Assembly: GCA_965205915.1 (NCBI GenBank)
Contig: OZ242191.1
Coordinates: 1,070,003 to 1,134,002 of the forward strand
Origin: Dehalococcoidia bacterium
GTDB lineage: Bacteria > Chloroflexota > Dehalococcoidia > UBA6926
DNA length: 64,000 nucleotides
Reading direction: 5' to 3'
Notes under the pieces: model-generated
Database searches by the model: none
Told to the model about the DNA's origin: nothing
Seen by the model: the letters and a program-made list of their open reading frames with translations, nothing else
Position numbers and translations under genes: made by a program
Part shown: piece after piece, positions 1 to 64,000 of the stretch
How positions within the stretch are numbered: the first letter of the stretch is position 1
Layout of the letters: each line of letters opens with the position of its first letter

Positions 1-671
1 TCGATAAGCCGCCCGGCGTGGCCGTACACCCCGGGCCCGGGCACGCGACCGGGACTATCGTGAACGCTTTGTTGGGGCGTGAGGGTCCGCTGTCCACAAT
101 GGGCGGCGATGAGCGGCCCGGTATCGTGCATCGGTTGGACAAGGACACGTCCGGGGTGATGCTGGTCGCGAAGACTGACGCGGCGCACAGCGCGTTGTCA
201 CAGCAGTTTCAGGCCCGTAGTGTCGAGAAGGTGTACATCGCGCTGCTACGGGGGCTGCTGGAGCCGCAGACGGGCACGATAGAGGCGCCGCTGGGACGCG
301 ATCCGATGCATAGGCAACGGATGGCTGTCGTTGCCGCGGGACGGCCCGCCACAACCCGCTACCGGGTACTGACGCAACTGCCCGGCGGTTACACGTTGGT
401 GGAGGCGAGGCCACAGTCGGGGCGGCCGCACCAGATTCGTGTGCATTTTGCGTCACTGCGGCGGCCTGTGACGGGGGATGTCATCTACTCGCGTGGTGGG
501 CGGGACCCGGTTCCACGTCTTTTTCTCCATGCGCAGTCACTGAGGTTTACGCACCCCATCACAGGGGAGGGATTGGAGATTCGCTCGCCGCTTGCAGAGG
601 ACCTTGCGGAGTGCCTGGAGGAACTGATGGCGGGAACGGCGGATGCCGCTTTCATAGATTCGCTGCGATAG
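1..671 (+). CDS. RluA-family 23S rRNA/tRNA pseudouridine synthase, 5'-truncated by the window edge
   Basis: ORF 18..671 carries the motif HRLDKDTSGVMLVAKTD, typical of RluA/RluD catalytic cores. There is no start codon at the window edge. Confidence 0.75.
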   Translation, partial: DKPPGVAVHPGPGHATGTIVNALLGREGPLSTMGGDERPGIVHRLDKDTSGVMLVAKTDAAHSALSQQFQARSVEKVYIALLRGLLEPQTGTIEAPLGRDPMHRQRMAVVAAGRPATTRYRVLTQLPGGYTLVEARPQSGRPHQIRVHFASLRRPVTGDVIYSRGGRDPVPRLFLHAQSLRFTHPITGEGLEIRSPLAEDLAECLEELMAGTADAAFIDSLR

Positions 672-733
672 AATAGAGACGCACTGCCCCGCTCAGGTAG
701 CGGACGAGTTCACACGAGGAGATCTCTCAGTAC

Positions 734-2293
734 ATGCCGACTAACGCCGCGCCGACGCGCACGCGCTATGCCCCGAGTCCGACGGGGGACCCACACGTCG
801 GGAACATTCGCAGCGCCCTTTTTGCGTGGCTTTTTGCGCGCAGCACGGGCGGGGAATTCGCCGTGCGCATCGAGGACACCGACCAGGAACGGCGCATCCC
901 CGGGAGCGAAGAGCGGATTCTTGAGTCGCTGCGCTGGCTGGGCATTGAGTGGGATGAGGGGCCTGATATCGGGGGAGCGTACGGGCCTTATGTGCAGTCG
1001 CAACGGCTTGAGGGCTACGGGGCGGGGGCGGAGCGGCTGGTGGAGCTGGATGCCGCCTACTATTGCTATTGCCCGCCGGAGAGGCTGGACGCGATTCGCG
1101 CGGCGCAGCAGAAGCGCAACGTGCCGACGGGGTACGACCGTCGATGCCGCAACCTGAGTCCGGAGGAACGGGCGCAGGAGGAGGCGGAGAACGGGGCGCA
1201 TCGCGTTGTGCGGTTCAAGACGCCGTTGAGCGGGCGGACGACGTTCAACGATGTGATACGCGGCGATGTGTCGTGGGAGAACCGGCTTATCGACGATTTC
1301 GTCATTCTCAAGTCGGACGGATTCCCAACGTATCACTTGGCGAACGTGGTAGATGACGTCGCGATGGCTATCACACATGTGATTCGTGGCGATGAGTGGA
1401 TATCGTCGGCCCCACGCCACGCGATGATCTATGAGTCGTTAGGCTACACGCCGCCCGCGTTCGCGCACTTGCCGCTCATTCTCGGCGCGGATCGCACGAA
1501 GCTGTCCAAGCGGCACGGGTCAGTGGCGCTGCTGGACTATCGTGACGAGGGGTTCTTGCCGGAGGCGATGCTGAACTTTTTGGCGCTGCTTGGGTGGTCG
1601 CTGGACGACAAGACGACGCAGATGACGCGAGAGGAACTCATCAAGGGCTTCTCGCTGGATCGGGTATCCGCCTCGCCGGCGATGTTCGACCGCGACAAGC
1701 TGGAGTGGCTGAACGGCGTGTATATCCGTGAGCTGTCACCGGAGGCGTTCGTGGAGGCGTCGCGGCCCTATTTGGAGAATGGACTGTCACGGGATATTCC
1801 GCGCCCGCTCGATGATGAGCTGGTGAGGCAGGCGATAACTCTTACGCAGGACCGGGCGCGGGTATTGTCCGAGATGCCGGAACTGTGCGATTTCTTTTTT
1901 GCGGACAAGGTCTCGTTCCCGCCCGCTCTCATCTGGGCCGGCATGGGAGACAAGGCGATGAAGCGCATGGCGGACGCCGACGAGGATCTGTGGAATGTGC
2001 CCCTGCCGGAGGATGCGGGGACGGTACAGGAGTGGTTGAAGGCCGCCGGCGATGCCATTGAGACGATTGCGCCGTGGAATCACGATGCCATTGAGGCGCG
2101 ATTCAGGGCGCTTGTTGAAGAGCTTGGCACGTCCGGCCGCAAGCTATTCGGCGCGGTGCGGGTTGCCACAACAGGAAGGACGGCAGCGCCGCCCCTATTT
2201 GTCACGCTAGAGGCAATCGGACGCGAGAAATCGGCCTCACGGACACGCTCCGCGGCTGCCGCGCTGCTTGACACGGAATTGGCAGCTTCGTAG
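734..2293 (+). CDS. gltX: Glutamyl-tRNA synthetase
   Basis: 519 aa. HIGH-type motif 'PHVGNIRSALF' and KMSKS-type 'KLSKRHG'. Class I GluRS architecture. Confidence 0.9.
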   Translation: MPTNAAPTRTRYAPSPTGDPHVGNIRSALFAWLFARSTGGEFAVRIEDTDQERRIPGSEERILESLRWLGIEWDEGPDIGGAYGPYVQSQRLEGYGAGAERLVELDAAYYCYCPPERLDAIRAAQQKRNVPTGYDRRCRNLSPEERAQEEAENGAHRVVRFKTPLSGRTTFNDVIRGDVSWENRLIDDFVILKSDGFPTYHLANVVDDVAMAITHVIRGDEWISSAPRHAMIYESLGYTPPAFAHLPLILGADRTKLSKRHGSVALLDYRDEGFLPEAMLNFLALLGWSLDDKTTQMTREELIKGFSLDRVSASPAMFDRDKLEWLNGVYIRELSPEAFVEASRPYLENGLSRDIPRPLDDELVRQAITLTQDRARVLSEMPELCDFFFADKVSFPPALIWAGMGDKAMKRMADADEDLWNVPLPEDAGTVQEWLKAAGDAIETIAPWNHDAIEARFRALVEELGTSGRKLFGAVRVATTGRTAAPPLFVTLEAIGREKSASRTRSAAAALLDTELAAS

Positions 2294-2304
2294 CATGAGC
2301 GAAC

Positions 2305-2381
2305 GCGGCCCGGTGGTGTAGTCTGGCTTAACATACTGCCCTGTCACGGCAGAGATCACGGGTTCAAATCCCGTTCGGGTC
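2305..2381 (+). tRNA. tRNA-Asp (anticodon GTC)
   Basis: Cloverleaf read by eye. Acceptor stem gcggccc/gggtcgc, anticodon loop ctGTCac, T-loop GGTTCAAATCC. No encoded CCA. Confidence 0.8.
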
Positions 2382-2478
2382 GCCAGAATAGTTTTTTGCA
2401 GGAACAAACGCACGCGAGGGACAGGCCTAAACGACAGGCCGCCATCGTCTGGCAGAGAGACAGCGAGAACGCGCACGT

Positions 2479-3480
2479 ATGGCAACGCCCTATCTGCTTG
2501 GAGTCGATATCGGCGGAACTCAAACTCGCGTCTCACTAGCCCGTACGCCGCGCGGCGCGATGCTGCGTTCCGTGTTTTCTTCCCCATCCCGAGCTGACCC
2601 CAGCATCCTGATCGACGGCATTGTCGATGCGGCATCAACCCTGGCCCGAGAGGCGGACGGCGAAATCATCGCCGGCGTCGTCGCAGCCGCCGGCACGGTC
2701 GATACAGCCACGGGCACGATTGTCGAATCCCCCAATCTACCCATGGTGAAAGACTTTGCTGTGGTGGAGGCCCTTTCGAGTCGGCTCGGCTGCCCCATCG
2801 AAGTCGACAACGATGCCACCGCTGCCGCGTACGCAGTGCATCGCATGGGCGTGGGGCGCGGGACGCGGGAGATGATCTATCTCACCATCAGCACGGGCAT
2901 CGGCGGCGGGATTGTGTCGGGCGGAAAACTGCTGAGGGGCATCGCGGGTGCTGCCGGAGAGTTTGGCCACATGACGATCGGCCTGTACCGCGGCATTCAA
3001 TGCGCGTGCGGGCTGTCAGGCTGCTGGGAGACGATGGCCTCCGGCACGGCGATTGCGCGAATGGCACGGATTCGCATCGAGGGGGGCGAGGACTCGAGCC
3101 TCGTCGAAATCATCCAGGCAAAGGGGCCTGAGAGCATCACTGCTCGCGATGTATTTGAGGCGGCGGAGCAGGACGATGCGCTGGGCCGTGCCGTGGTGGA
3201 TGAGGCGGGCTATGCGCTGGGCGTAGGGCTGGCAAATATCGTCAATATCTTCAATCCGGAACTGATTGTGTTGGGCGGGGGGCTGGCTCGCGGCCAGGAT
3301 GATTTTGTCATGCACGGCATCAGCGTCGCGCGGGAGCGGGCGTTCAAGCTCCAGAATCGCACCGTGCGCTATGAGGTTACGGAGCTCGGCGACGACAACG
3401 GGCTGCGCGGCGCGCTTTTGTTGGCGCGTGAACTGGCATCACGGATTCACCGCGAGGCCGGACGGGCGGCCCGGGAATAA
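2479..3480 (+). CDS. ROK-family sugar kinase (glucokinase/N-acetylglucosamine kinase-like)
   Basis: 333 aa. N-terminal 'LLGVDIGGTQTRV' ATP-binding motif and Cys-rich 'CACGLSGCWE' zinc motif of the ROK family. Confidence 0.8.
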   Translation: MATPYLLGVDIGGTQTRVSLARTPRGAMLRSVFSSPSRADPSILIDGIVDAASTLAREADGEIIAGVVAAAGTVDTATGTIVESPNLPMVKDFAVVEALSSRLGCPIEVDNDATAAAYAVHRMGVGRGTREMIYLTISTGIGGGIVSGGKLLRGIAGAAGEFGHMTIGLYRGIQCACGLSGCWETMASGTAIARMARIRIEGGEDSSLVEIIQAKGPESITARDVFEAAEQDDALGRAVVDEAGYALGVGLANIVNIFNPELIVLGGGLARGQDDFVMHGISVARERAFKLQNRTVRYEVTELGDDNGLRGALLLARELASRIHREAGRAARE

Positions 3481-3491
3481 GGACAGGCCAC

Positions 3492-4211
3492 ATGGAAGGG
3501 ACAGCACACGAGGGCGAGGCGCTGGATTACGTCAGCATCACGCCGACGGACTACGAGGCATCCAGAGAGTATCCGGTCATCATCCTTGTACACGGATACG
3601 GCGCGAGCATGTACGACCTCGCGGGGCTCTCGCCGGGCATCAGCCAGACGGATTATGTGTATCTCTGCCCAAACGGCATCGTGTCGTTCGATATTGGCGG
3701 GGGGCAAATGGGGTTTGGGTGGACGACGCCGGGCGGATTCAACGATGAGGCAGAATCACAGCGCGCGGAGGACGCATTCGAGGCATTCATGAATGAGGTC
3801 TCGGCGCCGTACAAGGTTCAGCCGGGTAAGACGCTTGTTGTCGGATTCTCGCAGGGAGGGGGCATTGCGTATCGCTACGGCCTGACACGACCGGAGATGT
3901 TCGCGGGTGTCGCCGCTCTCAGCGCGTCGCTTGCTGAGCCCGAGACGTTGCTGCCGCGATTGCCTGATCTCAAGACGCAACCCATCTTCATTGGGCACGG
4001 CAATCAGGATCCCGTCGTGCCCCTGGAACGCGGGCAGGATGCCTGCGCGCTGTTGGAGTCGTGGGGGTACGGCGACTGCACGTACAACGAGTACGCGGGC
4101 GCGGGGCACGAGATCACACCGACAGAGTTACGTGATCTGGCAGCGTGGGTCGCCCGCGTTCTTCCACCTTCAACCCCCGGGGTGTCTCCGGGTGGGATTA
4201 TTTTGCCGTGA
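3492..4211 (+). CDS. Phospholipase/carboxylesterase-family alpha/beta hydrolase
   Basis: 239 aa. Nucleophile elbow 'GFSQGG' and a later His, typical of esterase/LplA-like hydrolases. Confidence 0.6.
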   Translation: MEGTAHEGEALDYVSITPTDYEASREYPVIILVHGYGASMYDLAGLSPGISQTDYVYLCPNGIVSFDIGGGQMGFGWTTPGGFNDEAESQRAEDAFEAFMNEVSAPYKVQPGKTLVVGFSQGGGIAYRYGLTRPEMFAGVAALSASLAEPETLLPRLPDLKTQPIFIGHGNQDPVVPLERGQDACALLESWGYGDCTYNEYAGAGHEITPTELRDLAAWVARVLPPSTPGVSPGGIILP

Positions 4212-4236
4212 TGGCAGCGGCTTACTCCACGAATAG

Positions 4237-4779
4237 ATGCGTATCGGACTGATTTCAGATACGCATGTGCCGGAGGCCGGGGAGCGGTTGCCGGGCGAGG
4301 TGTTTGATTTGCTGGCCAGTGTGGACATGGTCATGCATGCGGGCGACATGCATATCATCGACGTGCTGGATTGGCTGGAGGTCATCGCGCCGGTGGTGGG
4401 GGCGCGGGGAAATGGGGATGGCGATGGATTTCGTCCGCCTTTTCCCGACAATGACCCCCGCGTTGAACACGCGCAGGTGCTGGAGCTTGAGGGGGCGCGT
4501 GTCGGGCTGATTCATGGGTTCCCCTTGCCGTCGGACACTCCGTGGGTCACGACGGAGACGCTGATGGACCGCTATTTTGGCGGGGCCGTCGATGTGATCG
4601 TGTTCGGCGATACTCACATTGCGCACGTGGAGCGGACGGTTGGGGGCGTTCTGATGGTCAATCCGGGCAGCCCTGCCCTGCCGCGCAATATCCGCGAGCC
4701 GGGTCACGTCGGGGTGCTCACCATCGAGGATGGTGAGGCGTCGGCGGAAATTTTGGCACTTACCAGTTTGGCGTATTAG
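4237..4779 (+). CDS. YfcE/MJ0936-family metallophosphoesterase
   Basis: 180 aa. 'LISDTHV', 'GDMH' and 'GDTHIAHV' metal-binding motifs. Confidence 0.75.
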   Translation: MRIGLISDTHVPEAGERLPGEVFDLLASVDMVMHAGDMHIIDVLDWLEVIAPVVGARGNGDGDGFRPPFPDNDPRVEHAQVLELEGARVGLIHGFPLPSDTPWVTTETLMDRYFGGAVDVIVFGDTHIAHVERTVGGVLMVNPGSPALPRNIREPGHVGVLTIEDGEASAEILALTSLAY

Positions 4780-4786
4780 GGGCGAT

Positions 4787-6961
4787 ATGACGCAGTTGGA
4801 TTCTCCGCTGGCCATTCTCAAGTCGCGGTTTGGGTATGACGATTTTCTGCCTTTGCAGTCTGAGATTATTGAGAACGTTCTGGCGTCTCGCGACTCGCTG
4901 GTTCTTATGCCGACGGGGGGCGGAAAGTCCCTTTGTTATCAGTTGCCCGCTCTGGTTCTCGGAGGAACAACGCTTGTTGTATCGCCGCTGATCGCGCTTA
5001 TGAAGGATCAGGTGGACGCGCTGAATGAGTCGGGCATCCCGGCGGGGTTTATCAACAGTTCGCTGTCGGCATCGGATTCGCGGCTAGTGGAGAGGCAGGT
5101 GCGGGAGGGGCGCGTGAAGCTGCTGTATATTGCGCCTGAACGGCTGGCGCTAGAGGGGTTTCGCAAGTTCCTGCATGAGTTGAACATCAGCCTCATCGCT
5201 ATCGATGAGGCGCACTGCATCTCCGAATGGGGCCATGAGTTCCGCCCCGATTACCGCAATTTGCGACAGCTGCGTGAGGAGTTTCCATCGACGCCGGTGA
5301 TTGCGCTGACAGCCACGGCGACGGAGCGGGTTCGAGATGACATTATCGGTCAGCTTGGGTTGCACGAGGGCCGCGTATTTGTTTCCAGTTTCAATCGAAG
5401 CAATCTCAATTACACGGTGTGGCCCAAGAGCGAGGCATGGGAACGGCTCTTGTCTCTCCTGGAAAGTCACAAGGGCGAGTCCACCATCATTTATTGCTTC
5501 TCGCGACAGGAGACCGAGGACCTGGCCACTGATCTGACCGCACGGGGTTTTGAGGCTCGGCCGTACCATGCCGGCCTGGACGGCGGGACGCGCCGTCGCA
5601 CGCAGGATGATTTCATACGGGATCGGGCTCACATTATCGTCGCGACTATCGCGTTCGGGATGGGGATAGACAAACCTGATGTGCGGCTGGTTGTTCACTA
5701 CAGCTTGCCGAAATCGGTGGAGAGTTACTACCAGGAGACCGGGCGCGCGGGCAGGGACGGGTTGCCTGCGGAGTGCGTCCTGTTCTATGCGTCCGCGGAT
5801 AAGGCCAAGCAAGACTATTTCATCAATCAGATTGTTAGTGAATCTGAGCAGCGAGTTGCCCGGGAGCAGATGGCGCGAATGGTCGAGTTTGCGCAGCTGT
5901 CCACTTGCCGCCGACGGTATCTGATGCATTACCTGGGAGAGGAATGGGAGCACGAGAACTGCGGCGGTTGCGATGTCTGTATTGAGCCCAGAGAGGAATT
6001 TGATGCGACTGAAATCACGCAGAAGATCCTGTCTGCTGTGATTCGTACCGGCGAGAAGTTTGGGGCGGGCCACATCATTCGTGTGCTACGGGGTGGTCGG
6101 GACAAACGCATCCTGGAGCTGGAGCACGATAAGTTGAGCGTGTACGGCATCGCGCGGGATTCCGAAAGGTCTCAACTCAGGGAGATCATCGGACAGCTGG
6201 AATCGCGGGGACTATTGGCGACGGCCGGCGATACCTATCCGGTCCTGGCAATGACGCCTGCGGGGCGGGAGTTTCTGCAGATGCGCCGGACGTTGTCGCT
6301 GCCTCGGCCGCTGGACGGCCTTGGAGCGCGGAGAACAGCTTCCGGGCCATCACGCTCCTCGACGGAGATTGCGTTCGATGAGCGGCTATTTGAGGAGTTG
6401 CGCGTGTTGCGCAGGCGGCTGGCGGACGAGAGGGATGTCCCATCTTTCGTGGTATTTGGCGATGCCTCCCTACGGCAGATGGCCGCGCGTTTTCCTGAGA
6501 ATACGGATGAGTTCGGTCGGATTTCCGGTGTGGGCGCGGCCAAGCTGGAGCAGTATGGGGCCGACTTTATTGGGGTGATCCAGGCTTACATTGAGGCGCA
6601 TGGACGGCCGAATATTCAGGCGCCGGAAGAGCAGCCGGAGCGGGAACGGCCTGAGCGGCGGCTGGGGGCTACTTTTCAGGAGACCCGCGAGTTGTTGGCC
6701 CGAGGACTGTCAATCCCGGAAATAACCGAGCAACGGGGTCTCGCGGAGACGACCATCATCGGCCAAATTGAGCGCCTCGCCGAACAAGACGATTCGCTTG
6801 ACCTGTCCCATGTGATGCCGGACGCCGCGACGATGCAGGAAATCGAGAGGGCTTTCGACATCTGCGGCGCGGATTTCCTGAGACCCGTGTGGGAGTTTCT
6901 GGAGGAAAAGGTTAGTTACAGCGACATACGGCTGGCGCGTATTCAGTTGCGGCGTGGGTAG
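4787..6961 (+). CDS. recQ: ATP-dependent DNA helicase RecQ, with an extra C-terminal HTH-like region
   Basis: ORF 4730..6961; the likely start is the ATG at 4787 (MTQLDSPL). DEAH box 'IAIDEAHCISEWGHEFR', zinc-binding Cys cluster 'CRRRYLMHYLGEEWEHENCGGCDVC', and an HRDC-like region. Confidence 0.9.
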   Translation: MTQLDSPLAILKSRFGYDDFLPLQSEIIENVLASRDSLVLMPTGGGKSLCYQLPALVLGGTTLVVSPLIALMKDQVDALNESGIPAGFINSSLSASDSRLVERQVREGRVKLLYIAPERLALEGFRKFLHELNISLIAIDEAHCISEWGHEFRPDYRNLRQLREEFPSTPVIALTATATERVRDDIIGQLGLHEGRVFVSSFNRSNLNYTVWPKSEAWERLLSLLESHKGESTIIYCFSRQETEDLATDLTARGFEARPYHAGLDGGTRRRTQDDFIRDRAHIIVATIAFGMGIDKPDVRLVVHYSLPKSVESYYQETGRAGRDGLPAECVLFYASADKAKQDYFINQIVSESEQRVAREQMARMVEFAQLSTCRRRYLMHYLGEEWEHENCGGCDVCIEPREEFDATEITQKILSAVIRTGEKFGAGHIIRVLRGGRDKRILELEHDKLSVYGIARDSERSQLREIIGQLESRGLLATAGDTYPVLAMTPAGREFLQMRRTLSLPRPLDGLGARRTASGPSRSSTEIAFDERLFEELRVLRRRLADERDVPSFVVFGDASLRQMAARFPENTDEFGRISGVGAAKLEQYGADFIGVIQAYIEAHGRPNIQAPEEQPERERPERRLGATFQETRELLARGLSIPEITEQRGLAETTIIGQIERLAEQDDSLDLSHVMPDAATMQEIERAFDICGADFLRPVWEFLEEKVSYSDIRLARIQLRRG

Positions 6962-6964
6962 GTT

Positions 6965-7105
6965 GGGTTGGGCGTGCCAATTGTCAATCCGGGGAGTCCG
7001 GCGCTGCCGCGGCACATCGGTGAGCCGGGATCCGTTGGGATTCTGACTATTGAGAACGGCAAGGTGTCCGCGGAGATATTGGCGCTGACGAGTCTCGGGT
7101 ATTAG
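6965..7105 (+). pseudogene. Duplicated, diverged copy of the 3' end of the metallophosphoesterase gene (4640..4779)
   Basis: Translation 'VNPGSPALPRHIGEPGSVGILTIENGKVSAEILALTSLGY*' parallels the C-terminus of ORF 4237..4779, 'VNPGSPALPRNIREPGHVGVLTIEDGEASAEILALTSLAY*'. About 75% nucleotide identity by eye. Confidence 0.6.
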
Positions 7106-7174
7106 GGGGCCCTCACCCATGGTCGTGTCTTCTCTTGTCCGTCCGTCTACAGACAGATTTCATATTGTGGCACC

Positions 7175-7573
7175 GTGAGGGTGCTAACTAAAATGGTACG
7201 TACTATCGCGCAGGGTGGGGAAGGCAAAGCAATGACTGAGTCGGATCGGGAATCAATCCAAGATAAGGTTCGTTTTTGGGAAGAGCAGGACAAGATCAAC
7301 CAGGAGTTGATTCCTCGCGTAATCCGGCAGAACGAGTTACTCGCTCGGCACATCGCCGAGCATGACGCCCTGCCTGAATTGGCAGCGAAGGCCGTTAGTC
7401 AGGCCGTGCGAGAGGTCAAAGAAGAGAACAACCGTCGCTTCGAAGCCGCCTTACTGGACGCTAAAGAGCAACTGGTCGCAGAGTCGCTCAGAATGCGCAA
7501 CAGGCTCATCGGTTTGACCATCGCAGCAATGGCAGTCGCCGTTGTCTCACTTGGTGTGAATGTTCTCGCCTAG
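7175..7573 (+). CDS. Hypothetical coiled-coil protein with a C-terminal transmembrane anchor
   Basis: 132 aa ORF in a lower-GC stretch. Charged heptad-like region followed by 'LIGLTIAAMAVAVVSLGVNVLA'. Start uncertain; alternatives at 7193 and 7232. Confidence 0.4.
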   Translation: MRVLTKMVRTIAQGGEGKAMTESDRESIQDKVRFWEEQDKINQELIPRVIRQNELLARHIAEHDALPELAAKAVSQAVREVKEENNRRFEAALLDAKEQLVAESLRMRNRLIGLTIAAMAVAVVSLGVNVLA

Positions 7574-8759
7574 AAAGCGGAGAATGCTCATGCGTATGGA
7601 ATCATCAGACCTGCTCCCCGCGCTTCAGCAACTGCCCGGCAACTCGCCACCTGAGCGACAGTCATTTCGGGGCGCGCTTGCCGAAATCGTGAGCATGGAT
7701 CGCTCAATGTTCGCGGCCGAGTTTACATCCGCCACATCGTTTGGCCTCTGGGCGCTTTTTGAAGGCACGCCGCTAACCGATGGGGTTAATGTAGATGACT
7801 ATAGCCGCGAAGCTATTATCGAAGCTGGAGTGCGGGCTTTTCCTAATGACAATCAGTCAGTCTGGGAGCATCATCAAGAGGCACTGAATAGTCCCGAAAC
7901 GTACAACAATTCCTTCATGAACCCCCTCAAAGGTGCTTTGGCGGAGGTTCACGCTAGAGACAGCCAGAATCAGGCAGGTGGGAGTGTCGAACTGGCTCCA
8001 GTTCGCAATCAACCCGGATGGGACGTTTACGGAACAAGTCCTGAGGGGAATGACACACAGATACAAGTAAAGACCGGCGAATCTTACGGGCTAAGCGACA
8101 TCCAGGAGCACATGGATAAATATCCATTGGGCCATGAGGATTATGCTGACCACTACGCGCTCGGGACCGAGCTATACGACAAGGTTCAAGCATCAGGAAT
8201 CGACGCGGGGGAAAGGACGATAAGCGACATCGGTTCTGACTACGAACTAGTCGGTGAAACGACGGATGCCCTCAACACCCTCAGCGCCAACATGGGTATT
8301 GACATACCTGACGCTGTCGTGGACATGGTGCCCTACGCTGCGGCAATCGTTGGCGGAGCGCGCCTGCTTTACAGCGTGGTCAAGACTGAGAGAGATTTCA
8401 AGGCAGCCGAGCGAACAACGCGCAACCAGATTCAGGTGGTACAGACGTTGACGCTGATCTCCAAGATGGGTGTCTCCACTGTCCTTGCAGTAGCTGGGGG
8501 CATGGGGGGTGGCACTGTAGGCAGTGCAGTTCCCGGAGTAGGCAATGTCGTCGCCGGCGCGGTGGGAACGGTAATTGGCGCCAGTGCCGGGATGCTCCTT
8601 AACAAGGGTCTCCAGCCTCGGATGCTTGATCTCGCGCTAAACATCACCAGCCTGACTCATGATGACCTGTTTTACTACAAGAACAAGCGGCGCATTGACA
8701 ACACCGCCAACGGCTTCCAAACCTGGACCAGAGTGTTGGCAACGGCACCCGGCTTTTAG
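7560..8759 (+). CDS. Hypothetical protein with a C-terminal glycine-zipper membrane segment
   Basis: 399 aa ORF in a lower-GC stretch. 'GGMGGGTVGSAVPGVGNVVAGAVGTVIGASAGMLL' GxxxG-rich segment. No recognisable family. Confidence 0.45.
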   Translation: MFSPRKRRMLMRMESSDLLPALQQLPGNSPPERQSFRGALAEIVSMDRSMFAAEFTSATSFGLWALFEGTPLTDGVNVDDYSREAIIEAGVRAFPNDNQSVWEHHQEALNSPETYNNSFMNPLKGALAEVHARDSQNQAGGSVELAPVRNQPGWDVYGTSPEGNDTQIQVKTGESYGLSDIQEHMDKYPLGHEDYADHYALGTELYDKVQASGIDAGERTISDIGSDYELVGETTDALNTLSANMGIDIPDAVVDMVPYAAAIVGGARLLYSVVKTERDFKAAERTTRNQIQVVQTLTLISKMGVSTVLAVAGGMGGGTVGSAVPGVGNVVAGAVGTVIGASAGMLLNKGLQPRMLDLALNITSLTHDDLFYYKNKRRIDNTANGFQTWTRVLATAPGF

Positions 8760-8817
8760 AAGTCGCGCTGGATTCCGTCTTTCGCCGGAATGAGGGAACG
8801 AACCCGTCGTTGGCGTA

Positions 8818-9249
8818 TTAGGCCGGATCGGGGGCGCCGAGGGGCTTCCACTGGGGGAGCATCTGGTCGCCGCGTTGTTCGAAGTAGACTTCTACGGGCA
8901 TATCGATTTCGACGTCTTCGATTTCGATGCCATTGACGTTGCCGTTCATGCGGACATCCTCATCAAGGGTGATGATGGCGTAGATGTAAGGCACGTCCTC
9001 GTTGAAAGAGGGATGGCCGGGCTGGCGCACGACGATGAAGCTGTAGATGCGGCCCTTGCCGCTGACGGTTATCCACTCGAGGTCGTCCGAGAGGCAGTTG
9101 GGATCGCGCTCACGGGGATAGAAGAATCGGTTGCCACAGGTTCGGCAGCGTTGAATGGTGAGTCGGCCCTCTTTGGTGGCCTCCCAGAACGGCTCTGTAA
9201 CCTGATCCGGATACGGAACCGGCTTGGGTATCGTCTGCCCCTCTGTCAT
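8818..9249 (-). CDS. DUF35/COG1545 Zn-ribbon plus OB-fold protein
   Basis: 143 aa. 'QRCRTCGNRFFYPRERDPNC' rubredoxin-like zinc ribbon followed by an OB-fold region. Confidence 0.65.
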   Translation of the reverse strand: MTEGQTIPKPVPYPDQVTEPFWEATKEGRLTIQRCRTCGNRFFYPRERDPNCLSDDLEWITVSGKGRIYSFIVVRQPGHPSFNEDVPYIYAIITLDEDVRMNGNVNGIEIEDVEIDMPVEVYFEQRGDQMLPQWKPLGAPDPA

Positions 9250-9376
9250 TGCCCCACTCCTCCGAACGGTTCCCCGCCCTTAGTGGGGGAACCTATACGC
9301 TTGTTCCGATACCAGCGTGTACACGATAGCACTTTTGGGGTGGGGGCGCATGGGGGCGTAGTGGTACCGTCATGGT

Positions 9377-9742
9377 ATGGACATAGCCGAGTTTGAGGGG
9401 TTGGTTGAGCAGGCGTTGGATTCGTTGCCGCCGGAGATTGAGGCGGGGTTGGACAACGTGGCGATTATCATCCAGGATTGGCCGTCGCCGGAGCAGATGG
9501 AGGACAACAACCTCCGCAGTCGTCGCGATTTGTTGGGCCTCTATGAGGGAGTGCCGTTGGTGGACCGCATCGGCTATGACATGGTCGCGCCGGACAAGAT
9601 TACTATCTTCCAGAAGGCAATTGAGTCGCTGCGGCTTGGCCCTCAGGGGACGGTCGAGGAGATTCGGAAGACTGTATTGCATGAGTTGGCGCACCACCTG
9701 GGGTTTTCGGACGATGATCTGCATGAGCTGGGGTATGGATAG
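9377..9742 (+). CDS. Zincin_1 (PF06262-like) putative minimal zinc metallopeptidase
   Basis: 121 aa. 'HELAHHLGFSDDDLHELG' HExxH motif and the conserved N-terminal 'LDNVAIIIQD' block. Confidence 0.7.
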   Translation: MDIAEFEGLVEQALDSLPPEIEAGLDNVAIIIQDWPSPEQMEDNNLRSRRDLLGLYEGVPLVDRIGYDMVAPDKITIFQKAIESLRLGPQGTVEEIRKTVLHELAHHLGFSDDDLHELGYG

Positions 9743-10685
9743 GCCGACGTTGACGACGCTAAGGCGTCGGGTGCTGGGGTGGTATCGGCAACATGGGCGG
9801 GATTTGCCGTGGCGAAAGTCATCGGACCCGTATCACGCGATGGTGGCGGAGTTCATGTTGCAGCAGACGGGGGTGGGGCGCGTGCTGTCGGTTTACGCGT
9901 CGTTTCTGGAGCGGTTCCCTACCCTTGCGGTTCTGGCTGATGCGCCGGTCTCGGACGTGATTCGGGCATGGAGCGGAATGGGTTATAACCGTCGCGCCAT
10001 CAACTTGCAGCGGGCGGCGCGGGTCATCGTGGAGGAACATGGCGGGATTATCCCGCGCGATCCGCGTGTGTTGCAGACGCTACCGGGGATCGGGCGCTAT
10101 ACGTCGTCGGCGATTGCTTGTTTTGCGTATCGGCAGCCCGTGCCCGTGATGGATACGAATATCAGGCGCGTGCTGGGCAGGGTGTTGATCGGCCACAAGG
10201 ATGTGGGCGCGGACACGGGGTGGGCGCTGGCGGAGGCGGCTGTTCCGCGAGACGGGGGGCGGGCATCGTCGTGGCATCAGGCGCTGATGGACCTGGGCGC
10301 GACGGTGTGCTCGGCACGGCGCCCTCGGTGCGATGAGTGTCCGGTGAATGAGCTGTGCGCGGCGCGGCCGCTTTTCGGCGGGGATGATTCTCCAACGATT
10401 CGCTATGCGGAGCTTGCTGATTCGACACCGCTGCTTAGAGTTGCAGAGCGTCCTCGCTCGACACAGCAGGGATGGGTCGGGACCACACGGTATTATCGCG
10501 GGCGCATTGTGGAGGTGTTACGGAACCACGCGAACGGGGCTATGGAGTTGGGTGAGTTGGGGCCGCTGGTTCGGGAGGATTACACGCCCACTGAGCATGG
10601 GGACTGGTTGCGGGGGCTTTTGGGCGGGTTGGAGCGGGATGGGTTGGTGGTGGCGCCGGGTGAGGTGGTGGGGTTGCCGGAGTGA
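9735..10685 (+). CDS. mutY: A/G-specific adenine DNA glycosylase (MutY/Nth HhH-GPD superfamily)
   Basis: The six-frame ORF 9393..10685 is a read-through; the real start is the ATG at 9735 (MDRPTLTTLRRRVLGWY). HhH 'LPGIGRYTSSAI', catalytic Asp, and a [4Fe-4S] cluster 'CSARRPRCDECPVNELC'. Confidence 0.8.
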   Translation: MDRPTLTTLRRRVLGWYRQHGRDLPWRKSSDPYHAMVAEFMLQQTGVGRVLSVYASFLERFPTLAVLADAPVSDVIRAWSGMGYNRRAINLQRAARVIVEEHGGIIPRDPRVLQTLPGIGRYTSSAIACFAYRQPVPVMDTNIRRVLGRVLIGHKDVGADTGWALAEAAVPRDGGRASSWHQALMDLGATVCSARRPRCDECPVNELCAARPLFGGDDSPTIRYAELADSTPLLRVAERPRSTQQGWVGTTRYYRGRIVEVLRNHANGAMELGELGPLVREDYTPTEHGDWLRGLLGGLERDGLVVAPGEVVGLPE

Positions 10686-10701
10686 GGGGGGGAGTATAGG
10701 C

Positions 10702-11214
10702 ATGAAACGGGACGCAAAGTTTTCCGAGGACAGAAAATACCGCTACGTCTTGGATCGCGAGTGGGATGAGTCAGGCAGCCTCGTAACATTTATCATGCTG
10801 AACCCCTCGAATGCCGACGAGGTAGTCGATGATCGAACGATCAAGAGATGTATTGCTTTTGCTAAGGAATGGGGATGCGGGCGGCTACGAGTAGTCAACT
10901 TATTTGCTCGGATAGCGACGAAACCCAATGACCTGGCAGCCATGCAGGCAAAAGGCGAGAACATTGTTGGCCTCGATACTGACGACGATATCCGCGCAGC
11001 GGTTGGGGAGGCGGAGTTGGTGGTTTGCGCTTGGGGGAACAATGTCTACCGGGTGGGAAAGGGGCAGTCGCGGGTCCAAGAGGTGTTGGCGATAATCAGG
11101 GAGCAGGGCAAGACGCCGCACACTCTAGGCCACCTGACCAAAGAGAGCCAGCCGCGTCATCCGTTATACCTGAGGGGGGATATTCAGCCGGTACTGTGGA
11201 ATTTAGTTCTTTAG
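10702..11214 (+). CDS. DUF1643-family protein
   Basis: 171 aa from the ATG at 10702. 'KYRYVLDREW...IMLNPS' is the signature start of DUF1643. Confidence 0.6.
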   Translation: MKRDAKFSEDRKYRYVLDREWDESGSLVTFIMLNPSNADEVVDDRTIKRCIAFAKEWGCGRLRVVNLFARIATKPNDLAAMQAKGENIVGLDTDDDIRAAVGEAELVVCAWGNNVYRVGKGQSRVQEVLAIIREQGKTPHTLGHLTKESQPRHPLYLRGDIQPVLWNLVL

Positions 11215-11239
11215 ATTCTTCGCTGCGCTCAGAATGACA
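11214..11239. repeat. REP family B (consensus GGATTCYTCGCTGCGCTCRGAATGACA), copy 1
   Basis: Near-identical copies at 28813..28839, 35427..35452, 41534..41560 and 52430..52456. The reverse strand translates as CHSERSEESK. Confidence 0.8.
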
Positions 11240-11442
11240 GTGGGGGGGCTTGTGGCGTTTGAAACGGGGCAGGTTGCAGCACGGCATCAGCACGTCGTTT
11301 GAGGTTGACACGCACCAGGCACTGTGCCATATTCCGCGTACCACCCCAGTGATCGCATCGCTGGGCCGACGTCCCCATAAAGGGGGCGTCTCTTTTTTTG
11401 CGCCTATGATCGAGTTTGGGGGCGGTTGTACACGGCGGGGTT

Positions 11443-11468
11443 GGATTCCCGCTTTCGCGGGAATGACG
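11443..11468. repeat. REP family A palindrome (GATTCCCGCTTTCGCGGGAATGACG), copy 1
   Basis: Hairpin CCCGC-TTTC-GCGGG. Copies at 28936..28960, 30981..31005, 52509..52533 and 62006..62030; partial copy at 30222..30241; diverged copy at 8770..8794. Confidence 0.8.
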
Positions 11469-11493
11469 TTTGACGTACGGGAAGAGTGTCGCT

Positions 11494-12147
11494 TCATGTT
11501 TGGGGCGCGCGCAGCACCTCGTAGCCGCCCTCACTGAGCCAGGTTTGGATTTTTGACTTGAGGTTGAGCCAGGGATCGCCGATTTGGGCTAGTTCTTGTT
11601 GGGTTAGCTCGGTGTAGGTTTTGGCTTTTTCGGGGAATCGCCATAGGCTTGCTAGCCAGAATCCCTCGATGCGCGATTGGGATGGCTTGCGCTGGACTAC
11701 GCCCGTTGGGCCGCTGACTTCCCATGTTTGTACGATGCGGTCTGGGTCGGCGATGGTTACTGCTTCTTGCCATGTGGCCAATCGTTGCTCGTCTGTTTGG
11801 AGGTGCTCCATCAGGGATAGCAGGTGCGTGATCCTGTCCTTGTCTGTGGCGTCATCACCGGCGGCGCGGCGGGTTAGGAGACTGTCCCAGTTGGGGCCGA
11901 GCGCGGGGATATCGATGCCGCCGTCGGAGGCGATCGCCAGACACCCGCCTATTCGCGCCCATGCGAGGGCTTTGGAATCGGCGATTTCGCGGTGGGTGTG
12001 GCCTGATTCTTCCGGCGGTTCATGCGGCGGCAATGTATCGACGGTTATGAGTTGGAATGGCCAGCCGGTCAGGCAGTCGCGGAGGCGGTGGATCTTGGCA
12101 GGATTCGTCGACGCCAGCAGGATGCTCGGCGGGGTTTCGCGCGTCAT
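11494..12147 (-). CDS. Ham1/RdgB-family non-canonical purine NTP pyrophosphatase-like protein
   Basis: The real start is the ATG at 12147 (MTRETPPSILLASTNPAKI). Blocks 'LLASTNPAKI', 'IASDGGIDIPALG' and 'TDKDRITHLL' parallel the RdgB motifs. The ATG overlaps the stop of the upstream gene (ATGA). Confidence 0.65.
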   Translation of the reverse strand: MTRETPPSILLASTNPAKIHRLRDCLTGWPFQLITVDTLPPHEPPEESGHTHREIADSKALAWARIGGCLAIASDGGIDIPALGPNWDSLLTRRAAGDDATDKDRITHLLSLMEHLQTDEQRLATWQEAVTIADPDRIVQTWEVSGPTGVVQRKPSQSRIEGFWLASLWRFPEKAKTYTELTQQELAQIGDPWLNLKSKIQTWLSEGGYEVLRAPQT

Positions 12148-12845
12148 GGGTAGTAGTAGTTTGGCTCTTCCTGTTGTTCCGCCTGTTCGCGTTCGCGTTC
12201 GCGTCGCAGGCCAAGCCATAGGCCGGCGGCGATGGCTGCGCCCGCAAGCAGCGGCGTCCACTCGAGGACGCCCAGTGGGAGTCCACTGTATCTCAGGCCG
12301 AAGAGCATGAGCGCCGCGCCGATGATTACGGCGCTGAGGGTCATGAGTCGCCGTTCCCAGCTGAGGAAGATGATGCCGATGGCGATGGCAGGCACTAGAG
12401 AGCCGACGAAGATCTGGAAGCGATTCCATCCGCTGAGGGTGAGACCCTCGCCGCCCGGCTCGACGTGGCCGGAGACCAGGAACCAGAACAGCGCGCCGAT
12501 GCCAAAGCCGATTCCCGCGCCGACGACGAACACTGATGCGCGGTAGAAGAACGAGCCGAGCACGAGGAGGATGATCGCGGAGCCGCCCGCGGTCGTCAGG
12601 AGAGCGGTGCCTTCCAGCGCGAGAAGGTCCGGGCCAGCGATGACAACGACCGCGCCACCGGATACGCCCGCCGCGACTGCAACGACGAGCCGATAGGCGT
12701 AGTAGCCAAGCAGACAGAGGGCGAGGCCAAGCAGGGCGAATGGCCAGGCAATCCACCACGCCAGGTTTTCCGGCATATAGGCGAGGATGAGTTCATCGAG
12801 TAGGGAGGCGCCGGTGGCGACCTCGGGGCCTGCGGCTTCAGGCAT
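12144..12845 (-). CDS. Polytopic membrane protein, unknown function
   Basis: 233 aa with at least 6 hydrophobic helices. Translationally coupled to the Ham1-like gene downstream. Confidence 0.55.
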   Translation of the reverse strand: MPEAAGPEVATGASLLDELILAYMPENLAWWIAWPFALLGLALCLLGYYAYRLVVAVAAGVSGGAVVVIAGPDLLALEGTALLTTAGGSAIILLVLGSFFYRASVFVVGAGIGFGIGALFWFLVSGHVEPGGEGLTLSGWNRFQIFVGSLVPAIAIGIIFLSWERRLMTLSAVIIGAALMLFGLRYSGLPLGVLEWTPLLAGAAIAAGLWLGLRREREREQAEQQEEPNYYYP

Positions 12846-12851
12846 GGGGGG

Positions 12852-15800
12852 CTAGGTGGCGCCTGCGGGGGCGCGGGTTGGTTGGCGGCGGGGGGAGCGG
12901 GCTATGCCCTTGCCCGCGGGCTTTTTGTCGTTGTTGGCGGGTTCGTCGGGTGTTTGGGTAGTGTCGTCGGCTGTCGAGCCGTTGGCGGGCTTTTCGGACA
13001 CTTCGGCAGGGTCTTTGGCAGTGGCGGTGTTGGTCTTGCCGTTTCGGCGGGGGGAGCGGGTGGGTTTGCGATCGTTGGCGCCAGTCTTTGATGGCGGCTC
13101 GGGAGTGTCGGCGCCAGTGTTTGTCGGCGGTTTGGTAATGCCGAGGGCGTTGCGGAGATAGTCGCCTGTGTGGCTGTCGACGGCGAGGGCGATTTCTTCC
13201 GGCGTGCCCTCTGCGACGAGTTCGCCGCCACGTTCGCCGGGGCCGGGGCCCAGATCGACGATCCAATCGGCGTTCTTGATCATGTCGATGTGGTGTTCGA
13301 TCAGAAGGACGGAGTTGCCGCCGTCGACGAGGCGATGCAGCACGGTAAGCAGCATTTCGGCGTCGGAGAAGGCCAGGCCGGTGGTCGGCTCATCGAGGAT
13401 GTAGAGGGTCTTGCCGGTGGCGCGCTTTGAGAGTTCGGCTGCCAGTTTGACGCGCTGAGCCTCACCGCCGGAGAGGGTGGTGGCGGGCTGGCCGAGTCGC
13501 ATGTAGCCGAGTCCTACATCCTGCATGGTCTTGAACTTGTTGGCGATGCGGGGGATGGATTCAAAGACATCGACGGCCTGATCGAGGGTCAGATTAAGAA
13601 CCTCGCCGATGCTGAGGCCCTTGAACATGATTTCAAGCGCCTCGCGGTTGTATCGCGCGCCCTTGCAGGTATCGCAGGGCACAGTGACATCGGGCAGGAA
13701 TTGCATCTCGATTAGCTGGTAGCCGGCGCCCTTGCAGGCTTCACAGCGGCCACCCTTGACGTTGAATGAGAAGCGGCCGGAGGCGTAGCCGCGCACACGG
13801 GACTCGGGCATACTCGCGAACAACTCCCGGATGGGGGTGAACGCGCCGGTGTAGGTGGCGGGATTGGAACGCGGGGTGCGGCCGATGGGGGATTGATCGA
13901 TGTTTACGACCTTGTCGATGAGGTCCAGGCCATCCACGCCATCGGACGCGCCGGGGAGGTCCTTGGCCCTGTAGAGCGTTTGCGCGAGCTTCTTGAAGAG
14001 GACTTCATAGACGAGGGTGGATTTGCCGGAGCCGGAGACGCCGGTGACGCAGGTCAACAAGCCGAGCGGGATGCGTACATCAAGGTCATGGAGGTTGTTG
14101 GCGCGCGCGTTGCGGACAACGAGTTCGCGGCCCTCTTGCGGCTGACGGCGCACGTCTCTCATGGGGATCTTGCGGCGGCCACTCAGGTACGCGCCCGTAA
14201 TCGATTCTTCAGACGCAGTAACGTCATCCAGCGTGCCGCTGACGACGACCCAACCGCCGTGCTCGCCTGCTCCCGGGCCCATGTCAATGACGTGGTCGGA
14301 GGCGCGCATGACGGCCTCATCGTGCTCCACGACGATTACGGTGTTGCCGAGATCGCGGAGGCCCTTGAGGGTTTCGATGAGGCGGGCGTTGTCGACGGGG
14401 TGGAGGCCGATGGACGGCTCATCGCAGATATAGACGACGCCCATGAGGCCGCTGCCGATCTGGGTGGCGAGGCGAATGCGCTGTCCTTCGCCGCCGGAGA
14501 GGGTACCGGCTGTTCGGTCAAGGGTGAGATATTCGAGGCCGACGTTTACGAGGAACTCAAGTCGCGCCGAGATCTCCTTGAGGATCTGGCGGGCGATGGT
14601 GGATTCGCGGGTGCTTAGGGGGCCTTTGTCCGTGTCTGCGAGGCGCAGCACCCATTCGAGGGCGCGGTCGATGCTCTGGACTGTCGCTTCGACGATGGTC
14701 TTTTCGTCGACGCGGACGGCGAGTGCCTCCGGTCGCAGGCGCTTGCCCTCGCAGGTGGCGCAGGGGCGACGAGCCATGAATCGCTCGATCTCCTGACGCT
14801 GGTTATCGGATTCAGTCTCTCGGTGGCGGCGCTCAAGGTTGGGGATGACGCCCTCGAATTTTGTGCCGTATCGGACGACGCGGCCGCTGCGCGTGCGATG
14901 TCGCACCTGTATCTTCTCGGTGGCCATGCCCTTGTTGGGGCCGTAGAGGAGGAATTGCATCTGTTCCGGTGAGAAGTCGCGGACTGGGGTGTCCATGTCG
15001 CCATCGACCATGCTCGTGGCGGAGCGGAGCATGGATGTGTACCAACCGGCCATGACGCCGGCGCGCGCCCACGGGAGGACTGCGCCTTCGTCGAAGGTGA
15101 GGTCCTTGTTGGGGATGACGAGATCGGGATCGACAACAAGCTTGTAGCCGATGCCGGTGCAGTCGGGACATGCGCCGTGCGGGCTGTTGAAGGAGAAGGT
15201 GCGGGGAGCGATTTCGCCCAGGGAGATACCGCATTGGACGCAGGCGAATTGCTCGCTGAATAGCGCCTCTTCGCCGGTGTCCGCGTCCAGGGTCTGAACG
15301 ACGCCTGCGCCGAGGCGGAGGGAGGTTTCCACCGAGTCTGTGACCCTGCTGCGGAGTTCGCCACGTTCCTCGGGGATTACGAGGCGGTCGACGACGACCT
15401 CGATGGTGTGCCATTGCTGCTTGTTGAGGCGGATGTCTTCCGAAAGGTCGCGGATTTCGCCGTTGATACGGGCACGAACAAAGCCGCCGCGGCGGGTTTC
15501 ATCCAATAGGCCGTAGTGCTCGCCCTTCTTGCGGCGGATGAGTGGCGCGAGCAGCATGACGCGCTTGCCGGGTTCGGATTCGAGGATGGCATCGACGATC
15601 TGCTGGACGGTTTGGCTCTCGATAGGGCGTCCGCACTTGTAGCAGGATGGGTGGCCGATGCGCGCATAGAGGAGACGCAGGTAGTCGTAGATTTCGGTGA
15701 CGGTACCGACGGTGGAGCGGGGGTTGTGTGAGACGCCCTTTTGGTCGATGGAGATGGCGGGAGACAGGCCTTCGATGTAGTCGACATCCGGCTTTTCCAT

Positions 15801-16007
15801 GAGGCCGAGGAATTGGCGGGCGTAGGCGGAGAGTGACTCAACGTAGCGGCGCTGACCCTCGGCATAGATGGTGTCAAAGGCGAGGGAACTCTTGCCGGAG
15901 CCGGAGACGCCGGTGATGACGACGAGTTTGTCGCGAGGGATGGTCACGTCAACGTTCTTGAGGCTGTGCTCCCGCGCGCCTTTGACGTGAATGACTGATG
16001 TGGACAT
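12852..16007 (-). CDS. uvrA: Excinuclease ABC subunit A with a ~100 aa basic, Pro/Thr/Lys-rich C-terminal tail
   Basis: 1051 aa. Two ABC modules (Walker A '[10 protein letters not shown]' twice) and zinc-finger Cys pairs. The tail '[33 protein letters not shown]...' extends beyond the normal UvrA length. Confidence 0.9.
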
Positions 16008-16155
16008 GAACTGCCTGATTCTCCCTACATCCCGCTTGATTCAGTGTAGGCGCGGCGGGTGGGAGTCACAAGCGGGGGGGGGCTTAGCATAGGCGCTAGA
16101 TTGCATCGGTAGCTTGGCCGCCACATCCCACAAGGTATTGGCCTACAATAGATGC

Positions 16156-16518
16156 ATGAGCATGTTCAGGGTTGATATCAGCGTTTCAGGCGGGCCGGAT
16201 AGTGAGGCTCAGACTGTGGGAGCACTCGTCGATACCGGCACGATGCACACCGTGCTGCCGGGCAAACTGCTTCGGGACATTGGCATCAGCCCCACGCTGA
16301 CGACGGAGTTTGAGCTGGCGGACGGCAGTGTCGTTGAGTTCGAGGTGGGAACTGCGCTTGTGGCGATAAACGGGTACGACGCTGTTACACCGGTCGCGTT
16401 TGGCCCCGACGACGCTGAGCCGCTACTCGGCGCAGTTGCGCTGGAACTCATGGAATTGCTTGTCGACCCGAAGAACCGCAGACTCATCCCAACGGGTCGT
16501 GGACGCCGGCATCTGTAG
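16156..16518 (+). CDS. Retropepsin-like (clan AA) aspartic protease, paralog 1
   Basis: 'ALVDTGTMHTVLP' DTG active-site motif. About 50% identical to paralogs at 16541 and 57048. Confidence 0.6.
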   Translation: MSMFRVDISVSGGPDSEAQTVGALVDTGTMHTVLPGKLLRDIGISPTLTTEFELADGSVVEFEVGTALVAINGYDAVTPVAFGPDDAEPLLGAVALELMELLVDPKNRRLIPTGRGRRHL

Positions 16519-16540
16519 GTGAGGAATGTAGGGTGACGGT

Positions 16541-16897
16541 ATGGGACTTTTTGGCGTAGATATTCGGGTGGCCAATCCTGACGGCACCCAGGCGCGAACT
16601 GTGGACGCGCTTGTGGATACGGGGGCGTTGTACACGACTGTTCCCAGCTCCATGCTTAGGGAAATCGGCGTCGAACCCAAAGAATCCAGGGCCTTCGAGC
16701 TTGCGGATGGGTCAACAGTGGAGTATGAGGTGGGATCGGCAATTGTCTCAATCAACGGGCGTCAGGCCCTGACACCGGTTGCCTTTGGCCCGGACGACAC
16801 GGAGCCCTTGCTTGGCGCAATGGCAATGCAACAGATGGAGCTTGCCATTGACATGTCCCGCGAAATGCTCGTCAATGGGCGTAGGCTACGAATGTAG
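16541..16897 (+). CDS. Retropepsin-like (clan AA) aspartic protease, paralog 2
   Basis: 'ALVDTGALYTTVP' DTG motif. In tandem with paralog 1. Confidence 0.6.
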   Translation: MGLFGVDIRVANPDGTQARTVDALVDTGALYTTVPSSMLREIGVEPKESRAFELADGSTVEYEVGSAIVSINGRQALTPVAFGPDDTEPLLGAMAMQQMELAIDMSREMLVNGRRLRM

Positions 16898-16929
16898 CGA
16901 TTTCGCTCCCGGGTATTCGACTCCTTGCC

Positions 16930-17472
16930 TTAATCCGCTCGCGTTAGCCATTTCCATCCGTCTACTACGACGTCGATGGCGCGGTAGTTGTCCAGCCATT
17001 TTGAGCCGTGCAGGACGTATTCCTGTGCTTCTTTTAGGGCTGTTAGGGGGATGAGCCATAGGAGTGAGCGACGCCAGGTGAGTTCGTATGTTGGCGTGAA
17101 CCTTAGTGTTGCAGCTACGAAGACGAACCAGAACTCGAAGACGTTGGGGAAGAAGAGCAGCACCCATCGGTTTCCGATGAGTTCGAATGTTAGGACGCCG
17201 ACGATGCGGAAGGTGAATAGTGAGGCGGCTATGGTGCGCGGGGGGCCGCTCCATCGCAGGGCGACCCACAAGAACGTGAGCATGTAGGCGAGATCGAGCC
17301 ACTTGTCGAGGGCCTGATAGTTTCGGACGCCGCCCAGATCGAGCAGGTTCATCATGAACAGGTCTGAGAAGTCGATGAGTATGGCGGCGATGGCGCCGGC
17401 GAACGCCCATCGGAGGACGAGGAGCGCGCCCGCGATGCGAACGGCGGAGATGATGAGTTCTTCGGCGGTCAT
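16930..17472 (-). CDS. Hypothetical polytopic membrane protein
   Basis: 180 aa. Multiple hydrophobic segments with W/F-rich helices. Confidence 0.5.
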   Translation of the reverse strand: MTAEELIISAVRIAGALLVLRWAFAGAIAAILIDFSDLFMMNLLDLGGVRNYQALDKWLDLAYMLTFLWVALRWSGPPRTIAASLFTFRIVGVLTFELIGNRWVLLFFPNVFEFWFVFVAATLRFTPTYELTWRRSLLWLIPLTALKEAQEYVLHGSKWLDNYRAIDVVVDGWKWLTRAD

Positions 17473-17606
17473 GAGTTAGAGGGTACGCGACGGGCTCATG
17501 AGGCGCATGAGCGGCGTCCCCCAATAAAGGACGCCCCACCACCCTACCCTCGCCTTCGCGTAGGTCACGGGTGAAAGAGGGAGAGAGGATTCTTGTAGGA
17601 GGACGG

Positions 17607-18575
17607 CTAGGGGATGAGGAGGAGTTTGCCGGTGGTTTGGCGGGATTCGAGGCGGCGGTGGGCTTCGGCGGCGTCCTGTAGCGGAAATCGCTCCGAGATG
17701 CGGAGGGAGAGTTTGCCGTTGGCGATCCAGCCCAGAACATCGCTCGCGCGCCATTCGAGGTCTTCCCTGGTGACGGTGTAGTTGAAGAGGGAGGGTCTCG
17801 TCAGGTAGAGGGACTTGGCGTTGAGGGCGAGCGGAGCGATCGGCGGCACGACGCCGCTGGATTGGCCGTACATGACGAGGTAGCCGCGCAGGGCAAGGCT
17901 GGCCATCGAGCCCTCGTATGTCGTTGCGCCAACGGAGTCGTAGGCCACCTGGCAGCCCGCGCCGTCGGTGATGCGCATGACGGCTTCGTGGAAATCGTCC
18001 TGGGTGTAGAGGACGACGTGGTCTGCGCCGGCGTCTCGCGCAAGCTCCGCCTTTTCCTCCGTCGAGACGGTGGTGATGACCATCGCGCCGCGCATCTTGG
18101 CCATCTGGATGAGGAGCAGGCCGACGCCGCCCGCGCCCGCGTGGACAAGAGCCGTATCGTCGGGGCCGAGGGGATATGTGGAATGTGAGAGGTAGTGGGC
18201 GGTCATGCCCTGGAGCATGGCGGCCGCGCCCTGCTCTGCCGTGATGCCGTTCGGCAGCGTGATGAGGCGATCTGCCGGAACGACGACGCGCTCGGCGTAG
18301 GATTGGGACGCGCCGGTATAGGCGACGATATCGCCAACGGCGGGACTAGTGACGTCCGGCCCAACCTCCACGACGGTTCCCGCGCCCTCGCCGCCGAGGA
18401 TGGCGGGGAGTTGGCCGGTGCCGTAGAGGCCGGTGCGGCCATAGACGTCCATGTAGTTGATGCCGGATGCGGCGAGCTGGACGACGGCCTCGCCGGGGCC
18501 GGGGGTGGGATCGGCGACGTCCGCGTAGGTGAGAACCTCGGGGCCGCCGTATTGGGTGATCTGGACTGCTTTCAT
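17607..18575 (-). CDS. qor: NADPH:quinone oxidoreductase (zinc-type MDR superfamily)
   Basis: Start at MKAVQITQYGGPEVL. 'GAGGVGLLLIQMAK' Rossmann motif. Confidence 0.8.
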   Translation of the reverse strand: MKAVQITQYGGPEVLTYADVADPTPGPGEAVVQLAASGINYMDVYGRTGLYGTGQLPAILGGEGAGTVVEVGPDVTSPAVGDIVAYTGASQSYAERVVVPADRLITLPNGITAEQGAAAMLQGMTAHYLSHSTYPLGPDDTALVHAGAGGVGLLLIQMAKMRGAMVITTVSTEEKAELARDAGADHVVLYTQDDFHEAVMRITDGAGCQVAYDSVGATTYEGSMASLALRGYLVMYGQSSGVVPPIAPLALNAKSLYLTRPSLFNYTVTREDLEWRASDVLGWIANGKLSLRISERFPLQDAAEAHRRLESRQTTGKLLLIP

Positions 18576-18635
18576 GGGGTTGGTGCTCCTTGTGGTTGGG
18601 TTAGACGGTAAGCATCGCATAATTGGGGGTGGGGG

Positions 18636-20123
18636 TCATGGGGAGGACGCGGGATCAGTCACTTCGCAGTATGGCACGCTAGGGTTCCAATTGTAGCTCG
18701 GAAACTTCCGCCAGCTAGCAGGGGCACACCCTGTGAGCTGATTCTTTTCCAAGTAGAGTTCTTTCAAATTGGTCAAGTTACCCAATTCCGGGGGGATCTC
18801 CCCAGTAAGTTGATTATCTTCAAGTTCCAACCATTCAAGTTTGATCAAGTTGCCCAACTCTGCAGGTATTGGACCACTCAACTCGTTTTCGTGTAGGAAT
18901 AAATGGGTCAAGTTGATGAGGTTTCCCAATTCCCCTGGGATTGGACCGTTCAGCGCGTTTAGACCGAGCCATAGCCATCTCAGTTTGGTCAGAGTTCCCA
19001 GTTGCGCCGGTATCTGCCCCGTCAGTTGACCCCCGCCGAGCGACAACATTTCCAAGTTGACCAAGTTACCCAGTGCCGACGGAATCGAACCACTCACCCC
19101 TGTTCCTGAAATCCCGAGACTTTCCAAGTTGGTTAACTTTGCCAGTTCTGGCGGTATCCCACCCGTCAACAGATTTGAGCCGATGGACAGTTCTCTAAGG
19201 TTTGTCAAATTGCCCAGTTCCACAGGAATCTCACCGGTCAATTCGTTGACATAAAGAACCAATACTCTGAGGTTAGTCATGTTGCCCAGTTCCGACGGGA
19301 TTGGACCGGTCAGCTCATTGTGATTTAAGTACAGCGTTGTCAAGTTGGTCAGATCGCCTAATTCAGGTGGAATCTCTCCGCTCAATTCGTTGAAAGCCAG
19401 GGTTAGATATCTCAAGTTCTTGAGGGCACTTAGTTCTTCCGGAATCTTCCCGGACAGTTGGCCTTCAGCTAGATGCAATTCTGTGAGTTTAGTCAAGCGA
19501 CCCAATTCTGCGGGAATTTCTCCAGTTAGTTCGTTCTCACAGTGACCTATTCCAATCAGGCCGTTCAGACTGAGTAAACACGGCCTATCGCGGGGCGGCA
19601 TATCTCCCAGTCGCAACTTGGTTAGTTTCGACAATCCCGCCAGTTCAGGAGGGATCTCGCCCCGGAGCGTGTTTGATAGCAGGTTCAACTCCGTAACATG
19701 CCCCGCGTCGTTGGTGGTAACGCCATACCACTCTCCAAGAGGAGCATTGGTCAGCCAGTTACCTTTGAACCACCAGTTACGCCCATTCGTTTCGGCGTAG
19801 AGAATCTCCAGGATGATTCTCTCATCTATGGGGGTCAGCGTTGGTGTGGGGACGACTGTTGACGTTCCGGTGGGTGGCGGTGGGATTTGTGTGGGTGAGG
19901 GGGTTGCGGTGCGGGTGGGGGGCGGAGGTGTCGCCGTTGGAGAGGGGATTGGAGTTTCAGTCGGCGTTTCAGTGGGCGGAGGCGTGGGGGTTGGCAGTGG
20001 CCTGCCGCAGGCGATGAGGGCAATCGCAAAGGCGAACGCGATGGCAAGGAGCAGCGCCGTTCGTTGCGCGTTTCCACGCACGCTTTGACCCTTGATCGGT
20101 TGGTGTGCCCGAATCATGTCCAT
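18636..20123 (-). CDS. Plant-type LRR surface lipoprotein, array copy 1
   Basis: 495 aa. Lipobox 'LIACG', a Pro/Thr linker, an N-cap 'ERIILEILYAETNGRNW...NWLTNAPLGEWYGVT', about 13 LRRs 'LTGEIPxELGNLTNLxxLxL', and a C-cap 'TGCAPASWRKFPSYNWNPSVPYCEVTD'. Confidence 0.85.
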   Translation of the reverse strand: MDMIRAHQPIKGQSVRGNAQRTALLLAIAFAFAIALIACGRPLPTPTPPPTETPTETPIPSPTATPPPPTRTATPSPTQIPPPPTGTSTVVPTPTLTPIDERIILEILYAETNGRNWWFKGNWLTNAPLGEWYGVTTNDAGHVTELNLLSNTLRGEIPPELAGLSKLTKLRLGDMPPRDRPCLLSLNGLIGIGHCENELTGEIPAELGRLTKLTELHLAEGQLSGKIPEELSALKNLRYLTLAFNELSGEIPPELGDLTNLTTLYLNHNELTGPIPSELGNMTNLRVLVLYVNELTGEIPVELGNLTNLRELSIGSNLLTGGIPPELAKLTNLESLGISGTGVSGSIPSALGNLVNLEMLSLGGGQLTGQIPAQLGTLTKLRWLWLGLNALNGPIPGELGNLINLTHLFLHENELSGPIPAELGNLIKLEWLELEDNQLTGEIPPELGNLTNLKELYLEKNQLTGCAPASWRKFPSYNWNPSVPYCEVTDPASSP

Positions 20124-20214
20124 CTCGCAACGCTACTCAGTGGCGGTGTGGTGGTCAAGGATGGCGGGGGCGGCTTAGGCTGAGCGCCGCTGTCTCATTG
20201 TTGTTCAACGTTGC

Positions 20215-21651
20215 TCAGGGGGCGGGATCAGTCACTTCGCAGTATGGCACGCTAGGATGCCAATTACTAATTGGCGCCCTCCGCCAGCTAGCAGGAGCGC
20301 ACCCTGTGAGCAGATTGTTTCGGAGGTAAAGTTCTTTCAAATTGGTCAAGTTAACCAGTTCCGGGGGAATCTCGCCGCTCAATTGGTTCTTCTTGAGGTC
20401 GAGGTATTCCAAGCTGGTCAATTTGCCCAATTCAGTCGGGATTGGACCACTCAACTCATTCTCCGACAGGTTTAGACGCGTCAGGTTGACTAGGTTTCCC
20501 AATTCCTTTGGAATCTCGCCAGATATTTGGTTGTCTTGTAGCCTAAAGTCGTCGAGTCGGGTCAGAGTTGTCAGTTCCACAGGTATTTGGCCCGTCAGTT
20601 GGTTTTCGGATAGTAGGAGCGACTCCACGTTGGTCAAATTGCCCAGTTCCGATGGTATCTCTCCGGTCAACCGGTTGTAATCCAAATACAACCAGTTCAG
20701 GTTGGTCAGATTGCCTAGTTCCACCGGAATCTCTCCGCTCAACTCGTTGCTTCGGAGAACCAACCCTGTGAGATTGGTCAGGTTGCCCAGTTCCGATGGT
20801 ATCTCTCCGGTCAACTGGTTGTTTGCGAGAATCAACCATTTCAGGTTGGTCAGGTTGCCCAGTTCCGATGGTATCTCTCCGGTCAACTGGTTGTGATCCA
20901 GATACAACCAGTTCACGTTGGTCAAATTGCCCAGTTCCGATGGTATCCCTCCGGTCAACTGGTTGTTTGAGAGATACAACCAGTTCAGGTTGGTCAGGTT
21001 GCCCAGTTCCGATGGTATCTCTCCGGTCAACCGGTTATTTGCGAGAATCAACCATTTCAGGTTGGTCAGGTTGTCCAGTTCCGATGGTATCTCTCCGCTC
21101 AACTGGTTGTTTTCGAGAACCAACACTGTGAGATTGGTCAGGTTGCCCAGTTCCGATGGTATCTCTCCGGTCAACTGGTTGTCATTGAGATACAACTCCG
21201 TGAGATTGGTCAGGTTGCCCAACTCCGCCGGGATCTCGCCGTTCAGTTCATTTTCTGCCAAGAATAAAGTAGTGACGCGCCCCATGTCGTTGGTGGTAAC
21301 GCCATACCACTCTCCCAATGGGGCATCGGTCAACCAATTGTCGTTGCGTGTCCAGTTACCGCCGTCGGTCGACAAATAGAACGCCTCCAGAAAAGGCCTC
21401 TCGTCTATGGGAACCAACGTTGGAGTGGGGACGACTGTTGAGGTGACAGTCGGCGGCGGTGGTATACGTGTGGGCACGGCGGTCACTGTGGGCGGCGGTG
21501 TTGCTGTTGGCGTGGGGGTTGGGAGGGGCCTGCCGCAGGCGATGAGCGCAATCGAAAAGGCGAGCGCGATGACAAGGAGCAGCGCCACTCGTTGCGCGTT
21601 TCGACGCACGCTGTGACCTTTGATCGGTTCGTTTCTTCGAACTACATCCAT
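20215..21651 (-). CDS. Plant-type LRR surface lipoprotein, array copy 2
   Basis: 478 aa with the same architecture. The internal repeats are near-identical at the nucleotide level. Confidence 0.85.
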   Translation of the reverse strand: MDVVRRNEPIKGHSVRRNAQRVALLLVIALAFSIALIACGRPLPTPTPTATPPPTVTAVPTRIPPPPTVTSTVVPTPTLVPIDERPFLEAFYLSTDGGNWTRNDNWLTDAPLGEWYGVTTNDMGRVTTLFLAENELNGEIPAELGNLTNLTELYLNDNQLTGEIPSELGNLTNLTVLVLENNQLSGEIPSELDNLTNLKWLILANNRLTGEIPSELGNLTNLNWLYLSNNQLTGGIPSELGNLTNVNWLYLDHNQLTGEIPSELGNLTNLKWLILANNQLTGEIPSELGNLTNLTGLVLRSNELSGEIPVELGNLTNLNWLYLDYNRLTGEIPSELGNLTNVESLLLSENQLTGQIPVELTTLTRLDDFRLQDNQISGEIPKELGNLVNLTRLNLSENELSGPIPTELGKLTSLEYLDLKKNQLSGEIPPELVNLTNLKELYLRNNLLTGCAPASWRRAPISNWHPSVPYCEVTDPAP

Positions 21652-21660
21652 CCCGCAACG

Positions 21661-21866
21661 CTACTCAGCGGCGGTTTGTTGGTCAAGGATTGCGGGGAGT
21701 TGGCCGGTGCCGTAGAGGTCGGTGCGGCCGTACACGTCCATGTAGTTGATGCCGGATGCGGCGAGTTGGACGATGGCCTCGCCGGGGCCGGGGGCGGGAT
21801 CCTCGACGTCCGTGTAGGTGAGGACATCGGGCCCGCCGTATTGGGTTATTTGGACTGCTTTCATGG
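21661..21866 (-). pseudogene. Duplicated 5' fragment of qor (about the first 68 codons)
   Basis: The translation 'MKAVQITQYGGPDVLTYTDVEDPAPGPGEAIVQLAASGINYMDVYGRTDLYGTGQLPAILDQQ...' and the DNA are nearly identical to 18396..18575. Confidence 0.7.
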
Positions 21867-21967
21867 GGTTGTTGCTCCTTGGGTTGGTTGGTGGCGGGGC
21901 GGCACATTGCGCCGCTCGAAAGGCGGGATACGTCAGGTTGTAAGCATCGCATAATTGGGTGTGCGGG

Positions 21968-23755
21968 TCATGGGGCGTTCTCGCAGAATGGCAGATATAG
22001 CTTTTCGAAATCATTCGCCCTGATATTTCTCAACTCAGAGGGTATACAGCCCACAATTTGGTTTCCGCTAATTTCAAGCCACGTTAAGTTGACCAGGTCT
22101 GCGAGACGCGCTGGTATTTCTCCCGTGAACTCGTTATTGGAGAGGACCAACGATTTCAGACTGGTCAAGTTGCCCACATGTTCCGGTATTTCTCCGCTCA
22201 GCGCATTGCCTCGGAGAAACAGTGCCATGAGATTGGCCAGGTTACCCAATTCAGGTGGCAGCTCTCCGCTCAAGTCGTTGTTGGAAAGGATTAATGTTTC
22301 CAAATTGGTCAGGCGGGCAAGTTCCTTTGGTATAGCACCGCTCAAATCGTTGTGGCTAAAGGACGCCCAGGTCAAGCTGGTCAGGTTTCCTAGTTCTGGT
22401 GGTATCTCTCCGCTAAGGTCGTTCCCGCCAAGGTTCAACGACGTCAGGTTGGACAGCAAACCAAGTTCCGCCGGTATATTTCCATGAATTCGATTTCCCT
22501 CGATGCCGAGGGACTCCAGGTCATTCAGGTTTGCCAGTTGCTTCGGTATCTCTCCTGTCAGTTCGTTGAGTGAGAGACTCAGAAACACTAGATTGGCCAA
22601 CCTGTCAATTTCCGGGGAGATTTCCCCGGTCAATTGGTTCTCCGCGAGTGACAACAATTCGAGATTGGACAAGTTCAAGAGCTCATCGGGTATTTCGCCG
22701 CTCAACTGGTTTATGCTCAGATCCAGAGATCGCAAGTTGGTCATTTTCCCAAGTTCAGGCGGTATCTCACCACTCAATTGATTTGTGCTCAGATTCAATG
22801 ACTGCAAATTGGGCCAGTGCGCAAGTTCAGGCGGAATCTCACCGCTAAATTGATTGGAGCTCAGGTTCAACGATTTCAAGTTGGCCAGTCGAGTGAGTGC
22901 AACCGGTATTTCGCCACCCAATTGATTACTGTACAGCGCCAGTTCCTCTAGCTGCGTCAGCCTAGTCAGTTCCACCGGTATCGATCCTTCCAGGTTGTTA
23001 GCACCTAGCGACAGAATCGTCAAGCCGGTTAGTCTGCCAATGCTCGGCGGAATCTGTCCCTCAAAATCGTTGCCGTCCAAAAGCAGCACTCTCAAACCTG
23101 TCAGTTCGGTAAGTTCCATGGGAATGTCCCCGCTCAGCAGGTTTTGGGACAATATGAGTTCTTGCAGGTTTTCCAGGTTGGTGAATTCCCCTGGAATCTC
23201 ACCACTCAAATGGGTGAACCGGAGATACATATGAGTAAGGTTCGACAGTTGGCCCAATTCCGGTGGGATCTCTCCGCCCAAGTAGTTGTGCGAAAGCAGC
23301 AACTTTCTCAGGTTGGTTAAGCTGCCCATTTCCGGTGGGAGGGAACCAACTAACCAATTGTCACCAATGTCCACTTCTACGACGCGCCCCGTTTCGTCGG
23401 CGGTCACGCCATACCATTCTCCGAGAGGAGCGTCGGTTAGCCAGTTATCATTGCGTTTCCAGTTGTCTCCCTTGGTCGATAAGTAGAGCGCTTCAAGCAC
23501 CGGCCTATCTACAGACATAGGAATTGCCATCTGAGTGGGCGCAGGTATCGGCGTTGGCGTGGGTATCGCGGTCGATGTGGGCGCGGGTGTGGCGGTCATC
23601 GTGGGTGGGGGCGTTATCGTCGGCTCTTCATCGCCATCGCAAGCCGCAGGCAGAGCGAAGAGGCCTAGCGCGATGACAAGGAGCAGCGCCGCTCGTTGCG
23701 CGCTTCCACGCACACTGTGACCTTTGATCGGTTGGTGTGCCCGAACTATGTCCAT
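21968..23755 (-). CDS. Plant-type LRR surface lipoprotein, array copy 3
   Basis: 595 aa. Lipobox 'LPAAC', N-cap 'DRPVLEALYLSTKGDNWKRNDNWLTDAPLGEWYGVT', about 18 LRRs, and a C-cap 'GCIPSELRNIRANDFEKLYLPFC'. Confidence 0.85.
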   Translation of the reverse strand: MDIVRAHQPIKGHSVRGSAQRAALLLVIALGLFALPAACDGDEEPTITPPPTMTATPAPTSTAIPTPTPIPAPTQMAIPMSVDRPVLEALYLSTKGDNWKRNDNWLTDAPLGEWYGVTADETGRVVEVDIGDNWLVGSLPPEMGSLTNLRKLLLSHNYLGGEIPPELGQLSNLTHMYLRFTHLSGEIPGEFTNLENLQELILSQNLLSGDIPMELTELTGLRVLLLDGNDFEGQIPPSIGRLTGLTILSLGANNLEGSIPVELTRLTQLEELALYSNQLGGEIPVALTRLANLKSLNLSSNQFSGEIPPELAHWPNLQSLNLSTNQLSGEIPPELGKMTNLRSLDLSINQLSGEIPDELLNLSNLELLSLAENQLTGEISPEIDRLANLVFLSLSLNELTGEIPKQLANLNDLESLGIEGNRIHGNIPAELGLLSNLTSLNLGGNDLSGEIPPELGNLTSLTWASFSHNDLSGAIPKELARLTNLETLILSNNDLSGELPPELGNLANLMALFLRGNALSGEIPEHVGNLTSLKSLVLSNNEFTGEIPARLADLVNLTWLEISGNQIVGCIPSELRNIRANDFEKLYLPFCENAP

Positions 23756-23841
23756 CCCGCAACGCTACTCAGCGCCAGTACATATGTCAAAGACGGTGGG
23801 TGCAGAAGTATCCCGCTCGGTGGGTGAACTTGTGTCGGTGT

Positions 23842-26106
23842 CTACTCGGGATCGTGGAGGGCGCGGTAGACCTTTTCTGCTGTTATGGGGAGGTGGGTGA
23901 TGCGCGCGCCGGAGGCGGCGGCGACGGCGTTGGCGATGGCGGGCGAGGAGAGGACGATGGGGGTGTCGCCGATGCCGCGCACCTGGTAAGGGCCGTGGCC
24001 GGTTTCCGATTCGAGCACGACGACGTCCATGCGCGCGGCGTCGCGGTGGGTCTGGAGTTTGTATTCGGCGAATGAGGGGTTGGCGATGCTGCCGTCCTGC
24101 TCAACAAGCTCCTCGGACAGCGCGTGGCCGATGCCCTGCACGGAGCCGCCCTCGATCTGGCCGACGAATCCCATGGGGTTGAGGACGCGGCCCGTTTCAT
24201 GGGCAGCCGTGTATCGGAGCAACGTGACTTCGCCGGTCTCGGGATCGACCTCAACCTCGGCGATGTGTGTGCCAAATGAGATGTAGGGGCTGCTATCGCC
24301 CTCGTCGACCGTTACCTGTCCGCCGACGGGCTCCCCTGCCCTTGTGGCGATTTCTTCGATGGCGACGGCGGCGGCGCGGCCTTCGCCGGATACCTGGCCG
24401 TCCTTGAACTCGATGGACTCTTCCGTCCAGCCGTAGAACTCGGCGGCGAGTCGGCGCAGGTTGCGCTTGGCTTCCTGGCTGGCCTCATAGGCGGCGCGGC
24501 TCGATACTCGCGCGCCACGCTGACCGCCGATGCCCCAGTCACGCACACCGGCCTCAGTGGACCAGGTCTCGACAGTGACACGGTCGATGGGCAGGCCGAG
24601 TTCCTCGGCGACGATCTGCGCGAGGATGGTGCCGGTTCCGACGCCGGGATCATAGGTCATGGTGTTGACGATGACACGGCCATCGGGGTGGATGTTGACG
24701 GCGGCGGGGGCGTCAAAGCCGGTATCGGTCTGTCCGTGCAGGGCGATGCCGCGTCCCACGTTGGGCGGCGCAGGCGTGGCATAGTCGGCGGCGTCCGCGG
24801 CGGCGCGCAGGATTTCCTCTGCTCTCATACTCTGGTAGCCGTCCGCGCCGGGGGTGGCGACGGGGCTCCAGCCTCGGTCAGGGTGAGCATCGCCGGAAGA
24901 GTGAACGACGTTTCGCAATCGCAGTTCGTATGGATCGATGCCGAGCTTGTGGGCAAGGTCATCTATGATGGACTCAGATGCGAAGACGGATTGCATCAGG
25001 CCGGGGCCTCGGAAGTAGCCGCACGGGACGGTGTTTGTATAGACCTGGTTGGAGATGATGCGGACGTTGTCGACGCGGTACGGCTCCACCATGGACGTGC
25101 GCAAGAGGCCGCCATAGGCAGGAACGGGGGCATAGGCGGCATAGGCGCCGGTGGCGAAGTAGCCCTCCGCGTCCCATGCGGTGATCGTGCCGTCCTTTTT
25201 CGCGCCGACGCGCACTCGCACGACGGAGGGGTGGCGGGGGTTCATGGCGGTGAACTCTTCCGCGTAGTCCATGACCCACTTGACGGGGTGGCCGGTCTTC
25301 TTGGCGAGCAGGTAGCCAACGACGACGCCGGTTGGATCCATTTTGCCACCGAATGATCCTCCAAGGGGCGCGGGATGGATTATCACATCGTCGCGCGGGA
25401 GGCCCATGACGCGGGCCAAGTGGGGGCGGCGGCCGGTCGGCATCTGGCAGGACATCCATATATGGGCGCGTCCCTCATCGTCGATGTCGACAACGGCAGT
25501 GTGCGGCTCCAGGTAGACCTGATGGACGCGGGGGGTGCGGAACTCTCGCTCCACGACCACCTCGGCGTCACGGAACGCGGCATCGACATCGCCCCATTCG
25601 TGAACCATGCGGCCGTAGTTGTTGCTGAGTTGCTCAAGCTGCTCGACGCCGCGGTACTCGTTGTAGTCGGGGTGGATGAGGATGGCGTCGGGCTTGGAGG
25701 CTTCTTCGGGGTCAAGCAGCGCGGGCAGTTCTTCGTAGGTGACGTCGATGAGGCTGAGGGCTGCTTCGGCGATGTCATTATCGTCGGCGACGACGGCGGC
25801 GACCTTATCACCGATGAATCGGACGCGATCGGCGGAGGCGAGGATCGGTTCGTCCACATAGAGGTTGCCGGCGCGTTGGTCAGGAACATCATCGCCGGTG
25901 AGGACGCCGTGGACGCCGGGCAAGGCGAGGGCGCGAGAGGCATCGATGTTGAGGACGCGCGCGTGGGGGACGGGAGAGCGGAGGTATTTGAGCCGGAGGG
26001 CGTTGGGGGGGGCTATATCAAGGGCGTAGCGGGCGCGGCCAGTGACCTTGTCCGGCCCATCGACGGCGCGGACGGATTTGCCGATCACCTTGTATTCAGT
26101 AGTCAT
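23842..26106 (-). CDS. Xanthine dehydrogenase/aldehyde oxidase-family molybdopterin-binding subunit
   Basis: 754 aa. N-terminal 'KVTGRARYALDI' a/b hammerhead and molybdenum cofactor-binding motifs. No adjacent FAD or Fe-S subunit genes. Confidence 0.8.
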   Translation of the reverse strand: MTTEYKVIGKSVRAVDGPDKVTGRARYALDIAPPNALRLKYLRSPVPHARVLNIDASRALALPGVHGVLTGDDVPDQRAGNLYVDEPILASADRVRFIGDKVAAVVADDNDIAEAALSLIDVTYEELPALLDPEEASKPDAILIHPDYNEYRGVEQLEQLSNNYGRMVHEWGDVDAAFRDAEVVVEREFRTPRVHQVYLEPHTAVVDIDDEGRAHIWMSCQMPTGRRPHLARVMGLPRDDVIIHPAPLGGSFGGKMDPTGVVVGYLLAKKTGHPVKWVMDYAEEFTAMNPRHPSVVRVRVGAKKDGTITAWDAEGYFATGAYAAYAPVPAYGGLLRTSMVEPYRVDNVRIISNQVYTNTVPCGYFRGPGLMQSVFASESIIDDLAHKLGIDPYELRLRNVVHSSGDAHPDRGWSPVATPGADGYQSMRAEEILRAAADAADYATPAPPNVGRGIALHGQTDTGFDAPAAVNIHPDGRVIVNTMTYDPGVGTGTILAQIVAEELGLPIDRVTVETWSTEAGVRDWGIGGQRGARVSSRAAYEASQEAKRNLRRLAAEFYGWTEESIEFKDGQVSGEGRAAAVAIEEIATRAGEPVGGQVTVDEGDSSPYISFGTHIAEVEVDPETGEVTLLRYTAAHETGRVLNPMGFVGQIEGGSVQGIGHALSEELVEQDGSIANPSFAEYKLQTHRDAARMDVVVLESETGHGPYQVRGIGDTPIVLSSPAIANAVAAASGARITHLPITAEKVYRALHDPE

Positions 26107-26183
26107 GCCGTGCCCCCCCTGTAACGCGGCGTGGCGTGGCCGCGAGAGTTTGTCTAGTTTGAGTCTAGCGCACGGGGGCTGAA

Positions 26184-26561
26184 TCAGCCCATGTGAACGT
26201 GCTGGATGACGATATCCAAGCCTGATGCTCGGGAAAGCCGAGCGTCGACAGTCAGCAGGGGGAGGTTCCGAGCACGGGCGGCAGCAACATAAAGGGCGTC
26301 ATAGGCGCTGATGTTTTGGTAGTGCTCCCACGCCAACGGCGCAAGGATGCGATGAGATATGCGTTCAATGGGCCACAAGAGCAAAGCGCTAATGGGCAGC
26401 CGCGCTCTCGCCTCTTCCAGCTTGCCGCCCAGCACTTGTCTCCGCAACACCGACAAAACTTCCGCGTCAATCAATTCAGGCGCAGCCAACGACGCGTTGT
26501 CGATTGTGCCCGCCAAACGGCCTCTGCCGTTGACTTCCTTGGGGAATTCTTGCTGGTTCAT
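26184..26561 (-). pseudogene. N-terminally truncated vapC paralog (PIN domain lacking the first catalytic Asp)
   Basis: The last ~100 aa are nearly identical to the C-terminus of the intact VapC at 28071..28472. The N-terminus is replaced by unrelated sequence. Confidence 0.5.
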
Positions 26562-26659
26562 GGATCTCTTGACATTCGGCGATACGGCCCTGATGATCCC
26601 CTAACTTTACCATCGGCAAGGAGGCCACGACCCGTAGGGGGACGAGAGAGTCTAATTTT

Positions 26660-27787
26660 TCACTCTGAATCGAGATACGGAAGAAGGTCGGCCGGTTCCA
26701 TAGCTCTGCGTTCTACCTCTACCCGTAACTCCAATTCGCACTCTATTGGCTTCGGTAAATTGTCACCGCGAAGCTCCCCTTGCAACACTACAGTGCAAGG
26801 CTCAGTAGATCCAACAAACAGCTCATTGTCCGTCCATGCATAGTCACTCGGGCGGACATTTCCGAAGTCGATTTCAATCTCCCAGCGGTCAGTGAGTTCC
26901 CTGACCTTAATGTCTATGTCATCGGGACTACTTGCGGCCAGCCCATGTATATTGCCGAAGGGTGTTCTTGATGGGGGATTACTATACCAGTCTTTGATGA
27001 TTAGCCCTTCAGTCTTGGTGGCGTGACCGACAAAGCGCACTTGTCGAGCTGGTACATCGCTTGTGTTTTCGAGTCGCAGGCCAACCGAATTGACGAGTGC
27101 CCTCTCGGCAGCGTACAAGATCACTTCCCGCGGATAATTGTTGTTGATTAGGGGGTCTATGCTCAAAAAGGAGCGGCGCTGTTGCGGGAATATGCTATCA
27201 GCGAGTCGCGGTTCAAGGATTTGTGACCGAACGGCGTGGGGCGATGGCAGGACTTCCCTTTTTCTGTTGTCGGCCCACTGGAGCGAGAGATCAGGTGTGA
27301 GTTCGGCGGCAACCTCGGCGCCCATTTTCGCTATCTCATCAGGGTTTGCAACTCTTGTTGAGCTGCCGCCTCTTATGAAGACGTTGTTCGCACCCAATTT
27401 GCCAAACTTTTGCTTTAGGTATGTGGGGCGATGCTGTTGCGGGATTTCAATGACCCCGATAGAGACGCCCTCTATCGGAACCGCGTAGTAGGAGAAATCA
27501 ACATGGCGCTGCGTCTTACCGTTGACGAACTGTTGAAGGTTAGAATCGTCCAAGTGATCCTGAACGCCGACCACCTCACTGCGCCCACCCTTGGCCTCCT
27601 TTACTCCAATAAGGATGTACGCCGTTGTTCGTCGCCATGAATTGGCGAAGGCCAGTATGTCCTTCAGTAGCTCGGCCTTCGCACCGATATCCGCATTAGC
27701 AAAGGGATACTGTTCTGACTTGAAATCTAGGGCCGTCCCCTCAGGTTCATGCAGCAGAGACTCCAGAAACGATAAATCAATAGGCAT
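26660..27787 (-). CDS. AlbA_2/Schlafen-like (PF04326) domain protein with an unknown C-terminal domain; candidate defense gene
   Basis: 375 aa in a low-GC stretch. N-terminal 'EGTALDFKSEQY...ILAFANSWRRTTAYILIGVKEAKGG..VVGV' matches the AlbA_2 signature. Confidence 0.6.
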   Translation of the reverse strand: MPIDLSFLESLLHEPEGTALDFKSEQYPFANADIGAKAELLKDILAFANSWRRTTAYILIGVKEAKGGRSEVVGVQDHLDDSNLQQFVNGKTQRHVDFSYYAVPIEGVSIGVIEIPQQHRPTYLKQKFGKLGANNVFIRGGSSTRVANPDEIAKMGAEVAAELTPDLSLQWADNRKREVLPSPHAVRSQILEPRLADSIFPQQRRSFLSIDPLINNNYPREVILYAAERALVNSVGLRLENTSDVPARQVRFVGHATKTEGLIIKDWYSNPPSRTPFGNIHGLAASSPDDIDIKVRELTDRWEIEIDFGNVRPSDYAWTDNELFVGSTEPCTVVLQGELRGDNLPKPIECELELRVEVERRAMEPADLLPYLDSE

Positions 27788-27804
27788 CTACCTGACCTCC
27801 CCCT

Positions 27805-28074
27805 TTACCGATCCTGTGCTTGAACCTGTTCGGCGACGTCATTACCCGCCGTCAATTCCAATATCGCGGCGATGCGGCGGGCGGTGTTGTAGAAGTGTTG
27901 GACTTCATCGAGGTTGAGGGGGCGGGTTAGGATTTTGTGCTCGCGGTAGGAGAGCCATTTCTTGAGGACTTGATAGCCGCCTAGTTTGTAGTTCCAGACG
28001 ATGTTCCTGCCATGGCTCCTCGGCCATTCCTTTGAGTTCGGCTGTCCCAAGCCACACGGTAATAGCATCATCAT
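27805..28074 (-). pseudogene. C-terminal remnant resembling type IIG RM / BREX PglX-class N6-adenine methyltransferases
   Basis: 'KLGGYQVLKKWLSYREHKILTRPLNLDEVQHFYNTARRIAAILEL' recalls the conserved C-terminal block of Eco57I/PglX-family enzymes. No methyltransferase body is present upstream. Confidence 0.4.
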
Positions 28075-28472
28075 CCCATGTGAACGTGCTGCACGACGAT
28101 GCCGAGGCCGGATGCTCTTGATAGACGGCCATCGGCGGTTATTAGGGGGAGGTCCCGAGCGCGGGCGGCAGCAACGTAAAAGGCGTCATAGGCGCTGATG
28201 TTTTGGTAGTGCTCCCAGGCCAACGGCGCAAGGATTCGATGAGATATGCGTTCAATGGGCCACAAGAGCAGAACGCCAATAATTAGCCGCGCTCTTGCCT
28301 CTTCCAGCCTGCCGCCCAGCACTTCTCCCCGAAGCGTTGACAAAACTTCCGCGTCGATCAACTCGGGCGCAACCAACGACGCGTTGTCGATTATGTCGGC
28401 CACCGTTAAGCCGACGGGCGTTTTCAGGAGATACTCGACCGCCACGGACGCATCAATGACATAGTCGGTCAC
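28071..28472 (-). CDS. vapC: PIN-domain toxin VapC
   Basis: GTG start 'VTDYVIDASVAVEYLL' with the first PIN Asp. The GTG overlaps the antitoxin stop (GTGA). Confidence 0.7.
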   Translation of the reverse strand: MTDYVIDASVAVEYLLKTPVGLTVADIIDNASLVAPELIDAEVLSTLRGEVLGGRLEEARARLIIGVLLLWPIERISHRILAPLAWEHYQNISAYDAFYVAAARARDLPLITADGRLSRASGLGIVVQHVHMG

Positions 28473-28717
28473 TGCGGTTTCGCGCCGAACAACTCTGCGT
28501 CGCGCTCGGCGCGCGCTTCCGCAATCAACGTTGCCGCGTCGACGCCCAGATCCGTCGTTGGGAGTTGAGCCCAACGCTCCTGCCACTCCCGGCGCTTCAG
28601 CTCGCGCTCGACGGCGGTGAGGACGATTGCGCTCATGCTGGAGTTGTTCTCCTGCGCAAGGCGGCGAAGGCGTTTGTGGAGGTCGTCCGGTATGTTTCTT
28701 ACTTGAAGATTAGGCAT
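28469..28717 (-). CDS. vapB: Ribbon-helix-helix (CopG/FitA-like) antitoxin VapB
   Basis: 'MPNLQVRNIPDDLHKRLRRLAQENNSSMSAIV' is an RHH fold signature. Coupled to vapC. Confidence 0.65.
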   Translation of the reverse strand: MPNLQVRNIPDDLHKRLRRLAQENNSSMSAIVLTAVERELKRREWQERWAQLPTTDLGVDAATLIAEARAERDAELFGAKPQ

Positions 28718-28812
28718 GTAGTGAAGATAGCATGAAGTCTTCATGAAGCCAAGATGATTGGTGCATGACGCGGGTTTGGCGGGGATGAGTGCGACGGCGC
28801 AATGGAGGCTTT

Positions 28813-28960
28813 GGATTCTTCGCTGCGCTCAGAATGACATGTTGAGGGGCGGGAACGGCATGCGGACTGAGTCAGGAGGACATGCCGATTGTGATGGGTT
28901 GGCGTTTTTAGGGTTGGTTGGGGAATGGAGGTTAAGATTCCCGCGTTCGCGGGAATGACG
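28813..28960. repeat. Composite REP element (family B ... conserved spacer ... family A)
   Basis: B at 28813..28839 and A at 28936..28960. The spacer 'GGTTGGCGTT..GGGTTGGTTGGGGAATGGAG' is shared with the composite at 52430..52533. Confidence 0.75.
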
Positions 28961-29125
28961 GAGTGGGGGCGGGAATGACGGTGGGGGCGGGGGAGCGCGG
29001 CGGCTTGCGGGGGGGCGGGCAAAAGGGGCAACATGGGCGGGCGGTGGGCCATCGTCGGCGATGGTCGTCGCGGGCGGGTTAGCTGCATGAGCGGCGGGAG
29101 AGCAAATTTAGTTTGGGGGGATTTC

Positions 29126-29890
29126 ATGGCTGATTACGAGGGCATGATTGCGGAGATCACGACGGTGAAGGGTCACAACGGCGATGCCATTTCGGCGTAT
29201 TTCGCTCGGCCGCTTGGGCCGGGGCCGTTTCCTGGGGTCGTTTTGATCCACCACGCGCCCGGGTGGGATGAGTGGTATCGGGAGGCGACGCGCAAGTTCG
29301 CGCATCACGGCTATTTGGCCATCTCGCCGAATCTGTATGAGCGCGAGGGTAGCGGCAGCGCGGATGACGTTGCTGCTGCGGTGAGGGCAGCCGGCGGTGT
29401 GGCGGATGAACAGGCCGTGGGCGACATCGTGGGATCGATGCAGTTCCTCCGGGCGCTGCCGCAGACGAACGGCAAGGTTGGGGTGTTCGGCACATGCTCA
29501 GGCGGACGACAGGCCTACCTGGCAGGATGCGCGGGCGGATTCAATCCGGATGCGCGGTTCGATGCCGTCGTGAACTGCTGGGGCGGACGCGTGGTGATGA
29601 CCGACGATGAGAAGTCGGAAAAGATGCCCGTCGCGCCAATCGATTACACGCCGAACCTGAGCGCGCCGATCCTCGGTCTGTTCGGCAACGACGACATGAA
29701 TCCGACGCCGGCGCACGTCAACGCGCTTGAAGAGGCGCTGAAGGAGCACGGGAAGGATTACGAGTTCCATCGCTATGACGGCGCGGGACATGGTTTCTTC
29801 TACCACGATCGGCCGAATTACCGCATCGAGCAGGCGCTGGACGGGTGGGAGAAGCTCTTCCACTTCTTCGAGCAGCATCTCTCTGCCTGA
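29126..29890 (+). CDS. Dienelactone hydrolase-family protein
   Basis: Start at MADYEG. 'GTCSGGRQA' nucleophile Cys-type DLH motif and 'YDGAGHGF'. Confidence 0.7.
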   Translation: MADYEGMIAEITTVKGHNGDAISAYFARPLGPGPFPGVVLIHHAPGWDEWYREATRKFAHHGYLAISPNLYEREGSGSADDVAAAVRAAGGVADEQAVGDIVGSMQFLRALPQTNGKVGVFGTCSGGRQAYLAGCAGGFNPDARFDAVVNCWGGRVVMTDDEKSEKMPVAPIDYTPNLSAPILGLFGNDDMNPTPAHVNALEEALKEHGKDYEFHRYDGAGHGFFYHDRPNYRIEQALDGWEKLFHFFEQHLSA

Positions 29891-29932
29891 GCCGGAACGC
29901 ACCCTATCGAAACGCAACAGGAGACAAACTTC

Positions 29933-30217
29933 ATGTGTACCTGGATTGTTCAGACGGCAAAGCTGAATGGGAGCGGGAAGGCCGCGGGCGGTTGGATACC
30001 CGTAACGAAGGCGAACGTGTGCTACGACCATCCCGCCCACGCGTTCATGGAGCACAGCCTCAACATCGACTTTGTAAATGAGAACGCGGGGCCGGACGCT
30101 CGGGTTGCCGTGGAGATCAGCGCGGAGTCGGCACAGGAGTTGGTGAACGCGATTCTCGCCGCGCTGGAAGAGGGTAGCAAGGAGCACGGGGATCTGTTGG
30201 CGGCTACGCACGCGTAG
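29933..30217 (+). CDS. Small hypothetical protein
   Basis: 94 aa ORF with protein-like composition and no recognised motif. Confidence 0.35.
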   Translation: MCTWIVQTAKLNGSGKAAGGWIPVTKANVCYDHPAHAFMEHSLNIDFVNENAGPDARVAVEISAESAQELVNAILAALEEGSKEHGDLLAATHA

Positions 30218-30347
30218 TTTTGCGCTTTCGCGGGAATCACGCGTGGGACAGCGCGAACGACGGGGGTTTTGGTGGGCGAATACGCTCCACGTGATTGGTC
30301 AGATTCGTATGATGTAGTTATGGACGACATCGAACGAGTCGGCGGAT

Positions 30348-30941
30348 TTGGTTGCGATCCCGGAAAGGATAAATGACATGGTAAACGGAAGCGGAGACGG
30401 TGGACGGCAGTTGCAGGTGGCCACGCTCGGCGGCGGGTGCTTCTGGTGCCTTGAGGCCGTGTATGAGCTGGTGAAGGGCGTCGAGAGTGTCGTGTCCGGC
30501 TATGCGGGCGGGCATGTGGCGAATCCAAGCTATGAGCAGGTCTGCATGGGAACGACCGGCCACGCGGAGGTGACGCAGGTCACGTTCGACCCGGAGGTCG
30601 TTTCCCTTGACCATGTGCTCGATATTTTCTTCACGATCCATGACCCAACGACGCTGAATCGGCAGGGGTATGACGTCGGCACGCAGTATCGTTCGATCAT
30701 CTTGTACCACGATGATGATCAGAAGGCGGAGGCCGAGGCGGCGATCAAGCGTGTTGTCGACGAGGGGTTGTATCGGGAGCCGATCGTGACGCAGGTGGAG
30801 CCTCTGGAGGTGTTTTATTCAGGGGAGGATTACCACCAGCAGTACTTCCGCAGCAATCCGGGCGCGTCGTATTGCCAGGTGATCATCGAGCCGAAGGTGG
30901 CGAAGTTCCGCGCGAAGTATCTGGCGGATTTGCGGGTATAG
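30348..30941 (+). CDS. msrA: Peptide methionine sulfoxide reductase A
   Basis: 'ATLGGGCFWCLEAVY' active-site signature. Confidence 0.9.
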   Translation: MVAIPERINDMVNGSGDGGRQLQVATLGGGCFWCLEAVYELVKGVESVVSGYAGGHVANPSYEQVCMGTTGHAEVTQVTFDPEVVSLDHVLDIFFTIHDPTTLNRQGYDVGTQYRSIILYHDDDQKAEAEAAIKRVVDEGLYREPIVTQVEPLEVFYSGEDYHQQYFRSNPGASYCQVIIEPKVAKFRAKYLADLRV

Positions 30942-30980
30942 GTGCGGCGAGGCGGAGTTGGGCCACGAAATTGAGGTGAA

Positions 30981-31005
30981 GATTCCCGCCTTCGCGGGAA
31001 TGACG
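30981..31005. repeat. REP family A copy, followed by a short tandem 'GGGTGACAGGCCCGATGGC' x2
   Basis: GATTCCCGCCTTCGCGGGAATGACG, then the half-repeat GGGAATGACGG, then a 19-bp tandem duplication at 31051..31088. Confidence 0.75.
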
Positions 31006-31113
31006 GGTGGGTGGCGGGAATGACGGTGCGGCCGGATTGACGGGTGACAGGCCCGATGGCGGGTGACAGGCCCGATGGCGGGTGTGACGGGACGCCGAGG
31101 CGGAGGAGAGGTA

Positions 31114-31506
31114 ATGAGCACGACGGATGATGGGCAGTATCGCGAGAAGTTGACGGACATTCAGTACCATGTGGCGCGGGAGAAGGGTACGGAGCCGCCG
31201 TTCACGGGACTCTATTGGAATGAGCATGAGCCCGGCGTGTATCGGTGCATCTGCTGCGATACGCCTCTGTTCAGTTCCGAGACGAAGTACGACTCCGGCA
31301 CGGGATGGCCGAGCTTTTACCAGCCGCTGGAGGGCGCGGTCGTCAAGGAGGAGGAGGACCGAGCCCTCGGCATGGTTCGGACCGAGGTGATGTGCGGGAA
31401 CTGTGACGCGCACCTGGGACACATCTTCCCGGACGGGCCTGCGCCGACCGGCTTGCGCTATTGCCTGAACTCCGCGTCACTACGGCTTGATACGGAATCC
31501 GACTAG
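31114..31506 (+). CDS. msrB: Peptide methionine sulfoxide reductase B
   Basis: Start MSTTDDGQY. 'CGNCDAHLGHIFPDGP' and the 'CICCDTPLF' zinc-site Cys pairs. Confidence 0.9.
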   Translation: MSTTDDGQYREKLTDIQYHVAREKGTEPPFTGLYWNEHEPGVYRCICCDTPLFSSETKYDSGTGWPSFYQPLEGAVVKEEEDRALGMVRTEVMCGNCDAHLGHIFPDGPAPTGLRYCLNSASLRLDTESD

Positions 31507-31568
31507 CGCCTGGCAGTAGGCGATATACTAAACGCGGCAGATCCAGCCGAAGGGTGGTCAGCGAGAAC

Positions 31569-31853
31569 ATGGCGGCAAGTTTGAAGGTTCCTACAGCGAT
31601 GCGGCGCATCACGGATGGCGTCGATCGTATAGACGTGCCATCCGGGCCGCTGACGGATGCGCTTGAGGTGTTGGAAGCTCGCTTTCCGGGCATCAAGGCA
31701 CGTGTGTTGGACGACGTGACGGGGGATATTCACCCGTTCATCTCCATCTTCCTGAACGACAACGATATCCAGTACCTGCGCGGGCTTGAGACTATGGTCA
31801 AGGACGGCGATGAGATCGTCATCGTGCCGGCTATCGCGGGCGGGGCGTCATGA
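31569..31853 (+). CDS. MoaD/ThiS-family ubiquitin-like sulfur-carrier-like protein ending GG-AS
   Basis: '...MVKDGDEIVIVPAIAGGAS*' is a beta-grasp C-terminal signature, with two extra residues after the Gly-Gly. An alternative GTG start lies at 31554. Confidence 0.6.
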   Translation: MAASLKVPTAMRRITDGVDRIDVPSGPLTDALEVLEARFPGIKARVLDDVTGDIHPFISIFLNDNDIQYLRGLETMVKDGDEIVIVPAIAGGAS

Positions 31854-31978
31854 TCTACCGGCGTCGTCGCGGCTCTGATATGACGCAGACGCTGATGTGG
31901 GTCGGCGTTGTGCTGGTGGTGCTGGTGCTGATCATCGCGGCGTTCGAGAAGGGCGACGGACAAGCCTTCGGCGAATAG
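31850..31978 (+). CDS. 42-aa small hydrophobic peptide (below the ORF-track cutoff), ATGA-coupled to the MoaD-like gene
   Basis: MIYRRRRGSDMTQTLMWVGVVLVVLVLIIAAFEKGDGQAFGE*. The start codon overlaps the upstream stop. Confidence 0.3.
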   Translation: MIYRRRRGSDMTQTLMWVGVVLVVLVLIIAAFEKGDGQAFGE

Positions 31979-32532
31979 CTTTTTTTGAAGTTCGCGCCTA
32001 GCCTCTGCTTTTGAAGAGGTCGGTTTGCCGCGTTCCGGCCTCGGTAGCCCCTTCCGCGTAGCTAGTGCTTGATAAAGCAACAGGCCCGGACTTTTTCAAG
32101 GTCCGAGCCTGTCGTGCGATCGCATCGTTTCTTCGGGCGGTTTGTTTGGGCGCTCCTGCTAATCCACCCGCTTCACCACTTTGACGGCCGTCTTTTGGTG
32201 TCGCGCGGCAGCGCATAAAGTGGGCGCCACTTGCCGCCCTGTTTGCCCCGCTATGTCGGGGTGGCTGATCTGATGCCGCTCAGCGGCTCAGCCGATCCTC
32301 TCGACAGCGAGGCTTGCGTAAGGGAACTTCCGTGTGACGTACTCCGCGTAGATACGCATCATGTCGTCTTTCCCTCCTTCATGCCGGCTCCCGAGGGGCC
32401 GGGTCTTTGGGGCCGTAGCCCCTTCAATCGGAACTTTACCCATGAGGGCATACGGTGTCAACATTGTGCGTTTGTTCACTAATGGAGGGACTCACCCTGA
32501 CCCTCTCCCCGTCGTCGCTGCCGAGCCGGCCG

Positions 32533-33753
32533 TCAACCCTGAGACGGCGACGGCTCGCAGTAGGGCAGATTGAGGGCAGAGAGGTCGTTGATGGCCACGC
32601 CCCGGAGCGCCAGCGGGATGCAGCCGGTGAAGTTGTTGCCCGAAAGGGACAGGGTATTTAGCATGGCGAGATTGCCCACTGCGGGGAGTATTGTGCCCGT
32701 CAGGCTGTTGTCTGAGAGCCGGAATTCCTGAAGATTTGACCACTGTGCGAGCCCCCTCAACATCTCCCCGGTCAAGGCGTTGTGGCTTAGATCCAGGTGC
32801 GTCAGAGCGGAGAGGTACCGCAGCTGGATGGACATAAATCCCATCAGGCGTCGATTGGGCAACAGGAGCCTTGTAATTCGCTGTGGGGTCCCCTCCATCG
32901 TCACCCCTTCCCAACTTGTAATAGGGGTGTCCAGACTCCAGTTGAGGACCTCCGCGCCCCCAAGGTAGTCTTTCACGGTGAGCAGGTATATGCAGTCACG
33001 CATGAGGCCGGGATTGTCGGCCTCATGCGGTATTGCGCGGGCGCACGGCGCTTCGATGATGTTGGGTTCGCCGTAGCCGGAGTACGTGTACTCCACAACG
33101 CGAATTTCAGTATTAGACGAGCCGTCGTATCCCGGTGGAAAAAACGTTCTGCGGCCCCGAATTGGCCACCCTGCGGAATCGGCCCAGTACTCGACCCGCG
33201 TGGCTCCCTCTTGTTCAGACAGGAATCTTTCGGACACATAGTGCGGCTCATCAGATGAGCCGGAGGCTGCTTCTTCGACGCTGCTCGGGTCCAGACATAT
33301 CGGTCGGGTGAACAACTGACGAACGTTGGTATGAACACCCCATTCGCCGTAGACCTCGGGTTTGCCCGGCGCGCTTTCCCGGGAGTAATACGTGTCGTCC
33401 TTAAATATGTGTTCGTCCTTGCCCAATAGGACGCCTTCGGGGTCGCTAAACGTCGTCAGGAAGTGCTCGTCGCTCCCCGAGTATCGAAACTCTGCTTTCA
33501 ATCCCGTGAATAGCGCCGCTCCTGTCACCATGGCGTCAAACGGTGTGTATATCAGATTGCAGGCCACTCCCGCAATTGCCGGGGCAGAGGTTGGCGTGGG
33601 CGTGGATACCGCGGTAGGCGTAGGGTCAGTGACTGGCCTGAGTGTCGGCGTGGGGCTAGAAGGCGGCACAGGTTCGGGCGCAGCTGTGCCGCAGCCGGTG
33701 AGCAGGAGAAGCGCTGCAAGTAGGACGAGGATTGGTGGCGCGTGCCTGAGCAT
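32533..33753 (-). CDS. Lipoprotein with an unknown N-terminal domain and a C-terminal plant-type LRR module with an LRRNT-like cap
   Basis: Lipobox 'LLLTGC'. 'DNPGLMRDCIYLLTVKDYLGGAEVLNWSLDTPITSWEGVTMEG' then 4 LRRs, ending '...LNLPYCEPSP'. Confidence 0.75.
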   Translation of the reverse strand: MLRHAPPILVLLAALLLLTGCGTAAPEPVPPSSPTPTLRPVTDPTPTAVSTPTPTSAPAIAGVACNLIYTPFDAMVTGAALFTGLKAEFRYSGSDEHFLTTFSDPEGVLLGKDEHIFKDDTYYSRESAPGKPEVYGEWGVHTNVRQLFTRPICLDPSSVEEAASGSSDEPHYVSERFLSEQEGATRVEYWADSAGWPIRGRRTFFPPGYDGSSNTEIRVVEYTYSGYGEPNIIEAPCARAIPHEADNPGLMRDCIYLLTVKDYLGGAEVLNWSLDTPITSWEGVTMEGTPQRITRLLLPNRRLMGFMSIQLRYLSALTHLDLSHNALTGEMLRGLAQWSNLQEFRLSDNSLTGTILPAVGNLAMLNTLSLSGNNFTGCIPLALRGVAINDLSALNLPYCEPSPSQG

Positions 33754-33816
33754 CTTCGTTTCATTGTAACGCGACGGGAGCTCGCCTCAAAGCCATCAAC
33801 CCTGCGACGGCGGCGG

Positions 33817-35136
33817 CTAGCAATAGGGCAGGTTCAGCGATGCCAGGTCGTTTGTGGGCACGTTCTCCAGGGCGATGGGGATGCAACCGGTGAGGGAGTT
33901 CCTCGCCAGGCGAATCTCATCCAGGCCTGATAGCTGTCCCACTTCCGGCGGAATGTTCCCCGTGAGGCTCTTGTTTGTCAGCACCAGCTTTGTTACCCGA
34001 ATCGGCGTTCCCTCGACGGTTACGCCGTTCCAGTTAGCGATGGATTTGTCCAGGCCCCAGTTCAGCGTGGCGGTTCCCCGGAGTGTGTCCTTGGCCGCCA
34101 GGAGCGCAAAGCAGTCGGTCATGAGGCCGGGATTGTCGAGCTGGTTGGATACGATGAGTCCACATGGCGGCGGTGGTTGCACAGGCGGGCCGTCAGAGTG
34201 GTTGTAGGCGCCGGTATCTCTGTAGAACTGACTCAGTTGATTGGCGTCAGTGATCAGCAAGGGCAGGTCTTCATCGGCGCCGATTCGCCCGCTGTATTCG
34301 GTGACGCGCTCCTGGTGGGCCTCCGTCACTGCCCGTCTAAAGGCGGGGAGTTCCATCCCCAGTTGGGAGCGGTAAGTCCTATAGTCGTCGGAATAAGCTC
34401 TCCACAAGTCTCTAAGAGGATGAACGGCGATCACAGAGCCGTCCTCCTGCCGCTCTACATCCCAAGTAATGAACTCCTCCCACGTCTCTACCGCGTTGAA
34501 GAGCTCCCATGCCTCGGCCGAGGCGTCATACCACGGGCCGATGAACAAGATAACCTCAGCGCCTTCAATCCCGCCCGGCGCAATACCGGCGGCGGAACTG
34601 AAGTATCCACCTTCAACGAACCTCCGTTCGTTATAGATTCGCGATCCCCGCGCGTGCTCTTGCCTTTCCTCTTCACTTATTTCTGCAGGAGAATACGAAT
34701 AGGAACTCTCATCCACCAGGACTGTAAGAATAGGCGGTCCAGAGCCGAGGACGTCGGAATTCACACGCACGCCCACGTAACACCTGGTCGCAGTAGCGTG
34801 TATCCATTCAGACTCATCGTTCGTGTTGTCGTCTGGAGGCCAGCGAAATCGGGCGTCTGAAACGTTGCACCGAACCGTGCCGGGGAGGTAAGTGCCGCGC
34901 AGTACAATAGAGTTGACCCAGGCCGTGCTAGGGGAAAAGGGCTCAAGGAAAGACCGCATCGGCAGGAAGTTGGGAGTAAGGACTCCGTCGGCCAGCCAGT
35001 ACACGTCAGGCTCGCAGGGATCCAAGGCAGAGCCTTCCACCGGCGTGCAGGGGGGGTATTTCTTCCTCAAGGTATCCGGAGTACGGCGAAGTGGACTGTC
35101 CGTCATCACACGCCGCGAGCAGTAGAATCGCTGCAA
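33817..35136 (-). CDS. Paralogous LRR lipoprotein; the signal peptide lies in a different frame (35086..35172) across a C7 tract
   Basis: The body 'DNPGLMTDCFALLAAKDTLRGTATLNWGLDKSIANWNGVTVEG' plus LRRs is in one frame. The signal peptide 'MSRYAPPILALIAAILLLAACDDGQ' is in another frame. A G7/C7 run at 35050..35056 lies between them. Confidence 0.65.
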   Translation of the reverse strand: MQRFYCSRRVMTDSPLRRTPDTLRKKYPPCTPVEGSALDPCEPDVYWLADGVLTPNFLPMRSFLEPFSPSTAWVNSIVLRGTYLPGTVRCNVSDARFRWPPDDNTNDESEWIHATATRCYVGVRVNSDVLGSGPPILTVLVDESSYSYSPAEISEEERQEHARGSRIYNERRFVEGGYFSSAAGIAPGGIEGAEVILFIGPWYDASAEAWELFNAVETWEEFITWDVERQEDGSVIAVHPLRDLWRAYSDDYRTYRSQLGMELPAFRRAVTEAHQERVTEYSGRIGADEDLPLLITDANQLSQFYRDTGAYNHSDGPPVQPPPPCGLIVSNQLDNPGLMTDCFALLAAKDTLRGTATLNWGLDKSIANWNGVTVEGTPIRVTKLVLTNKSLTGNIPPEVGQLSGLDEIRLARNSLTGCIPIALENVPTNDLASLNLPYC

Positions 35137-35510
35137 TCAGGGCGAGGATTGGTGGAGCGTATCTGGACATCAACGTTTTCCACTGCGAGCAGTGATCCAA
35201 TCCCCCTCAGCAGCTCACGGGTTCGATGTCCCGGCTATGCCCACGACGTTGGTAGCCAAACACCATCAGTATACGGATGCCAAAAGTGGGAACAAGCGCT
35301 ATGCGTGTGCCACGTCGGGAGCGGCCACGCTCTCTTCCCCGCAGTACGAGGTCCCGAGGTGGTCGAGTTCTCGGGCCGCGCCTTCGGGGCAGCGGATCGG
35401 CCTCATCGGCGGAGGGAGAGGGTGCAGATTCTTCGCATCGCTCAGAATGACAGGGGATTGCGGGGTATGCTGGTTAGACGATTTGGCCCTGTATCTATCT
35501 CAAATACATA

Positions 35511-36566
35511 ATGGCGCTTGCTTACACACTCGGACTTCGCGCGCTCAGCCTTGTGGGCGTGTTGTTTATCGTCCTTTTGCTGGTCGTCGTGACGCTTGGC
35601 GCGACGGGGTTTTCTGACCGCATGTTGACGGCCATCGTGTCCGAGGAGATGCGGGGAACGCGGCAGGGGCTGGCTGAGACAATCAAGGATCCGGAGAGGC
35701 TCGAGGAGACGCTGCGGGAGCGGCGGGTAGAGCTCGAGGAGTTCTATGGGCTGGATCGCTCCTGGTACACGCGGCTCCCGGGGATGGTTGGGCGCGTTCT
35801 GACGCTTGATCTTGGGTCGGCGCGCAACTTACGGAGCTTTGACGGATCGTCTCGTGTGACGGACATCGTGCTGGAGCGGGTGCCGTACTCGATCATGCTG
35901 GTGACGACGTCGTTGATCATTACGGCGATCATCGGCTTATGGCTGGGAGCAAAGCTGGCGACGCGTGTGGGGACGCGGGGGGATCGGCTCGCGTCGTATT
36001 TGGCTGCGGCGTCGAATGCGCTGCCGGCGTGGTGGGCGGGCATCCTGCTCATTCTCGTGCTGTCGTTCCAGCTGCGAATCTTTCCATCCGGCGGGCTATA
36101 CAGTTCGCCGCCGCCGGATGGGGGGCTGCTGCGGTTCATGGACCTTTTGTGGCACGCGGCGCTGCCGATATTGACGCTTGTGCTGGTCTCCGTGGGCGCG
36201 TGGACGTACGTGGTGCGGACGATGTTGCTGAATACGGCGCAGGAGTTCCATGTGACGGCGGCGCGGGCGCGAGGGATACCGGAAGGACAGGTGATGCGGC
36301 GGCACATACTGCGCGTCGCCGCGCCGCCGATCGCGACGAATATCATCCTCGCGCTGACGGGTTCCATCGGCGGGGCGATCCTGACGGAGACGGTGTTCAA
36401 CTGGCCGGGGATGGGGCGGCTGTATTTCGACGCGATCACGACGGCGGATGAGGCCGTCATCGTGGCGCTGACGTTCCTCTTCACGTTGATGTACGTGACG
36501 GCGCGGTTTGTGCTGGAGGTGCTGTACGTGGTGCTTGATCCGCGCGTGAGGTACACGTCGCAATGA
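35511..36566 (+). CDS. oppB: Peptide/nickel ABC transporter permease (OppB/DppB type)
   Basis: 351 aa, 6 TM helices. Conserved 'EAA'-like loop. Confidence 0.8.
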   Translation: MALAYTLGLRALSLVGVLFIVLLLVVVTLGATGFSDRMLTAIVSEEMRGTRQGLAETIKDPERLEETLRERRVELEEFYGLDRSWYTRLPGMVGRVLTLDLGSARNLRSFDGSSRVTDIVLERVPYSIMLVTTSLIITAIIGLWLGAKLATRVGTRGDRLASYLAAASNALPAWWAGILLILVLSFQLRIFPSGGLYSSPPPDGGLLRFMDLLWHAALPILTLVLVSVGAWTYVVRTMLLNTAQEFHVTAARARGIPEGQVMRRHILRVAAPPIATNIILALTGSIGGAILTETVFNWPGMGRLYFDAITTADEAVIVALTFLFTLMYVTARFVLEVLYVVLDPRVRYTSQ

Positions 36567-37996
36567 GGCCGGGGGAGGCGCTCCGCGTCGTACTGAGGTC
36601 AGGCTCCGGTCGCGTGGGCCTGGCGATGCTGGCCATGTTGGTTTTTATTTCCGTGATGGTGCCGTTCTTCTATCCGCTGGATTTCGGTCTGCGGTTCTGG
36701 AATAACCCGATCGCATGGGCGGACAACCCAAAGGCGGTGCCGCCCGCGTGGACGAATCTCGCCGGTAATCAAGCGCCACGCCATCGCGTATTTGACGCCG
36801 AGACGCCCGCGCAAGAGATCGTGACCGGCCCGGCGACCACACGATTGTATTCGTTCACGTTCGACCACGAAGCGGAAGCGCCGCCGACATTCCTTTCCGT
36901 GTCCATCGGGAAAGTGACGTTCTATGAGCGGCCACCGGTGATTTCGATGACGTTATCGCGGCCTGACGGGCGCTCGGCTACGATATTGCAGGAGGTCGTT
37001 CGCGGGGCAAGACCCGACGAGACGCCGCCGGTGACGCGATTCGCGAATGAGCCGCGCCGCATCTATCTGTCCGGAGACACCAATGCCCTCACCACAGCCT
37101 CCGAGTTTTTGCAGCGGGAGTTTGGGTTGCACCTGAGCGCGGCGGAGATGCAGGGGAATCTGGAGGCGGCGCTGTTCGGGACGCCGACGGGGGACGGGGG
37201 CACGAATTTCGCGCCGCTGACGGGGGAGTACACGGCAACGATTCGGGTTATTACCTACGACGCGCGGGACTCGGTGGAGAACGTGCGCTTCGTGGCGGCG
37301 GGCGGTGTGTTCGGGCTGATGGGAACGGATACGCAGGGGCGCAATCTTGCGACGGGGCTGCTGTTCGGCTTTCCGGTCGCGCTGTTGATTGGGGTGCTGA
37401 CGAGCGTAGCGGCCACGATCCTGGGTACGTTCTTTGGGATATTGAGCGGGTTTTCAGGCGGCAAGACGGACACGGTGATACAGCGGCTGGCCGACGTGAT
37501 GACGAATATCCCGCTGCTGCCGATATTGATCTTCCTGATATTCGTGTTGGGGCAGAAGTTGTGGCTGGTGATGACGATCCTCGTGATATTCGGGTGGCCG
37601 GGGCTAACGATTATTTTGCGGTCCATGGTGTTGCAGGTGCGGTCGGGGCAGCTGGTGGAGGCGACGCAGGCGCTGGGGGCGTCACGGTGGCGGATCATGT
37701 TCCGGCACGTATTTTTCCAGATGGCGCCGTTCATCGTGGCACAGATGATTTTCTTCACGCCGGCGGCGATTCTCGCGGAGGCGGGGCTGAGCTTCCTTGG
37801 GCTTGGTGATCCATCGCTGCCGACATGGGGACAGATTCTTGAGCAGGGGTTCCGGACGGGCGCGATCTTCATCGGCTATTGGTGGTGGATACTGCCGCCC
37901 GGCATTCTCATCGTGATTACCGCCATGACTTTTGTGCTCATTGCCCTCGCGATGGAGCCGGTGCTGAATCCGCGCTTGCGGGAGACGGCGACATGA
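36563..37996 (+). CDS. oppC: Peptide ABC transporter permease (OppC/DppC type) with a long N-terminal extracytoplasmic extension
   Basis: 477 aa. ATGA overlap with oppB. The C-terminal half is the permease core. Confidence 0.8.
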   Translation: MRPGEALRVVLRSGSGRVGLAMLAMLVFISVMVPFFYPLDFGLRFWNNPIAWADNPKAVPPAWTNLAGNQAPRHRVFDAETPAQEIVTGPATTRLYSFTFDHEAEAPPTFLSVSIGKVTFYERPPVISMTLSRPDGRSATILQEVVRGARPDETPPVTRFANEPRRIYLSGDTNALTTASEFLQREFGLHLSAAEMQGNLEAALFGTPTGDGGTNFAPLTGEYTATIRVITYDARDSVENVRFVAAGGVFGLMGTDTQGRNLATGLLFGFPVALLIGVLTSVAATILGTFFGILSGFSGGKTDTVIQRLADVMTNIPLLPILIFLIFVLGQKLWLVMTILVIFGWPGLTIILRSMVLQVRSGQLVEATQALGASRWRIMFRHVFFQMAPFIVAQMIFFTPAAILAEAGLSFLGLGDPSLPTWGQILEQGFRTGAIFIGYWWWILPPGILIVITAMTFVLIALAMEPVLNPRLRETAT

Positions 37997-38985
37997 GCAC
38001 TCGGCCAACGAGCAGTGGGCCTGTCCTGACGGTGCGCGATCTGCGGCTATCCTACGCGGCGGATCGTGGCGACGTTCATGCAGTGGACGGTGTGTCGTTC
38101 GACCTGGAGGCCGGTAAGACACTGGCCATCGTCGGCGAGTCGGGTTCCGGCAAGACGAGCCTCGCCCTTGCCCTGCTGCGTCTGCTACCGCGCAACGTGT
38201 CGCGGTTTGAGGGGCAGATCACGCTGAACGGGGCTGACTGCATGGCGCTGAGTGACGGGGAGTTTCGGGAAAGGGTGCGGTGGCGTCAGATTTCGATGGT
38301 GTTCCAGGGGGCAACGGAGTCTCTGAATCCTATCTACAAGGTTGGGCATCAGATTCGAGAGGTGTTCACGTCGCGCGGGGGGCAGTCGCGCCGCGAGGCG
38401 GACGAGCGGACGCGCGAGCTGTTGGAGCTTGTGCGGCTGCCACCGGAGACGTTCAATCGCTATCCGCATGAGCTGAGCGGGGGAATGAAACAGCGGATCG
38501 CGGTGGCGTCGGCGCTGGCGCTCGATCCGGCGCTGATTCTGCTGGATGAGCCGACGTCAGCGCTGGACGTCGGCGTACAGGCGCAGATCATGAACCTGTT
38601 CAAGCGGCTCAAGTCGAATCTGGGCATCTCTTCGATTTTCATCAGCCACGACATCGCGTTGGCGAGCGATCTGGCAGACGACATTGCGGTGATGTACGCG
38701 GGGCGGCTGGTGGAGATTGGGCCGTCGGAGGAGGTGTTGGGTTCGCCATCGCATCCGTACACGCAGAAGCTGTTGGCGGCGATTCCGCGCCTGCGGTCGG
38801 ATGATCCGTTGGAGTTCATCCCGGGCGCGCCGCCGGATTTGTCCGATCCGCCGCCGGGTTGCCGGTTCCATCCGCGTTGCCAATTCGCGATGGATCGGTG
38901 TCGCGTTGAGGACCCGCGCGGTTTTGTGACGGCGGGCGGGCAATCTCTTGCGGCGTGCTGGCTGCTGGATGAGGCCACTCAATGA
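37993..38985 (+). CDS. oppD: Peptide ABC transporter ATP-binding protein (OppD type)
   Basis: Walker A 'GESGSGKTS', signature 'LSGGMKQR'. C-terminal oligopeptide-ABC Cys motif 'GCRFHPRCQFAMDRC'. Confidence 0.85.
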   Translation: MSTRPTSSGPVLTVRDLRLSYAADRGDVHAVDGVSFDLEAGKTLAIVGESGSGKTSLALALLRLLPRNVSRFEGQITLNGADCMALSDGEFRERVRWRQISMVFQGATESLNPIYKVGHQIREVFTSRGGQSRREADERTRELLELVRLPPETFNRYPHELSGGMKQRIAVASALALDPALILLDEPTSALDVGVQAQIMNLFKRLKSNLGISSIFISHDIALASDLADDIAVMYAGRLVEIGPSEEVLGSPSHPYTQKLLAAIPRLRSDDPLEFIPGAPPDLSDPPPGCRFHPRCQFAMDRCRVEDPRGFVTAGGQSLAACWLLDEATQ

Positions 38986-40031
38986 CGTTCACGACAACGC
39001 GTTCTACGAATGCCGCATCCGGCGCGGTCCCAATGCTGGAGTTGCGCGACGTTGCGATGCACTTCAAGTCACGCGGGCGCGGGTTCCGCACGACGACGGT
39101 TCGGGCGCTGGACGGGGTGACGCTCTCACTGGATCGGGAAGAGACGATCGCGGTCGTGGGTGAGTCGGGGTCGGGCAAGACGACGCTGGGGCGTGTGTCG
39201 TTGCGGCTGTTGGAGCCGACGGCGGGCAGAGTGATCTTCGATGGTGAGGACATCACTGAGATACAGGAGAAGCGGCTCAAGGGCTTTCGACGGCGGGCGC
39301 AGGGGATATTCCAGGACCCGTTCACGAGTCTCGATCCGTACATGACGATTCGGCAGATCGTGGAGGAGCCGCTGGTTATCCATGGGGCGGGGTCGGGATC
39401 GGAGCGGCTGGAACGCGTGGTGTGGGCGCTGGAAGAGGTGCGGATGCGGCCGGCAAGCGACTTCCTGAACCAATTTCCACATCTGCTGTCGGGCGGACAG
39501 CGGCAGCGGGTGGGCATCGCGCGGGCGTTGGTGCTGACGCCGGACTATATGTTGGCGGATGAGCCGGTCTCGATGATTGACGCTTCGAGCCGGGCCGAGA
39601 TTCTGTTGCTGTTGCGGGAGCTACAAGAGCGGCATCACATCGGCTATCTGTACATCACGCACGACATCGCGACGGCGCGGCACTTTGCACCGACGGCTGC
39701 GGTCATGTATTTGGGGCGCATAGTCGAACACGGGCCGACGGTGGATTTGATCAACAATCCGCTGCATCCGTATACGCAGGGGCTATTGAACGCGGTGCCG
39801 GAGCCTGATCCGGCGAATCGGCTCGCGGAGCGAATCGTGCTGCCCGGAGAGGCTCCAAGTCCGGCGAACGTGCCGAGCGGGTGCCGCTTCCATCCTCGCT
39901 GCCCGGCGTTCATGGCAGGGCTGTGCGACGTTGTGCCGCCACCGCTGGTGGAGATAGAGCCGGGGCGTACGGTGGAGTGCCATTTGTACGGGGAAGAGGG
40001 GAAGGAGCGGGCGGAACAGCGAGCAATATGA
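38982..40031 (+). CDS. oppF: Peptide ABC transporter ATP-binding protein (OppF type)
   Basis: Walker A 'GESGSGKTT', 'LSGGQRQR', 'GCRFHPRCPAFMAGLC'. Confidence 0.85.
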   Translation: MTFTTTRSTNAASGAVPMLELRDVAMHFKSRGRGFRTTTVRALDGVTLSLDREETIAVVGESGSGKTTLGRVSLRLLEPTAGRVIFDGEDITEIQEKRLKGFRRRAQGIFQDPFTSLDPYMTIRQIVEEPLVIHGAGSGSERLERVVWALEEVRMRPASDFLNQFPHLLSGGQRQRVGIARALVLTPDYMLADEPVSMIDASSRAEILLLLRELQERHHIGYLYITHDIATARHFAPTAAVMYLGRIVEHGPTVDLINNPLHPYTQGLLNAVPEPDPANRLAERIVLPGEAPSPANVPSGCRFHPRCPAFMAGLCDVVPPPLVEIEPGRTVECHLYGEEGKERAEQRAI

Positions 40032-40106
40032 CCACAATGAATCAAATTACTGAAGAGGACTGTCAGCGGGAGTTGACTTAGACTAGCAGCGGACTATAGT
40101 AGAGAT

Positions 40107-40160
40107 TGTAGTGGGGTCGGGCGAGGATCCTGAAAAACGGAGCCTTGTCCCGACCCCGTC
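40107..40160 (+). terminator. Putative intrinsic terminator after the opp operon
   Basis: Imperfect inverted repeat GGGGTCGGGCGAGG...CCTTGTCCCGACCCC, followed by a T/C-rich run. Confidence 0.35.
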
Positions 40161-40196
40161 CTCTCTTAAACCCGCCCTCCTGGCCCGTTGCGTCAC

Positions 40197-40862
40197 TTAG
40201 TCACCCGTAATGTCGAGGGCGCGGACGAACCTGAATAAACCATGCTTGGTTCCACTTGGTTCTTCGGTTCCATGGGCGTTCGCGATGTGATGGACCACTT
40301 GCAAGGCTTCCACGTAAAGAGAGGAGGCGAGGGTGACGTTGACCGGGGTGGGTATTCTCAGGTTTCGATCGAGGTATTCCTCAAGTTCTGCTTTCTGAGC
40401 GCGGGACATTTCGATGCGGTCGAGCACCAGATCGTACCTCTCGGAGATGAGGGGATTTGCAGCAAAGTGCCACTCAAGTAGACGGCGGAGAGCAAAGTTC
40501 CAGAAGCGACGCGCGTCCTGGCCACGCGGGCTGTCCGGGCGAAGATAAGGGCCACTGAACGTTTCTTTGTCCAAGTAGACTGCTGAAGCTGAAATGGCTT
40601 CACCGCCCTCTGCTAACGTCTGAATGGGATCCATGAGACGGTCAAACTCCGGTTTCCCAACCGGGATTTTCAGCTCCCGCGATAGACGGCGCAAGTAACG
40701 GAATGCTGCCATATGCCGGACAATGCCTTGATAGGAGTCATCCGTCACGTGCAGAGCGGCCATAGCGAAGGAGGGGCTGCTAAGGAGCGCGCCCGTCTGT
40801 GGATGCACTGCGTAGCCAGGATCGCCAGATTCGTCAACAAAGATGTAATCGTATTTGGCCAT
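40197..40862 (-). CDS. DUF3800-family protein (defense-island associated)
   Basis: The N-terminal 'YDYIFVDESGDPG' is the DUF3800 signature. Lower-GC stretch adjacent to the tRNA cluster. Confidence 0.65.
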   Translation of the reverse strand: MAKYDYIFVDESGDPGYAVHPQTGALLSSPSFAMAALHVTDDSYQGIVRHMAAFRYLRRLSRELKIPVGKPEFDRLMDPIQTLAEGGEAISASAVYLDKETFSGPYLRPDSPRGQDARRFWNFALRRLLEWHFAANPLISERYDLVLDRIEMSRAQKAELEEYLDRNLRIPTPVNVTLASSLYVEALQVVHHIANAHGTEEPSGTKHGLFRFVRALDITGD

Positions 40863-41020
40863 AAGATGCAGATACTCAGTCAGGTAGCCCGCCCACTAAA
40901 ATGCTATGATAGCACGCGTGTTCCTTTCTGTGCTCAAAACACGCACGGCCTCTTGGGAAATCGCTTTTGGCCGTTTGACGCTCTGCGGCGTGCTCGGCAT
41001 AATTGCGTGGCGCGGGTGTT

Positions 41021-41097
41021 AGGAGCGTAGCTCAGCCCGGAAGAGCGACGGTCTCCAAAACCGTTGGCCGGGGGTTCGAATCCCTCCGCTCCTGCCA
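41021..41097 (+). tRNA. tRNA-Trp (CCA)
   Basis: Acceptor aggagcg/cgctcct, anticodon loop ctCCAaa, 3' CCA encoded. Confidence 0.8.
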
Positions 41098-41179
41098 GCG
41101 CTCCCAACGTGAGAGCCGTTAGGCTGTCATCGTGTTGTCAGAGGGCGAGGCCCGCGGAAGATACCGCGCCGGGTCAAAT

Positions 41180-41266
41180 GCCGAGGTGGTGGAATTGGTA
41201 GACACGCTGTCTTGAGGGGGCAGTGGGCGAAAGCTCGTAGGAGTTCAAATCTCCTCCTCGGCACCA
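41180..41266 (+). tRNA. tRNA-Leu (GAG), class II with a long variable arm
   Basis: Acceptor gccgagg/cctcggc, anticodon loop ttGAGgg, variable arm tgggcgaaagctcgt, CCA encoded. Confidence 0.75.
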
Positions 41267-41329
41267 CACCCTCGACAACGGGGCTAAGATAGATACTCTG
41301 TCAGGTATACGGCAGATAGCCGGAACCGG

Positions 41330-41406
41330 GGCGACGTAGCCAAGTGGTTTAAGGCGGGGGACTGCAAATCCCCTATTCGTGGGTTCGAATCCCGCCGTCG
41401 CCTCCA
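41330..41406 (+). tRNA. tRNA-Cys (GCA)
   Basis: Acceptor ggcgacg/cgtcgcc, anticodon loop ctGCAaa, CCA encoded. Confidence 0.8.
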
Positions 41407-41626
41407 TGATTTTTCCGCACACTACTATTGGGGTCGCCTTTGGGGCGATGTCCTGCCGCCGTGGCACTACCCCCGGGAGCGAGGGCAGATTCACTGGATG
41501 GTGTTAAGGGGTTTGGTTGCGTAATGGAGCTTTTGGATTCCTCTCTGCGCTCGGAATGACAGATGCGGGGGGGGGAACGACGAGTGGGCGGTATGACGGA
41601 TGGGGTGGGCGGTTCGGGAACCGCCC

Positions 41627-42001
41627 CTACTCTTCCAGGGCCTGGATGACGCCTATTATGTTGCCCTCGGGGTCTACGAGGCCGCCAACCTTGATGCCGA
41701 AGCCCGGGACTTCCTGCGCCGGGCCCATGGATTTGCCGCCGAGCTCTTCGGCGCGCGCCGCGTAGGCGTCGGCATCGTCAACCTGCATGTAGAGGCGGAT
41801 TCCGGGGCGATCGTTCTCGTCTTCAGGGTTGTGGTTGTAGATCGCGCCGTCGATGCCCTGATCGTCGTCCTTTGCGGTGACGAGGCCGTAGGACATGGGG
41901 TTGTCGGCGTCGATGTCCCACTCAAAGAGCGCGCCGTAAAAGGCCTGTAATGTCTGCGCGTCCCGGGCTGCAATCTCAAAGTGGGCGATTGGGCGGGGCA
42001 T
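41627..42001 (-). CDS. VOC-family (glyoxalase/bleomycin-resistance fold) protein
   Basis: 124 aa. 'IAHFEIAARDAQTLQAFYGALFEW' beta-alpha-beta-beta-beta module. Confidence 0.7.
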   Translation of the reverse strand: MPRPIAHFEIAARDAQTLQAFYGALFEWDIDADNPMSYGLVTAKDDDQGIDGAIYNHNPEDENDRPGIRLYMQVDDADAYAARAEELGGKSMGPAQEVPGFGIKVGGLVDPEGNIIGVIQALEE

Positions 42002-42027
42002 CTGACTCTCCTTTTGTGTTGCCTGGT

Positions 42028-44337
42028 TTACTCGGAATCAAGTTCGACGTTTTCCAGCCTGAGGAAGCCCTGCGAATCGAGGGTGAGGTTCTTTACGCGG
42101 TCTGATACCAGGATGTAGTCGCTGCCGAAGTAGAGTGGGAACGCGACGGCCTCCTGCACCATTCTGCGTTCGATTTCCCGGTACTGCTCAAGGCGGTCAT
42201 CGCCCGCGGTTCGGGCCTGTTCGAGTAGGTCATCGATGGCGTCTGAGCCAGCCTTGCCGTCGTTGTTCTGCGACTCGGTATGGAAGAGGACATCGAGGAA
42301 GTTGTGGGGGTCCGGGTAGTCGGCGAGCCAGCCATAGCTATAGATGTTGAAGCCGATCTCAAGGATCGATGGCAATTGGTAGAAGTATGCCTGGCCGGCG
42401 GCGCGATACACGATGCGCACTTCAAGGTTTTCTTGCCACTGATTCATGATCGCACGCGTGATTGGGCCGGCTTCTCTGCGGCCCACAATGAAGATGGCGG
42501 GTTGCTCGTCTCCGAGTTGACCAAAATCAGTGCCGTCAAGGAGTTCTTTGGCAGCGACAGGGTTGTACGCGATTTCGGCGATGTCTTCGTCGTAGCCGGG
42601 CAGGCCGGGCGGCATGAATCCGTGGGCGAGGCGTATGTCTGAGCCTGCATGTTCCTCAAAGATGGCTTCGCGATCCACGGCCCAGAGGAATGCTCGACGC
42701 ACATCGGGATCATTGAAGGGCTCAACAACTGTGTTGAATGCCAGGTACGAGATGCTGAGGGCGTCCGTGCTGGTGATCTTGTCAACAAGAGGGCTCGCCT
42801 CTTCTACAAGTTCGTCATAGTCGCCCGCGTATATGAATGTCGTCGCGTCGGCAAACCCCTCTTCCACCATTGCAGCCGGGATGCCGGCGTGGAAACGGAA
42901 AACGAGATTGCCAACCGTGGTGGGCGGGCCGACATAGCCCTCAAACGCGGTGAGATGAGCAACGCGGGACCGCTCATAGTGGGCGAGCCGATACGGGCCC
43001 GTGCCGATTGAGGTGTAATACCAGGGATCCGAAGGCTCTACATCCTCGGCGTCTTCCTCTTCAGTTTGTTCAGCCGGAGTGTCTTCCTCTTCCTCACCGT
43101 CCATCTCTTCTTCCTCCTCGATGAGACGCGGACTCGGAGGCTCGGGGACGTTGGATTCCAGGACGAGGTAGGCGGAGGAGTGCGTGAGCTTGGAGATGAA
43201 GTAGCTCTTGGGCTCATCAATGGTGACGACAAGGGTGGAATCGTCCGTGGCATCAAGGCCGGTGACGGAATCCGCCTCTCCGGCGGCATACGCCCTTGCG
43301 CCAACGATGTCATCCAGATAGGTTGAACCGCTGCTGCCGACGGCGGTCAGGTTGCGATTGAGCGCGCGCTCCCATGAGAAGACGATGTCCTGGGCGGTGA
43401 CGGCTGTGCCGTCGTGGAATTGAGCGCCGTCCTTGATTGTGAAGGTGTAGACCGTGCCATCTTCCGATACCTCCCATGTGGCGAGGTCAGGCTCCGGTAT
43501 CAAGTCCGCATTCAAGCGAACGAGTCCGCTGAATATCTGGCGTATGTACTGGGAGGAGCTGGCATCTGTCGACACACCGGGGTCGAGGGTTATCGGGCCA
43601 CCGTCCAGATAAAGGACGAGGGTTTCATCACGGGGCGCTCCGAAGGGCTGGGGGGCCACAGGCCGGATGCTTGTGGACACGGTATCGAGAACGTCAAAGT
43701 TGCGTTCGTAGACGGTGCGGGGGGCCTCCGTCTGGACACCCATCGCCGTGGTTCCGCGCGTCACGAAGGTGACTGCGCCACGCTGCTCGTTCGATCCCGT
43801 GCCGTAGCCGTAGAAAACCTGATGGGCCTCGGCGCCGTCATCCAGGGTGATGTCAGCCTCGGTGATGGTTCGGAATCCACTCAGGCCGGCCAAGGGGGTG
43901 ATTTGCTCCTGTGCAATCTCAGCAGCATGGATTGGCTCGGCGCTGAAGAGGACAATCGTTTGGGCGTGGATATCTTCGTTTCCGGTTTCAAAGACATTCA
44001 CAATGCTGAGGAGCCCACTTGAGGGACGCTCACCGATCCATGCTTCCGGCACCTGCAGGGCGTAGCCATAGAGGCCATCCGTGTAGGTCACCAAATCTGA
44101 GGAGATGACTGCTTCCGTTTCGGCGCCGTCATCCGTTTGAGTCGGTGTGGCGATGGCAGGAACGGTTGCGGGAGTGGGTGTTGACACGGGAGTGGCGGTA
44201 GCGGCCGCCGCCGCCGTCGCGGTTGGCGTGGCCGTTGCGGGCACGACAGTCTCCGGGAGCGAAGTCGCTTCATCGTCCCCATTACAGGCGGCCAGCAGAA
44301 GCAGCAGACTGAAGGCAAGCGTAAAGGCCACAAACAT
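42028..44337 (-). CDS. ABC transporter substrate-binding lipoprotein, family 5 (peptide/nickel type), with a poly-acidic insertion
   Basis: Likely start MFVAFTLAFSLLLLLAACNGDD (lipobox). Family-5 blocks, plus the unusual insert 'EEEEEMDGEEEEDTPAEQTEEEDAEDVEPSDP'. Confidence 0.75.
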   Translation of the reverse strand: MFVAFTLAFSLLLLLAACNGDDEATSLPETVVPATATPTATAAAAATATPVSTPTPATVPAIATPTQTDDGAETEAVISSDLVTYTDGLYGYALQVPEAWIGERPSSGLLSIVNVFETGNEDIHAQTIVLFSAEPIHAAEIAQEQITPLAGLSGFRTITEADITLDDGAEAHQVFYGYGTGSNEQRGAVTFVTRGTTAMGVQTEAPRTVYERNFDVLDTVSTSIRPVAPQPFGAPRDETLVLYLDGGPITLDPGVSTDASSSQYIRQIFSGLVRLNADLIPEPDLATWEVSEDGTVYTFTIKDGAQFHDGTAVTAQDIVFSWERALNRNLTAVGSSGSTYLDDIVGARAYAAGEADSVTGLDATDDSTLVVTIDEPKSYFISKLTHSSAYLVLESNVPEPPSPRLIEEEEEMDGEEEEDTPAEQTEEEDAEDVEPSDPWYYTSIGTGPYRLAHYERSRVAHLTAFEGYVGPPTTVGNLVFRFHAGIPAAMVEEGFADATTFIYAGDYDELVEEASPLVDKITSTDALSISYLAFNTVVEPFNDPDVRRAFLWAVDREAIFEEHAGSDIRLAHGFMPPGLPGYDEDIAEIAYNPVAAKELLDGTDFGQLGDEQPAIFIVGRREAGPITRAIMNQWQENLEVRIVYRAAGQAYFYQLPSILEIGFNIYSYGWLADYPDPHNFLDVLFHTESQNNDGKAGSDAIDDLLEQARTAGDDRLEQYREIERRMVQEAVAFPLYFGSDYILVSDRVKNLTLDSQGFLRLENVELDSE

Positions 44338-44546
44338 GGCGCGCGGCGTAGTGCGACCGTGAACGAGATTTGGCACAGACAGGTTCCTCCTGTTGAATAT
44401 AAATCGGAGAGCGAGTGAGTGATGCAAGATCAACGATGCACCTATTATGATACGAGTCGTGTTCCGCGACCAACTGAGCATAACGGGACCGACCTTTCAC
44501 AGATATTTGACGCGCGCCGAGCCAGTCCCGCGGAGGTAATGATCTA

Positions 44547-46931
44547 ATGTGGCGGAATCCAACCCGACTACTTGTACTAACGGCCATGATGGCCGTCATG
44601 TTAGTTGTGTCACCGGCAGGGTTTGCGGCGGCACAGGACGGAGAGGGCCGTGTGCTGGGGTCTCCCGGCATCCTGACGCCGGATTATCCGTACTTGGCGC
44701 CGGACGTTTTGGCGTTCCGGGATCAGACGGCGAAGCTGCTGTCCGGCCGCGTGTCGCTGATGGCGCAGGGGCTTGACGCGCAGACGGGCGGGATCGGCGG
44801 TAGTGAGGCGCGCAGTGGACCAGTAGCATCAGGACAGGCCTCGCCTGCCAGACAGGGTGGCGTGCTCGTCCCCTACCGTGATCCTTCGGCGCGATTCAGT
44901 CGGAACATCTTGATCCCGACGGATTTCAGCACTGCGCCGTTGCAGACAGAGCCGCATCTGGCAGTTGATCCGTTCGATTCCGACCACATCATCGCGGGCA
45001 TGATCGACTATAACTTCCCGGGCGTCACGACGTATGTGACGTATGACGGGGGAGTGACGTGGGAAGGGCCGGCAGTGATCAAGCGTCCCCGCGAGGAGCT
45101 GGGTAGCGGCGGCGACCCGGTGCTGGCATTCGATCGCGAGGGTTCGGCATTCGTAACGTTCATCTCGCTGGACATTGAGGAGTTCACGGTTGGGAACCTG
45201 TTGGGTACCGCAGTTGTGTCCAGCATGGCGCTGAGCACATCGAGCGATGGCGGATTCACATGGACGGAGGGCACACCGGCGGTGCGGAGCCAGGTGTCGT
45301 CCGATTTCACAATCGACCAGTTGGGGCGGACGCGCGGCACGGTGGCCATCGGTTTCCTGGACAAGCCGTGGCTGGCCGTCGGGCCGAATTCGGATGACCC
45401 CGATTCAGACATCATTTACATCACGTATACGCATTTCAACACGACGTATCGGATCTCGTACACGGATGAACTCGCGTTCCTGAGCAATCCCGTTCTTGAG
45501 ACGACCATTGAGATGGTGAAATCGGAGGACGGGGGCATAAGTTGGTCAGACCCCATGGTGGTCAGTCCAATCATTCGGCAGGTCTTCGAGTTCGGGGGGT
45601 CCGATCAGGAGAACCTGAATGACGCTCCAAGCCAGCTACAGTCGCCGGATACGATTCCGGGCGGGCAGGTCATTGAGAGCCTGAAGCGGATTTTGCAGGG
45701 GTCCTATGTGGCGACGCATACGGACGGGAGCGTATACGTTTCGTGGATGGACTCGACGGACGACGGGCCGTTTGAGGGTATTGCGCAGATGTTCGTGGCG
45801 CGATCGGACGACGGCGGTGACACATTCACTGACGGACAACGGGCGACGAATTACCTTGAGCTTGGGTTCTCGCCACGCAGCAGCTTCTATCGCTTCTGGG
45901 GCTCGACGTTTTCTCGCATCGCCATTGGGCCGAATGGCGAGTTGTATATGGTGTTCTGCGCCGCGCCGGCGGGTGATCCGTCGGACGACTCGGACGTGAT
46001 GATGGTGCGTTCAATGGACGAAGGGCGGACGTGGAGCAGGCCGCTCCAGATCAATGATGATCGAACATCGGGTATCCAGTTCTTCCCGGCGGTCGATGTT
46101 TCTCCAAATGGGAAGGTTCACGTGATGTGGGGAGACACGCGCGACGATCCGGGCATCGATCTTCGTTATCACATCTATTACGCGGTCTCCGAGGATCAGG
46201 GAGAGTCGTTCGGCATCAATTCCCGTGTGACGGACTCCGCATCGAACCCGAACTACGGCTTCCCCGGCGGACAGTTCATCGGCGACTACTTCGGGTTGGC
46301 GGCGACGGATGAGGACGTCTACATGGTGTGGGCGGATACACGTCTTGGCGAGTTCCAGGGGACGAATCAGAAGATCGGCTTTGCGCGGATGCGGCAGATG
46401 CCAAGTCCATCGATCTTCCTTTCGCCGTCACGCGGGGCATCGGCCACGACGGTGACAATTCAGGGTTTCAATTTCCAGGCCGATCAGGACATATTCATTC
46501 TCGTTAGCGGAGTCCTCGTATCCACCATCGAGTCGAATGATGAGGGGCGATTCACAACGCAGCTCTTCTTCCCAACTGCGGGAGAGGGGGCGCAGTCCGT
46601 TGGCGTGTTTGACGCTTCCGGCAACGCGGCGACGGCATCGTTCTATAACGAATTCGGCTTTGACAACCTCCAGCAAACCGCAGCAGACATCGAGGACATC
46701 AAGAACGCGCTCAGCTCTGACACGTTGGCAAGCATCCAGGAGGCGCTGGATCGAATCGAGTCGGGCGAGAGTGGCGGTGACGACGAGTCCGGCGGGTGCA
46801 GCACGGGCAACGCGACGGCGGACATGGCCCTTGTCGGTTTGCTTGCGCTGGGCATCATCGGGGCGGCGCAACTGAATTCGCGCAGACGACGGCGCGAGAA
46901 CGACAGCGACGGAGGCGAGGCCGATGGGTAG
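44547..46931 (+). CDS. Secreted BNR/Asp-box repeat (sialidase-like beta-propeller) protein with a Cys-containing C-terminal sorting-signal-like tail
   Basis: Signal peptide. Five Asp-boxes: TYDGGVTW, SSDGGFTW, SEDGGISW, SDDGGDTF and MDEGRTW. C-terminus 'SGGCSTGNATADMALVGLLALGIIGAAQLNSRRRRR'. Confidence 0.65.
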   Translation: MWRNPTRLLVLTAMMAVMLVVSPAGFAAAQDGEGRVLGSPGILTPDYPYLAPDVLAFRDQTAKLLSGRVSLMAQGLDAQTGGIGGSEARSGPVASGQASPARQGGVLVPYRDPSARFSRNILIPTDFSTAPLQTEPHLAVDPFDSDHIIAGMIDYNFPGVTTYVTYDGGVTWEGPAVIKRPREELGSGGDPVLAFDREGSAFVTFISLDIEEFTVGNLLGTAVVSSMALSTSSDGGFTWTEGTPAVRSQVSSDFTIDQLGRTRGTVAIGFLDKPWLAVGPNSDDPDSDIIYITYTHFNTTYRISYTDELAFLSNPVLETTIEMVKSEDGGISWSDPMVVSPIIRQVFEFGGSDQENLNDAPSQLQSPDTIPGGQVIESLKRILQGSYVATHTDGSVYVSWMDSTDDGPFEGIAQMFVARSDDGGDTFTDGQRATNYLELGFSPRSSFYRFWGSTFSRIAIGPNGELYMVFCAAPAGDPSDDSDVMMVRSMDEGRTWSRPLQINDDRTSGIQFFPAVDVSPNGKVHVMWGDTRDDPGIDLRYHIYYAVSEDQGESFGINSRVTDSASNPNYGFPGGQFIGDYFGLAATDEDVYMVWADTRLGEFQGTNQKIGFARMRQMPSPSIFLSPSRGASATTVTIQGFNFQADQDIFILVSGVLVSTIESNDEGRFTTQLFFPTAGEGAQSVGVFDASGNAATASFYNEFGFDNLQQTAADIEDIKNALSSDTLASIQEALDRIESGESGGDDESGGCSTGNATADMALVGLLALGIIGAAQLNSRRRRRENDSDGGEADG

Positions 46932-49527
46932 GCTTTCGGTCATGAACCGTTTCCGCGTCGGCCGCTCTTTACGGTTGGCAACAGTGTTGGCTGTGGTGTT
47001 GACGCTGGGCGTGATTGCGGGGGGCGGCTCTGTCCTCGCGCAGAGTCCAGATGAGTACGACGCGCCGCATGAGCAGCCCGGGCCGGCTGTCGATACGATC
47101 CATTACCGCTCGTTCAACGTTGACCTCGCGCCGCAGGAGTTGCAACGAGATGAGATGGATATGTACATCTTCAATCTCAAGACGGATGCTGCGCAGGCGC
47201 TGCGGGGTGATGACTCAATCGAGTTGTATGAGGCTCCGGCCTCGACGATTTCGCTGATACTGAATCCGGCGCCCGCGCCCGAAGGTCAGCTGAATCCGTT
47301 CTCGCTGACGGAGGTGCGGCGCGCCATCCATCACCTGGTCAATCGCGAGTTCATTACGCAGGAGATCTACAAGGGCCTCGCGCGTCCGATGTATACACAC
47401 GTCAACCCATTCGACTTCGATTACACGGTCGTTGCGGAGATGTTGGCGCGGCAGGACCTCGCATATGACCCGGAGCGGGCGCGGGCGACGATAGCGTTGG
47501 CGATGACGGCGGCCGGGGCAAGCATGGTGGACGGGGTCTGGAACTATGACGGGGAGCCTATTCGACTGAAGTTCATCATTCGCGTGGAGGATGAACGTCG
47601 CGACGTGGGCGACCTGATTCGCGCCGAGCTGGAGAGCGCAGGATTTCTTATCGCGCCGATCTATCACCAGTTCGCGCCGGCAATTCTGACGGTCTACAGC
47701 ACAGACCCACAGCTATTTGAGTGGCACATGTACACGGAGGGATGGGGACGCGGGGCGGCGGAACGCTATGATTCCGCGACGATCAATCAGATGGCCGCGC
47801 CGTGGCTCGGAAATATGCCGGGCTGGCAGGAATCGGGACTCTGGCAGTACGAGAACGCGCGGCTGGATGACCTGGGGCAGCGGATTTTCCGCGGCGATTT
47901 CCAGGATAAGGCGGAACGGAACGCGCTGTACCAGGAGGCGACGCGGGTATCGGTGGAGGAATCCGTCCGCGTCTGGCTGGCTACGATCATTACGACGTTC
48001 CCGGCAAGCTCAGGCATCGTGGGTGTGACGGAGGACGTGGCGGCGGGGCCGAAGTTGCAATGGACGTTCCGCGAGGCGTACGTGCCGGGAGAGGACACGC
48101 TGACCGTCGGGCACCTGTGGGTGTGGACGGAGCGCAGCACATGGAATCCGGTGTCCGGCTTCGGGGATATTTATAGCAGCGACGTGTGGCGCAACCTCGC
48201 CGATCCGGCTATGACACGCCATCCGTTTACGGGAATCCCCATCGCAATGCGCGCCACCTATGACGTTGAGACGTCGGGGCCGAACGGCAAGCTGGCTGTG
48301 CCTGCGGACACGCAGATTTGGGACGCGAATGCGGGAGAGTGGACAGGCGTGGGCTCCGGCATAGAGGCAACGTCAAAGGTCACATTCGATTACAGCAAGT
48401 TCTTCCAGGCGCCGTGGCATCACGGGCAGCAGATCACGATGGCGGATCTGGTCTATGACATCTATCAGACGTTTGACATGGTGTACGGGCCGGAGAAGTC
48501 GCAGGTGGAGTTCGCGCTATCGACGGTCTCCAGACCGCTGCTCGACACGGTTCGTGGATTCCGGGTGCTGGATGAGAACCGCATCGAGGTCTATGTGGAC
48601 TACTGGCACTTTGTGGACGATTACATCGCCGAGTACGCCGTGCCGGGCAGCATGACAATGCCGTGGGAGGTTCTGGCGGCGATGGATGACATCGTATTCG
48701 ACCAGCGCCGCGCCGCCTACAGCGATACGTCCGCGCAACGATTCGGCGTGCCATGGCTCAGCCTGGTGCAGGATCGCGACGCGCGCACGGTGGACAGGAC
48801 GCTTGCGCAGTTCGAGCGGGAGGGATTCGTTCCGACGGCGGCGCTGACCATTGGCGGGGAAACCCTGGTGACGGAGGCGGAGGCACTGGGGCGATACCAG
48901 GCCGCGCAGGCATGGTTTGATGAGCGCAATCTGATGGTGATCAGCAACGGGCCGTTCTACCTGGAGCGGTTTGATCCGCCGGCGCAGTTCGCCGAACTCA
49001 AGGCGTTCCGCGATGAGAACTATCCGTTCAAGCCCGGCGATTGGTATTTCGGCGCGGCTGATCCGATCAGCGTCGAGCCGGAAAGCGTCAGCGGCATCGC
49101 CATCGGGCAGGCGCTGGATGTGAGCGTGAACGTTGAGGGGCCGGGCGAGTTGGGCGTGCGCTACGTGTGGTCGGACCCGGCGACGGGGAACATCGTCAAG
49201 TCGGGCGACGCGACGGCGGCGGACGGCGGGTTTGTCGTGCCGTTCTCGGCAGGTGAGACGGCGGCGCTTATACCCGGCCTGTATCGACTATCCATCACCG
49301 CATATAGCGATGAGCTTTCGACGGTGTCAGAACGCGTGCTAACGGTGGAGGCATCGGCCACCGGCACGACGACGGACACGGGCGATGGCACAACCACGAC
49401 GCCTGTGGACGGCGGTGGCGATAAGTCCGGCGGCTGCGGCTTCGGCGCGCCATCAGCAGACATGCTAATCATCGTGGGGCTGCTGCTGGGGATGGTGGGG
49501 GTTGCGCGGCGGCGGAGTGGATCGTGA
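46924..49527 (+). CDS. Family-5 solute-binding-protein-like surface protein with the same C-terminal Cys/TM/Arg tail
   Basis: Signal peptide. SBP_bac_5-like blocks. C-terminus 'SGGCGFGAPSADMLIIVGLLLGMVGVARRRSGS'. Confidence 0.55.
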   Translation: MGRLSVMNRFRVGRSLRLATVLAVVLTLGVIAGGGSVLAQSPDEYDAPHEQPGPAVDTIHYRSFNVDLAPQELQRDEMDMYIFNLKTDAAQALRGDDSIELYEAPASTISLILNPAPAPEGQLNPFSLTEVRRAIHHLVNREFITQEIYKGLARPMYTHVNPFDFDYTVVAEMLARQDLAYDPERARATIALAMTAAGASMVDGVWNYDGEPIRLKFIIRVEDERRDVGDLIRAELESAGFLIAPIYHQFAPAILTVYSTDPQLFEWHMYTEGWGRGAAERYDSATINQMAAPWLGNMPGWQESGLWQYENARLDDLGQRIFRGDFQDKAERNALYQEATRVSVEESVRVWLATIITTFPASSGIVGVTEDVAAGPKLQWTFREAYVPGEDTLTVGHLWVWTERSTWNPVSGFGDIYSSDVWRNLADPAMTRHPFTGIPIAMRATYDVETSGPNGKLAVPADTQIWDANAGEWTGVGSGIEATSKVTFDYSKFFQAPWHHGQQITMADLVYDIYQTFDMVYGPEKSQVEFALSTVSRPLLDTVRGFRVLDENRIEVYVDYWHFVDDYIAEYAVPGSMTMPWEVLAAMDDIVFDQRRAAYSDTSAQRFGVPWLSLVQDRDARTVDRTLAQFEREGFVPTAALTIGGETLVTEAEALGRYQAAQAWFDERNLMVISNGPFYLERFDPPAQFAELKAFRDENYPFKPGDWYFGAADPISVEPESVSGIAIGQALDVSVNVEGPGELGVRYVWSDPATGNIVKSGDATAADGGFVVPFSAGETAALIPGLYRLSITAYSDELSTVSERVLTVEASATGTTTDTGDGTTTTPVDGGGDKSGGCGFGAPSADMLIIVGLLLGMVGVARRRSGS

Positions 49528-49552
49528 CGCCTAAGAACCCGGGAGCCGACAA

Positions 49553-51172
49553 GTGACCACAGCAGAAGAAACCCAACTGTGGGATGAATACGTCGCGGCC
49601 GCGAAGACGTACTTGGCGACGGGTACGCTTGAAGAATACGAACTGAACTATAAGCGCGAGATAGGGGGACTGCTAGGACAAGCACGGAACGCCATCTTGA
49701 AGGGTTACGCCAATTGGATTGATCCTCTGTTTCTTCCATTGAGGCCTAGACAGGGTCATCCTGTGAACTTTAGGGCAATAAATGGATTTCGAAGGTGGTA
49801 TGGTCAACAGCCAGTTGAAGCCCATGAAGCGCTGAGTGTTTTGTGGACCGATAACCAGATTCCCGTCGCTGAACGAATTCGCGGCTTTAGGGAGTACGTA
49901 CCTGATTATCTACTAACCCTAGGCGTGGGCTCATTGACAACCTTCATCGCTTTCCTTCTCATGGGCATAGATGTGGAAGATTATCCGCCGTTCAACACTC
50001 GGCCGTTCAATAGAGCTTACGATCGAACTGGATATGCGAGGGCCGCTAATGACGCGGACGAAGCAGGGCGATACGAGCACGCGCTAGGCTTCCTCGATCG
50101 CTTTATTGCAGAAGCTAGCAAGCGAAGTGTTGATCTCAACAGTCGCCTCAAAGCGCAATCAGTAGTGTGGCAAGTGGCAAATCCTCAAGACTGGGGCGGC
50201 CGCGTACTAGAAGAAGAAAATAACATTTACGCTCCCCGCCTGGAGCAGGTTGAGGCCGAATCTTCTCTCCCGGACCTCGCCGCCAGTCTCTACCTCCCGA
50301 CTGAGTTCCTGCAGAACATCGAGACGCTGCTGGATGAGAAGAAGCAGGTGATTTTCCAGGGGCCGCCGGGGACAGGCAAGACGTATGTGGCGCAGGCGTT
50401 AGCGGAGCATCTGGCGGGTTCGCCGGAGTGTGTGACGTTGGTGCAGTTCCACCCGTCTTATTCCTATGAGGACTTTGTGCAGGGTTATCGGCCCACTTTG
50501 AGGGACGGGCAGCCCGGCTTTGAGCTACGCGATGGTCCGCTCCTGAGGGCAGCAGAGCAGGCACGGCAAGAACCGAACGCCAACCATTACCTGATCATTG
50601 ATGAGATCAACCGCGGTAACATCGCCAACGTGTTTGGCGAACTGTATTTTCTGCTGGAATACCGCGACAAGCAAATCAACCTGCAATATGATGACAAGCC
50701 GTTCTCGCTCCCCAAGAACCTGTTCATCATTGGCACCATGAACACTGCTGACCGGTCAATCGCACTCGTCGATCTTGCTTTGCGGCGACGATTCTACTTT
50801 GTCGAATTTCATCCCGACATCGAGCCGGTGCGAAGCGTCCTCAGAAAGTACTTGGAAGCGCAAGGTCTCGAGGAAATGCTTTGGGTTGCCGATGTGGTTG
50901 AAGCTGCCAATGAAAAGCTCAGGGAAGACCGTCATGCCGCTATCGGGCCAAGCTATTTCATGCGGGATGATCTGGGTGAGGAGACGGTCGAGCGAATTTG
51001 GAAGCACAGTGTTCTTCCGTACATCGAGGAACGGCGTTTCGGCGGCAATGCAGTGTCGGATGAATTCAGTCTGGATAGTCTGCGCCGTGAGGTAAATCGG
51101 AGCCTGGCTCAGTCGGATGACGCTGACGTGAGCGTGGATCGTGGCGAGGATGCGGCTGCCTCCGAGGATTAA
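49553..51172 (+). CDS. mcrB: McrB-family AAA+ GTPase (restriction subunit) with a non-canonical ~300 aa N-terminal domain
   Basis: Walker A 'FQGPPGTGKTY', 'LIIDEINRGNIANVFGELYFLLEYR', 'FIIGTMNTADRSIALVDLALRRRFYFVEF'. Low-GC region. Confidence 0.85.
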   Translation: MTTAEETQLWDEYVAAAKTYLATGTLEEYELNYKREIGGLLGQARNAILKGYANWIDPLFLPLRPRQGHPVNFRAINGFRRWYGQQPVEAHEALSVLWTDNQIPVAERIRGFREYVPDYLLTLGVGSLTTFIAFLLMGIDVEDYPPFNTRPFNRAYDRTGYARAANDADEAGRYEHALGFLDRFIAEASKRSVDLNSRLKAQSVVWQVANPQDWGGRVLEEENNIYAPRLEQVEAESSLPDLAASLYLPTEFLQNIETLLDEKKQVIFQGPPGTGKTYVAQALAEHLAGSPECVTLVQFHPSYSYEDFVQGYRPTLRDGQPGFELRDGPLLRAAEQARQEPNANHYLIIDEINRGNIANVFGELYFLLEYRDKQINLQYDDKPFSLPKNLFIIGTMNTADRSIALVDLALRRRFYFVEFHPDIEPVRSVLRKYLEAQGLEEMLWVADVVEAANEKLREDRHAAIGPSYFMRDDLGEETVERIWKHSVLPYIEERRFGGNAVSDEFSLDSLRREVNRSLAQSDDADVSVDRGEDAAASED

Positions 51173-51185
51173 GCCGACGCGATAA

Positions 51186-52394
51186 ATGAAGCGCCAGATC
51201 GACCTTGCGGAATATCAAGAACGCGGGCCGTATCAACTCTCCGTAGACGAACGGGACGCGCTATCCGCCAGTCTGTCTCTAGATTCGATCAAGCCGGTGG
51301 AGGGCGCTGAGGATAGGTATTTTCTAAAGGCCGGGTCCAGAGTGGGCGCGGTTGAAATTGGCGATCTGTCAGTCCTGATTCAACCAAAGATCGACATCCC
51401 ACAATTGCTGTCGCTGGCTTGCTACGCGATAGGGGCGTACAAGCCACAAGTTGACCGACTCTTTGATTTTGGCGAACGTGTGACCCTGCCGGACGCGCTG
51501 GCGTTGGCGTTAGGAAATGCGGCAAGAAGAGCCTTCACTCGCGGGCTGCTGCACGGGTACCGCGCAAGAGAAGAAGCTCTGCAGACTGTGCGCGGTCGCA
51601 TTCGTTTTGCCGATCAGATACGCAGCAGGTACGGAATCGCGCCACCGGTCGAGGTTCGGTATAACGAATTCACAGACGACATCCTGGAGAATAGGCTCGT
51701 GAAGGCGGCGGCGTATAGAATTGGCCGACTCCCTCTCCGCTCCGCTCAGGCTCGCCGCGGCCTCGGATGGATTGCCGGGATGTTGGACAACGTTTCATAC
51801 AAGGAGTTCTCGCCTCGTAGCGTGCCACCCGTCACCATGAATCGTCTCAATGAGCACTACAGCGATGTGATTGCCCTTTCGCAGCTCATCCTAAGACACG
51901 GCGCATTCGAGTCTGAGCGTGGCGGGATTCGCGCCTCCGGTTTCCTGATGGACATGAATGTCGTGTTCCAGGAGTTCGTGACGACGGCCCTTCGGGAAGA
52001 ACTGAAAGACACTACTGGCACGCTCCGCTCAGACAAGGAGCTTTCAGGCCAACGCAGCCTCTTTCTGGATGAGGGGCGGGGCGTCAGGCTTGAGCCTGAT
52101 CTGACGTGGTGGCAGGACGGCATTTGCACATTCGTCGGCGATGCTAAATATAAGAACCTGGCGGACCGCTCCGCCCCGAATGCCGATCTTTACCAACTTC
52201 TGGCCTATGCGACGGCCTTGGATCTGCCGGGTGGAACGCTTATCTACGCGCAAGACAAGGCTGAGCCACGCACGTACGCCGTCAACTATGCTGGCAAGCG
52301 GCTGTCAGTGGTTGCCCTGGACATTTCACTACCACTTGAGGAGGTGCTTGAGCAGGTGCGGGATATTGCACGTCGATTGAAGAGTTCAGGTTAG
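51186..52394 (+). CDS. mcrC: McrC-family PD-(D/E)xK endonuclease subunit
   Basis: 402 aa immediately downstream of mcrB. 'EPDLTWWQDG...FVGDAKYK' D...(D/E)xK motif near the C-terminus. Confidence 0.75.
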   Translation: MKRQIDLAEYQERGPYQLSVDERDALSASLSLDSIKPVEGAEDRYFLKAGSRVGAVEIGDLSVLIQPKIDIPQLLSLACYAIGAYKPQVDRLFDFGERVTLPDALALALGNAARRAFTRGLLHGYRAREEALQTVRGRIRFADQIRSRYGIAPPVEVRYNEFTDDILENRLVKAAAYRIGRLPLRSAQARRGLGWIAGMLDNVSYKEFSPRSVPPVTMNRLNEHYSDVIALSQLILRHGAFESERGGIRASGFLMDMNVVFQEFVTTALREELKDTTGTLRSDKELSGQRSLFLDEGRGVRLEPDLTWWQDGICTFVGDAKYKNLADRSAPNADLYQLLAYATALDLPGGTLIYAQDKAEPRTYAVNYAGKRLSVVALDISLPLEEVLEQVRDIARRLKSSG

Positions 52395-52429
52395 TCACGG
52401 GTTCCGGCGTTGTAGCCATTTGAGGCTTT

Positions 52430-52533
52430 GGATTCCTCGCTGCGCTCGGAATGACAGGCAAATGGATAGGGTTGGCGTTACGGGGTTTGGTTGGGAAATG
52501 GAGATCAAGATTCCCGCTTTCGCGGGAATGACG
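52430..52533. repeat. Composite REP element (B at 52430..52456, A at 52509..52533)
   Basis: Same B-spacer-A organisation as 28813..28960. Confidence 0.75.
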
Positions 52534-52636
52534 GGGATGGGATGCGGGGCGTGGGTGGTTGTTCGTTTTCTATGCCTACCGCCATCGGAGTTCTTGCTTC
52601 CGCCGCCTAGTATGCCGAACGCTGTAAACTGTAGCG

Positions 52637-55024
52637 GTGATGGCAGCTACACGGCCTGCTACTGACAACGATTCTTCTGCGGACGCTGCGACACCTACGG
52701 GCGGCGTTGCGGTGGTTGATTCTGCGTCTGGGGATTCCTCCACGGGGGATACATCGCGGGTGGGATTTGGGGAGCTTGAGGCTCGGTTGCGGGCGCATCG
52801 GCTGCCGGCGGAGCGGATTGAATCTATTCGCACGGCGTTTGAGACGGCTGAGCGCGCCCATGAGGGGCAGTTCCGCAGGTCCGGCGATCCGTATATCTGT
52901 CATCCGCTAGAGACGGCGCTCATCCTGACCGATATCGAGATGCTGGACGCGCCGACGTTGCAGGCGGCGCTGCTGCATGACGTCGTCGAGGACTCTCCCA
53001 TGACTCTCGATGAGATGGTGGGGCTTTTCGGGGCAGAGGTCGCGGGGCTTGTGGACGGCGTGACGAAGCTGTCCCGGCTCGCCGCGCAACCGCAGCAGGG
53101 CGCGGGGGGAGAGGCGGCGGCGCAACCGTCACACGCGAGCGTTTTCCAGGCGGAGAGCCTGCGCAAGATGCTCGTCGCGATGGCGCAGGACGTGCGCGTG
53201 GTGCTCATCAAGCTGGCGGACCGCCTGCACAATATGAGGACGCTGGATGCGCTGCTGCCGGAACAGCGTAATCGAATATCGCTGGAGACTCGAGATATTT
53301 TTGCGCCGCTCGCGCATCGGCTGGGCATCGACAGTATCGAGTCCGAGTTGAATGATCTGTCGTTTACGCACCTGGAGCCTGCGCGGCATCGGCGCGTTGC
53401 GAACCTGGTGGCGACGCGGCTGACGGAGCGGGAGACGGGGGTGCGCGAGGCGCTGAGCGTGCTGACTGAGACGCTGACGGCGCAGGGATACAAGAACATC
53501 GAAATCTCCGGCAGAACCAAGAGCGTCTATAGCATCGCGCAGAAGATGGAACGATACCGGGAGATGGGGCGGGAGTTCGAGGACATCAACGATCTGCAGG
53601 CCGTGCGCGTCGTGGTGAAGGACGTGCAGGACTGCTACGGGGTGCTTGGCATCGTGCATGGCATGTGGCGGCCCCTGCCCGGCCAATTCGATGACTATAT
53701 CGCCAACCCTCGCGAATCAGGGTATCAGTCGCTCCACACAACAGTCGTGACGCCGGACGGCGATCCGCTTGAGGTGCAGATTCGAACGGTGGAGATGCAC
53801 GAGACGGCGGAGTATGGCATCGCGGCTCACTGGCGCTACAAGGAAGGCGCGGGGGGCGGTCAGTTCGACGACCGGATCACGTGGTTGCGGCAGCTGTTGG
53901 ACTGGCAGCGGGACGTGATCGGCGCGCAGGAGTTCGTGGATCAGCTCAAGCGCGAGATTCTCGTCGACCAGGTTTATGTGTACACGCCGCGCGGTGAGAT
54001 TCGGGAGCTGCCGGCAGGCTCGACGCCACTGGACTTCGCGTTCCGTATCCATACGGATCTCGGTTATGGGACGGCAGGCTCGAAGGTTAACGGGCGGATG
54101 GTGTCGTTGAGTTACACGTTGAAGAACGGCGACACGATCGAGATTATTTCGTCAAAGCAGCCGAAAGGGCCGAGTCTCGACTGGCTGAACCCCGACCTGG
54201 GGTACGTGCGAACGGAACTGGCGCGATCCAAGATTCGGCACTGGTTCCGCGTGCAGGAGCGTTCAGAGAGCACGACGCGCGGGCGTCAATTGTTGGAACG
54301 GGAGACGCGACGGCTGGGTGTGCCGCTGGATCCGCAGCATCTCGCGACGTTGTTCGGCTATCAGACGGCGGATGAGTTCATCCTGGCGCTGGGAACGGGA
54401 CAGGTCGGCGTCAATCAGATTGCGGGTCGACTCGCGCCGCCAAAGGAAGAGGCGGACACGATCCCTGTCCGTCAGTCGAGCGGGGAGCTTTCGGTGAACG
54501 TGCAGGGTTTGGGCGCGACGCCTGCTCGATCCGCGCCGTGCTGCCGCCCAATGCCGGGCGAAGAGATCGTTGGGTTTATCACACGCAATCGGGGCGTCAC
54601 CGTGCATCGGCAGGACTGCGCCAATATTCGGAATGAGGACGAGCCGGAGCGCCTGATGGACGTGAGCTGGCCGGATTTCGAGCAGAAATTCCCATCAAGC
54701 GTCGTTATTTCATCGATGGATCGCGTCGGGCTTTTGCGCGACATTACGACACTGGTGTCAGCCGATCACATCAACATCACCGGGGTGCGTGATAGACACA
54801 ATGCTGATTCCACAGTTACGATAACGCTCACGGTTGAAGCAAGCGGCCTGCCGCAAATCAGCCGGATGGTGTCGCGTCTGGAGGACCTGCAGGGCGTCAT
54901 CAATGTGTACCGGACATCAACGCACAGCCCGCGCGGGGGTCGGGGCTCCGGACAGCAAAACGGAGGAACGGCGCGGGCGGCACAGGGCGGAAAGCCGCAA
55001 AGCAGCAAGGAACGTAAGGGATAA
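52637..55024 (+). CDS. relA: Bifunctional (p)ppGpp synthetase/hydrolase Rel/SpoT
   Basis: HD domain 'HPLETALIL...HDVVED', synthetase 'YQSLHTTV', TGS and C-terminal ACT. Acidic low-complexity N-terminal extension. Confidence 0.9.
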   Translation: MMAATRPATDNDSSADAATPTGGVAVVDSASGDSSTGDTSRVGFGELEARLRAHRLPAERIESIRTAFETAERAHEGQFRRSGDPYICHPLETALILTDIEMLDAPTLQAALLHDVVEDSPMTLDEMVGLFGAEVAGLVDGVTKLSRLAAQPQQGAGGEAAAQPSHASVFQAESLRKMLVAMAQDVRVVLIKLADRLHNMRTLDALLPEQRNRISLETRDIFAPLAHRLGIDSIESELNDLSFTHLEPARHRRVANLVATRLTERETGVREALSVLTETLTAQGYKNIEISGRTKSVYSIAQKMERYREMGREFEDINDLQAVRVVVKDVQDCYGVLGIVHGMWRPLPGQFDDYIANPRESGYQSLHTTVVTPDGDPLEVQIRTVEMHETAEYGIAAHWRYKEGAGGGQFDDRITWLRQLLDWQRDVIGAQEFVDQLKREILVDQVYVYTPRGEIRELPAGSTPLDFAFRIHTDLGYGTAGSKVNGRMVSLSYTLKNGDTIEIISSKQPKGPSLDWLNPDLGYVRTELARSKIRHWFRVQERSESTTRGRQLLERETRRLGVPLDPQHLATLFGYQTADEFILALGTGQVGVNQIAGRLAPPKEEADTIPVRQSSGELSVNVQGLGATPARSAPCCRPMPGEEIVGFITRNRGVTVHRQDCANIRNEDEPERLMDVSWPDFEQKFPSSVVISSMDRVGLLRDITTLVSADHINITGVRDRHNADSTVTITLTVEASGLPQISRMVSRLEDLQGVINVYRTSTHSPRGGRGSGQQNGGTARAAQGGKPQSSKERKG

Positions 55025-55041
55025 CGAGGAGTACGAAGAAC

Positions 55042-55308
55042 GTGGCAAAGGGTATCTCAGCAGAGAAGGCGCATCGACGGTCAATCAAGAAGCGGGACAT
55101 TAATCGCCAGAGGAATCGGACGATCAGGACGTTGATCCGCCGGGCGCGTGAGTCCATCGCAGAGGGCTCGCAGGACGCGCAGGACACTGTGCGTGGCGCG
55201 ATGATGGCGCTTGATCGCGCCAAGGGCAAAGGGACGCTGCACGGGAGGAACGCGGATCGTCGCAAGAGCCGCCTGGCACGTCTTCTGAACAAGGCGCAGG
55301 CAGCCTGA
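55042..55308 (+). CDS. rpsT: 30S ribosomal protein S20
   Basis: 88 aa basic protein. 'KRDINRQRNRTIRT...ALDRAKGKGTLHGRNADRRKSRLARLLN'. Confidence 0.8.
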   Translation: MAKGISAEKAHRRSIKKRDINRQRNRTIRTLIRRARESIAEGSQDAQDTVRGAMMALDRAKGKGTLHGRNADRRKSRLARLLNKAQAA

Positions 55309-55389
55309 GACAAGGCTGAGCGCACGGGTGGCCACTATGTCAGCACACAACACCGAAGGGTCTCCCCGGTTATGTGAGTCAAATCACGT

Positions 55390-55476
55390 GCCGGGGTGGC
55401 GGAATGGCAGACGCGGCGGACTTAAAATCCGCTTCCCGATAAGGGAGTGTGGGTTCGAGCCCCTCCCCCGGCACCA
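55390..55476 (+). tRNA. tRNA-Leu (TAA), class II
   Basis: Acceptor gccgggg/ccccggc, anticodon loop ctTAAaa, long variable arm, CCA encoded. Confidence 0.8.
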
Positions 55477-55525
55477 CTCACCAATGGAGTTGACGACGGC
55501 TTAGCGGCCATCGTTCCATTTCAAG

Positions 55526-56257
55526 ATGTCGAGAGACAAAGTACGCATTCTCCATACGTCGGACGTGCATATTGGCGCATTCACCGAGCGGTGGTCGCCG
55601 CAGCCCCGCAAGTGCTTGCACGCGTTCAAGATCGTCGTCGATCGGGCGCTTGAGGAGAAGGTGGACGCCGTCCTCATCGCGGGTGATTTCTTCGACCACA
55701 ACCGCATCAAGGCGGAGGTGGCCGATTATGTGATGGAGCAGTTGGAACGGCTGCCGATGCCGACGGTCATCCTGCCCGGCAATCACGATCCATTGGAGCT
55801 GAACTCCGTCTACTGGCGGATGGATCTGGAGGGTCGGACGCCCAATGTTTATCTGATCAAGGACCCCAAGGGTGAGACGGTGACGTACCCGGAGTTGGGC
55901 CTTGCCGTGTGGGGCAAGCCGCACGTCAGCTATGACGATGTCGGGCTGTACCCGCTCAAGGAGCCGCCGCCGCGGGGGCCGGAGCCGTGGCAGATCGCCA
56001 TCGGACACGGCCACTATGTGCGCGATCAGGCGGACGCGGGGCGGTCATATCCCATCTATCCGAAGGAGATAGCGGACTGCGGTCGCGATTACGTGGCTCT
56101 TGGCCACTGGGACGCGCACATGAACATCAGCGAGGGCAATGTGGTGGCGTATTACCCGGGTTCGCCGACGTGGGTGGGGCTATCGTCGATCGTGGAGTTT
56201 TCGGACCCTGACGGGGCGCGGTCCATTTCGGTTACGCCTTTCCCCGTTTCGCCTTAG
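55526..56257 (+). CDS. Calcineurin-like metallophosphoesterase (SbcD/Mre11-like nuclease core)
   Basis: 'ILHTSDVHIG', 'GDFFDH' and 'GNHD' motifs. 243 aa. Confidence 0.6.
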   Translation: MSRDKVRILHTSDVHIGAFTERWSPQPRKCLHAFKIVVDRALEEKVDAVLIAGDFFDHNRIKAEVADYVMEQLERLPMPTVILPGNHDPLELNSVYWRMDLEGRTPNVYLIKDPKGETVTYPELGLAVWGKPHVSYDDVGLYPLKEPPPRGPEPWQIAIGHGHYVRDQADAGRSYPIYPKEIADCGRDYVALGHWDAHMNISEGNVVAYYPGSPTWVGLSSIVEFSDPDGARSISVTPFPVSP

Positions 56258-56438
56258 TTTCCACGGATCGCTCGACTTGATTGGTCGAAGGCGGCCCTAA
56301 GAGGCCGCATGGGCCCCCGCCTTCGCGGGGGATTCGGGTTGGACACCCTCCCATGTGACATCTCCGTTTGCGCCCTGCGTGACGTTCGCGTTACAACCCC
56401 AACGGACGACCAAGCACAAACCGATGGGGGATATTGCC

Positions 56439-56996
56439 ATGACCACGACGAATGAGAATGAGGCGACCAGTGTTGATGAGGAGCGCCGGCAGGAAGCCGC
56501 TACTGAACAGGCTGGCGGAGACGCTGACGGGCACGCGGAGTCGGACAGCGGAGAGGCATCGACGGAGGTGCAGACGTCCGTAGACGACTTACAGTCTGAG
56601 TTGGCGGCGCGGGATGAGCGAGTGTCCGCGCTTGAAGAGCAGGTGATCTCGCTGGAGCGGGAGCTCTCGTCGACGGTATCGCGATACCGACTGGCGTTGT
56701 TGGATGCCGCGCCGGAGGTGCCGGGCGATCTCGTCGGTGGGGAGTCGGCGGAGGAGCTGGAGGCCTCACTCGCAAAGGCGAAGGGCGTTGTCGAGCAGGT
56801 GCGTTCCCGATTGCTGGAGGGGATGGAATCCGCTAGCCGGGGTACTGAGCGGTCCGATGACGGTGATGCGACGGGGCAGGACACCGAGCCTGTCGTTGGA
56901 CGGATACCGGCGGGAGCGCCGGCGCGTAGCATGGACGACGGCTCGGCGGATCTGAGCGCGCGGGACAAGATTGCGCTGGGGTTGGAGCGGTTGTAG
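56439..56996 (+). CDS. Acidic coiled-coil hypothetical protein
   Basis: Protein-like ORF. Start assumed at MTTTNENEATS. Strongly acidic with heptad stretches. Confidence 0.3.
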   Translation: MTTTNENEATSVDEERRQEAATEQAGGDADGHAESDSGEASTEVQTSVDDLQSELAARDERVSALEEQVISLERELSSTVSRYRLALLDAAPEVPGDLVGGESAEELEASLAKAKGVVEQVRSRLLEGMESASRGTERSDDGDATGQDTEPVVGRIPAGAPARSMDDGSADLSARDKIALGLERL

Positions 56997-57047
56997 GGGG
57001 GCGGGCTCCTCGGTTCCGAGAGCCACGAAGGTCAACTCGCTGTACAA

Positions 57048-57414
57048 TCGGAATATGGGACAGTTCGAAGTGCGAATGACCATTTCCAATCTCTCCGGTG
57101 AGAATGAGCGGGACGTTGATGCCCTTGTGGACACCGGATCGCGGCGTACAATGCTGCCCGGCGACCTGCTGCGGCAGATGCAGACACCCGTTAGATGGAC
57201 GGGCCAATTTGAGATGGCCGATGGCCGCGTGGTTGAGATGCCCGTAGGTGAAACGCGCGTTGCGGTGAACGGAATGGATGTGGCAACGCAGGTCATCTTC
57301 GGCCCGGACGGATGCCAAGCAATGCTTGGCGCGATAACCCTGCAAGAACTGGAGCTCGTCGTCGATGTCCCAAATGAACGGCTTGCACGGGATGTGGGGC
57401 CGTTTCACGTGTAG
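57048..57414 (+). CDS. Retropepsin-like (clan AA) aspartic protease, paralog 3
   Basis: 'ALVDTGSRRTMLP' DTG motif. Aligns with the 16156 and 16541 paralogs. Confidence 0.55.
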
Positions 57415-57420
57415 CAACAC

Positions 57421-58110
57421 TCAGGCATTCCGCAGGTTAATCACGTGCCCTTCACCTACGGCCCTCTTAAGTTGGGCACCAAGGTTCCCATCAAGGTCGC
57501 CAAGGTAGACGTCAACATCCTGTTCCTTGAGATTTTGAATGACTTCTGAATAGTCCCGATCCTTCGCAATGAAGACGAGTATTGTTTCTTGCGGCTCTTG
57601 GCCACAGTCACTTCTGACCTGGGAAATGAGTTCCTCGTCCATATTGATGTCGTCTTCCCATACACGCCACCCGGTTTCCGTAAGATTTTCGGTTGCCGCA
57701 GCCTGGTTCACTCCGGCAAAAGCCTTGAACCTCTGATATGAGGTACCGATAAAACGTTTTTGTAAGGCAGTCCTGATTCCGTCACTTACACCCTGAACTC
57801 TATTGGCTGCTCTTCCTACGTTTTGGAAGTCCCAGAAAACTAATAGTCGTGTCCGTCCAGTCGTCTTCTTGGCCATTGGCCGCCTCCTTCTAAAGAACTC
57901 CGGTGTGAATTTGCGTTCCGTCGCAATGCTGTAGAACTTCGCCAAGTTCTTGGCATCGGGAGGAGTTGCGCCCGTCTCCCATCGAGACAAGGTATTCTGT
58001 GGGACACCGAGCAATTCGGCCATTGCGGTCTGTTTTAGCTCCAGTTTTGTTCTAAGCTCCACAAGCGCCTGGTGCCGGAACTCATACCTGTCCCGCTCCT
58101 CTGTTGTCAC
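57421..58110 (-). CDS. HTH-XRE (Cro/C1) fused to a NYN (PIN-like, LabA) nuclease domain
   Basis: N-terminal 'QTAMAELLGVPQNTLSRWETG' HTH. C-terminal 'LLVFWDFQNV...LVFIAKDRDYSEVIQNLKEQDVDVYLGD' NYN acidic residues. Low GC. Confidence 0.6.
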   Translation of the reverse strand: MTTEERDRYEFRHQALVELRTKLELKQTAMAELLGVPQNTLSRWETGATPPDAKNLAKFYSIATERKFTPEFFRRRRPMAKKTTGRTRLLVFWDFQNVGRAANRVQGVSDGIRTALQKRFIGTSYQRFKAFAGVNQAAATENLTETGWRVWEDDINMDEELISQVRSDCGQEPQETILVFIAKDRDYSEVIQNLKEQDVDVYLGDLDGNLGAQLKRAVGEGHVINLRNA

Positions 58111-58251
58111 GGATTTGTTTCATCCTTGTCTGTGTGAGTAACATCCATAACACATTGTATCACCATTGACGGATGTATCCATAATTGTTAGCCTATAGAA
58201 CCGCAGCGGCAGGCAGGGTCCATTGGGCAGGGAAAGGGAGTATATGGAGTC

Positions 58252-58566
58252 GTGGCAAGTAATCAACCAGGCGCAGATGCACGGCCACTTCTGACAATCA
58301 GCGAACACGCGATGATTCGTTCTCAGCAGCGAGGCATATCACGCGAGGTCATCGATGTGCTGTACAAGTTCGGCTCACGCGAATGGAGCGATGGTGGGCT
58401 GGCCTTTAGCCTGGATAACAAAGCGAGGCGGCGAATGACTAAGGCCGTGGGGTCACAATTGGCGGCCGAAATGGCAGAACAGGCAAATGGCTGTTACATC
58501 GTGGTTTCTGCAGATGAGCCGGTAGTCATCACGGTGGCAAGGCAATTGCGCCGCAAGAAACGTTGA
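58252..58566 (+). CDS. DUF4258-family (BECR-fold, RelE-like) putative toxin
   Basis: 'LLTISEHAMIRSQQRGISREVIDVL' is the HAxxRxxERGI signature. C-terminal 'YIVVSADEPVVITV'. Confidence 0.6.
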   Translation: MASNQPGADARPLLTISEHAMIRSQQRGISREVIDVLYKFGSREWSDGGLAFSLDNKARRRMTKAVGSQLAAEMAEQANGCYIVVSADEPVVITVARQLRRKKR

Positions 58567-58588
58567 GCAGCACTTCACTGATACGAAC

Positions 58589-58626
58589 AGCGCCCCGGCG
58601 GGTATGAACCCGCCGGGGCGCTTTCT
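58589..58626. terminator. Bidirectional intrinsic terminator
   Basis: Perfect 15-bp inverted repeat AGCGCCCCGGCGGGT-atgaa-ACCCGCCGGGGCGCT followed by TTTCT. Lies between convergent genes. Confidence 0.55.
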
Positions 58627-58650
58627 GCTGAGTCTGTTTCGAGGCTAGCC

Positions 58651-59784
58651 CTACCGCAGGTTGCCCTGCAACTGCTCTATGGTCTCTTCGGCTTCGTTTA
58701 CCATGTCCATCAGGATCTGGAGCGCCGGCTTCTTCTCCTTCAGCATGCCGCTGATCTGGCCGGCCGGGTTGCCGATGAGGTCCAGTCGCCCCGCCTTGCG
58801 CGCGGCTCGGGTGAACGGCTCCTGGATCAGGCCCTGCAGCGGCATCGGGAGCGCATCCAGCCCGGAGGCCGCCCACTTCAGCTTCACGGCGTTCTGATAC
58901 GAGCGCTGCTGCTTGCCGGATGAGAATTTGCTCGTGGTGAACTCATCGGAGCGGCCACCAAGAATTTGCTCCTGGTGCGCCTCCGGAATGTGGTTCTCCT
59001 CTGCGACGAGGAACGCAGTGCCGACCCAAACGCCTTGCGCGCCAAGCGCGAGCGCGGCCGCTACGTGGCGACCGGTGCCGATGCCTCCCGCCGCGAGAAC
59101 GGGCCTCGGGGCGACTTCATCGACGACCTGCGGCACCAACACGAATGTTGAGATGTTGCCTGTGTGACCGCCCGCCTCCGTGCCCTGCGCGGTGATGATG
59201 TCCACGCCGGCGGCAACCTGTCGCTGCGCGTGTCGAACTGCGCCCGTCATGCCGATGAGCAACATGCCTTGCGCATGGGCCTGCTCCGCGAACCACTCCG
59301 GCGGCTCGCCGGTTGCGGCGGCGAACAGGGGCACCTTGTTGTCCAGAACGATCTCAAACTTCTTGTTGAGCAGCTCGGTGGACATAGGCTCACGCTCGGA
59401 GACATCCTCCGCCTCGAAGCCGTGCTCTTCCAAGAGCTCTTGCACGAGGGCCACGTGCCGCGGATACTGCGGCGCAACCTGCGCGTACAGATCTCGATTG
59501 CTTGCGGCGGTCACCTCGGCGCGCGTGGCGGGAACGAGGAAATCCATGCCGTACGGCCTGTCGCCTACGAGCGACTTGAGTTCGCGGATACCAGCGTCCA
59601 TCTCATCCAGATTGCGGAAGTTGTCACCGAGCACGCCGAGTCCGCCGGCGTTGGTGATGGCCGCGACCATCGCGACGGGCGTCGGCGCAACGTCCTGACT
59701 GCCTCCCACGGCCATACCGGCCAGGAGTATCGGATATTCCATGCCGAGCGTGTCGCAGAGCGGTGTTTGAAGTCTGTTTGCCAT
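58651..59784 (-). CDS. NAD(P)H-dependent flavin oxidoreductase / nitronate monooxygenase, paralog 1
   Basis: Start MANRLQTPLCDTLGMEYPILLAGMA. NMO FMN-binding blocks 'GGIGTGRHVAAALALGA'. Confidence 0.8.
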   Translation of the reverse strand: MANRLQTPLCDTLGMEYPILLAGMAVGGSQDVAPTPVAMVAAITNAGGLGVLGDNFRNLDEMDAGIRELKSLVGDRPYGMDFLVPATRAEVTAASNRDLYAQVAPQYPRHVALVQELLEEHGFEAEDVSEREPMSTELLNKKFEIVLDNKVPLFAAATGEPPEWFAEQAHAQGMLLIGMTGAVRHAQRQVAAGVDIITAQGTEAGGHTGNISTFVLVPQVVDEVAPRPVLAAGGIGTGRHVAAALALGAQGVWVGTAFLVAEENHIPEAHQEQILGGRSDEFTTSKFSSGKQQRSYQNAVKLKWAASGLDALPMPLQGLIQEPFTRAARKAGRLDLIGNPAGQISGMLKEKKPALQILMDMVNEAEETIEQLQGNLR

Positions 59785-59857
59785 TTTGTCCTCCCCTATT
59801 TTCTTTGTGGTTTCTCTATCTGCATTTCTGTTTTTGACGCCCCTGAGACTATTTCGC

Positions 59858-60988
59858 CTAGCGCAGGTTGCCTCGCATACGCTCAATGGTTTCCTCGGCT
59901 TCATTAACCATGTCCAGCAGGATTTCACGGGCGGGGCGGCGGGCCTTGAGCATTCCGCCAACCTGTCCGGCGCTCGCGGCGTCGATGTCCAGGCGGCCTG
60001 ACTGACGCGCGCCTGCGTACAGCGGCTCCATCAAGATGCCCTGCAGCGGCATCGGCAGCGGGTCAAGCCCGGACTGTCCCCATGCTTCCTTGATGGGCGT
60101 CTTGTAGCTGCGAGACTGCTTGCCGGTGTTGAACTTGGTCAGTGTAAAGTCCTCAGAGCGCCCACCGACAATCTGTTCCTGATGCTCGACCGGGATGCCG
60201 TTTTCCTCTGCCACCAGGAATGCCGAGCCGACCCATACACCCTGCGCGCCGAGCGCGAACGCCGCGGCAATTTGCCGGCCCGAGCCGACGCCGCCCGCTG
60301 CAAGCACGGGTGTGGGCGCGACGGTTTCAGCCACCTGCGGAACGAGCGGGAACGTGGCGATATTGCCGGTATGGCCACCCGCCTCGGTTCCCTGGGCGAT
60401 CATGAAATCGACGCCCGCGGCCTTCTGGCGCTGTGCGTGTCGAACTGCGCCGACGACGCCGCCCACTTTCATGCCGTGCGCGCGGGCCACGTCCATAATC
60501 ATCGCGGGATCGCCAAGACCGGCCACAAAGATGGGCACGTTGTGATCCGCGACGACCTCGAATTGGCGACGTAGGAGGTCCGGCGACATGGCCTCCGCAC
60601 TATCATCCGCAAGCGCGACATCCGGCAGGTTGTGCTCCTGCATCAGCTCCTTGACGAAGCCGACGTGCTGCGGATGGTCGCGTTCGAGCCGTTCTCGAAC
60701 CATCGCCTTTGTGTCCTGCGCGCCCATCTCCGCCATCGTGGCGGGCAACAGCAGGTCGATGCCCAACGGCCCGCTTGTGAGCTGTTTGAACTCTTTGATG
60801 CAGCGGTCGATTGTGTCCGGTTTGCGGCTGCCGCATCCCATCACGCCAAGACCACCGGCGTCCGTGACGGCTGCCGCCAGTCGTGGCGGGCTGGGCATAC
60901 GGTCATCCATGCCAAGCGACATGCCCGCCAGCAGTATCGGGTACTTGATACCAAGTAATTCAGTGAGCGGCGAATTTAGCCGATCCAT
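59858..60988 (-). CDS. NAD(P)H-dependent flavin oxidoreductase / nitronate monooxygenase, paralog 2
   Basis: 376 aa, collinear with paralog 1. The C-terminus 'MVNEAEETIERMRGNLR' is shared. Confidence 0.8.
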   Translation of the reverse strand: MDRLNSPLTELLGIKYPILLAGMSLGMDDRMPSPPRLAAAVTDAGGLGVMGCGSRKPDTIDRCIKEFKQLTSGPLGIDLLLPATMAEMGAQDTKAMVRERLERDHPQHVGFVKELMQEHNLPDVALADDSAEAMSPDLLRRQFEVVADHNVPIFVAGLGDPAMIMDVARAHGMKVGGVVGAVRHAQRQKAAGVDFMIAQGTEAGGHTGNIATFPLVPQVAETVAPTPVLAAGGVGSGRQIAAAFALGAQGVWVGSAFLVAEENGIPVEHQEQIVGGRSEDFTLTKFNTGKQSRSYKTPIKEAWGQSGLDPLPMPLQGILMEPLYAGARQSGRLDIDAASAGQVGGMLKARRPAREILLDMVNEAEETIERMRGNLR

Positions 60989-61180
60989 AATCTCATCCTC
61001 TCTCCCCAGATCACCACGCCGCGTTCGGCCACGTATTCTCGCGCCTCACGCGTCACCCACATGAGCGGTGACGGTTTATGGTAAACCCGCCATACCCTCC
61101 CCGCAAGTTTTTTGAGGGCTTCGCGCCGGTTGTCGTGCTGTTGATGGTGGTGGGGGGGGGCCGCGTTCCGGCTTGGGCGG

Positions 61181-61922
61181 TCAGGATTCGGCGATTGCCA
61201 AAACGGAGACACCCTGCTGTTGAGCCAGGTCTTGTCGCTCCGCATCAACACTTGCGCTAACGATTCCGGGAATAACATTCCGCCCCGTGACTTTGGCCAG
61301 GAGTTCGGATCGCCTTACCACGCGTTCGATGTCGCTGTCGCTGGCCGTGATAGAGATCTCGGCGGCGAAATACACCTGTGCCTGATCGGAGTCTCTTCGG
61401 CAGGCAGAGACGAGGTCAATCTGGTAGACATCTGCAAACTCGTCCACAGTAAGGCGCTCGTCGTCGACGGCATCTTCCAGCAGATCACTCAATTCTGTGC
61501 TAAATCCAGTTCGCCCACCTACGAGGACACGAGGTCGTGACAACCCAAGTCGTTGCTTCGCAATTCCAAGAAAAACCTTCTCGACACGAGACTCGTAATT
61601 GAACTCCAATCCAATGTCGAGCCTGCCAATCAATCTGTTCATGTCGGCACGGATTTCAGCAACGTCGTTGCGGATTCCACCAACGCTGGTGCGCAACTCA
61701 TTGTTGGCCGGTTTCAAATCTTTCCATGCGTTCGTGGACAAGACGAAAGTTTTCGTGCGTGGCCTCAATGAAGGAGGCCAGCTTCTGCGGCAATTGGGAA
61801 ACCTCTTCGCCAAGAACCAGCCCGCGAACGGTTTCTCTCCATTCCGGGTGCTCTCTGAGGATTCGAGCAAAATCCGATATGTCGTTGATGGTCGTCATTG
61901 TGTCCAAGTCTCCGTACTCCAA
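61181..61922 (-). pseudogene. Hypothetical gene split across two frames (61698..61922 and 61181..61870), possibly with a nuclease-like C-terminal domain
   Basis: Two protein-like ORFs overlap in different frames. A single indel near 61700 would fuse '...HERMERFETGQQ' to 'ELRTSVGGIRNDVAEIRADMNRL...'. Confidence 0.35.
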
Positions 61923-62039
61923 GTATACGCCGTGACGTTGGTTGGCGAGCGAAACAGAAAGAGTCGTGGGCGGCTATTCTAGCCGCCCACGACAGGCTTG
62001 CTCTGGATTCCCGCTTTCGCGGGAATGACGGGCGGTGAA

Positions 62040-63758
62040 CTAGCTTGCGCCGGTGCGCTGATGGCGGCCGATGTAGCCGACGATCACCATCTTGCGCTCC
62101 TCGTCCCAGGCAAACGCGAGGCGAATCTGCCCCGGCGTGCGACCGGTGCCCCGGCCGATGTGCTCCTCCAACATGTACTTCCGGCCATCGTCGGCCGTCT
62201 CGTAGTCGGAGCGATACTTGCCGACGGTGATGTCAGACTGGAAGGGTCGGTAGCGCCAGCCACAGGTCGTGAACAGGGAGACATCCAGGTTTCCGACGGG
62301 TTTTTCACCCGTCCTGGAATCGCGATATGTGGTGGCTAGCCACTCAAGCGCGCTGTAGACCTGGTTGGGCTGATCGAAATACATCTTCCGATCTGAACTG
62401 TTGTTGAGGGCGAGACTGAGTCCGTGTGACCACCGATTCTCGACGAATTCCAGTACAGAGGCCACATCACCGAAATCCGGGGGGGCCTCCAGGGTCTCTT
62501 CCTCCGTCTTTTGAGCGTCGATGTAGCTGAGCCGGGTCGATTCGGCCTCGTAGCGCAGTTCCCGGTGTTCCTGCTTGAGATCCTGGTAGTCCTTCGTCGC
62601 AGCCTGTGTCACCGACTTCAACTCATAGTTCTCTCGCTGCAAAGCCTCCACCATTTCGCGGAGGAACTGCCTCTCAAAATGGTCCGCCCCATCTGTGGGG
62701 GCAGGCGCAGGGATTTCCTCATCCGTGGTCTCGTCATCGGACGGGATGATCTCCTCGATGATCGGCTCCGGTTCGACGAGTGTTGCCGTGTCTTCCAGAG
62801 TGTCCAGCGCCCCGATGATCTGCTCGCGGAGCGCGACCCGTTCTGCGGTTCGTCGGGCCTCCTCGCTATAGGTTGCCCCCGTCTCTCGCAGCGCCTCGTA
62901 GCGTTCGAGGAGTTCTGCCAGAGTGTCGAGGGCGTCACGCACCAATGCGGCGTCCGCCCACGGCCCGGTTCTATGCGGCAGCCTTTCGGCGCCGTCCCAC
63001 TCAAAGAACGCAAGCAGTTCGTCATGAGCGTCTAGCACTTCCGCGATGCGGCTGCCGATGCCGGTTGCGTGCTCATTCTCCCTGGTCTTGTCAACTCGAA
63101 GTTCAGTTACATCGTGCATGAGCTGCGTGAGCGAGGCGTCCCACTCCGGGCAGTCAGACGGCAGGGAACGGAGCGCGCCAAGGAAATCGTCAAACATCCG
63201 CTGGGCCTCTGTGGGCTCAGCAGACTCCTCCGGTTGCTCGTCTTCCGCCTGTTGCGCGATGTCCCGAAAGGTCAATGCGACCATCAGATTCACGTCGTCA
63301 GCCGAGTACTGTGGATTCGCCGCAGTGATTGCCGCCGGAACGTCGTCGTGAGGGGAATCGTCGGTGGCCACCATGCCATCGGACTCGTCGGCCTCAATCT
63401 CTACGTCGGGCTGATTCAAGACCGCCTCGACGACCGCGCCAAGTTCCAATCGGGATTCCTGCCACACCGTCAGGACAGCCTCCGCGATTGGGGCGACGAC
63501 GAGCGCCGCCTTGCGGACGGGCTGGATGAGCATGATGGCGGGGGCGTCCGGAACACTGGATTCACGGAATCCGCGAACGGACACATTACCTATGAGGGCG
63601 TTGTTGAGGGCGACCCTGGCCCCTTCCGAGACCCTTGTTCTGTTGGCGAGCGACCATCTGACAACGTTCGTCTGATGTTCCTCATCCAATGATTCAAACA
63701 ATGAACGAAGCCCTGAATCGCCGATGTCAACGATTTCCGGGCGCAATGCGACAACCAT
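62040..63758 (-). CDS. Large hypothetical protein with an acidic N-terminal two-thirds and a basic C-terminal domain
   Basis: 572 aa, no recognised family. C-terminal '...HIGRGTGRTPGQIRLAFAWDEERKMVIVGYIGRHQRT'. Contains an internal C7 tract at 62474..62480. Confidence 0.45.
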   Translation of the reverse strand: MVVALRPEIVDIGDSGLRSLFESLDEEHQTNVVRWSLANRTRVSEGARVALNNALIGNVSVRGFRESSVPDAPAIMLIQPVRKAALVVAPIAEAVLTVWQESRLELGAVVEAVLNQPDVEIEADESDGMVATDDSPHDDVPAAITAANPQYSADDVNLMVALTFRDIAQQAEDEQPEESAEPTEAQRMFDDFLGALRSLPSDCPEWDASLTQLMHDVTELRVDKTRENEHATGIGSRIAEVLDAHDELLAFFEWDGAERLPHRTGPWADAALVRDALDTLAELLERYEALRETGATYSEEARRTAERVALREQIIGALDTLEDTATLVEPEPIIEEIIPSDDETTDEEIPAPAPTDGADHFERQFLREMVEALQRENYELKSVTQAATKDYQDLKQEHRELRYEAESTRLSYIDAQKTEEETLEAPPDFGDVASVLEFVENRWSHGLSLALNNSSDRKMYFDQPNQVYSALEWLATTYRDSRTGEKPVGNLDVSLFTTCGWRYRPFQSDITVGKYRSDYETADDGRKYMLEEHIGRGTGRTPGQIRLAFAWDEERKMVIVGYIGRHQRTGAS

Positions 63759-63898
63759 ACCGTTGGCCTCCTACTTCCCTGCGCTTCCCTGCCGCCACCT
63801 TGACGGCCATTAAATGATAAACCAGCGACGCAACGGTCGCCCGCGAAATGCGACCTGAGATTGGTTTGGGGGCTACGATGGTGGTAAGGAATCCAAAG

Positions 63899-64000
63899 GA
63901 CAGAAAGGATCTACTTCGATGGCCACGTTTGGCGACCTCGAACGCGCGCTGGCAGACCTGTACGAGTACCGGTGGATTATCGGTCTCGGCGTCATCCTGC
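63899..64000 (+). CDS. 5' end of a hypothetical membrane protein, truncated by the window edge
   Basis: MATFGDLERALADLYEYRWIIGLGVIL... Confidence 0.25.

Follow-up and report, generated by a model that had tools for sequence, protein, structure and literature searches.

The interval between an xdh-family gene and qor in the 64,000-nt stretch of a Dehalococcoidia genome analyzed here (the window) holds three LRR genes and, judging by the same site in related genomes, varies in content within a lineage of Dehalococcoidia. We favor, at a probability of about 0.68, the reading that surface LRR proteins are stacked at this site, that the stack was built by qor-anchored recombination and mosaic exchange, and, as we infer, that its proteins bind host or other extracellular macromolecules. 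The locus illustrates clearly how an array of a known kind of “eukaryote-like” protein can grow and exchange segments piecemeal.

The three co-directional paralogs of 495, 478, and 595 aa described in the first-pass annotation were found as ORFs, all on the minus strand (Table 1). Their products are predicted to be secreted, probably lipid-anchored, cell-surface proteins. Each would comprise, in order, a signal peptide with a lipobox Cys, a disordered Pro/Thr spacer of 45-60 residues, an N-cap, a solenoid of 14-19 plant-specific-class 24-residue LRRs, and a two-cysteine C-cap. The N-terminal 21 residues are common to LRR1, LRR2, and LRR3, and the N-terminal part of LRR1 consists of the signal peptide, a ~60-aa Pro/Thr linker, and then the N-cap. 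The LRR period is strictly 24 residues (72 nt), with the consensus LxxLxLxxNxL(S/T)GEIPxELGNLTN (n = 43 repeats). LRR1 has 13 regular plant-type repeats plus one degenerate 22-aa segment with two Cys (residues 167-188), LRR2 has 14 very regular ones, and LRR3 has 19. In the AlphaFold model of LRR2 (pLDDT 87.8), a helix (residues 15-38) and a disordered stretch (39-79) precede a solenoid with pLDDT ~98. Pfam LRR_1/4/8/14 match the array proteins.

Table 1. Features of the LRR array and its borders in the window
Feature	Position	Strand	Description
qor	17607..18575	minus	intact NADPH:quinone oxidoreductase-like gene, ADH_N + ADH_zinc_N, 322 aa
Resident LRR1-stop-to-qor spacer	18576..18643	minus	parental copy of duplicated spacer
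LRR1 ORF	18636-20123	minus	495 aa, lipobox protein
LRR1 promoter-like block	20124..20158	minus	TTGACC, 17 nt, TAGCGT, 6 nt, then ATG
LRR2-LRR1 spacer	20124..20214	minus	91 nt
LRR2 ORF	20215-21651	minus	478 aa, lipobox protein
LRR2 promoter-like block	21652..21686	minus	TTGACC, 17 nt, TAGCGT, 6 nt, then ATG
qor' relic	21661..21864	minus	60 qor codons (21685-21864), 7 unrelated codons, stop at 21661
Duplicate LRR-stop-to-qor spacer	21865..21975	minus	includes qor Shine-Dalgarno AAGGAG
LRR3 ORF	21968-23755	minus	595 aa, paralog with non-canonical lipobox
LRR3 promoter-like block	23756..23790	minus	TTGACA, 17 nt, TAGCGT, 6 nt, then ATG
Upstream flank xdh	23842..26106	minus	molybdopterin-binding oxidoreductase large subunit, xanthine dehydrogenase family

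The ends of the proteins are less uniform than had been described. A lipobox had been assigned to every copy; LRR1 and LRR2 match the PROSITE-type pattern at Cys39, but LRR3 does not, having Pro at position -3 (LPAAC). With the first ATG as start, a Cys at residue 39 is also outside the usual range of 15-35. The motif L-x-A-C-G-E/R-P-L-P-T is kept in orthologs. LRR2 and LRR3 have the N-cap NWLTDAPLGEWYGVT without any change, and LRR1 has the variant NWLTNAPLGEWYGVT. The C-cap TGCAPASWR...PSVPYC, reported for each copy, is present in two of the three (LRR1 and LRR2), whereas LRR3 has VGCIPSELRNIRANDFEKLYLPFC, which is of the family-consensus type GCIPSEL..NDF..LYLPFC.

Comparison of consensus sequences places the repeats in the plant-specific (PS) LRR class and not in the 20-residue “bacterial” class, as first proposed, and the published PS consensus, LxxLxLxxNxL(t/s)GxIPxxLGxLxx, likewise describes 24-residue repeats (PMC2946307). 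The best sequence and fold matches are plant LRR-RK/RLP ectodomains (FLS2, GSO1, PEPR1, TDR, MIK2, BRI1) and PGIP. Among solved structures, a phmmer search of the PDB ranks plant LRR receptor-kinase ectodomains best (GSO1, 5e-158), and all 50 of the 50 best Foldseek matches of LRR2 in the PDB are plant LRR-RK ectodomains. The likeness extends to the two-cysteine C-terminal cap and to an N-cap in register with the plant CxWxGVxC motif, W-x-G-V-x-C being followed by the first repeat. Repeat class and fold thus agree with the plant-receptor hallmarks claimed earlier, but the N-cap does not: both plant cysteines are substituted (EWYGVTT), and Pfam LRRNT_2 has no match in it even at E<=10. Unlike the plant ectodomains, to which they are only 30-44% identical, the array proteins have no transmembrane helix, kinase, or island domains, and they start with a bacterial lipobox N-terminus. 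To set them apart from typical bacterial LRR proteins was misleading, as the family is very large and bacterial.

The composition of the LRR genes looks foreign. Their lower GC relative to the flanks, noted at the outset, is borne out (~0.50 in the LRR bodies vs 0.63-0.69), and the flanks' codon usage would predict 0.59-0.62 for genes observed at 0.50. GC3 is 0.58-0.65 vs 0.79-0.84 in the flanks, and ATA makes up 41% of Ile codons vs 6%. Low GC and atypical codon usage, together with the PS-class repeats and plant-like fold, would suit a recent direct acquisition of true receptor ectodomains from a plant or alga, which we nevertheless regard as highly improbable. Thousands of metagenomic proteins from bacteria and archaea, 45-62% identical, are the nearest relatives, and no plant or algal sequence >70% identical and nested inside the bacterial clade was seen. 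The distance to plant ectodomains, the altered N-cap, and the bacterial signal peptide and promoter on the genes also argue against it. Low GC3 is common to the orthologs in ~20% diverged genomes, which indicates that the composition is old.

At the xdh-qor site, whose conserved left border is the xdh-family gene, relatives have between 0 and 4 LRR genes, with qor relics at junctions, as a comparison of related genomes had been expected to clarify. The site is without an LRR gene in L164, L165, and L166, has one in L001, L004, L023, L162, and L163, three in the window and L159, and four in L160 and L161. L159 has its extra copy on the opposite side of the qor relic.

This relic, qor', provides the clearest trace of how the array grew. 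The open frame of qor extends to 18620, but homology with relatives puts the true start (MKAVQ) at 18575. The copy between LRR2 and LRR3 is truly homologous to 18396..18575, as claimed, but comprises 60 rather than ~68 codons, and its position, given as 21661..21866, was off by 2 nt at one end. What had been called near-identical measures 91-92% (180 nt). Identity of qor' to qor in relatives with one LRR gene is lower, at 72-76%, which shows that the copy arose within this genome. Its junction with the LRR2 promoter-like block, ...CCCCGCAATCC|TTGACC, is the 5' edge of that block. The spacer was duplicated with it: 21940-21975 is 94% identical to 18608-18643, and a 43-nt insert (21886-21928), absent from the LRR1-qor spacer and from relatives, splits the duplicate. 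The LRR2-LRR1 spacer, which is orthologous to the spacer ahead of the last LRR gene in L161, contains no recognizable qor fragment beyond CCCCGCCATCC directly upstream of TTGACC; ~30 nt align to the qor' 3' end only with four gaps, and 12 nt are exact. The qor'::promoter junction is also found in L159, L160, and L161, whose relics have a 5-nt deletion in common, and L160 and L161 contain a second relic type, a 39-nt qor piece whose fusion with the -10 block lies at a GAG microhomology.

A conserved block had been reported to abut each LRR start codon, and the 20-nt block CATCYCGCAACGCTACTCAG is indeed exact at 3/3 starts, with exactly three occurrences (20121, 21649, and 23753; chance expectation 0.00). 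Among the three copies, TTGACA is confined to the LRR3 block and is also the form in the first gene of relatives. The pattern TTGACN, 16-18 nt, TAnnnT, 5-7 nt, ATG occurs three times in 128 kb of searched strand, always at LRR starts, and also lies ahead of the orthologs in L004, L159, L160, L161, and L163. With a -10 box that fits only 3/6 positions, the element was not among the calls of a consensus promoter scanner. With such an element directly against the first ATG of each gene, the array copies are probably expressed independently. A leaderless start at the promoter-proximal ATG is no more than a candidate; in L162 and L163, that ATG does not share the reading frame of the LRR ORF.

Growth of the array had been ascribed to unequal crossing-over with the LRR gene plus the qor leader as the unit. 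Illegitimate or unequal recombination anchored in qor stands, but a single repeated unit does not, as a qor fragment is present at only one of the two internal junctions. A recent in-situ triplication by repeated crossing-over of that unit would account for the relic and spacer between LRR3 and LRR2, for the promoter block and N-terminal residues common to all copies, and for the single genes of more distant relatives; we consider it unlikely all the same. The paralog N-caps are 60-69% identical in DNA (31-40% diverged) and the C-terminus of LRR3 is ~50% diverged from those of LRR1 and LRR2, far more than the 8-9% that separates qor' from qor. Each N-cap is nearer to orthologs in other genomes (64-76% aa identity) than to its array neighbors (63-64%). 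The junction common to L159 and L161, and the extra L159 copy across the relic, further argue against a recent origin.

Identity is instead patchy along the genes. Between LRR1 and LRR2, it is 85% in the DNA of the signal peptide, 74% in the linker, 69% in the N-cap, and 81% at the C-terminus. LRR2 is 88-100% identical to L161 over 20635-21440 and 98-100% over 21081..21440 (N-cap to about repeat 4), with a stretch of 360 nt at 100%. As this exceeds the housekeeping background between the window and L161 (uvrA 96.0%, xdh 93.8%, qor 92.3%), it points to recent exchange of the segment with the L161 lineage.

Under the favored reading of qor-anchored stacking and mosaic exchange, illegitimate or unequal recombination joined qor codon 60 to an LRR promoter at the short shared sequence CCCCGCCATCCT/TTGAC, leaving the 60-codon relic and spacer between two LRR genes. 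This junction, being common to the window, L159, and L161, is older than the split of these lineages. Later duplications and losses and a second qor-anchored join, that of the 39-nt relic in L160 and L161, changed copy number on either side of the relic, and co-occurring lineages have exchanged segments, giving a mosaic of pieces from ~50% to 100% identical. This order of events is a reconstruction, and the ages that it implies could be distorted if qor' and qor have undergone gene conversion.

Because repeats assemble poorly and the locus varies by strain inside a single sample (ERZ25074053, the source of L159, L160, and L161), a chimera of strain haplotypes with one or two LRR genes, misjoined in the repeats or in qor, was considered. 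Such an artefact is very unlikely. The qor'::promoter junction has only ~12 nt in common with its parents, less than an assembler needs for an overlap, and the same junction occurs independently in three other contigs, one of them circular (2.4 Mb, 14x coverage). The three copies are also well diverged, and each is a complete ORF.

Tandem surface-protein arrays, such as contingency-type loci, gain and lose copies through gene conversion and through unequal or illegitimate recombination. The LRR locus resembles them in its copy number of 0 to 4 between close relatives, its neighbor-gene junction relics, its conserved 5' ends with divergent interiors, and a patch of 100% identity common to separate lineages. 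In contrast to contingency-type loci, the locus showed neither a dedicated recombinase nor an invertible promoter or silent-cassette system; it varies at the population level rather than by any evident programmed switching.

In LRR2, concave-face positions vary over a nearly invariant scaffold. Across the array repeats, entropy is 2.8-3.6 bits at positions 2, 3, 5, 7, and 8, and 2.8 bits at positions 10 and 17, vs 0-1 bit at the scaffold L/N/G/I/P positions. The dN/dS contrast (1.3 on the concave face vs 0.27 in the scaffold, from nine similar LRR2 repeats with five codons and non-independent repeat pairs) is suggestive only. The five hypervariable positions of LxxLxLxxN beside a near-invariant GEIPxELGNLTN make the concave sheet the likely ligand-binding surface, and the paralogs probably bind different ligands.

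The LRR family has >7,900 homologs. MAGs that carry it span at least five phyla, and sponge metagenomes are the source of some. In the public collection, an exact-sequence look-up returned neither LRR2 nor qor of the window. Among 306 relatives in species-representative genomes, the best 78 loci belong to Chloroflexota (37), Gemmatimonadota (28), Acidobacteriota (5), Latescibacterota (4), Rhodothermales/Saprospiraceae (3), and other (1), and 47 of these 78 have two or more co-directional copies. Some relatives of the window genes are in SB066x bins, from the sample series that gave the sponge-associated Entoporibacteria (PMC7883664). LRR eukaryotic-like proteins (ELPs) have been reported in sponge Chloroflexi, including SAR202 and Caldilineae, and in other symbionts (PMC6306507, PMC11706023, PMC3909097); they have the same Pfam LRR_1/LRR_4/LRR_8 repeats, often carry signal peptides, and are found enriched and in several copies in the genomes of symbionts. 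Horizontal spread and a part in host interaction have been proposed for them. With its size, phylum range, and sponge-metagenome members, the family fits these proteins, the sponge link running through related MAGs only. The cited papers count Pfam domains and do not describe the window sub-family or its locus dynamics; a Cys-free LRRNT-like N-cap, a GCxP...C C-cap, and a lipobox with Pro/Thr linker are its features as read from the sequences. Listeria internalins, Leptospira LIC LRR proteins, and Xanthomonas XopAC/XopAE/XopL are likewise LRR solenoids at a eukaryotic-host interface, several of them in tandem multi-gene families, but differ in repeat class (SDS22-like, typical, or bacterial) and in anchoring (LPXTG/GW modules or type III secretion); NCBIfam scores are 22-160 bits, below the cut-offs of 450-1600 bits.

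The same architecture could serve a non-host role, as binders of substrates or microbes or as phage decoys or receptors, with variability driven by phages or competitors. A defense islet adjoins the locus, with a PIN toxin and a Schlafen/AlbA_2 gene in the window and Type ISP/IIG restriction-modification and PIN/PhD systems in the relatives. Surface proteins exposed to phages typically show presence/absence variation and mosaicism. Still, no phage genes or tRNA adjoin the array, the family clusters in MAG lineages with sponge-metagenome bins among them, and the literature ties LRR ELPs to host interaction, albeit by inference only. We hold a non-host role to be possible, if unlikely; by analogy with the LRR ELPs enriched in sponge symbionts, the array proteins probably bind host or other extracellular macromolecules. 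If so, the locus would diversify the surface repertoire.

The three LRR genes lie between a molybdopterin-binding oxidoreductase gene of the xanthine dehydrogenase family (xdh) and qor, an NADPH:quinone oxidoreductase-like gene. Their products all match Pfam LRR_1, LRR_4, LRR_8 and LRR_14 (E = 1e-26 to 1e-59) and were parsed into 24-residue repeats: LRR1 has 13 regular ones and a single degenerate segment, LRR2 has 14 and LRR3 has 19; a DNA repeat finder returned a strict 72-nt period in these genes. At the protein level, LRR1 is 64% identical to LRR2 and 51% identical to LRR3. The degenerate LRR1 segment carries two cysteines (LTKLRLGDMPPRDRPCLLSLNG...GHC) and may represent a small island or else a repeat that has decayed.

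Features of the LRR array and its surroundings in the window
Feature	Position	Strand	Remarks
Aspartyl protease pair	16156-16518, 16541-16897	+	small, retropepsin-like (gag-asp_proteas / Asp_protease_2), in tandem; between uvrA and qor
qor	start at 18575		downstream of array; 322 aa; start MKAVQ by homology with relatives; ADH_N and ADH_zinc_N domains
LRR1	18636-20123	-	495 aa; head-to-tail with LRR2 and LRR3
Degenerate segment of LRR1	19560-19625	-	22 residues (167-188), in place of one repeat
LRR2	20215-21651	-	478 aa
qor' relic (60 codons) and spacer	21661-21975		junction with truncated copy of flanking gene
43-nt insert	21886-21928		in duplicated LRR-qor spacer
LRR3	21968-23755	-	595 aa
xdh	23842-26106		xanthine dehydrogenase family; upstream of array
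Defence islet	26184-27787	-	PIN-domain toxin and Schlafen/AlbA_2 protein; directly upstream of xdh
C-terminal LRR module gene	32533-33753	-	406 aa; canonical lipobox LLLLTGC
C-terminal LRR module gene	33817-35109	-	430 aa; no Pfam match
tRNA cluster	41021-41406		Trp-CCA, Leu-GAG, Cys-GCA; unrelated to array

In the Kajava/Matsushima classification, the plant-specific (PS) class has the consensus LxxLxLxxNxL(t/s)GxIPxxLGxLxx and a length of 23-25 residues (PMC2946307), and it was originally defined as restricted to extracellular plant proteins (PMC2244805). Over 43 regular repeats, the spacing in LRR1-3 is exactly 24 residues (72 nt), with frequencies of 0.88 for L1 and L4, 0.86 for L6, 0.91 for N9, 0.86 for L11, 1.00 for G13, 0.95 for I15, 0.98 for P16, 0.88 for L19, 0.63 for G20 and 0.93 for L22, and S/T at position 12. 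Because the consensus positions are occupied at 63-100% and the length is 24 residues, the repeats are assigned to the PS class, as the first-pass annotation had done. In the AlphaFold model of LRR2 (mean pLDDT 87.8, about 98 in the solenoid), a signal-peptide helix (residues 15-38) and a disordered Pro/Thr stretch (39-79) are followed by the capped solenoid, whose repeat unit consists of a strand, a second short strand in most repeats and a 5-residue helix; the predicted structure has the PS-class unit and a twisted solenoid like that of PGIP or LRR receptor kinases (LRR-RKs). The best 50 Foldseek matches in the PDB were all plant LRR-RK ectodomains (TM-score up to 0.75, rmsd 1.2-2.3 Å). Plant LRR receptor kinases also led a phmmer search of all PDB sequences (GSO1 at 5e-158, then FLS2, PEPR1 and TDR), with bacterial LRR proteins of Leptospira ranking far lower. 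The curated NCBIfam cut-offs (450-1600 bits) for internalins, XopAC/XopAE/XopL and Leptospira LIC_11051 were not reached, as scores were 22-160 bits (best 99-160).

Unlike plant LRR-RLK/RLP ectodomains, LRR1-3 lack the LRRNT_2 cysteine pair, the transmembrane helix and the kinase. The N-cap is only partly plant-like: its second half aligns in register with the CxWxGVxC motif of plants and the first repeat (EWYGVTTNDMGRVTTLFL vs. NWTGITCDSTGHVVSVSL in FLS2; likewise RGFR1, GSO1 and MIK2), with both cysteines substituted. The Pfam models singled out in the first-pass annotation gave a divided answer, in that LRR_8 was matched by all three proteins and LRRNT_2 (PF08263) by none, neither at E<=0.01 with full proteins nor at E<=10 with isolated caps. 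The motifs it quoted are present, except that the LRR1 N-cap has N in place of D, the LRR3 C-cap reads VGCIPSELRNIRANDFEKLYLPFC, unlike that of LRR1 and LRR2, and the LRR3 lipobox LPAAC is non-canonical. The proteins end 3-10 residues past the C-cap cysteine, leaving no C-terminal transmembrane helix, and the Pfam search of LRR1-3 gave no kinase match. A search of 5.8 billion proteins yielded more than 7,900 matches at E<=1e-10, the best being 45-62% identical; metagenomic proteins without names make up nearly all of them, with a few named ones from Gemmatimonadota, Dehalococcoidia and one archaeon. A direct plant origin of the LRR genes is contradicted by these thousands of closer bacterial relatives as well as by the bacterial signal peptide and the Cys-free N-cap. 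With LRR1-3 being bacterial and homologues in prokaryotes numbering thousands, the PS class is not confined to plants, and the name “plant-specific” no longer describes its distribution.

A lipobox signal peptide had been proposed for every copy. The PROSITE PS51257-type pattern {DERK}(6)-[LIVMFWSTAG](2)-[LIVMFYSTAGCQ]-[AGS]-C is matched by LRR1 (AFAFAIALIAC) and LRR2 (ALAFSIALIAC) but not by LRR3 (..FALPAAC), which fails at position -3. Orthologues retain the motif L-x-A-C-G-E-P-L-P. In lipoproteins the cysteine is expected within residues 15-35 together with a basic n-region; here it is residue 39 counted from the first ATG and residue 25 counted from an in-frame GTG at codon 15, which is preceded by AAGG. 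Codon 10 is ATC in the window, and an ATG stands at its position in three related loci (L004, L162 and L163). Judged by sequence, LRR1-3 are predicted to be secreted, capped LRR solenoids of the plant class.

The conserved block that the first-pass annotation had placed at each LRR start was recovered, as the window contains exactly three copies of the 20-nt sequence CATCYCGCAACGCTACTCAG, each overlapping the start codon of an LRR gene, with none expected by chance. The three copies share the promoter-like pattern TTGAC(A/C), 17 nt, TAGCGT, 6 nt, ATG, which is found nowhere else in the window and also precedes the orthologous LRR genes of L004, L159, L160, L161 and L163. The block looks like a promoter carried by each LRR copy, and every LRR gene has a promoter-like element of its own. 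TTGACA is found at the first gene after xdh and TTGACC at all internal copies, which fits descent of the internal promoters from one junction. A sigma-70/terminator consensus scanner did not flag the block because its -10 box matches only 3/6 positions, and the scanner's calls inside the repeats were at chance level. As only 6 nt separate the -10 box from the ATG, leaderless mRNAs were suggested; this reading is weakened because in L162 and L163 the promoter-proximal ATG and the LRR open reading frame are in different frames and an ATG occurs at the codon-10 position in L004, L162 and L163, and the block was dropped as proof of leaderless mRNAs.

Gene order is kept in three Dehalococcoidia MAGs (L001, L004 and L023), in which xdh and qor DNA is approximately 79-80% identical to the window. 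Look-ups of LRR2 and qor for identical sequences gave no match. A scan of metagenome contigs with qor returned nothing closer than 68%, and a QOR protein search gave closer relatives with 89-94% amino acid identity. Comparing copy number across relatives, as the first-pass annotation had advised, revealed zero, one, three or four LRR genes at the same site: none in L164, L165 and L166, where an 80-nt spacer is all that lies between xdh and qor; one in L162 and L163 and also in L001, L004 and L023; three in the window and in L159, which is on a circular 2.4-Mb contig; and four in L160 and L161. The xdh-qor site is a hotspot of presence/absence and copy-number variation. The order is LRR3, qor', LRR2, LRR1 in the window (qor' being a relic of qor between LRR3 and LRR2), LRRa, LRRb, qor', LRRc in L159, and LRR, qor', LRR2-like, a 39-nt qor', LRR, LRR1-like in L161. 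Since the flanking genes differ between genomes, LRR genes were later gained or lost on each side of the relic. In L023 (10001-11400), the only LRR gene contains an in-frame stop, its 3' end is frameshifted, and it is likely a pseudogene; in L162 a stop lies 10 codons past the promoter-proximal ATG. Copy decay appears to belong to the dynamics of the locus, the alternative being that these stops and the frameshift are sequencing errors in low-coverage long-read contigs.

Homology of the relic to the 5' end of the resident qor, as claimed in the first-pass annotation, is borne out, since 21685-21864 repeats the first 60 codons at 91-92% identity; the qor spacer with its ribosome-binding site is also duplicated (21865-21975 vs. 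18576-18643). The relic arose within the window lineage, because its identity to qor of the single-copy relatives is no more than 72-76%. The 43-nt insert in the duplicated spacer has no counterpart in the resident spacer or in any relative examined and resembles a motif of the LRR2-LRR1 spacer, AGCGGCGC...GCCGCCCC(C)GCCAYC. Homology ends at ...CCCCGCAATCC, and TTGACC of the block upstream of LRR2 follows immediately. At this point, the intact qor reads CCCCGCCATCCTCGG and the region upstream of LRR1 reads CCCCGCCATCCTTGACC; the join therefore falls within a short stretch common to both, as illegitimate recombination would predict. The 11-12 nt CCCCGCCATCC upstream of LRR1 may be either native promoter-upstream sequence or a remnant of the qor'::TTGACC junction.

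The same junction of 60 qor codons to TTGACC is common to L159, L160 and L161 and is therefore older than the separation of these lineages; in the first 180 nt of qor they differ by approximately 9%. The relics of L159, L160 and L161 have a common 5-nt deletion that is missing in the window relic. That the array is an assembly chimera is unlikely, given the same junction in three other contigs. The shared junction also shows that the 92% identical qor' goes back to an old event and not a recent one, and a reading with import of LRR3, spacer and qor' from another strain was dropped. L160 and L161 have a second relic of 39 nt, which is joined to the -10 block through a GAG microhomology; it represents a second, independent qor-anchored join because an L023-type spacer precedes it. 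Both relics, the 60-codon qor' and the 39-nt one, are junctions with a truncated copy of a flanking gene, as left by unequal or illegitimate recombination, and the qor 5' end was used in at least two joins.

The LRR genes themselves have diverged far more than the relic, and unevenly. LRR1 and LRR2 share 85% of their DNA in the signal peptide, 74% in the linker, 69% in the N-cap and 81% in the last 60 codons, the values for LRR3 being 77%, 60%, 60-66% and 48%. N-cap protein identity is 64-76% to the positional orthologues in L001, L004 and L023 vs. 63-64% to the array neighbours. Copy similarity is not in proportion to junction age, as LRR bodies are only 48-69% identical vs. 91-92% for qor', and exchange, conversion or older paralogy is therefore required in addition. 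This divergence pattern and the old shared junction contradict a clean recent triplication of an LRR gene. They are also at odds, as is the mosaicism of the locus, with growth by unequal crossing-over of one unit of LRR gene plus qor leader, which the first-pass annotation had put forward; its observation is confirmed and its interpretation partly supported.

Mosaicism is clearest in the comparison with L161, to which the window is 96.0% identical in uvrA, 93.8% in xdh and 92.3% in qor. LRR2 is 98-100% identical over 21081-21440 and 88-100% over 20635-21440; elsewhere the signal peptide and linker reach only approximately 58% and the 3' third 51-76%. By our own estimate, 360 nt without a difference have a probability of approximately 1e-8 at a background divergence of approximately 5%, and such a stretch is the mark of a transfer or conversion that recently linked the lineages. 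The locus is therefore pieced together from segments whose ages differ greatly, for which duplication alone is insufficient, and segments have moved recently between lineages.

The lower GC content of the LRR region noted in the first-pass annotation holds, with 0.50 in the LRR bodies vs. 0.63-0.67 in uvrA, qor and xdh. Amino acid composition accounts for this only partly, because the codon usage of the flanks would give 0.59-0.62. GC3 is 0.58-0.65 in the LRR genes vs. 0.79-0.84 in the flanks, ATA makes up 41% vs. 6% of Ile codons, and GGC makes up 33% vs. 86% of Gly codons. Orthologues in relatives diverged by approximately 20% have the same GC3 deficit, so the atypical composition is long-standing, and it fits a gene pool moving between genomes.

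Variation within the repeats is concentrated on one face. Over 43 repeats, entropy is 2.8-3.6 bits at positions 2, 3, 5, 7 and 8, the exposed residues of the concave beta-sheet, and 2.8 bits also at positions 10 and 17, vs. 0-1 bit at the conserved L/N/G/I/P scaffold positions; the convex half of LRR2, GEIPSELGNLTN, is near-invariant among repeats. Nei-Gojobori dN/dS among the nine most similar LRR2 repeats is approximately 1.3 for concave codons vs. 0.27 elsewhere, a contrast that is only suggestive as the sample is small and the pairs are non-independent.

Rfam and tRNA scans of the window found only five tRNAs, none near the array, and no signs of mobile elements were seen. One or two aspartyl protease copies occur in L159 and L160 at the same place as the tandem pair in the window. 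Where the window has its defence islet, with GC down to 0.52-0.56, relatives (L159, L160, L162, L163 and L166) have Type ISP/IIG restriction-modification genes and PIN/PhD toxin-antitoxin pairs. Two further genes of the window encode the same kind of module at the C-terminus, consisting of an LRRNT-like cap that retains Cys (NPGLxxDCxxLLxxKDxLxGxxxLNW..W.GVT), then 2-4 plant-class LRRs and a C-cap GCIPxAL..NDL..LNLPYC; their N-terminal 250-300 residues are not related to any Pfam family.

A scan of species-representative genomes with the N-cap motif gave 306 relatives. By MAG label, the best 78 of these loci comprise 37 from Chloroflexota (33 of them Dehalococcoidia), 28 from Gemmatimonadota, 5 from Acidobacteriota, 4 from Latescibacterota, 3 from Rhodothermales/Saprospiraceae and 1 from another group. 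Tandem arrays are usual for the family, since 47 of the best 78 loci contain at least two co-directional N-cap motifs. Miyashita, Kuroki and Matsushima reportedly found that bacteria have plant-specific LRRs and considered horizontal transfer. Of the genomic signatures of symbionts in sponges and other animals, LRR “eukaryotic-like proteins” are some of the most often cited, usually given only as Pfam counts. Plant-class LRRs in bacteria and LRR-rich symbionts are both already known, and the array, made up of eukaryotic-like LRR proteins of bacteria with repeats of the plant-specific class, is a new member of this known kind and no new kind of system.

Eukaryotic-like LRR proteins are a well-known trait of sponge symbionts, among them Chloroflexi of the SAR202 and Caldilineae groups, and are considered to spread horizontally and to mediate host interaction (PMC6306507, PMC11706023, PMC3909097). 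LRR1-3 share with them the definition by Pfam PF00560 / PF12799 / PF13855 (PMC11706023), which they match at E = 1e-26 to 1e-59. Four related loci come from bins named SB066x, a sample series that also yielded sponge-associated Entoporibacteria (PMC7883664), and the nearest relatives of the window come from ENA samples without a stated host. For the genes of the window, a sponge link is inferred from such related genomes.

The LRR proteins would be lipid-anchored at the outer face of the membrane, held off it by the Pro/Thr stalk, and may bind ligands via the variable concave face. By analogy with what has been proposed for symbiont LRR proteins, the repertoire may serve interaction with a host or another extracellular partner. 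A role unrelated to a host, e.g., in phage or competitor interactions, is worth keeping in mind, since defence genes adjoin the locus. We give roughly one chance in five to a wider reading, taken as a whole, according to which xdh-qor is a population-level “surface identity” locus, where co-resident symbiont lineages swap and stack plant-type LRR cassettes, drawn from a gene pool common to at least five bacterial phyla, through qor-anchored illegitimate recombination that is facilitated by homology, and the family, with its LRRNT-like cap (in a Cys-containing version in two further genes of the window), is a candidate for the bacterial counterpart of the fold of plant receptor ectodomains or for its source.

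Beyond Pfam counts, the xdh-qor locus offers a concrete, dissectable example of eukaryotic-like LRR proteins, with a sub-family architecture that is defined (lipobox, Pro/Thr stalk, Cys-free LRRNT-like cap, plant-class LRRs and two-Cys cap), variability centred on the concave face, and a copy number of 0-4 among genomes whose QOR proteins are 89-94% identical. Recent exchange shows in junction relics that can be dated and in a patch of 100% identity; together with the copy series, these add a well-resolved case of array growth and diversification. Repertoire diversification and ligand binding thereby become testable by population genomics and binding assays. If the “surface identity” reading is true, each strain would present a different ligand-binding repertoire towards its host.

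Follow-up and report, generated by a model that had tools for sequence, protein, structure and literature searches.

The central eight leucine-rich repeats (LRRs) of g2, a gene for a probable surface lipoprotein, quite probably form a concertedly evolving block in which changes of unit number are rare and heritable. The gene lies in the window, by which we mean the whole stretch of 64,000 nucleotides of Dehalococcoidia DNA that was analysed. Tandem duplication of blocks of one to three units would have given rise to the array, and short-tract conversion would maintain the likeness between units. In each unit the 45 nt that encode the scaffold would be homogenised in this way, while the 27 nt that encode the concave face stay different and hold most of the amino-acid differences. 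Occasional in-register unequal recombination may shift the unit number, with 8- and 16-unit alleles in related lineages as the outcome, and the contrast between 8 and 16 units would be an inherited, slowly changing difference between alleles rather than a switch that operates at high frequency.

Results

The g2 coding sequence (20215..21651, minus strand, as are all features below that are given with a strand) encodes 478 aa with 14 LRRs of 24 aa each, as established from the open reading frame list and translation, Pfam, and an AF2 model. Its N-terminal signal or anchor region (aa 1-39, 21535..21651, minus), read by eye, consists of a basic n-region and a hydrophobic stretch, and ends in a lipobox-like LIAC at aa 36-39 (Cys39) followed by G; the AF2 model has a helix at 14-38. 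Next come a Pro/Thr-rich linker (aa 40-82, 21406..21534, minus), which is disordered in the model, and an N-cap (aa 83-125, 21277..21405, minus) with the family motif NWLTDAPLGEWYGVT, conserved across g1, g2, and g3. The repeats begin with the diverged LRR1 (aa 126-149, 21205..21276, minus), continue with the homogenised array of 8 x 72 bp (LRR2-9, aa 150-341, 20629..21204, minus), delimited by TRF, an identity matrix, and pS, and close with the diverged LRR10-14 and a Cys-containing C-cap (TGC...PYCE; 20215..20628, minus), a stretch that shows 35-69% nt identity to the array units.

All Pfam matches of g2 are to LRR families (LRR_1, LRR_4, LRR_8, and LRR_14) and lie above the cut-off, with 163 bits for LRR_1 (cut-off 20.6) and 125 bits for LRR_8 (cut-off 27); the LRRNT_2 family of Pfam gave no match in g2. 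The 14 units fit, in register, the 24-residue LxxLxLxxNxLxGxIPxxLGxLxx class (plant-specific LRR). The AF2 model has a mean pLDDT of 88, its residues 85-450 form a solenoid at a pLDDT of at least 96, and each unit contributes one beta strand at unit positions 3-5. The protein is thus predicted to be a curved solenoid with the beta strands on the concave side, and the closest solved structures are the plant LRR receptor-kinase ectodomains GSO1, FLS2, and PEPR1, with E values down to 5e-158. The lipobox recognised by eye suggests that the product is probably a membrane-anchored surface protein, namely a lipoprotein, and it may have a ligand- or host-binding role.

A single array was reported by TRF at 20629-21221 (period 72, 8.2 copies, 82% matches, score 755), together with a period of 216. 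This result and the division of g2 into 24-codon LRRs agree with the original prediction of a 72-bp period with one LRR per unit. The prediction had counted nine near-identical units, and we find eight: the supposed ninth copy, with a start at 21206, is LRR1, which is 58-65% identical in nucleotide sequence to the array units. LRR10 (20557-20628), which the predicted range also included, is 50-58% identical to them. Pairwise nucleotide identity among the eight array units, taken from the same 24-codon division, is 69-96% with a mean of 83%; the most divergent pairs differ at 22/72 positions, and the pair of units 198/270 at only 3. The term near-identical is therefore apt for some pairs and, in all units but one, for the 45 nt at the 3' end; for the array overall, with its 69-96%, it is not. 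The remaining LRRs of g1, g2, and g3 average 50-52% identity (maximum 78%), so the predicted excess of likeness within the array survives the comparison of 83% with about 51%. Array units are 47-78% alike to units of g1, with no raised diagonal in the core, and the core units of g2 are closer to each other than to the g1 units at corresponding positions. Within the array there are exact in-register runs of 42-57 nt, so that a substrate for recombination exists.

At synonymous sites the eight units differ with a pS of 0.23, compared with 0.72-0.81 for the rest of the LRRs. Certain residues have one fixed or nearly fixed codon in the array (GGA in 8/8 units, TTG in 8/8, ATA in 7/8, and CCA in 7/8) where the other LRRs use mixed codons for the same residues. 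The low pS argues that the likeness of the units stems from recent shared ancestry and not from protein constraint, and the claim that they are more alike than the protein requires is borne out by both observations. The likeness is unevenly distributed within the unit. In the tails (the last 45 nt, xLxGxIPxxLGxLxN, scaffold), seven of the eight units share 91-100% identity. The heads (the 27 nt at the start, LxxLxLxxN) share 52-96% and are of a few types, with a pS of 0.185 in tails versus 0.32 in heads. Both from what is established of LRR structure and in the AF2 model, positions 2, 3, 5, 7, and 8 point to the concave side. The pN/pS ratio at these positions is 1.42, a value that involves few synonymous sites and non-independent pairs and is suggestive only, as against 0.17 for the core Leu/Asn and 0.34 for positions 10-24. 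Judged on the structural model, the differences between array units are concentrated on the predicted concave beta-strand face.

The period of 216 bp corresponds to three units, and pairs of units at this distance are 96% (198/270), 92% (246/318), and only 75% (222/294) identical. The last value implies that the history of the array is mosaic, and a simple 3-unit duplication model, which we considered, fits the array only in part.

Haplotypes of the locus were collected through exact look-ups with g3, a spacer ORF of 67 aa, and a flanking gene of 233 aa. The sample comprised 10 contigs from three ENA assemblies (ERZ25068966, ERZ25069191, and ERZ25074053) and, with the window, 11 haplotypes. 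By their naming the contigs look like long-read metagenome contigs, and they are consensus sequences, in which minor within-sample length variants would not appear. Exact look-ups of g2, g1, ADH, a 180-aa ORF, a 118-aa retropepsin-like ORF, and Ham1 returned no match; that of DUF6295 returned one contig, which ends short of the LRR cluster. The flanks of the 10 contigs are 92.5-97% identical to the window. Eight units were found in 9/10 contigs, and with the window in 10/11 haplotypes; in each of the nine contigs the N-cap and LRR10 anchors lie 648 nt apart, and TRF gives 8.2 copies. This anchor screen required 80% anchor coverage, and the exception, L110, came instead from a TRF pass over the haplotypes.

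Alignment of the ten g2 genes with eight units revealed 43 segregating sites in the array (7.5%), compared with 2.4% in the C-terminal LRRs, and no array indel, the array measuring 576 nt in each. Indels in g2 are confined to aa 1-52 (the start and the Pro/Thr linker); one is a 1-nt frameshift in a single contig, and in L100 the linker has lost 4 aa (PTPT). Of the parts of g2, the linker alone is polymorphic in length across the 8-unit haplotypes. Since 43 substitutions stand against no array indel despite the available substrate, gain and loss of units must be rarer here than substitution or conversion.

Of the 43 sites that segregate in the array, 31 have as their minor allele the base that prevails in another unit at the corresponding position, where 14 such sites are expected given the bases available at each site; the test assumes independent sites, and several SNPs share tracts. 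Among the first four haplotypes, 11/17 sites were templated in this sense. The changes are also clustered, with eight in unit 318 of L100 as an example. Conversion between units is the likeliest homogenising process that these patterns suggest. In the templated-SNP test, selection acting in parallel on the same residues could give the appearance of conversion. The original prediction of recent expansion or gene conversion is supported by the pS of 0.23, the fixed codons, and the templated polymorphisms.

Comparison between haplotypes gave pS values of 0.06-0.16 for MoCoBD, 0-0.06 for the g2 array, and 0-0.01 for the g2 C-terminus, and g3 shows zero differences between the haplotypes compared. 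The low values of g3 and g2 relative to MoCoBD indicate that the g3-g2 block is younger than the strain backgrounds, so that the ten 8-unit haplotypes are not long independent trials and the test of a uniform number over the long term is weakened. The unit-to-unit pS of 0.23 exceeds all of these between-haplotype values, which places the origin of the array before the spread of the allele.

The exceptional haplotype, L110 (ctg449026), has flanks that are 94.0% identical to the window and, in the interval, one LRR gene of 682 aa for which TRF reports 18.3 copies. In protein sequence, its Pro/Thr linker and N-cap hardly differ from those of g2, and its LRR1 and first array unit show 100% nt identity to g2; on these grounds we regard the gene as a g2 allele. 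It carries 16 units of the g2 type, then five diverged LRRs and a different C-cap, and several of its units have matches at 96-100% among those of the window. In the second half of its array the units follow the order of the window, and the first half is a rearranged extra block. Its junction units include a fusion of a 270 head with a 294 tail, a truncated unit of 21 residues, and a chimeric head (LNWLYL+NDN), all of which look like footprints of in-register unequal recombination. The 16 units with their recombinant junctions mean that unit number has changed in this lineage group. L110 also differs in structure, with only one gene and another C-terminus, and is not a pure copy-number variant. 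The proposal that recombination can alter the length of the ectodomain finds support in one allele, with 16 units against 8; elsewhere the number is constantly 8.

Two paralogs adjoin g2. The 495-aa g1 (18636..20123, minus) is collinear with it: both have the same 14 LRRs, the LRR region contains only a 6-nt gap, the C-terminal parts are likewise collinear, and only the core of g2 is homogenised. In other haplotypes, the LRR body of g1 is swapped for unrelated LRR cassettes. The 595-aa g3 (21968..23755, minus), with about 19 LRRs, is identical in four haplotypes aligned in full. All three genes share a common plan of a LIAC-G N-terminus, Pro/Thr linker, N-cap, 24-residue LRRs, and Cys C-cap. 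The g3-g2 spacer holds a relic of an ADH 5' end (21667..21891, minus; BLASTP 81% over 77 aa) that matches the N-terminus of the downstream ADH at 17607-18620, from which it follows that the cluster expanded through a segmental duplication that cut into the ADH gene, with the relic marking its edge. The genes around the LRR cluster are bacterial: UvrA, ADH, and MoCoBD (molybdopterin-cofactor-binding, xanthine-dehydrogenase-type).

A protein database search with g2 returned relatives of at most 62% identity and no ortholog, and a metagenome scan returned no relative above 57%. The N-cap motif retrieved 307 related stretches in genome collections; a scan for it with one genome kept per species gave 78 loci, among which the best identity is 61%. 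Nearly all are metagenome-assembled genomes (MAGs) of Dehalococcoidia, Longimicrobiales/Palauibacter, Latescibacterota, Rhodothermales, and similar groups, and the same motif occurs in Caldilineaceae MAGs as well. According to a literature search, Palauibacter is a cosmopolitan marine group with some sponge members. The loci nearest to g2 are Dehalococcoidia MAGs. TRF arrays of at least 6 copies at 80% or more are present in 27/78 loci, of which 18 equal or exceed g2 in size and uniformity. Homogenised 72-bp arrays are thus common in the family, and they look like stable gene features across species. Four of the Dehalococcoidia loci (L001, L005, L012, and L049) are syntenic with the window, with flanking proteins 85-89% identical, and carry a single LRR gene between MoCoBD and ADH, against three in the window. 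The sister species L005 has in its syntenic gene a distinct homogenised block of its own (LETLxLxxNELSGEIPSELGNLIN, 81-93%), which shows that such blocks arise repeatedly and independently.

Discussion

Three observations together point to concerted evolution of the g2 core: its units are closer within the gene than to the paralog, its polymorphisms look templated by sister units, and recombinant junction units exist. The strongest rival, which we nevertheless consider improbable, would have the array consist of young duplicates that diverge with no ongoing conversion, the templating being due to parallel mutation or selection. The pS of 0.23 would fit one burst of duplication that preceded the radiation of the haplotypes, and the polymorphic sites do gather where units also differ. 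However, the excess of templated sites is counted against an expectation already conditioned on the site, the changes occur in clusters such as that in L100, and the tails are more alike than the heads even at synonymous sites. The comparison with g1 also stands against simple duplication, because the two genes have the same number of LRRs and only the g2 core is homogenised, which fits homogenisation without net change in number.

It is still less likely that g2 is a contingency locus, with a hypermutable array whose LRR number is often changed by slippage or recombination to yield mixed ectodomain lengths. Such a locus was the original prediction, and the exact in-register runs and the 8- and 16-unit alleles of related lineages both speak for it. 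Its defining feature is variation in number among close relatives, and this was tested and found absent in the ten 8-unit haplotypes, so that the analogy is unsupported: haplotypes from three samples have exactly eight units in 10 of 11 cases, with many substitutions and no array indel, and the sole other length belongs to a structurally different haplotype with flanks of 94% identity. A unit identity of 83% rather than about 100% would also lower slippage, and the arrays of the family look stable across species.

The remaining two explanations are very improbable. That the units lack recent shared ancestry and are alike through protein constraint and codon bias on an idealised LRR agrees with a consensus, NQLTGEIPSELGNLTN, that lies near the family consensus, but is refuted at synonymous sites, where pS is 3-4 times below that of other LRRs of the same genes and those LRRs use mixed codons. 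Tandem repeats are a classic source of misassembly, but collapse or inflation of the array by the assembler is rejected because nine other contigs from the three ENA assemblies have the same eight units and keep the unit-specific differences, and because the array is only 576 bp long, with units distinct enough for unique placement.

Taken as a concertedly evolving block, the g2 array is an ordinary product of LRR gene growth, and follow-up of it as a contingency locus can be spared. The eleven haplotypes offer a clean population-level example of a bacterial eukaryotic-like LRR protein in the course of diversifying, the pattern being a uniform scaffold through copying between units, a diverse presumed binding face, and rare change in length. 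The larger variation at the locus comes from swaps of whole LRR genes next door. If these proteins do mediate host recognition, as has been proposed in the literature, the cluster would be a promising region in which to seek interactions with the host that are specific to strains.

A wider reading, which we offer tentatively and hold to be possible rather than probable, is that the MoCoBD-ADH interval is a strain-variable recognition locus of a host-associated Dehalococcoidia population, in which new specificities of LRR surface proteins would arise in a manner akin to fungal het/NLR genes or plant R-gene clusters. Under this reading, conversion and unequal crossing-over would reshuffle homogenised LRR units (8 versus 16), whole LRR bodies would be swapped in the g1 slot, where there are at least 4 unrelated alleles, and LRR genes would be gained and lost, with 1 to 3 per haplotype. 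Favoured alleles might then sweep across diverged backgrounds, as g3 is identical where the neighbouring gene differs by 4%.

Simple-sequence contingency loci, as described by Moxon and colleagues, are perfect repeats of 1-8 nt that shift the reading frame and vary in clonal populations. Like them, g2 has repeats within the gene for a probable surface protein, and a change in length would alter the product. Unlike them, it has in-frame units of 72 nt that are 83% alike and of which ten haplotypes carry the same number.

In sequence, g2 resembles the plant LRR ectodomains (GSO1, FLS2, PEPR1, and TDR), with which it shares the 24-residue repeat, an N-cap with W..GV, and a Cys C-cap. It differs from the plant receptors in that it has neither a C-terminal transmembrane helix nor a kinase and would be anchored by an N-terminal lipobox-like signal and a Pro/Thr linker, and its N-cap is without the Cys pair of the plant ectodomains. 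The bin names SB066x and RHO and their lineages we take to be members of sponge microbiomes, which is a lead only. LRR genes have been reported in Chloroflexi of sponges (SAR202 and Caldilineae), for which a role in host interaction was proposed (Bayer et al. 2018, PMC6306507). As in these eukaryotic-like proteins, eukaryote-type LRRs are found in g2 within a bacterial genome, and the nearest genomes are Dehalococcoidia MAGs; members of the sponge class have a proposed function only, and the sponge link of the g2 locus is one that we infer.

With regard to the mode of evolution, the repeats of the fungal NLR genes het-d and het-e (HNWD) evolve in concert through intragenic exchange and vary in number (Paoletti et al. 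2007, PMC1805685). The g2 units are similarly alike at the nucleotide level, appear to be exchanged within the gene, differ at few surface positions, and occur in length alleles, although they are LRRs and not WD40 repeats, the host is a bacterium, and 10/11 haplotypes share one unit number. A report on Yersinia YopM (PMC4161239) describes isoforms whose LRR number differs from strain to strain between conserved ends, and g2 is likewise a bacterial LRR protein with length alleles around conserved ends. YopM differs from g2 in being a type III secreted effector with 20/22-residue LRRs that is unanchored and has no plant-type repeat. By kind, the eukaryotic-like LRR proteins of sponge Chloroflexi are the closest to g2, and by sequence the plant LRR ectodomains; by mode of evolution, and by analogy, the closest would be the fungal het/NLR repeats and the YopM isoforms.

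Discussion

The slot occupied by g1, the LRR gene next to the ADH gene, is hypervariable across haplotypes whose flanks are 92.5–97% identical. Comparison of the haplotypes shows that the genes in this slot keep their N-terminus while the LRR body and C-cap have been swapped, giving at least four unrelated versions. The LRR body of g1 lies at 18636–19700 in the window, and the stretches compared with it in the related haplotype contigs are 7252–8490 in L099, 13621–14949 in L100, 11742–13052 in L101, and 2940–4529 in L106. The versions include one of 495 aa (C-terminal end ...PYCEVTDPASSP), one of 397–412 aa (...LALPFC), one of 436–438 aa (...ARLALPFCK), and one of 529–532 aa (...GTLTFC), and several copies in the slot carry disruptive frameshifts or stop codons.

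Four haplotypes were aligned in full; across them, no differences were found in the paralog g3 and its upstream spacer, and two were found in the g3-g2 spacer. This block, consisting of g3 and both spacers (21652–23841), adjoins the molybdopterin-cofactor-binding (MoCoBD) gene, in which 4%–4.5% of sites differ (pS 0.06–0.16). The contrast between a near-invariant block and its diverged neighbor suggests a recent gene-specific sweep or a transfer across strain backgrounds. Further upstream of MoCoBD lies a variable island (26183–29057) that encodes two PIN-domain ORFs (26184–26561 and 28071–28586) and a Schlafen/AlbA_2 gene (26660–27787). The content of the island differs in other haplotypes, which have other small-ORF sets, FitA-like/PIN pairs, or an FRG/TPR gene, and haplotype identity across it falls to 81%–92% or is lost.

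The interval from MoCoBD to the ADH gene holds between one and three LRR genes, depending on the haplotype or species. Where the window carries three (18636–23755), contig ctg424430 (L106) is without g3 and ctg449026 (L110) has one gene of 682 aa; the sister-species MAGs L001, L005, L012, and L049 likewise have one each. Within the g3-g2 spacer (21667–21891, minus strand) sits a remnant of the ADH N-terminus that is 77 aa long, has 81% identity, and takes in part of the ADH leader; it marks the edge of the segmental duplication behind this multiplication of LRR genes. In L049, a short ADH fragment also adjoins the LRR gene.

A fourth related, lipoprotein-like gene of 406 aa is located at 32533–33753 on the minus strand. 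It encodes a signal with an LLTGCG end, a Pro/Thr linker, and an unassigned domain of about 200 aa, followed by an N-cap-like stretch, three LRRs, and a C-cap (TGCIP...LPYCE) of the type common to the related LRR genes.

Long plus-strand ORFs antisense to the 72-bp repeat array of g2 (20342–20680, 20796–21131, and 20918–21379) give no indication of being genes and most likely reflect nothing more than the repetitive sequence. Elsewhere on the plus strand, two neighboring small ORFs (16114–16518 and 16541–16897), situated between UvrA and a 180-aa ORF, match retropepsin-like aspartyl protease families (gag-asp_proteas and Asp_protease_2), and one or both are kept in the haplotypes spanning them.

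In three other Dehalococcoidia MAGs (L002, L004, and L008; around locus position 8800–11600), the flanks of the loci are 97%–99% identical, and from the LRR gene onward identity drops to about 83%, a level that reflects only the likeness among repeats. LRR genes therefore turn over rapidly among close relatives outside the lineage of the window as well.

Follow-up and report, generated by a model that had tools for sequence, protein, structure and literature searches.

In the genome of a Dehalococcoidia bacterium, a segment of low GC content that carries a Schlafen-like gene and the tail of a restriction-modification (RM) gene lies between two copies of the 3' part of the toxin gene vapC, which raises the question of how this arrangement arose and what the genes in it do. 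A first-pass annotation of the 64,000-nt stretch analysed here (the window) had read the segment as a degraded defence islet whose insertion duplicated part of vapC. To follow this up, the locus was compared with eleven syntenic loci from related metagenome genomes. Our overall explanation, which we consider likely, is that the locus represents one of several states of a variable defence hotspot following a chromosomal vapBC module, that it passed through the history proposed below, and that its Schlafen gene has a RorSlfn5-like function.

Layout of the locus and the vapBC1 module

On the minus strand, the genes follow in the order vapB, intact vapC, an 89-codon ORF, the Schlafen gene, a 5'-truncated vapC (vapC') and a molybdopterin (XDH-like) dehydrogenase gene. 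The features are:

28469..28717, minus strand: vapB1, RHH antitoxin, 82 aa in the gene calls of relatives (longest ORF 28469..28744, with its start at 28744)
28071..28472, minus strand: vapC1, intact 133-aa PIN toxin, GTG start at 28472 (longest ORF 28071..28586)
28070..28402, no strand: copy 1 of the direct repeat, the 3' 111 codons of vapC1 (repeat alignment)
28000..28013, minus strand: 5' remnant of the type IIG/IIL RM gene, ATG and 4 codons, ending at the deletion junction 28000/27999 (+/-1)
27805..27999, minus strand: 3' remnant of the RM gene, final 64 codons and stop, a Type_ISP_C tail (L001 alignment, Pfam, PADLOC)
27805..28074, minus strand: chimeric 89-codon ORF, probably not a functional gene (frame analysis)
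26660..27787, minus strand: intact Schlafen gene, 375 aa, placed in the pSlfn5 type (PF04326, motif, AF2 model)
27719..27742, minus strand: putative catalytic motif E16-x4-D21-x-K23 of the Schlafen protein (homologue alignment)
~27400..26950, minus strand: most divergent part of the Schlafen gene (divergence profile)
26562..26659, minus strand: spacer between the Schlafen gene and vapC', right part of the ~1.3-kb Schlafen cassette
~27857..26550, minus strand: Schlafen cassette, ~1.3 kb (homology break points)
26184..26561, minus strand: vapC', 125 aa, apparent remnant of a second vapC, vapC2 (PIN profile 22-118; alignment)
26183..26515, no strand: copy 2 of the direct repeat (repeat alignment)
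26159..26179, minus strand: right edge of the variable hotspot with the conserved GCGCTAGACTCAA motif, upstream of the XDH-like gene (haplotype end points)

The GC content over 26500..28000 is 0.50-0.55, against 0.61-0.67 in the flanking genes, in agreement with the low-GC segment described earlier between the two vapC 3' parts, and all the features named at that time were found in place. Every part of the locus is of an already known kind, and the view that a horizontally acquired defence segment adjoins vapBC is supported. An Rfam scan of 25500..29500 gave a sub-threshold chance match only; a promoter and terminator scan found none exceeding the shuffled expectation, and no promoter-like site on the coding strand.

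The vapB1 product matches PF22513 FitA-like_RHH (Pfam, E 3e-8), and an identical 82-aa product has been recorded from a relative. As read directly in the sequence, the vapB1 stop overlaps the GTG start of vapC1 by 4 nt (GTGA). The vapC1 product is matched by the PIN profile over positions 1-118 of 120 (Pfam, E 8e-12) and has 692 homologues, almost all of 133 aa, with an exact match, P0270. The stretch 28071..28717 consequently has the features of a type II VapBC toxin-antitoxin module, namely an RHH antitoxin gene, then a full-length PIN toxin gene, with overlapping stop and start; this copy is indeed intact and coupled to an RHH antitoxin, as had been proposed, and vapBC1 would remain a normal toxin-antitoxin pair. 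The 4-nt overlap and the hundreds of 133-aa homologues are shared with FitAB-like VapBC modules, whereas the position at the edge of a defence hotspot and the pairing of a full copy with a 5'-truncated second one set the present module apart. An NCBIfam search gave no match for either vapC. The two copies (26183..26515 and 28070..28402) align as a direct repeat over 333 bp, ungapped, at 85.3% identity (E 1e-108), far beyond chance, which speaks against their being independent paralogues of low nucleotide identity.

Haplotypes of the hotspot and loss of the RM gene

In the syntenic loci, the variable hotspot begins immediately behind the stop codon of vapC and extends to a point shortly upstream of the XDH-like gene. 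The following haplotypes (Slfn, Schlafen gene) were found:

L091: empty site, vapBC-XDH
L090, L092, L094: RM only, without a second vapC
L087, L088: RM and full vapBC2, 742-767-bp repeat at 87-88% identity
L001: RM, Slfn and vapC'
Window, L086: deleted RM, Slfn and vapC'
L089: deleted RM and an unrelated 330-aa ORF

An uninterrupted vapBC is therefore present in a relative, at the vapBC-XDH site of L091. Homology of the window to the RM-only and RM-vapBC2 haplotypes ends at 27858 and restarts at 26515, and the alignments end at 26179 in L089, L090, L092, L093 and L094, the edge at which all haplotypes come together again. The GCGCTAGACTCAA motif is common to all haplotypes, and those with an intact RM gene have it on either side of that gene. 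The 330-aa ORF of L089 was considered as a divergent Schlafen gene and rejected (hhalign probability 2%, no PADLOC match).

The intact RM enzyme of the relatives has 1,112-1,148 aa and is of type IIG/IIL. The intact genes of L001, L087 and L088 carry N6_Mtase, Eco57I and Type_ISP_C, with a IIG profile match from position 9. The 1,148-aa L001 orthologue matches PADLOC REase_MTase_IIG (E 6e-89) over its N-terminal, methyltransferase and specificity regions, in which it resembles type IIG/IIL enzymes (DrdV, PDB 7LO5; MmeI class); PDB matches are 7lo5 (DrdV, E 3e-36), LlaGI and LlaBIII, and over residues 331-933 the protein is similar to the type IIG/IIL and Type ISP structures 7lo5, 5ffj and 4xqk. 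The stub in the window is a Type_ISP_C tail, as in the Type ISP enzymes LlaGI and LlaBIII, from which the family differs in that no helicase-like motor was found in the intact relatives of the window RM gene.

Of such a type IIG/IIL enzyme, the window keeps no more than 5 codons from the N-terminus and 64 from the C-terminus; it encodes no single polypeptide with a nuclease, a gamma-class N6-adenine methyltransferase and a specificity part, and the earlier statement that no methyltransferase body is left holds. L001 has an intact type IIG-like gene of 1,148 aa in this place. Positions 28000..28013 of the window align with its beginning (L001 6538..6551) and positions 27805..27999, with about 89% nucleotide identity, with its 3' end (L001 9791..9984); the peptide IVWNYKLGGYQVLKKWLSYREHKILTRPLNLDEVQHF of the stub matches the C-terminus of the L001 RM protein. 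The two ends of the L001 gene align with the window in colinear order, which shows that the stub derives from a type IIG/IIL gene. Because of the ~89% alignment to the gene of a relative, this identification is independent of the weak profile scores of the 89-aa ORF, which matches PF18135 Type_ISP_C below the gathering score (E 1.7e-4, profile positions 295-319 of 342) and PADLOC REase_MTase_IIG at E 2e-5; NCBIfam gave no match for the stub.

One internal deletion of ~3.24 kb joins RM codon 5 to the final 64 codons, mutually out of frame, and its junction is identical in L086 and L089, i.e. in three haplotypes including the window. A single event thus takes the place of the gradual decay assumed previously. 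Microhomology-mediated deletion was considered and rejected, as only 1-2 bases are shared at the junction with L087 and L088 as reference. Loss of RM restriction and methylation activity would be expected in the window genome. The first 24 codons of the 89-codon ORF consist of the vapC-RM spacer and the out-of-frame RM 5' end, and the remainder is the RM tail. The equivalent ORF of L086 has 75 aa and that of L089 has 56 aa, and these differing lengths indicate that it is not conserved; it is a chimeric by-product of the deletion and probably not a functional gene. The ORF had been likened to the C-terminus of Eco57I/MmeI/BREX-PglX methyltransferases. This likeness stands insofar as the ORF contains the tail of a lost type IIG-like gene; its first 24 residues, however, are not RM sequence, and type IIG/IIL (DrdV/LlaGI-like) fits better than PglX. 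The intact orthologue matches PglX at E 1e-6 in the methyltransferase motif region only, against E 6e-89 for type IIG, and the BREX PglX reading was rejected; no BREX genes were called in any syntenic locus.

Origin of the truncated vapC copy

In vapC' the PIN profile matches positions 22-118 of 120 (Pfam), compared with 1-118 in the intact copy, and hence strand beta1 and the first catalytic Asp are missing, which bears out the earlier claim that this copy lacks the N-terminal Asp. Alignment with full copies shows the absence of ~16 N-terminal codons, including the VIDAS Asp, and the MNQQ start is a fortuitous new one. With its N-terminus missing and no antitoxin gene before it, vapC' does not encode a complete PIN toxin. 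Its 125-aa form comprises 4 clusters only, among 518 homologues, and that of this genome has an exact record in the look-up.

According to the first-pass annotation, the insertion of an islet duplicated part of vapC, and an RM gene was lost by later decay; the islet would have carried RM and AlbA_2 genes, with vapC as its target, and the duplication would be that of the 333 bp. In favour of this, 1,887 bases of the window are absent from the empty site of L091 and have the 333-bp repeat on either side, it is the truncated copy that adjoins the XDH side without interruption, and the RM gene is reduced to a stub. However, L087 and L088 carry a complete vapB2-vapC2 at the position of vapC', with a 742-767-bp repeat, and vapC' of L001 shares 98.5% identity with the complete vapC2 of L088; moreover, the RM-only haplotypes lack any second vapC, and the RM gene was lost in one clean deletion and not by decay. 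Insofar as sequence comparison can tell, the haplotype series largely refutes the insertion-duplication model, which we regard as highly improbable. By the same comparison, vapC' is apparently the remnant of a second vapBC, of which the Schlafen cassette displaced vapB2 and ~16 vapC2 codons: the complete vapBC2 of L087 and L088, together with the L001-L088 identity, points to a truncation that happened later, on arrival of the cassette. For vapC' of L001 and vapC2 of L088, 38 site patterns are orthologous and 0 concerted.

The vapC copies are mosaics in which concerted and orthologous site patterns are mixed, and for this reason they yield no clean tree. The two copies of one genome have evidently exchanged sequence.

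We also considered whether vapC', instead of being a dead remnant, may still function, for instance as a catalytically crippled PIN subunit binding VapB1 or VapC1 or modulating the Schlafen protein. The 125-codon ORF, its ATG and the MNQQ start are retained in the four clusters at 79-100% identity, and the dN/dS of vapC' (0.13-0.30, with dS 0.36-0.43) resembles that of intact vapC1 (0.10-0.31). Such a signature, however, can be imprinted on vapC' by the functional copy through exchange between the copies alone; in addition, the form is restricted to a narrow lineage, beta1 and the first catalytic Asp are gone, and L089 lost vapC' without replacement, so that a working gene seems to us quite unlikely. 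Less probable still, in our estimate, is a scheme in which the vapBC repeats serve as a homology scaffold to dock, excise and exchange defence cassettes (RM, Schlafen alleles and others), with VapC' as a retained impaired PIN subunit that tunes VapBC1 or the Schlafen nuclease. If true, it would make the locus a toxin-antitoxin-anchored, self-stabilising defence-swapping site.

The Schlafen gene and its likeness to pSlfn5

The N-terminus of the 375-aa protein had been assigned to AlbA_2/Schlafen, and this assignment is borne out by PF04326 SLFN_AlbA_2 (Pfam, residues 16-147, E 4.7e-16, 59.8 bits against a cut-off of 25.3) and by the AlbA_2 structures 3lmm and 2kyy, which Foldseek returned for the N-terminus of the AF2 model (pLDDT 88). 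In the predicted structure, residues 1-160 form a Schlafen/AlbA_2 RNase domain and residues 161-375 an Ig-like beta-sandwich, the model being all-beta over residues 167-361, with the ectodomains of integrin alphaX/alphaV/alphaIIb as Foldseek matches (probability 1.00). The C-terminal part has no match in Pfam or NCBIfam, and the whole protein none in NCBIfam and no record in an exact look-up; the earlier remark that the C-terminal 250 aa lack a family thus holds for these libraries, but the predicted fold and the pSlfn5 architecture now give this part a likely identity as an Ig-like beta-sandwich and putative phage sensor. The motif E16-GTAL-D21-F-K23 was read directly; in 30 homologues, E16 and K23 are invariant and D21 is present in at least 90%. 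The family comprises 2,403 clusters at 50% identity, mostly full-length. With dN/dS of 0.15-0.22, and 0.17 between the window and L086, in both of which the RM gene is deleted, the Schlafen gene is intact, not degraded and under purifying selection; the islet is consequently not degraded as a whole, contrary to the first reading.

In the pSlfn5 proteins, RorSlfn5 among them, a Schlafen RNase is joined to an Ig-like sensor (Perez Taboada et al., Nat Microbiol 2026, PMC13056530). The window protein shares with RorSlfn5 the N-terminal PF04326 domain and the motif Ex4(E/D)xK at nearly the same residues, E16/D21/K23 as compared with E15/D20, whose E15A/D20A mutant is dead (PMC13056530). RorSlfn5 forms a 261-kDa hexamer (PMC13056530), from which a monomer of ~43 kDa follows, close in size to 375 aa. 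An integrin-like Ig fold was also reported for its C-terminus (PMC13056530), and integrin ectodomains are the best structural neighbours of the Ig-like beta-sandwich in our predicted model as well. A conserved nuclease with a variable C-terminus, encoded by a single gene among defence genes, is a further likeness to pSlfn5. The host, in contrast, is Chloroflexota-like and not an enterobacterium, a T5-type tail assembly chaperone cannot be assumed as the trigger of the window protein, and the Schlafen alleles of this site are 31-40% apart in protein and swapped between genomes ~95% identical in the flanks. By domain, motif and predicted fold, we place the window protein in the pSlfn5 architecture. 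The PADLOC candidate PDC-S50 is also similar over the N-terminal 140 residues (E 5e-16), and its profile length of 387 is close to 375 aa; it does not match the C-terminal 230 residues and has no described function in the library.

The neighbourhoods of the Schlafen homologues bear on whether the gene acts alone. Immediately upstream of 63 homologues, 8 N6_Mtase, 6 HsdR and 2 HsdS genes were found together with many unrelated ones, so that Pfam scans of the neighbours show merely a loose association with various RM types; one homologue stands alone between hydantoinase genes. A tblastn search with the L001 RM protein and vapC in 80 genome loci with Schlafen homologues gave almost no matches, from which it follows that the pairing is not a conserved two-gene system with this RM family, and haplotypes with RM but without Slfn, and with Slfn but without RM, both exist. 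A reading in which the AlbA_2 protein is not an immune RNase but a nucleic-acid-binding or regulatory protein, or an RM-dependent accessory factor that is now a functionless passenger, draws on the Schlafen gene of L001, which lies operon-like 16 nt past the RM stop, and on plasmid records, where AlbA_2 proteins are annotated as 'ATP-binding protein' only. Furthermore, 30% of the Schlafen genes in prokaryotes lie apart from defence genes, two of three pSlfn5 homologues under test failed to protect against the phages used, and most tested Schlafen genes gave no phenotype (PMC13056530). We nevertheless find this reading unlikely: the Ex4DxK motif is intact and conserved, purifying selection persists in the RM-deleted genomes, the homologues adjoin different RM types or none, and RorSlfn5, a single-gene defence proven by experiment, has the same architecture.

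The preferred explanation, an RorSlfn5-like gene in a variable hotspot, entails the following history, in which the order of events is suggested by parsimony. The starting point would be an empty vapBC-XDH site, such as that of L091. A single-polypeptide type IIG/IIL RM gene would then have arrived, and some genomes have a complete second vapBC after it. The ~1.3-kb Schlafen cassette would next have replaced the last 17 RM codons, vapB2 and ~16 vapC2 codons, leaving the 125-codon vapC', as breakpoints and orthology indicate. In the window lineage, the RM body was lost through the ~3.24-kb internal deletion, at whose junction there is no more than 1-2 bp of microhomology. Finally, Schlafen alleles much older than the host genomes would have been exchanged by recombination. 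Nucleotide identity falls to 50-60% inside the Ig-like region, against 92-100% in the flanks, and dS is 1.0-1.8 in the Schlafen gene against 0.18-0.24 in the flanking XDH gene; from this difference in dS we infer both the age of the alleles and that divergent alleles were exchanged between close relatives.

By homology to RorSlfn5 (PMC13056530), the 375-aa protein would act as a stand-alone anti-phage effector. Binding of a phage protein to its variable Ig-like C-terminal region would activate the Schlafen RNase at the N-terminus (E16, D21, K23), which would cut tRNA anticodon arms and lower the phage yield.

With this locus, the range of the recently described Schlafen-Ig (pSlfn5) family of anti-phage proteins would come to include uncultured genomes of the Chloroflexota type. 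At least seven haplotypes of this one site also form a natural series, from the empty site through the intact RM gene to the deleted one with different Schlafen alleles or other cargo, in which an RM enzyme may be lost in one step while the neighbouring gene stays. The putative sensor is the part replaced between near-identical genomes, which fits the sensor/arms-race model proposed for pSlfn5. Current concepts remain unchanged by these results, whose value lies in a clean annotation and a candidate set of natural sensor variants.

Layout and identity of the genes at the locus

The locus in the window consists of the following genes and open reading frames (ORFs), running from an intact toxin-antitoxin pair (vapBC1) to a xanthine-dehydrogenase-like (XDH) gene.

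Features of the window locus
28717..28469, minus: vapB, antitoxin with a Pfam FitA-like RHH match; its longest ORF starts at 28744
28472..28071, minus: vapC (vapC1), PIN toxin, GTG start, 133 aa, full Pfam PIN match (profile 1-118)
28074..27805, minus: 89-codon ORF, its ATG overlapping the vapC stop
28013..28000, minus: 5' remnant of the restriction-modification (RM) gene, ATGGCAGGAACATC, start codon plus four codons
27787..26660, minus: Schlafen ORF, 375 codons, Pfam SLFN_AlbA_2 at residues 16-147 (E 4.7e-16)
Next in minus-strand order: spacer of 98 nt
26561..26184, minus: vapC', 125-codon ORF, Pfam PIN match from profile position 22
26106..23842, minus: 754-codon gene, orthologous to the molybdopterin xanthine-dehydrogenase-family gene of relatives

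The GTG of vapC overlaps the vapB stop (GTGA). Aligned at the nucleotide level, the 3' parts of the two vapC copies (28402..28070 and 26515..26183) show 85.3% identity over 333 bp without gaps, and GC content between them is 0.50-0.55 versus 0.61-0.67 in the flanking genes. The first-pass annotation had described a degraded defence islet inserted between duplicated vapC copies. Every feature it observed was borne out and was well described, but the history of the locus was misread.

The 89-aa ORF matches PADLOC type IIG REase-MTase profiles, together with a sub-threshold Pfam Type_ISP_C match (E 1.7e-4). Intact RM orthologues in relatives carry Pfam N6_Mtase, Eco57I and Type_ISP_C and fit the type IIG profiles starting at position 9 (E 6e-89). 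They also resemble 7lo5, a type IIL enzyme of solved structure (E 3e-36), as well as LlaGI and LlaBIII, which are Type ISP enzymes. Of the RM/BREX-PglX stub proposed earlier, the RM tail holds; PglX matches these orthologues only weakly, in the methyltransferase motif.

A REP-like palindromic element, ATTCCCGCnTTCGCGGGAATGAC, lies inside repeats of ~67 nt and occurs in five exact copies in the window (0 expected), all on the plus strand: 11445-11467, 28937-28959, 30982-31004, 52510-52532 and 62007-62029. One copy, at the locus's left edge, falls between vapB and the hydrolase gene; the related locus L001 has copies as well.

Haplotypes of the site and the origin of its remnants

Look-ups of the closest Schlafen homologue and of vapB/vapC relatives yielded eleven syntenic loci from related metagenome genomes, in each of which the site lies between a shared dienelactone-hydrolase gene and the XDH-like gene. 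An uninterrupted vapBC-XDH site is present among them, in L091.

Haplotypes of the site, in order from vapBC
L091: vapBC, 80 bp, XDH (empty site)
L094, L090, L092: vapBC, N6_Mtase/Type_ISP_C gene (1,014-1,140 aa; split into several ORFs in L090 and L092), XDH
L087, L088: vapBC, RM gene, complete second vapBC, XDH
L001: vapBC, RM gene (1,148 aa), Schlafen (374 aa), 125-aa PIN, XDH
L085 (partial contig): vapBC followed by ~1 kb of the RM 5' end, as in L001
Window, L086: vapBC, RM stub, Schlafen, 125-aa PIN, XDH
L089: vapBC, same RM stub, unrelated 330-aa ORF, XDH
L093 (partial contig): vapBC, 90-aa ORF at the position of the RM start, FRG/TPR protein; also a short RM 3'-end match

Every haplotype returns to the window sequence at 26179, which is five bases past the vapC' stop. 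Two of the alternative genes are candidates for further defence genes at the same hotspot: the 330-aa ORF of L089 (821-1813), which has hydrophobic stretches and is without a family match, and the 534-aa FRG/TPR protein of L093 (7729-9333). In L088 alone, an HNH/Endonuclease_7 gene (3073-3474) lies between PMSR and DUF6295 genes and may be a small homing-type insertion.

The partial vapC had been attributed to an islet insertion that duplicated part of vapC. The relatives argue otherwise. In L087 and L088 the direct repeat covers the entire vapBC (742-767 bp, 87-88% identity), and the 3' 333 bp of the truncated L001 copy match the full-length L088 vapC2 at 98.5% identity, the vapC1 genes of these two loci being 97.3% identical. 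Because of this identity and of the four-sequence site patterns of the L001 and L088 copies (38 orthologous, 0 concerted), vapC' is a remnant of a once-complete second vapBC. Between Schlafen-bearing and RM-vapBC2 haplotypes, homology stops at window 27858, 17 codons ahead of the RM stop, and restarts at 26515; in the protein alignment vapC2 breaks after about codon 16, with four new codons (MNQQ) in front. Therefore, a cassette of ~1.3 kb took the place of the RM tail, of vapB2 and of the first codons of vapC2.

Both vapC copies of the window have a mosaic structure: towards the 5' end the sites agree with orthology, while the last ~45 bp match between the copies of one genome (HVHMG for the window, LVRMA for L001), which indicates conversion or allele exchange between the copies. 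The dN/dS of vapC' (0.13-0.30) is similar to that of vapC1, and its form is found in four 90%-identity clusters only, all of this lineage. Most likely, vapC' is a remnant whose sequence has been homogenised by the functional copy; that it keeps a function is a minority alternative, and we consider it improbable that the vapBC repeats act as a docking scaffold for cassette exchange with VapC' retaining function.

The loss of the RM gene, earlier read as decay, is a single deletion. In the window ATGGCAGGAACATC is joined to GTCTGGAACTAC..., the last 64 RM codons; about 3.24 kb (L001 6552..9790) are missing, and the junction shares only 1-2 bases with L087 and L088 as reference. Since the native RM ATG is out of frame with the RM tail, the 89-codon ORF uses an upstream ATG and has 24 unrelated codons before the RM frame. 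This ORF is not conserved: the corresponding one has 75 aa in L086 and 56 aa in L089. The junction itself is identical in the window, L086 and L089: L086 is 100% identical over ~108 bases around it, and L089 shows one mismatch across the 78 nt that follow the vapC1 stop. Despite this, the downstream cargo differs between L086 and L089, and the deleted allele now stands beside different cassettes.

A motif of ~40 bp, GCRCTAGACTCAA..ACGCACA..GACGCGGC, is present as a single copy in the empty site and flanks the RM gene on both sides where that is present (L092 7403-7450 and 10920-10990; also L090, L094, L001, L087 and L088); the window has it at 26159-26179. It lies ~50 nt upstream of the RM and XDH start codons. 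In every intact haplotype GCRCTAGACTCAA stands ahead of the RM start; in the window, L086 and L089, which are RM-deleted, this left copy has been replaced. The motif could serve as a promoter or 5' leader that has been duplicated, or as an attachment/repeat site of the RM cassette.

The Schlafen protein and the history of its alleles

Homologues of the 375-aa protein, many of them full-length, are numerous (1,205 word-index matches; 2,403 clusters at 50% identity, 734 of them at E <= 1e-30), the best genome matches being Dehalococcoidia and other Chloroflexota MAGs. Its N-terminus matches the PADLOC candidate PDC-S50. In an alignment of 30 sequences the N-terminal 160 residues are strongly conserved, with E16 and K23 of an E-x4-D-x-K motif invariant and D21 nearly so. 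In the AlphaFold model (pLDDT 88), an alpha/beta domain forms the N-terminus; for it Foldseek returned the AlbA_2 structures 3lmm and 2kyy. Residues 167 to 361 are all-beta, and this part matches Ig-like domains of integrin ectodomains and other beta-sandwiches.

The published pSlfn5 is a Schlafen RNase with an Ex4(E/D)xK motif, whose integrin-ectodomain-like Ig beta-sandwich C-terminus acts as a phage sensor; RorSlfn5, a hexamer of 261 kDa inactivated by E15A/D20A, is activated by the T5 tail assembly chaperone and then cleaves tRNA anticodon arms (PMC13056530). The window protein shares the motif domain and, in its predicted structure, the Ig-like C-terminus. Because its predicted architecture matches the published one, we assigned it to the pSlfn5 architectural class, and by analogy it would act as RorSlfn5 does, through sensor-triggered cleavage of tRNA anticodon arms.

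No exact match to the 375-aa product is on record in the assembly collection, although the collection does contain those of vapC and vapC' from this 2.45-Mb contig (P0270, P0393); the Schlafen gene may have been overlooked there or annotated from a different start.

Schlafen and RM are independent modules sharing defence neighbourhoods, as described for prokaryotic Schlafens in general (PMC13056530). Among 63 homologues, the gene immediately upstream is N6_Mtase in 8, HsdR in 6 and HsdS in 2, many others being unrelated, and downstream neighbours are heterogeneous. At the hotspot, RM without Schlafen and Schlafen without RM both occur. In another Dehalococcoidia genome (OZ244718.1; loci L004, 10001-11116, and L006), a 58%-identical Schlafen-Ig homologue stands alone between hydantoinase A and B; the genes called within 10 kb of it include no RM, toxin-antitoxin or mobility gene.

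When the window is compared with L001 or L086, identity is 92-100% in the flanking genes. In the Schlafen gene, nucleotide identity drops to 50-60% over the stretch coding for residues about 130-280 and is back at ~80% by the 3' end. Its dS is 1.0-1.8 versus 0.18-0.24 in the XDH-like gene, and the alleles are therefore much older than the genomes that carry them. These alleles are not the product of fast evolution in place. With dN/dS of 0.11-0.33 in all three parts, the Schlafen gene stands outside the degradation formerly ascribed to the whole islet. Judged from these comparisons, the alleles are kept functional and swapped by recombination, with breakpoints in the RM tail and vapC', a pattern that fits a sensor under long-term diversifying pressure.

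Just past the XDH-like gene, window 18000-23755 holds a low-GC (~0.50) paralogous cluster with minus-strand ORFs of 495, 478 and 595 aa, which cross-match at many offsets, suggesting internal repeats. The cluster is 64-75% identical to L001 (neighbours >90%), and its genes in relatives gave no Pfam matches. This makes a second hypervariable region, and its genes may code for surface proteins.

The content of the locus is ordinary: vapBC, the remnant of a second vapBC, a type IIG/IIL RM stump and an intact member of a recently characterised single-gene defence family. Together with the allele swapping, the series of haplotypes neatly illustrates how a defence hotspot changes; it does not amount to a new kind of system.
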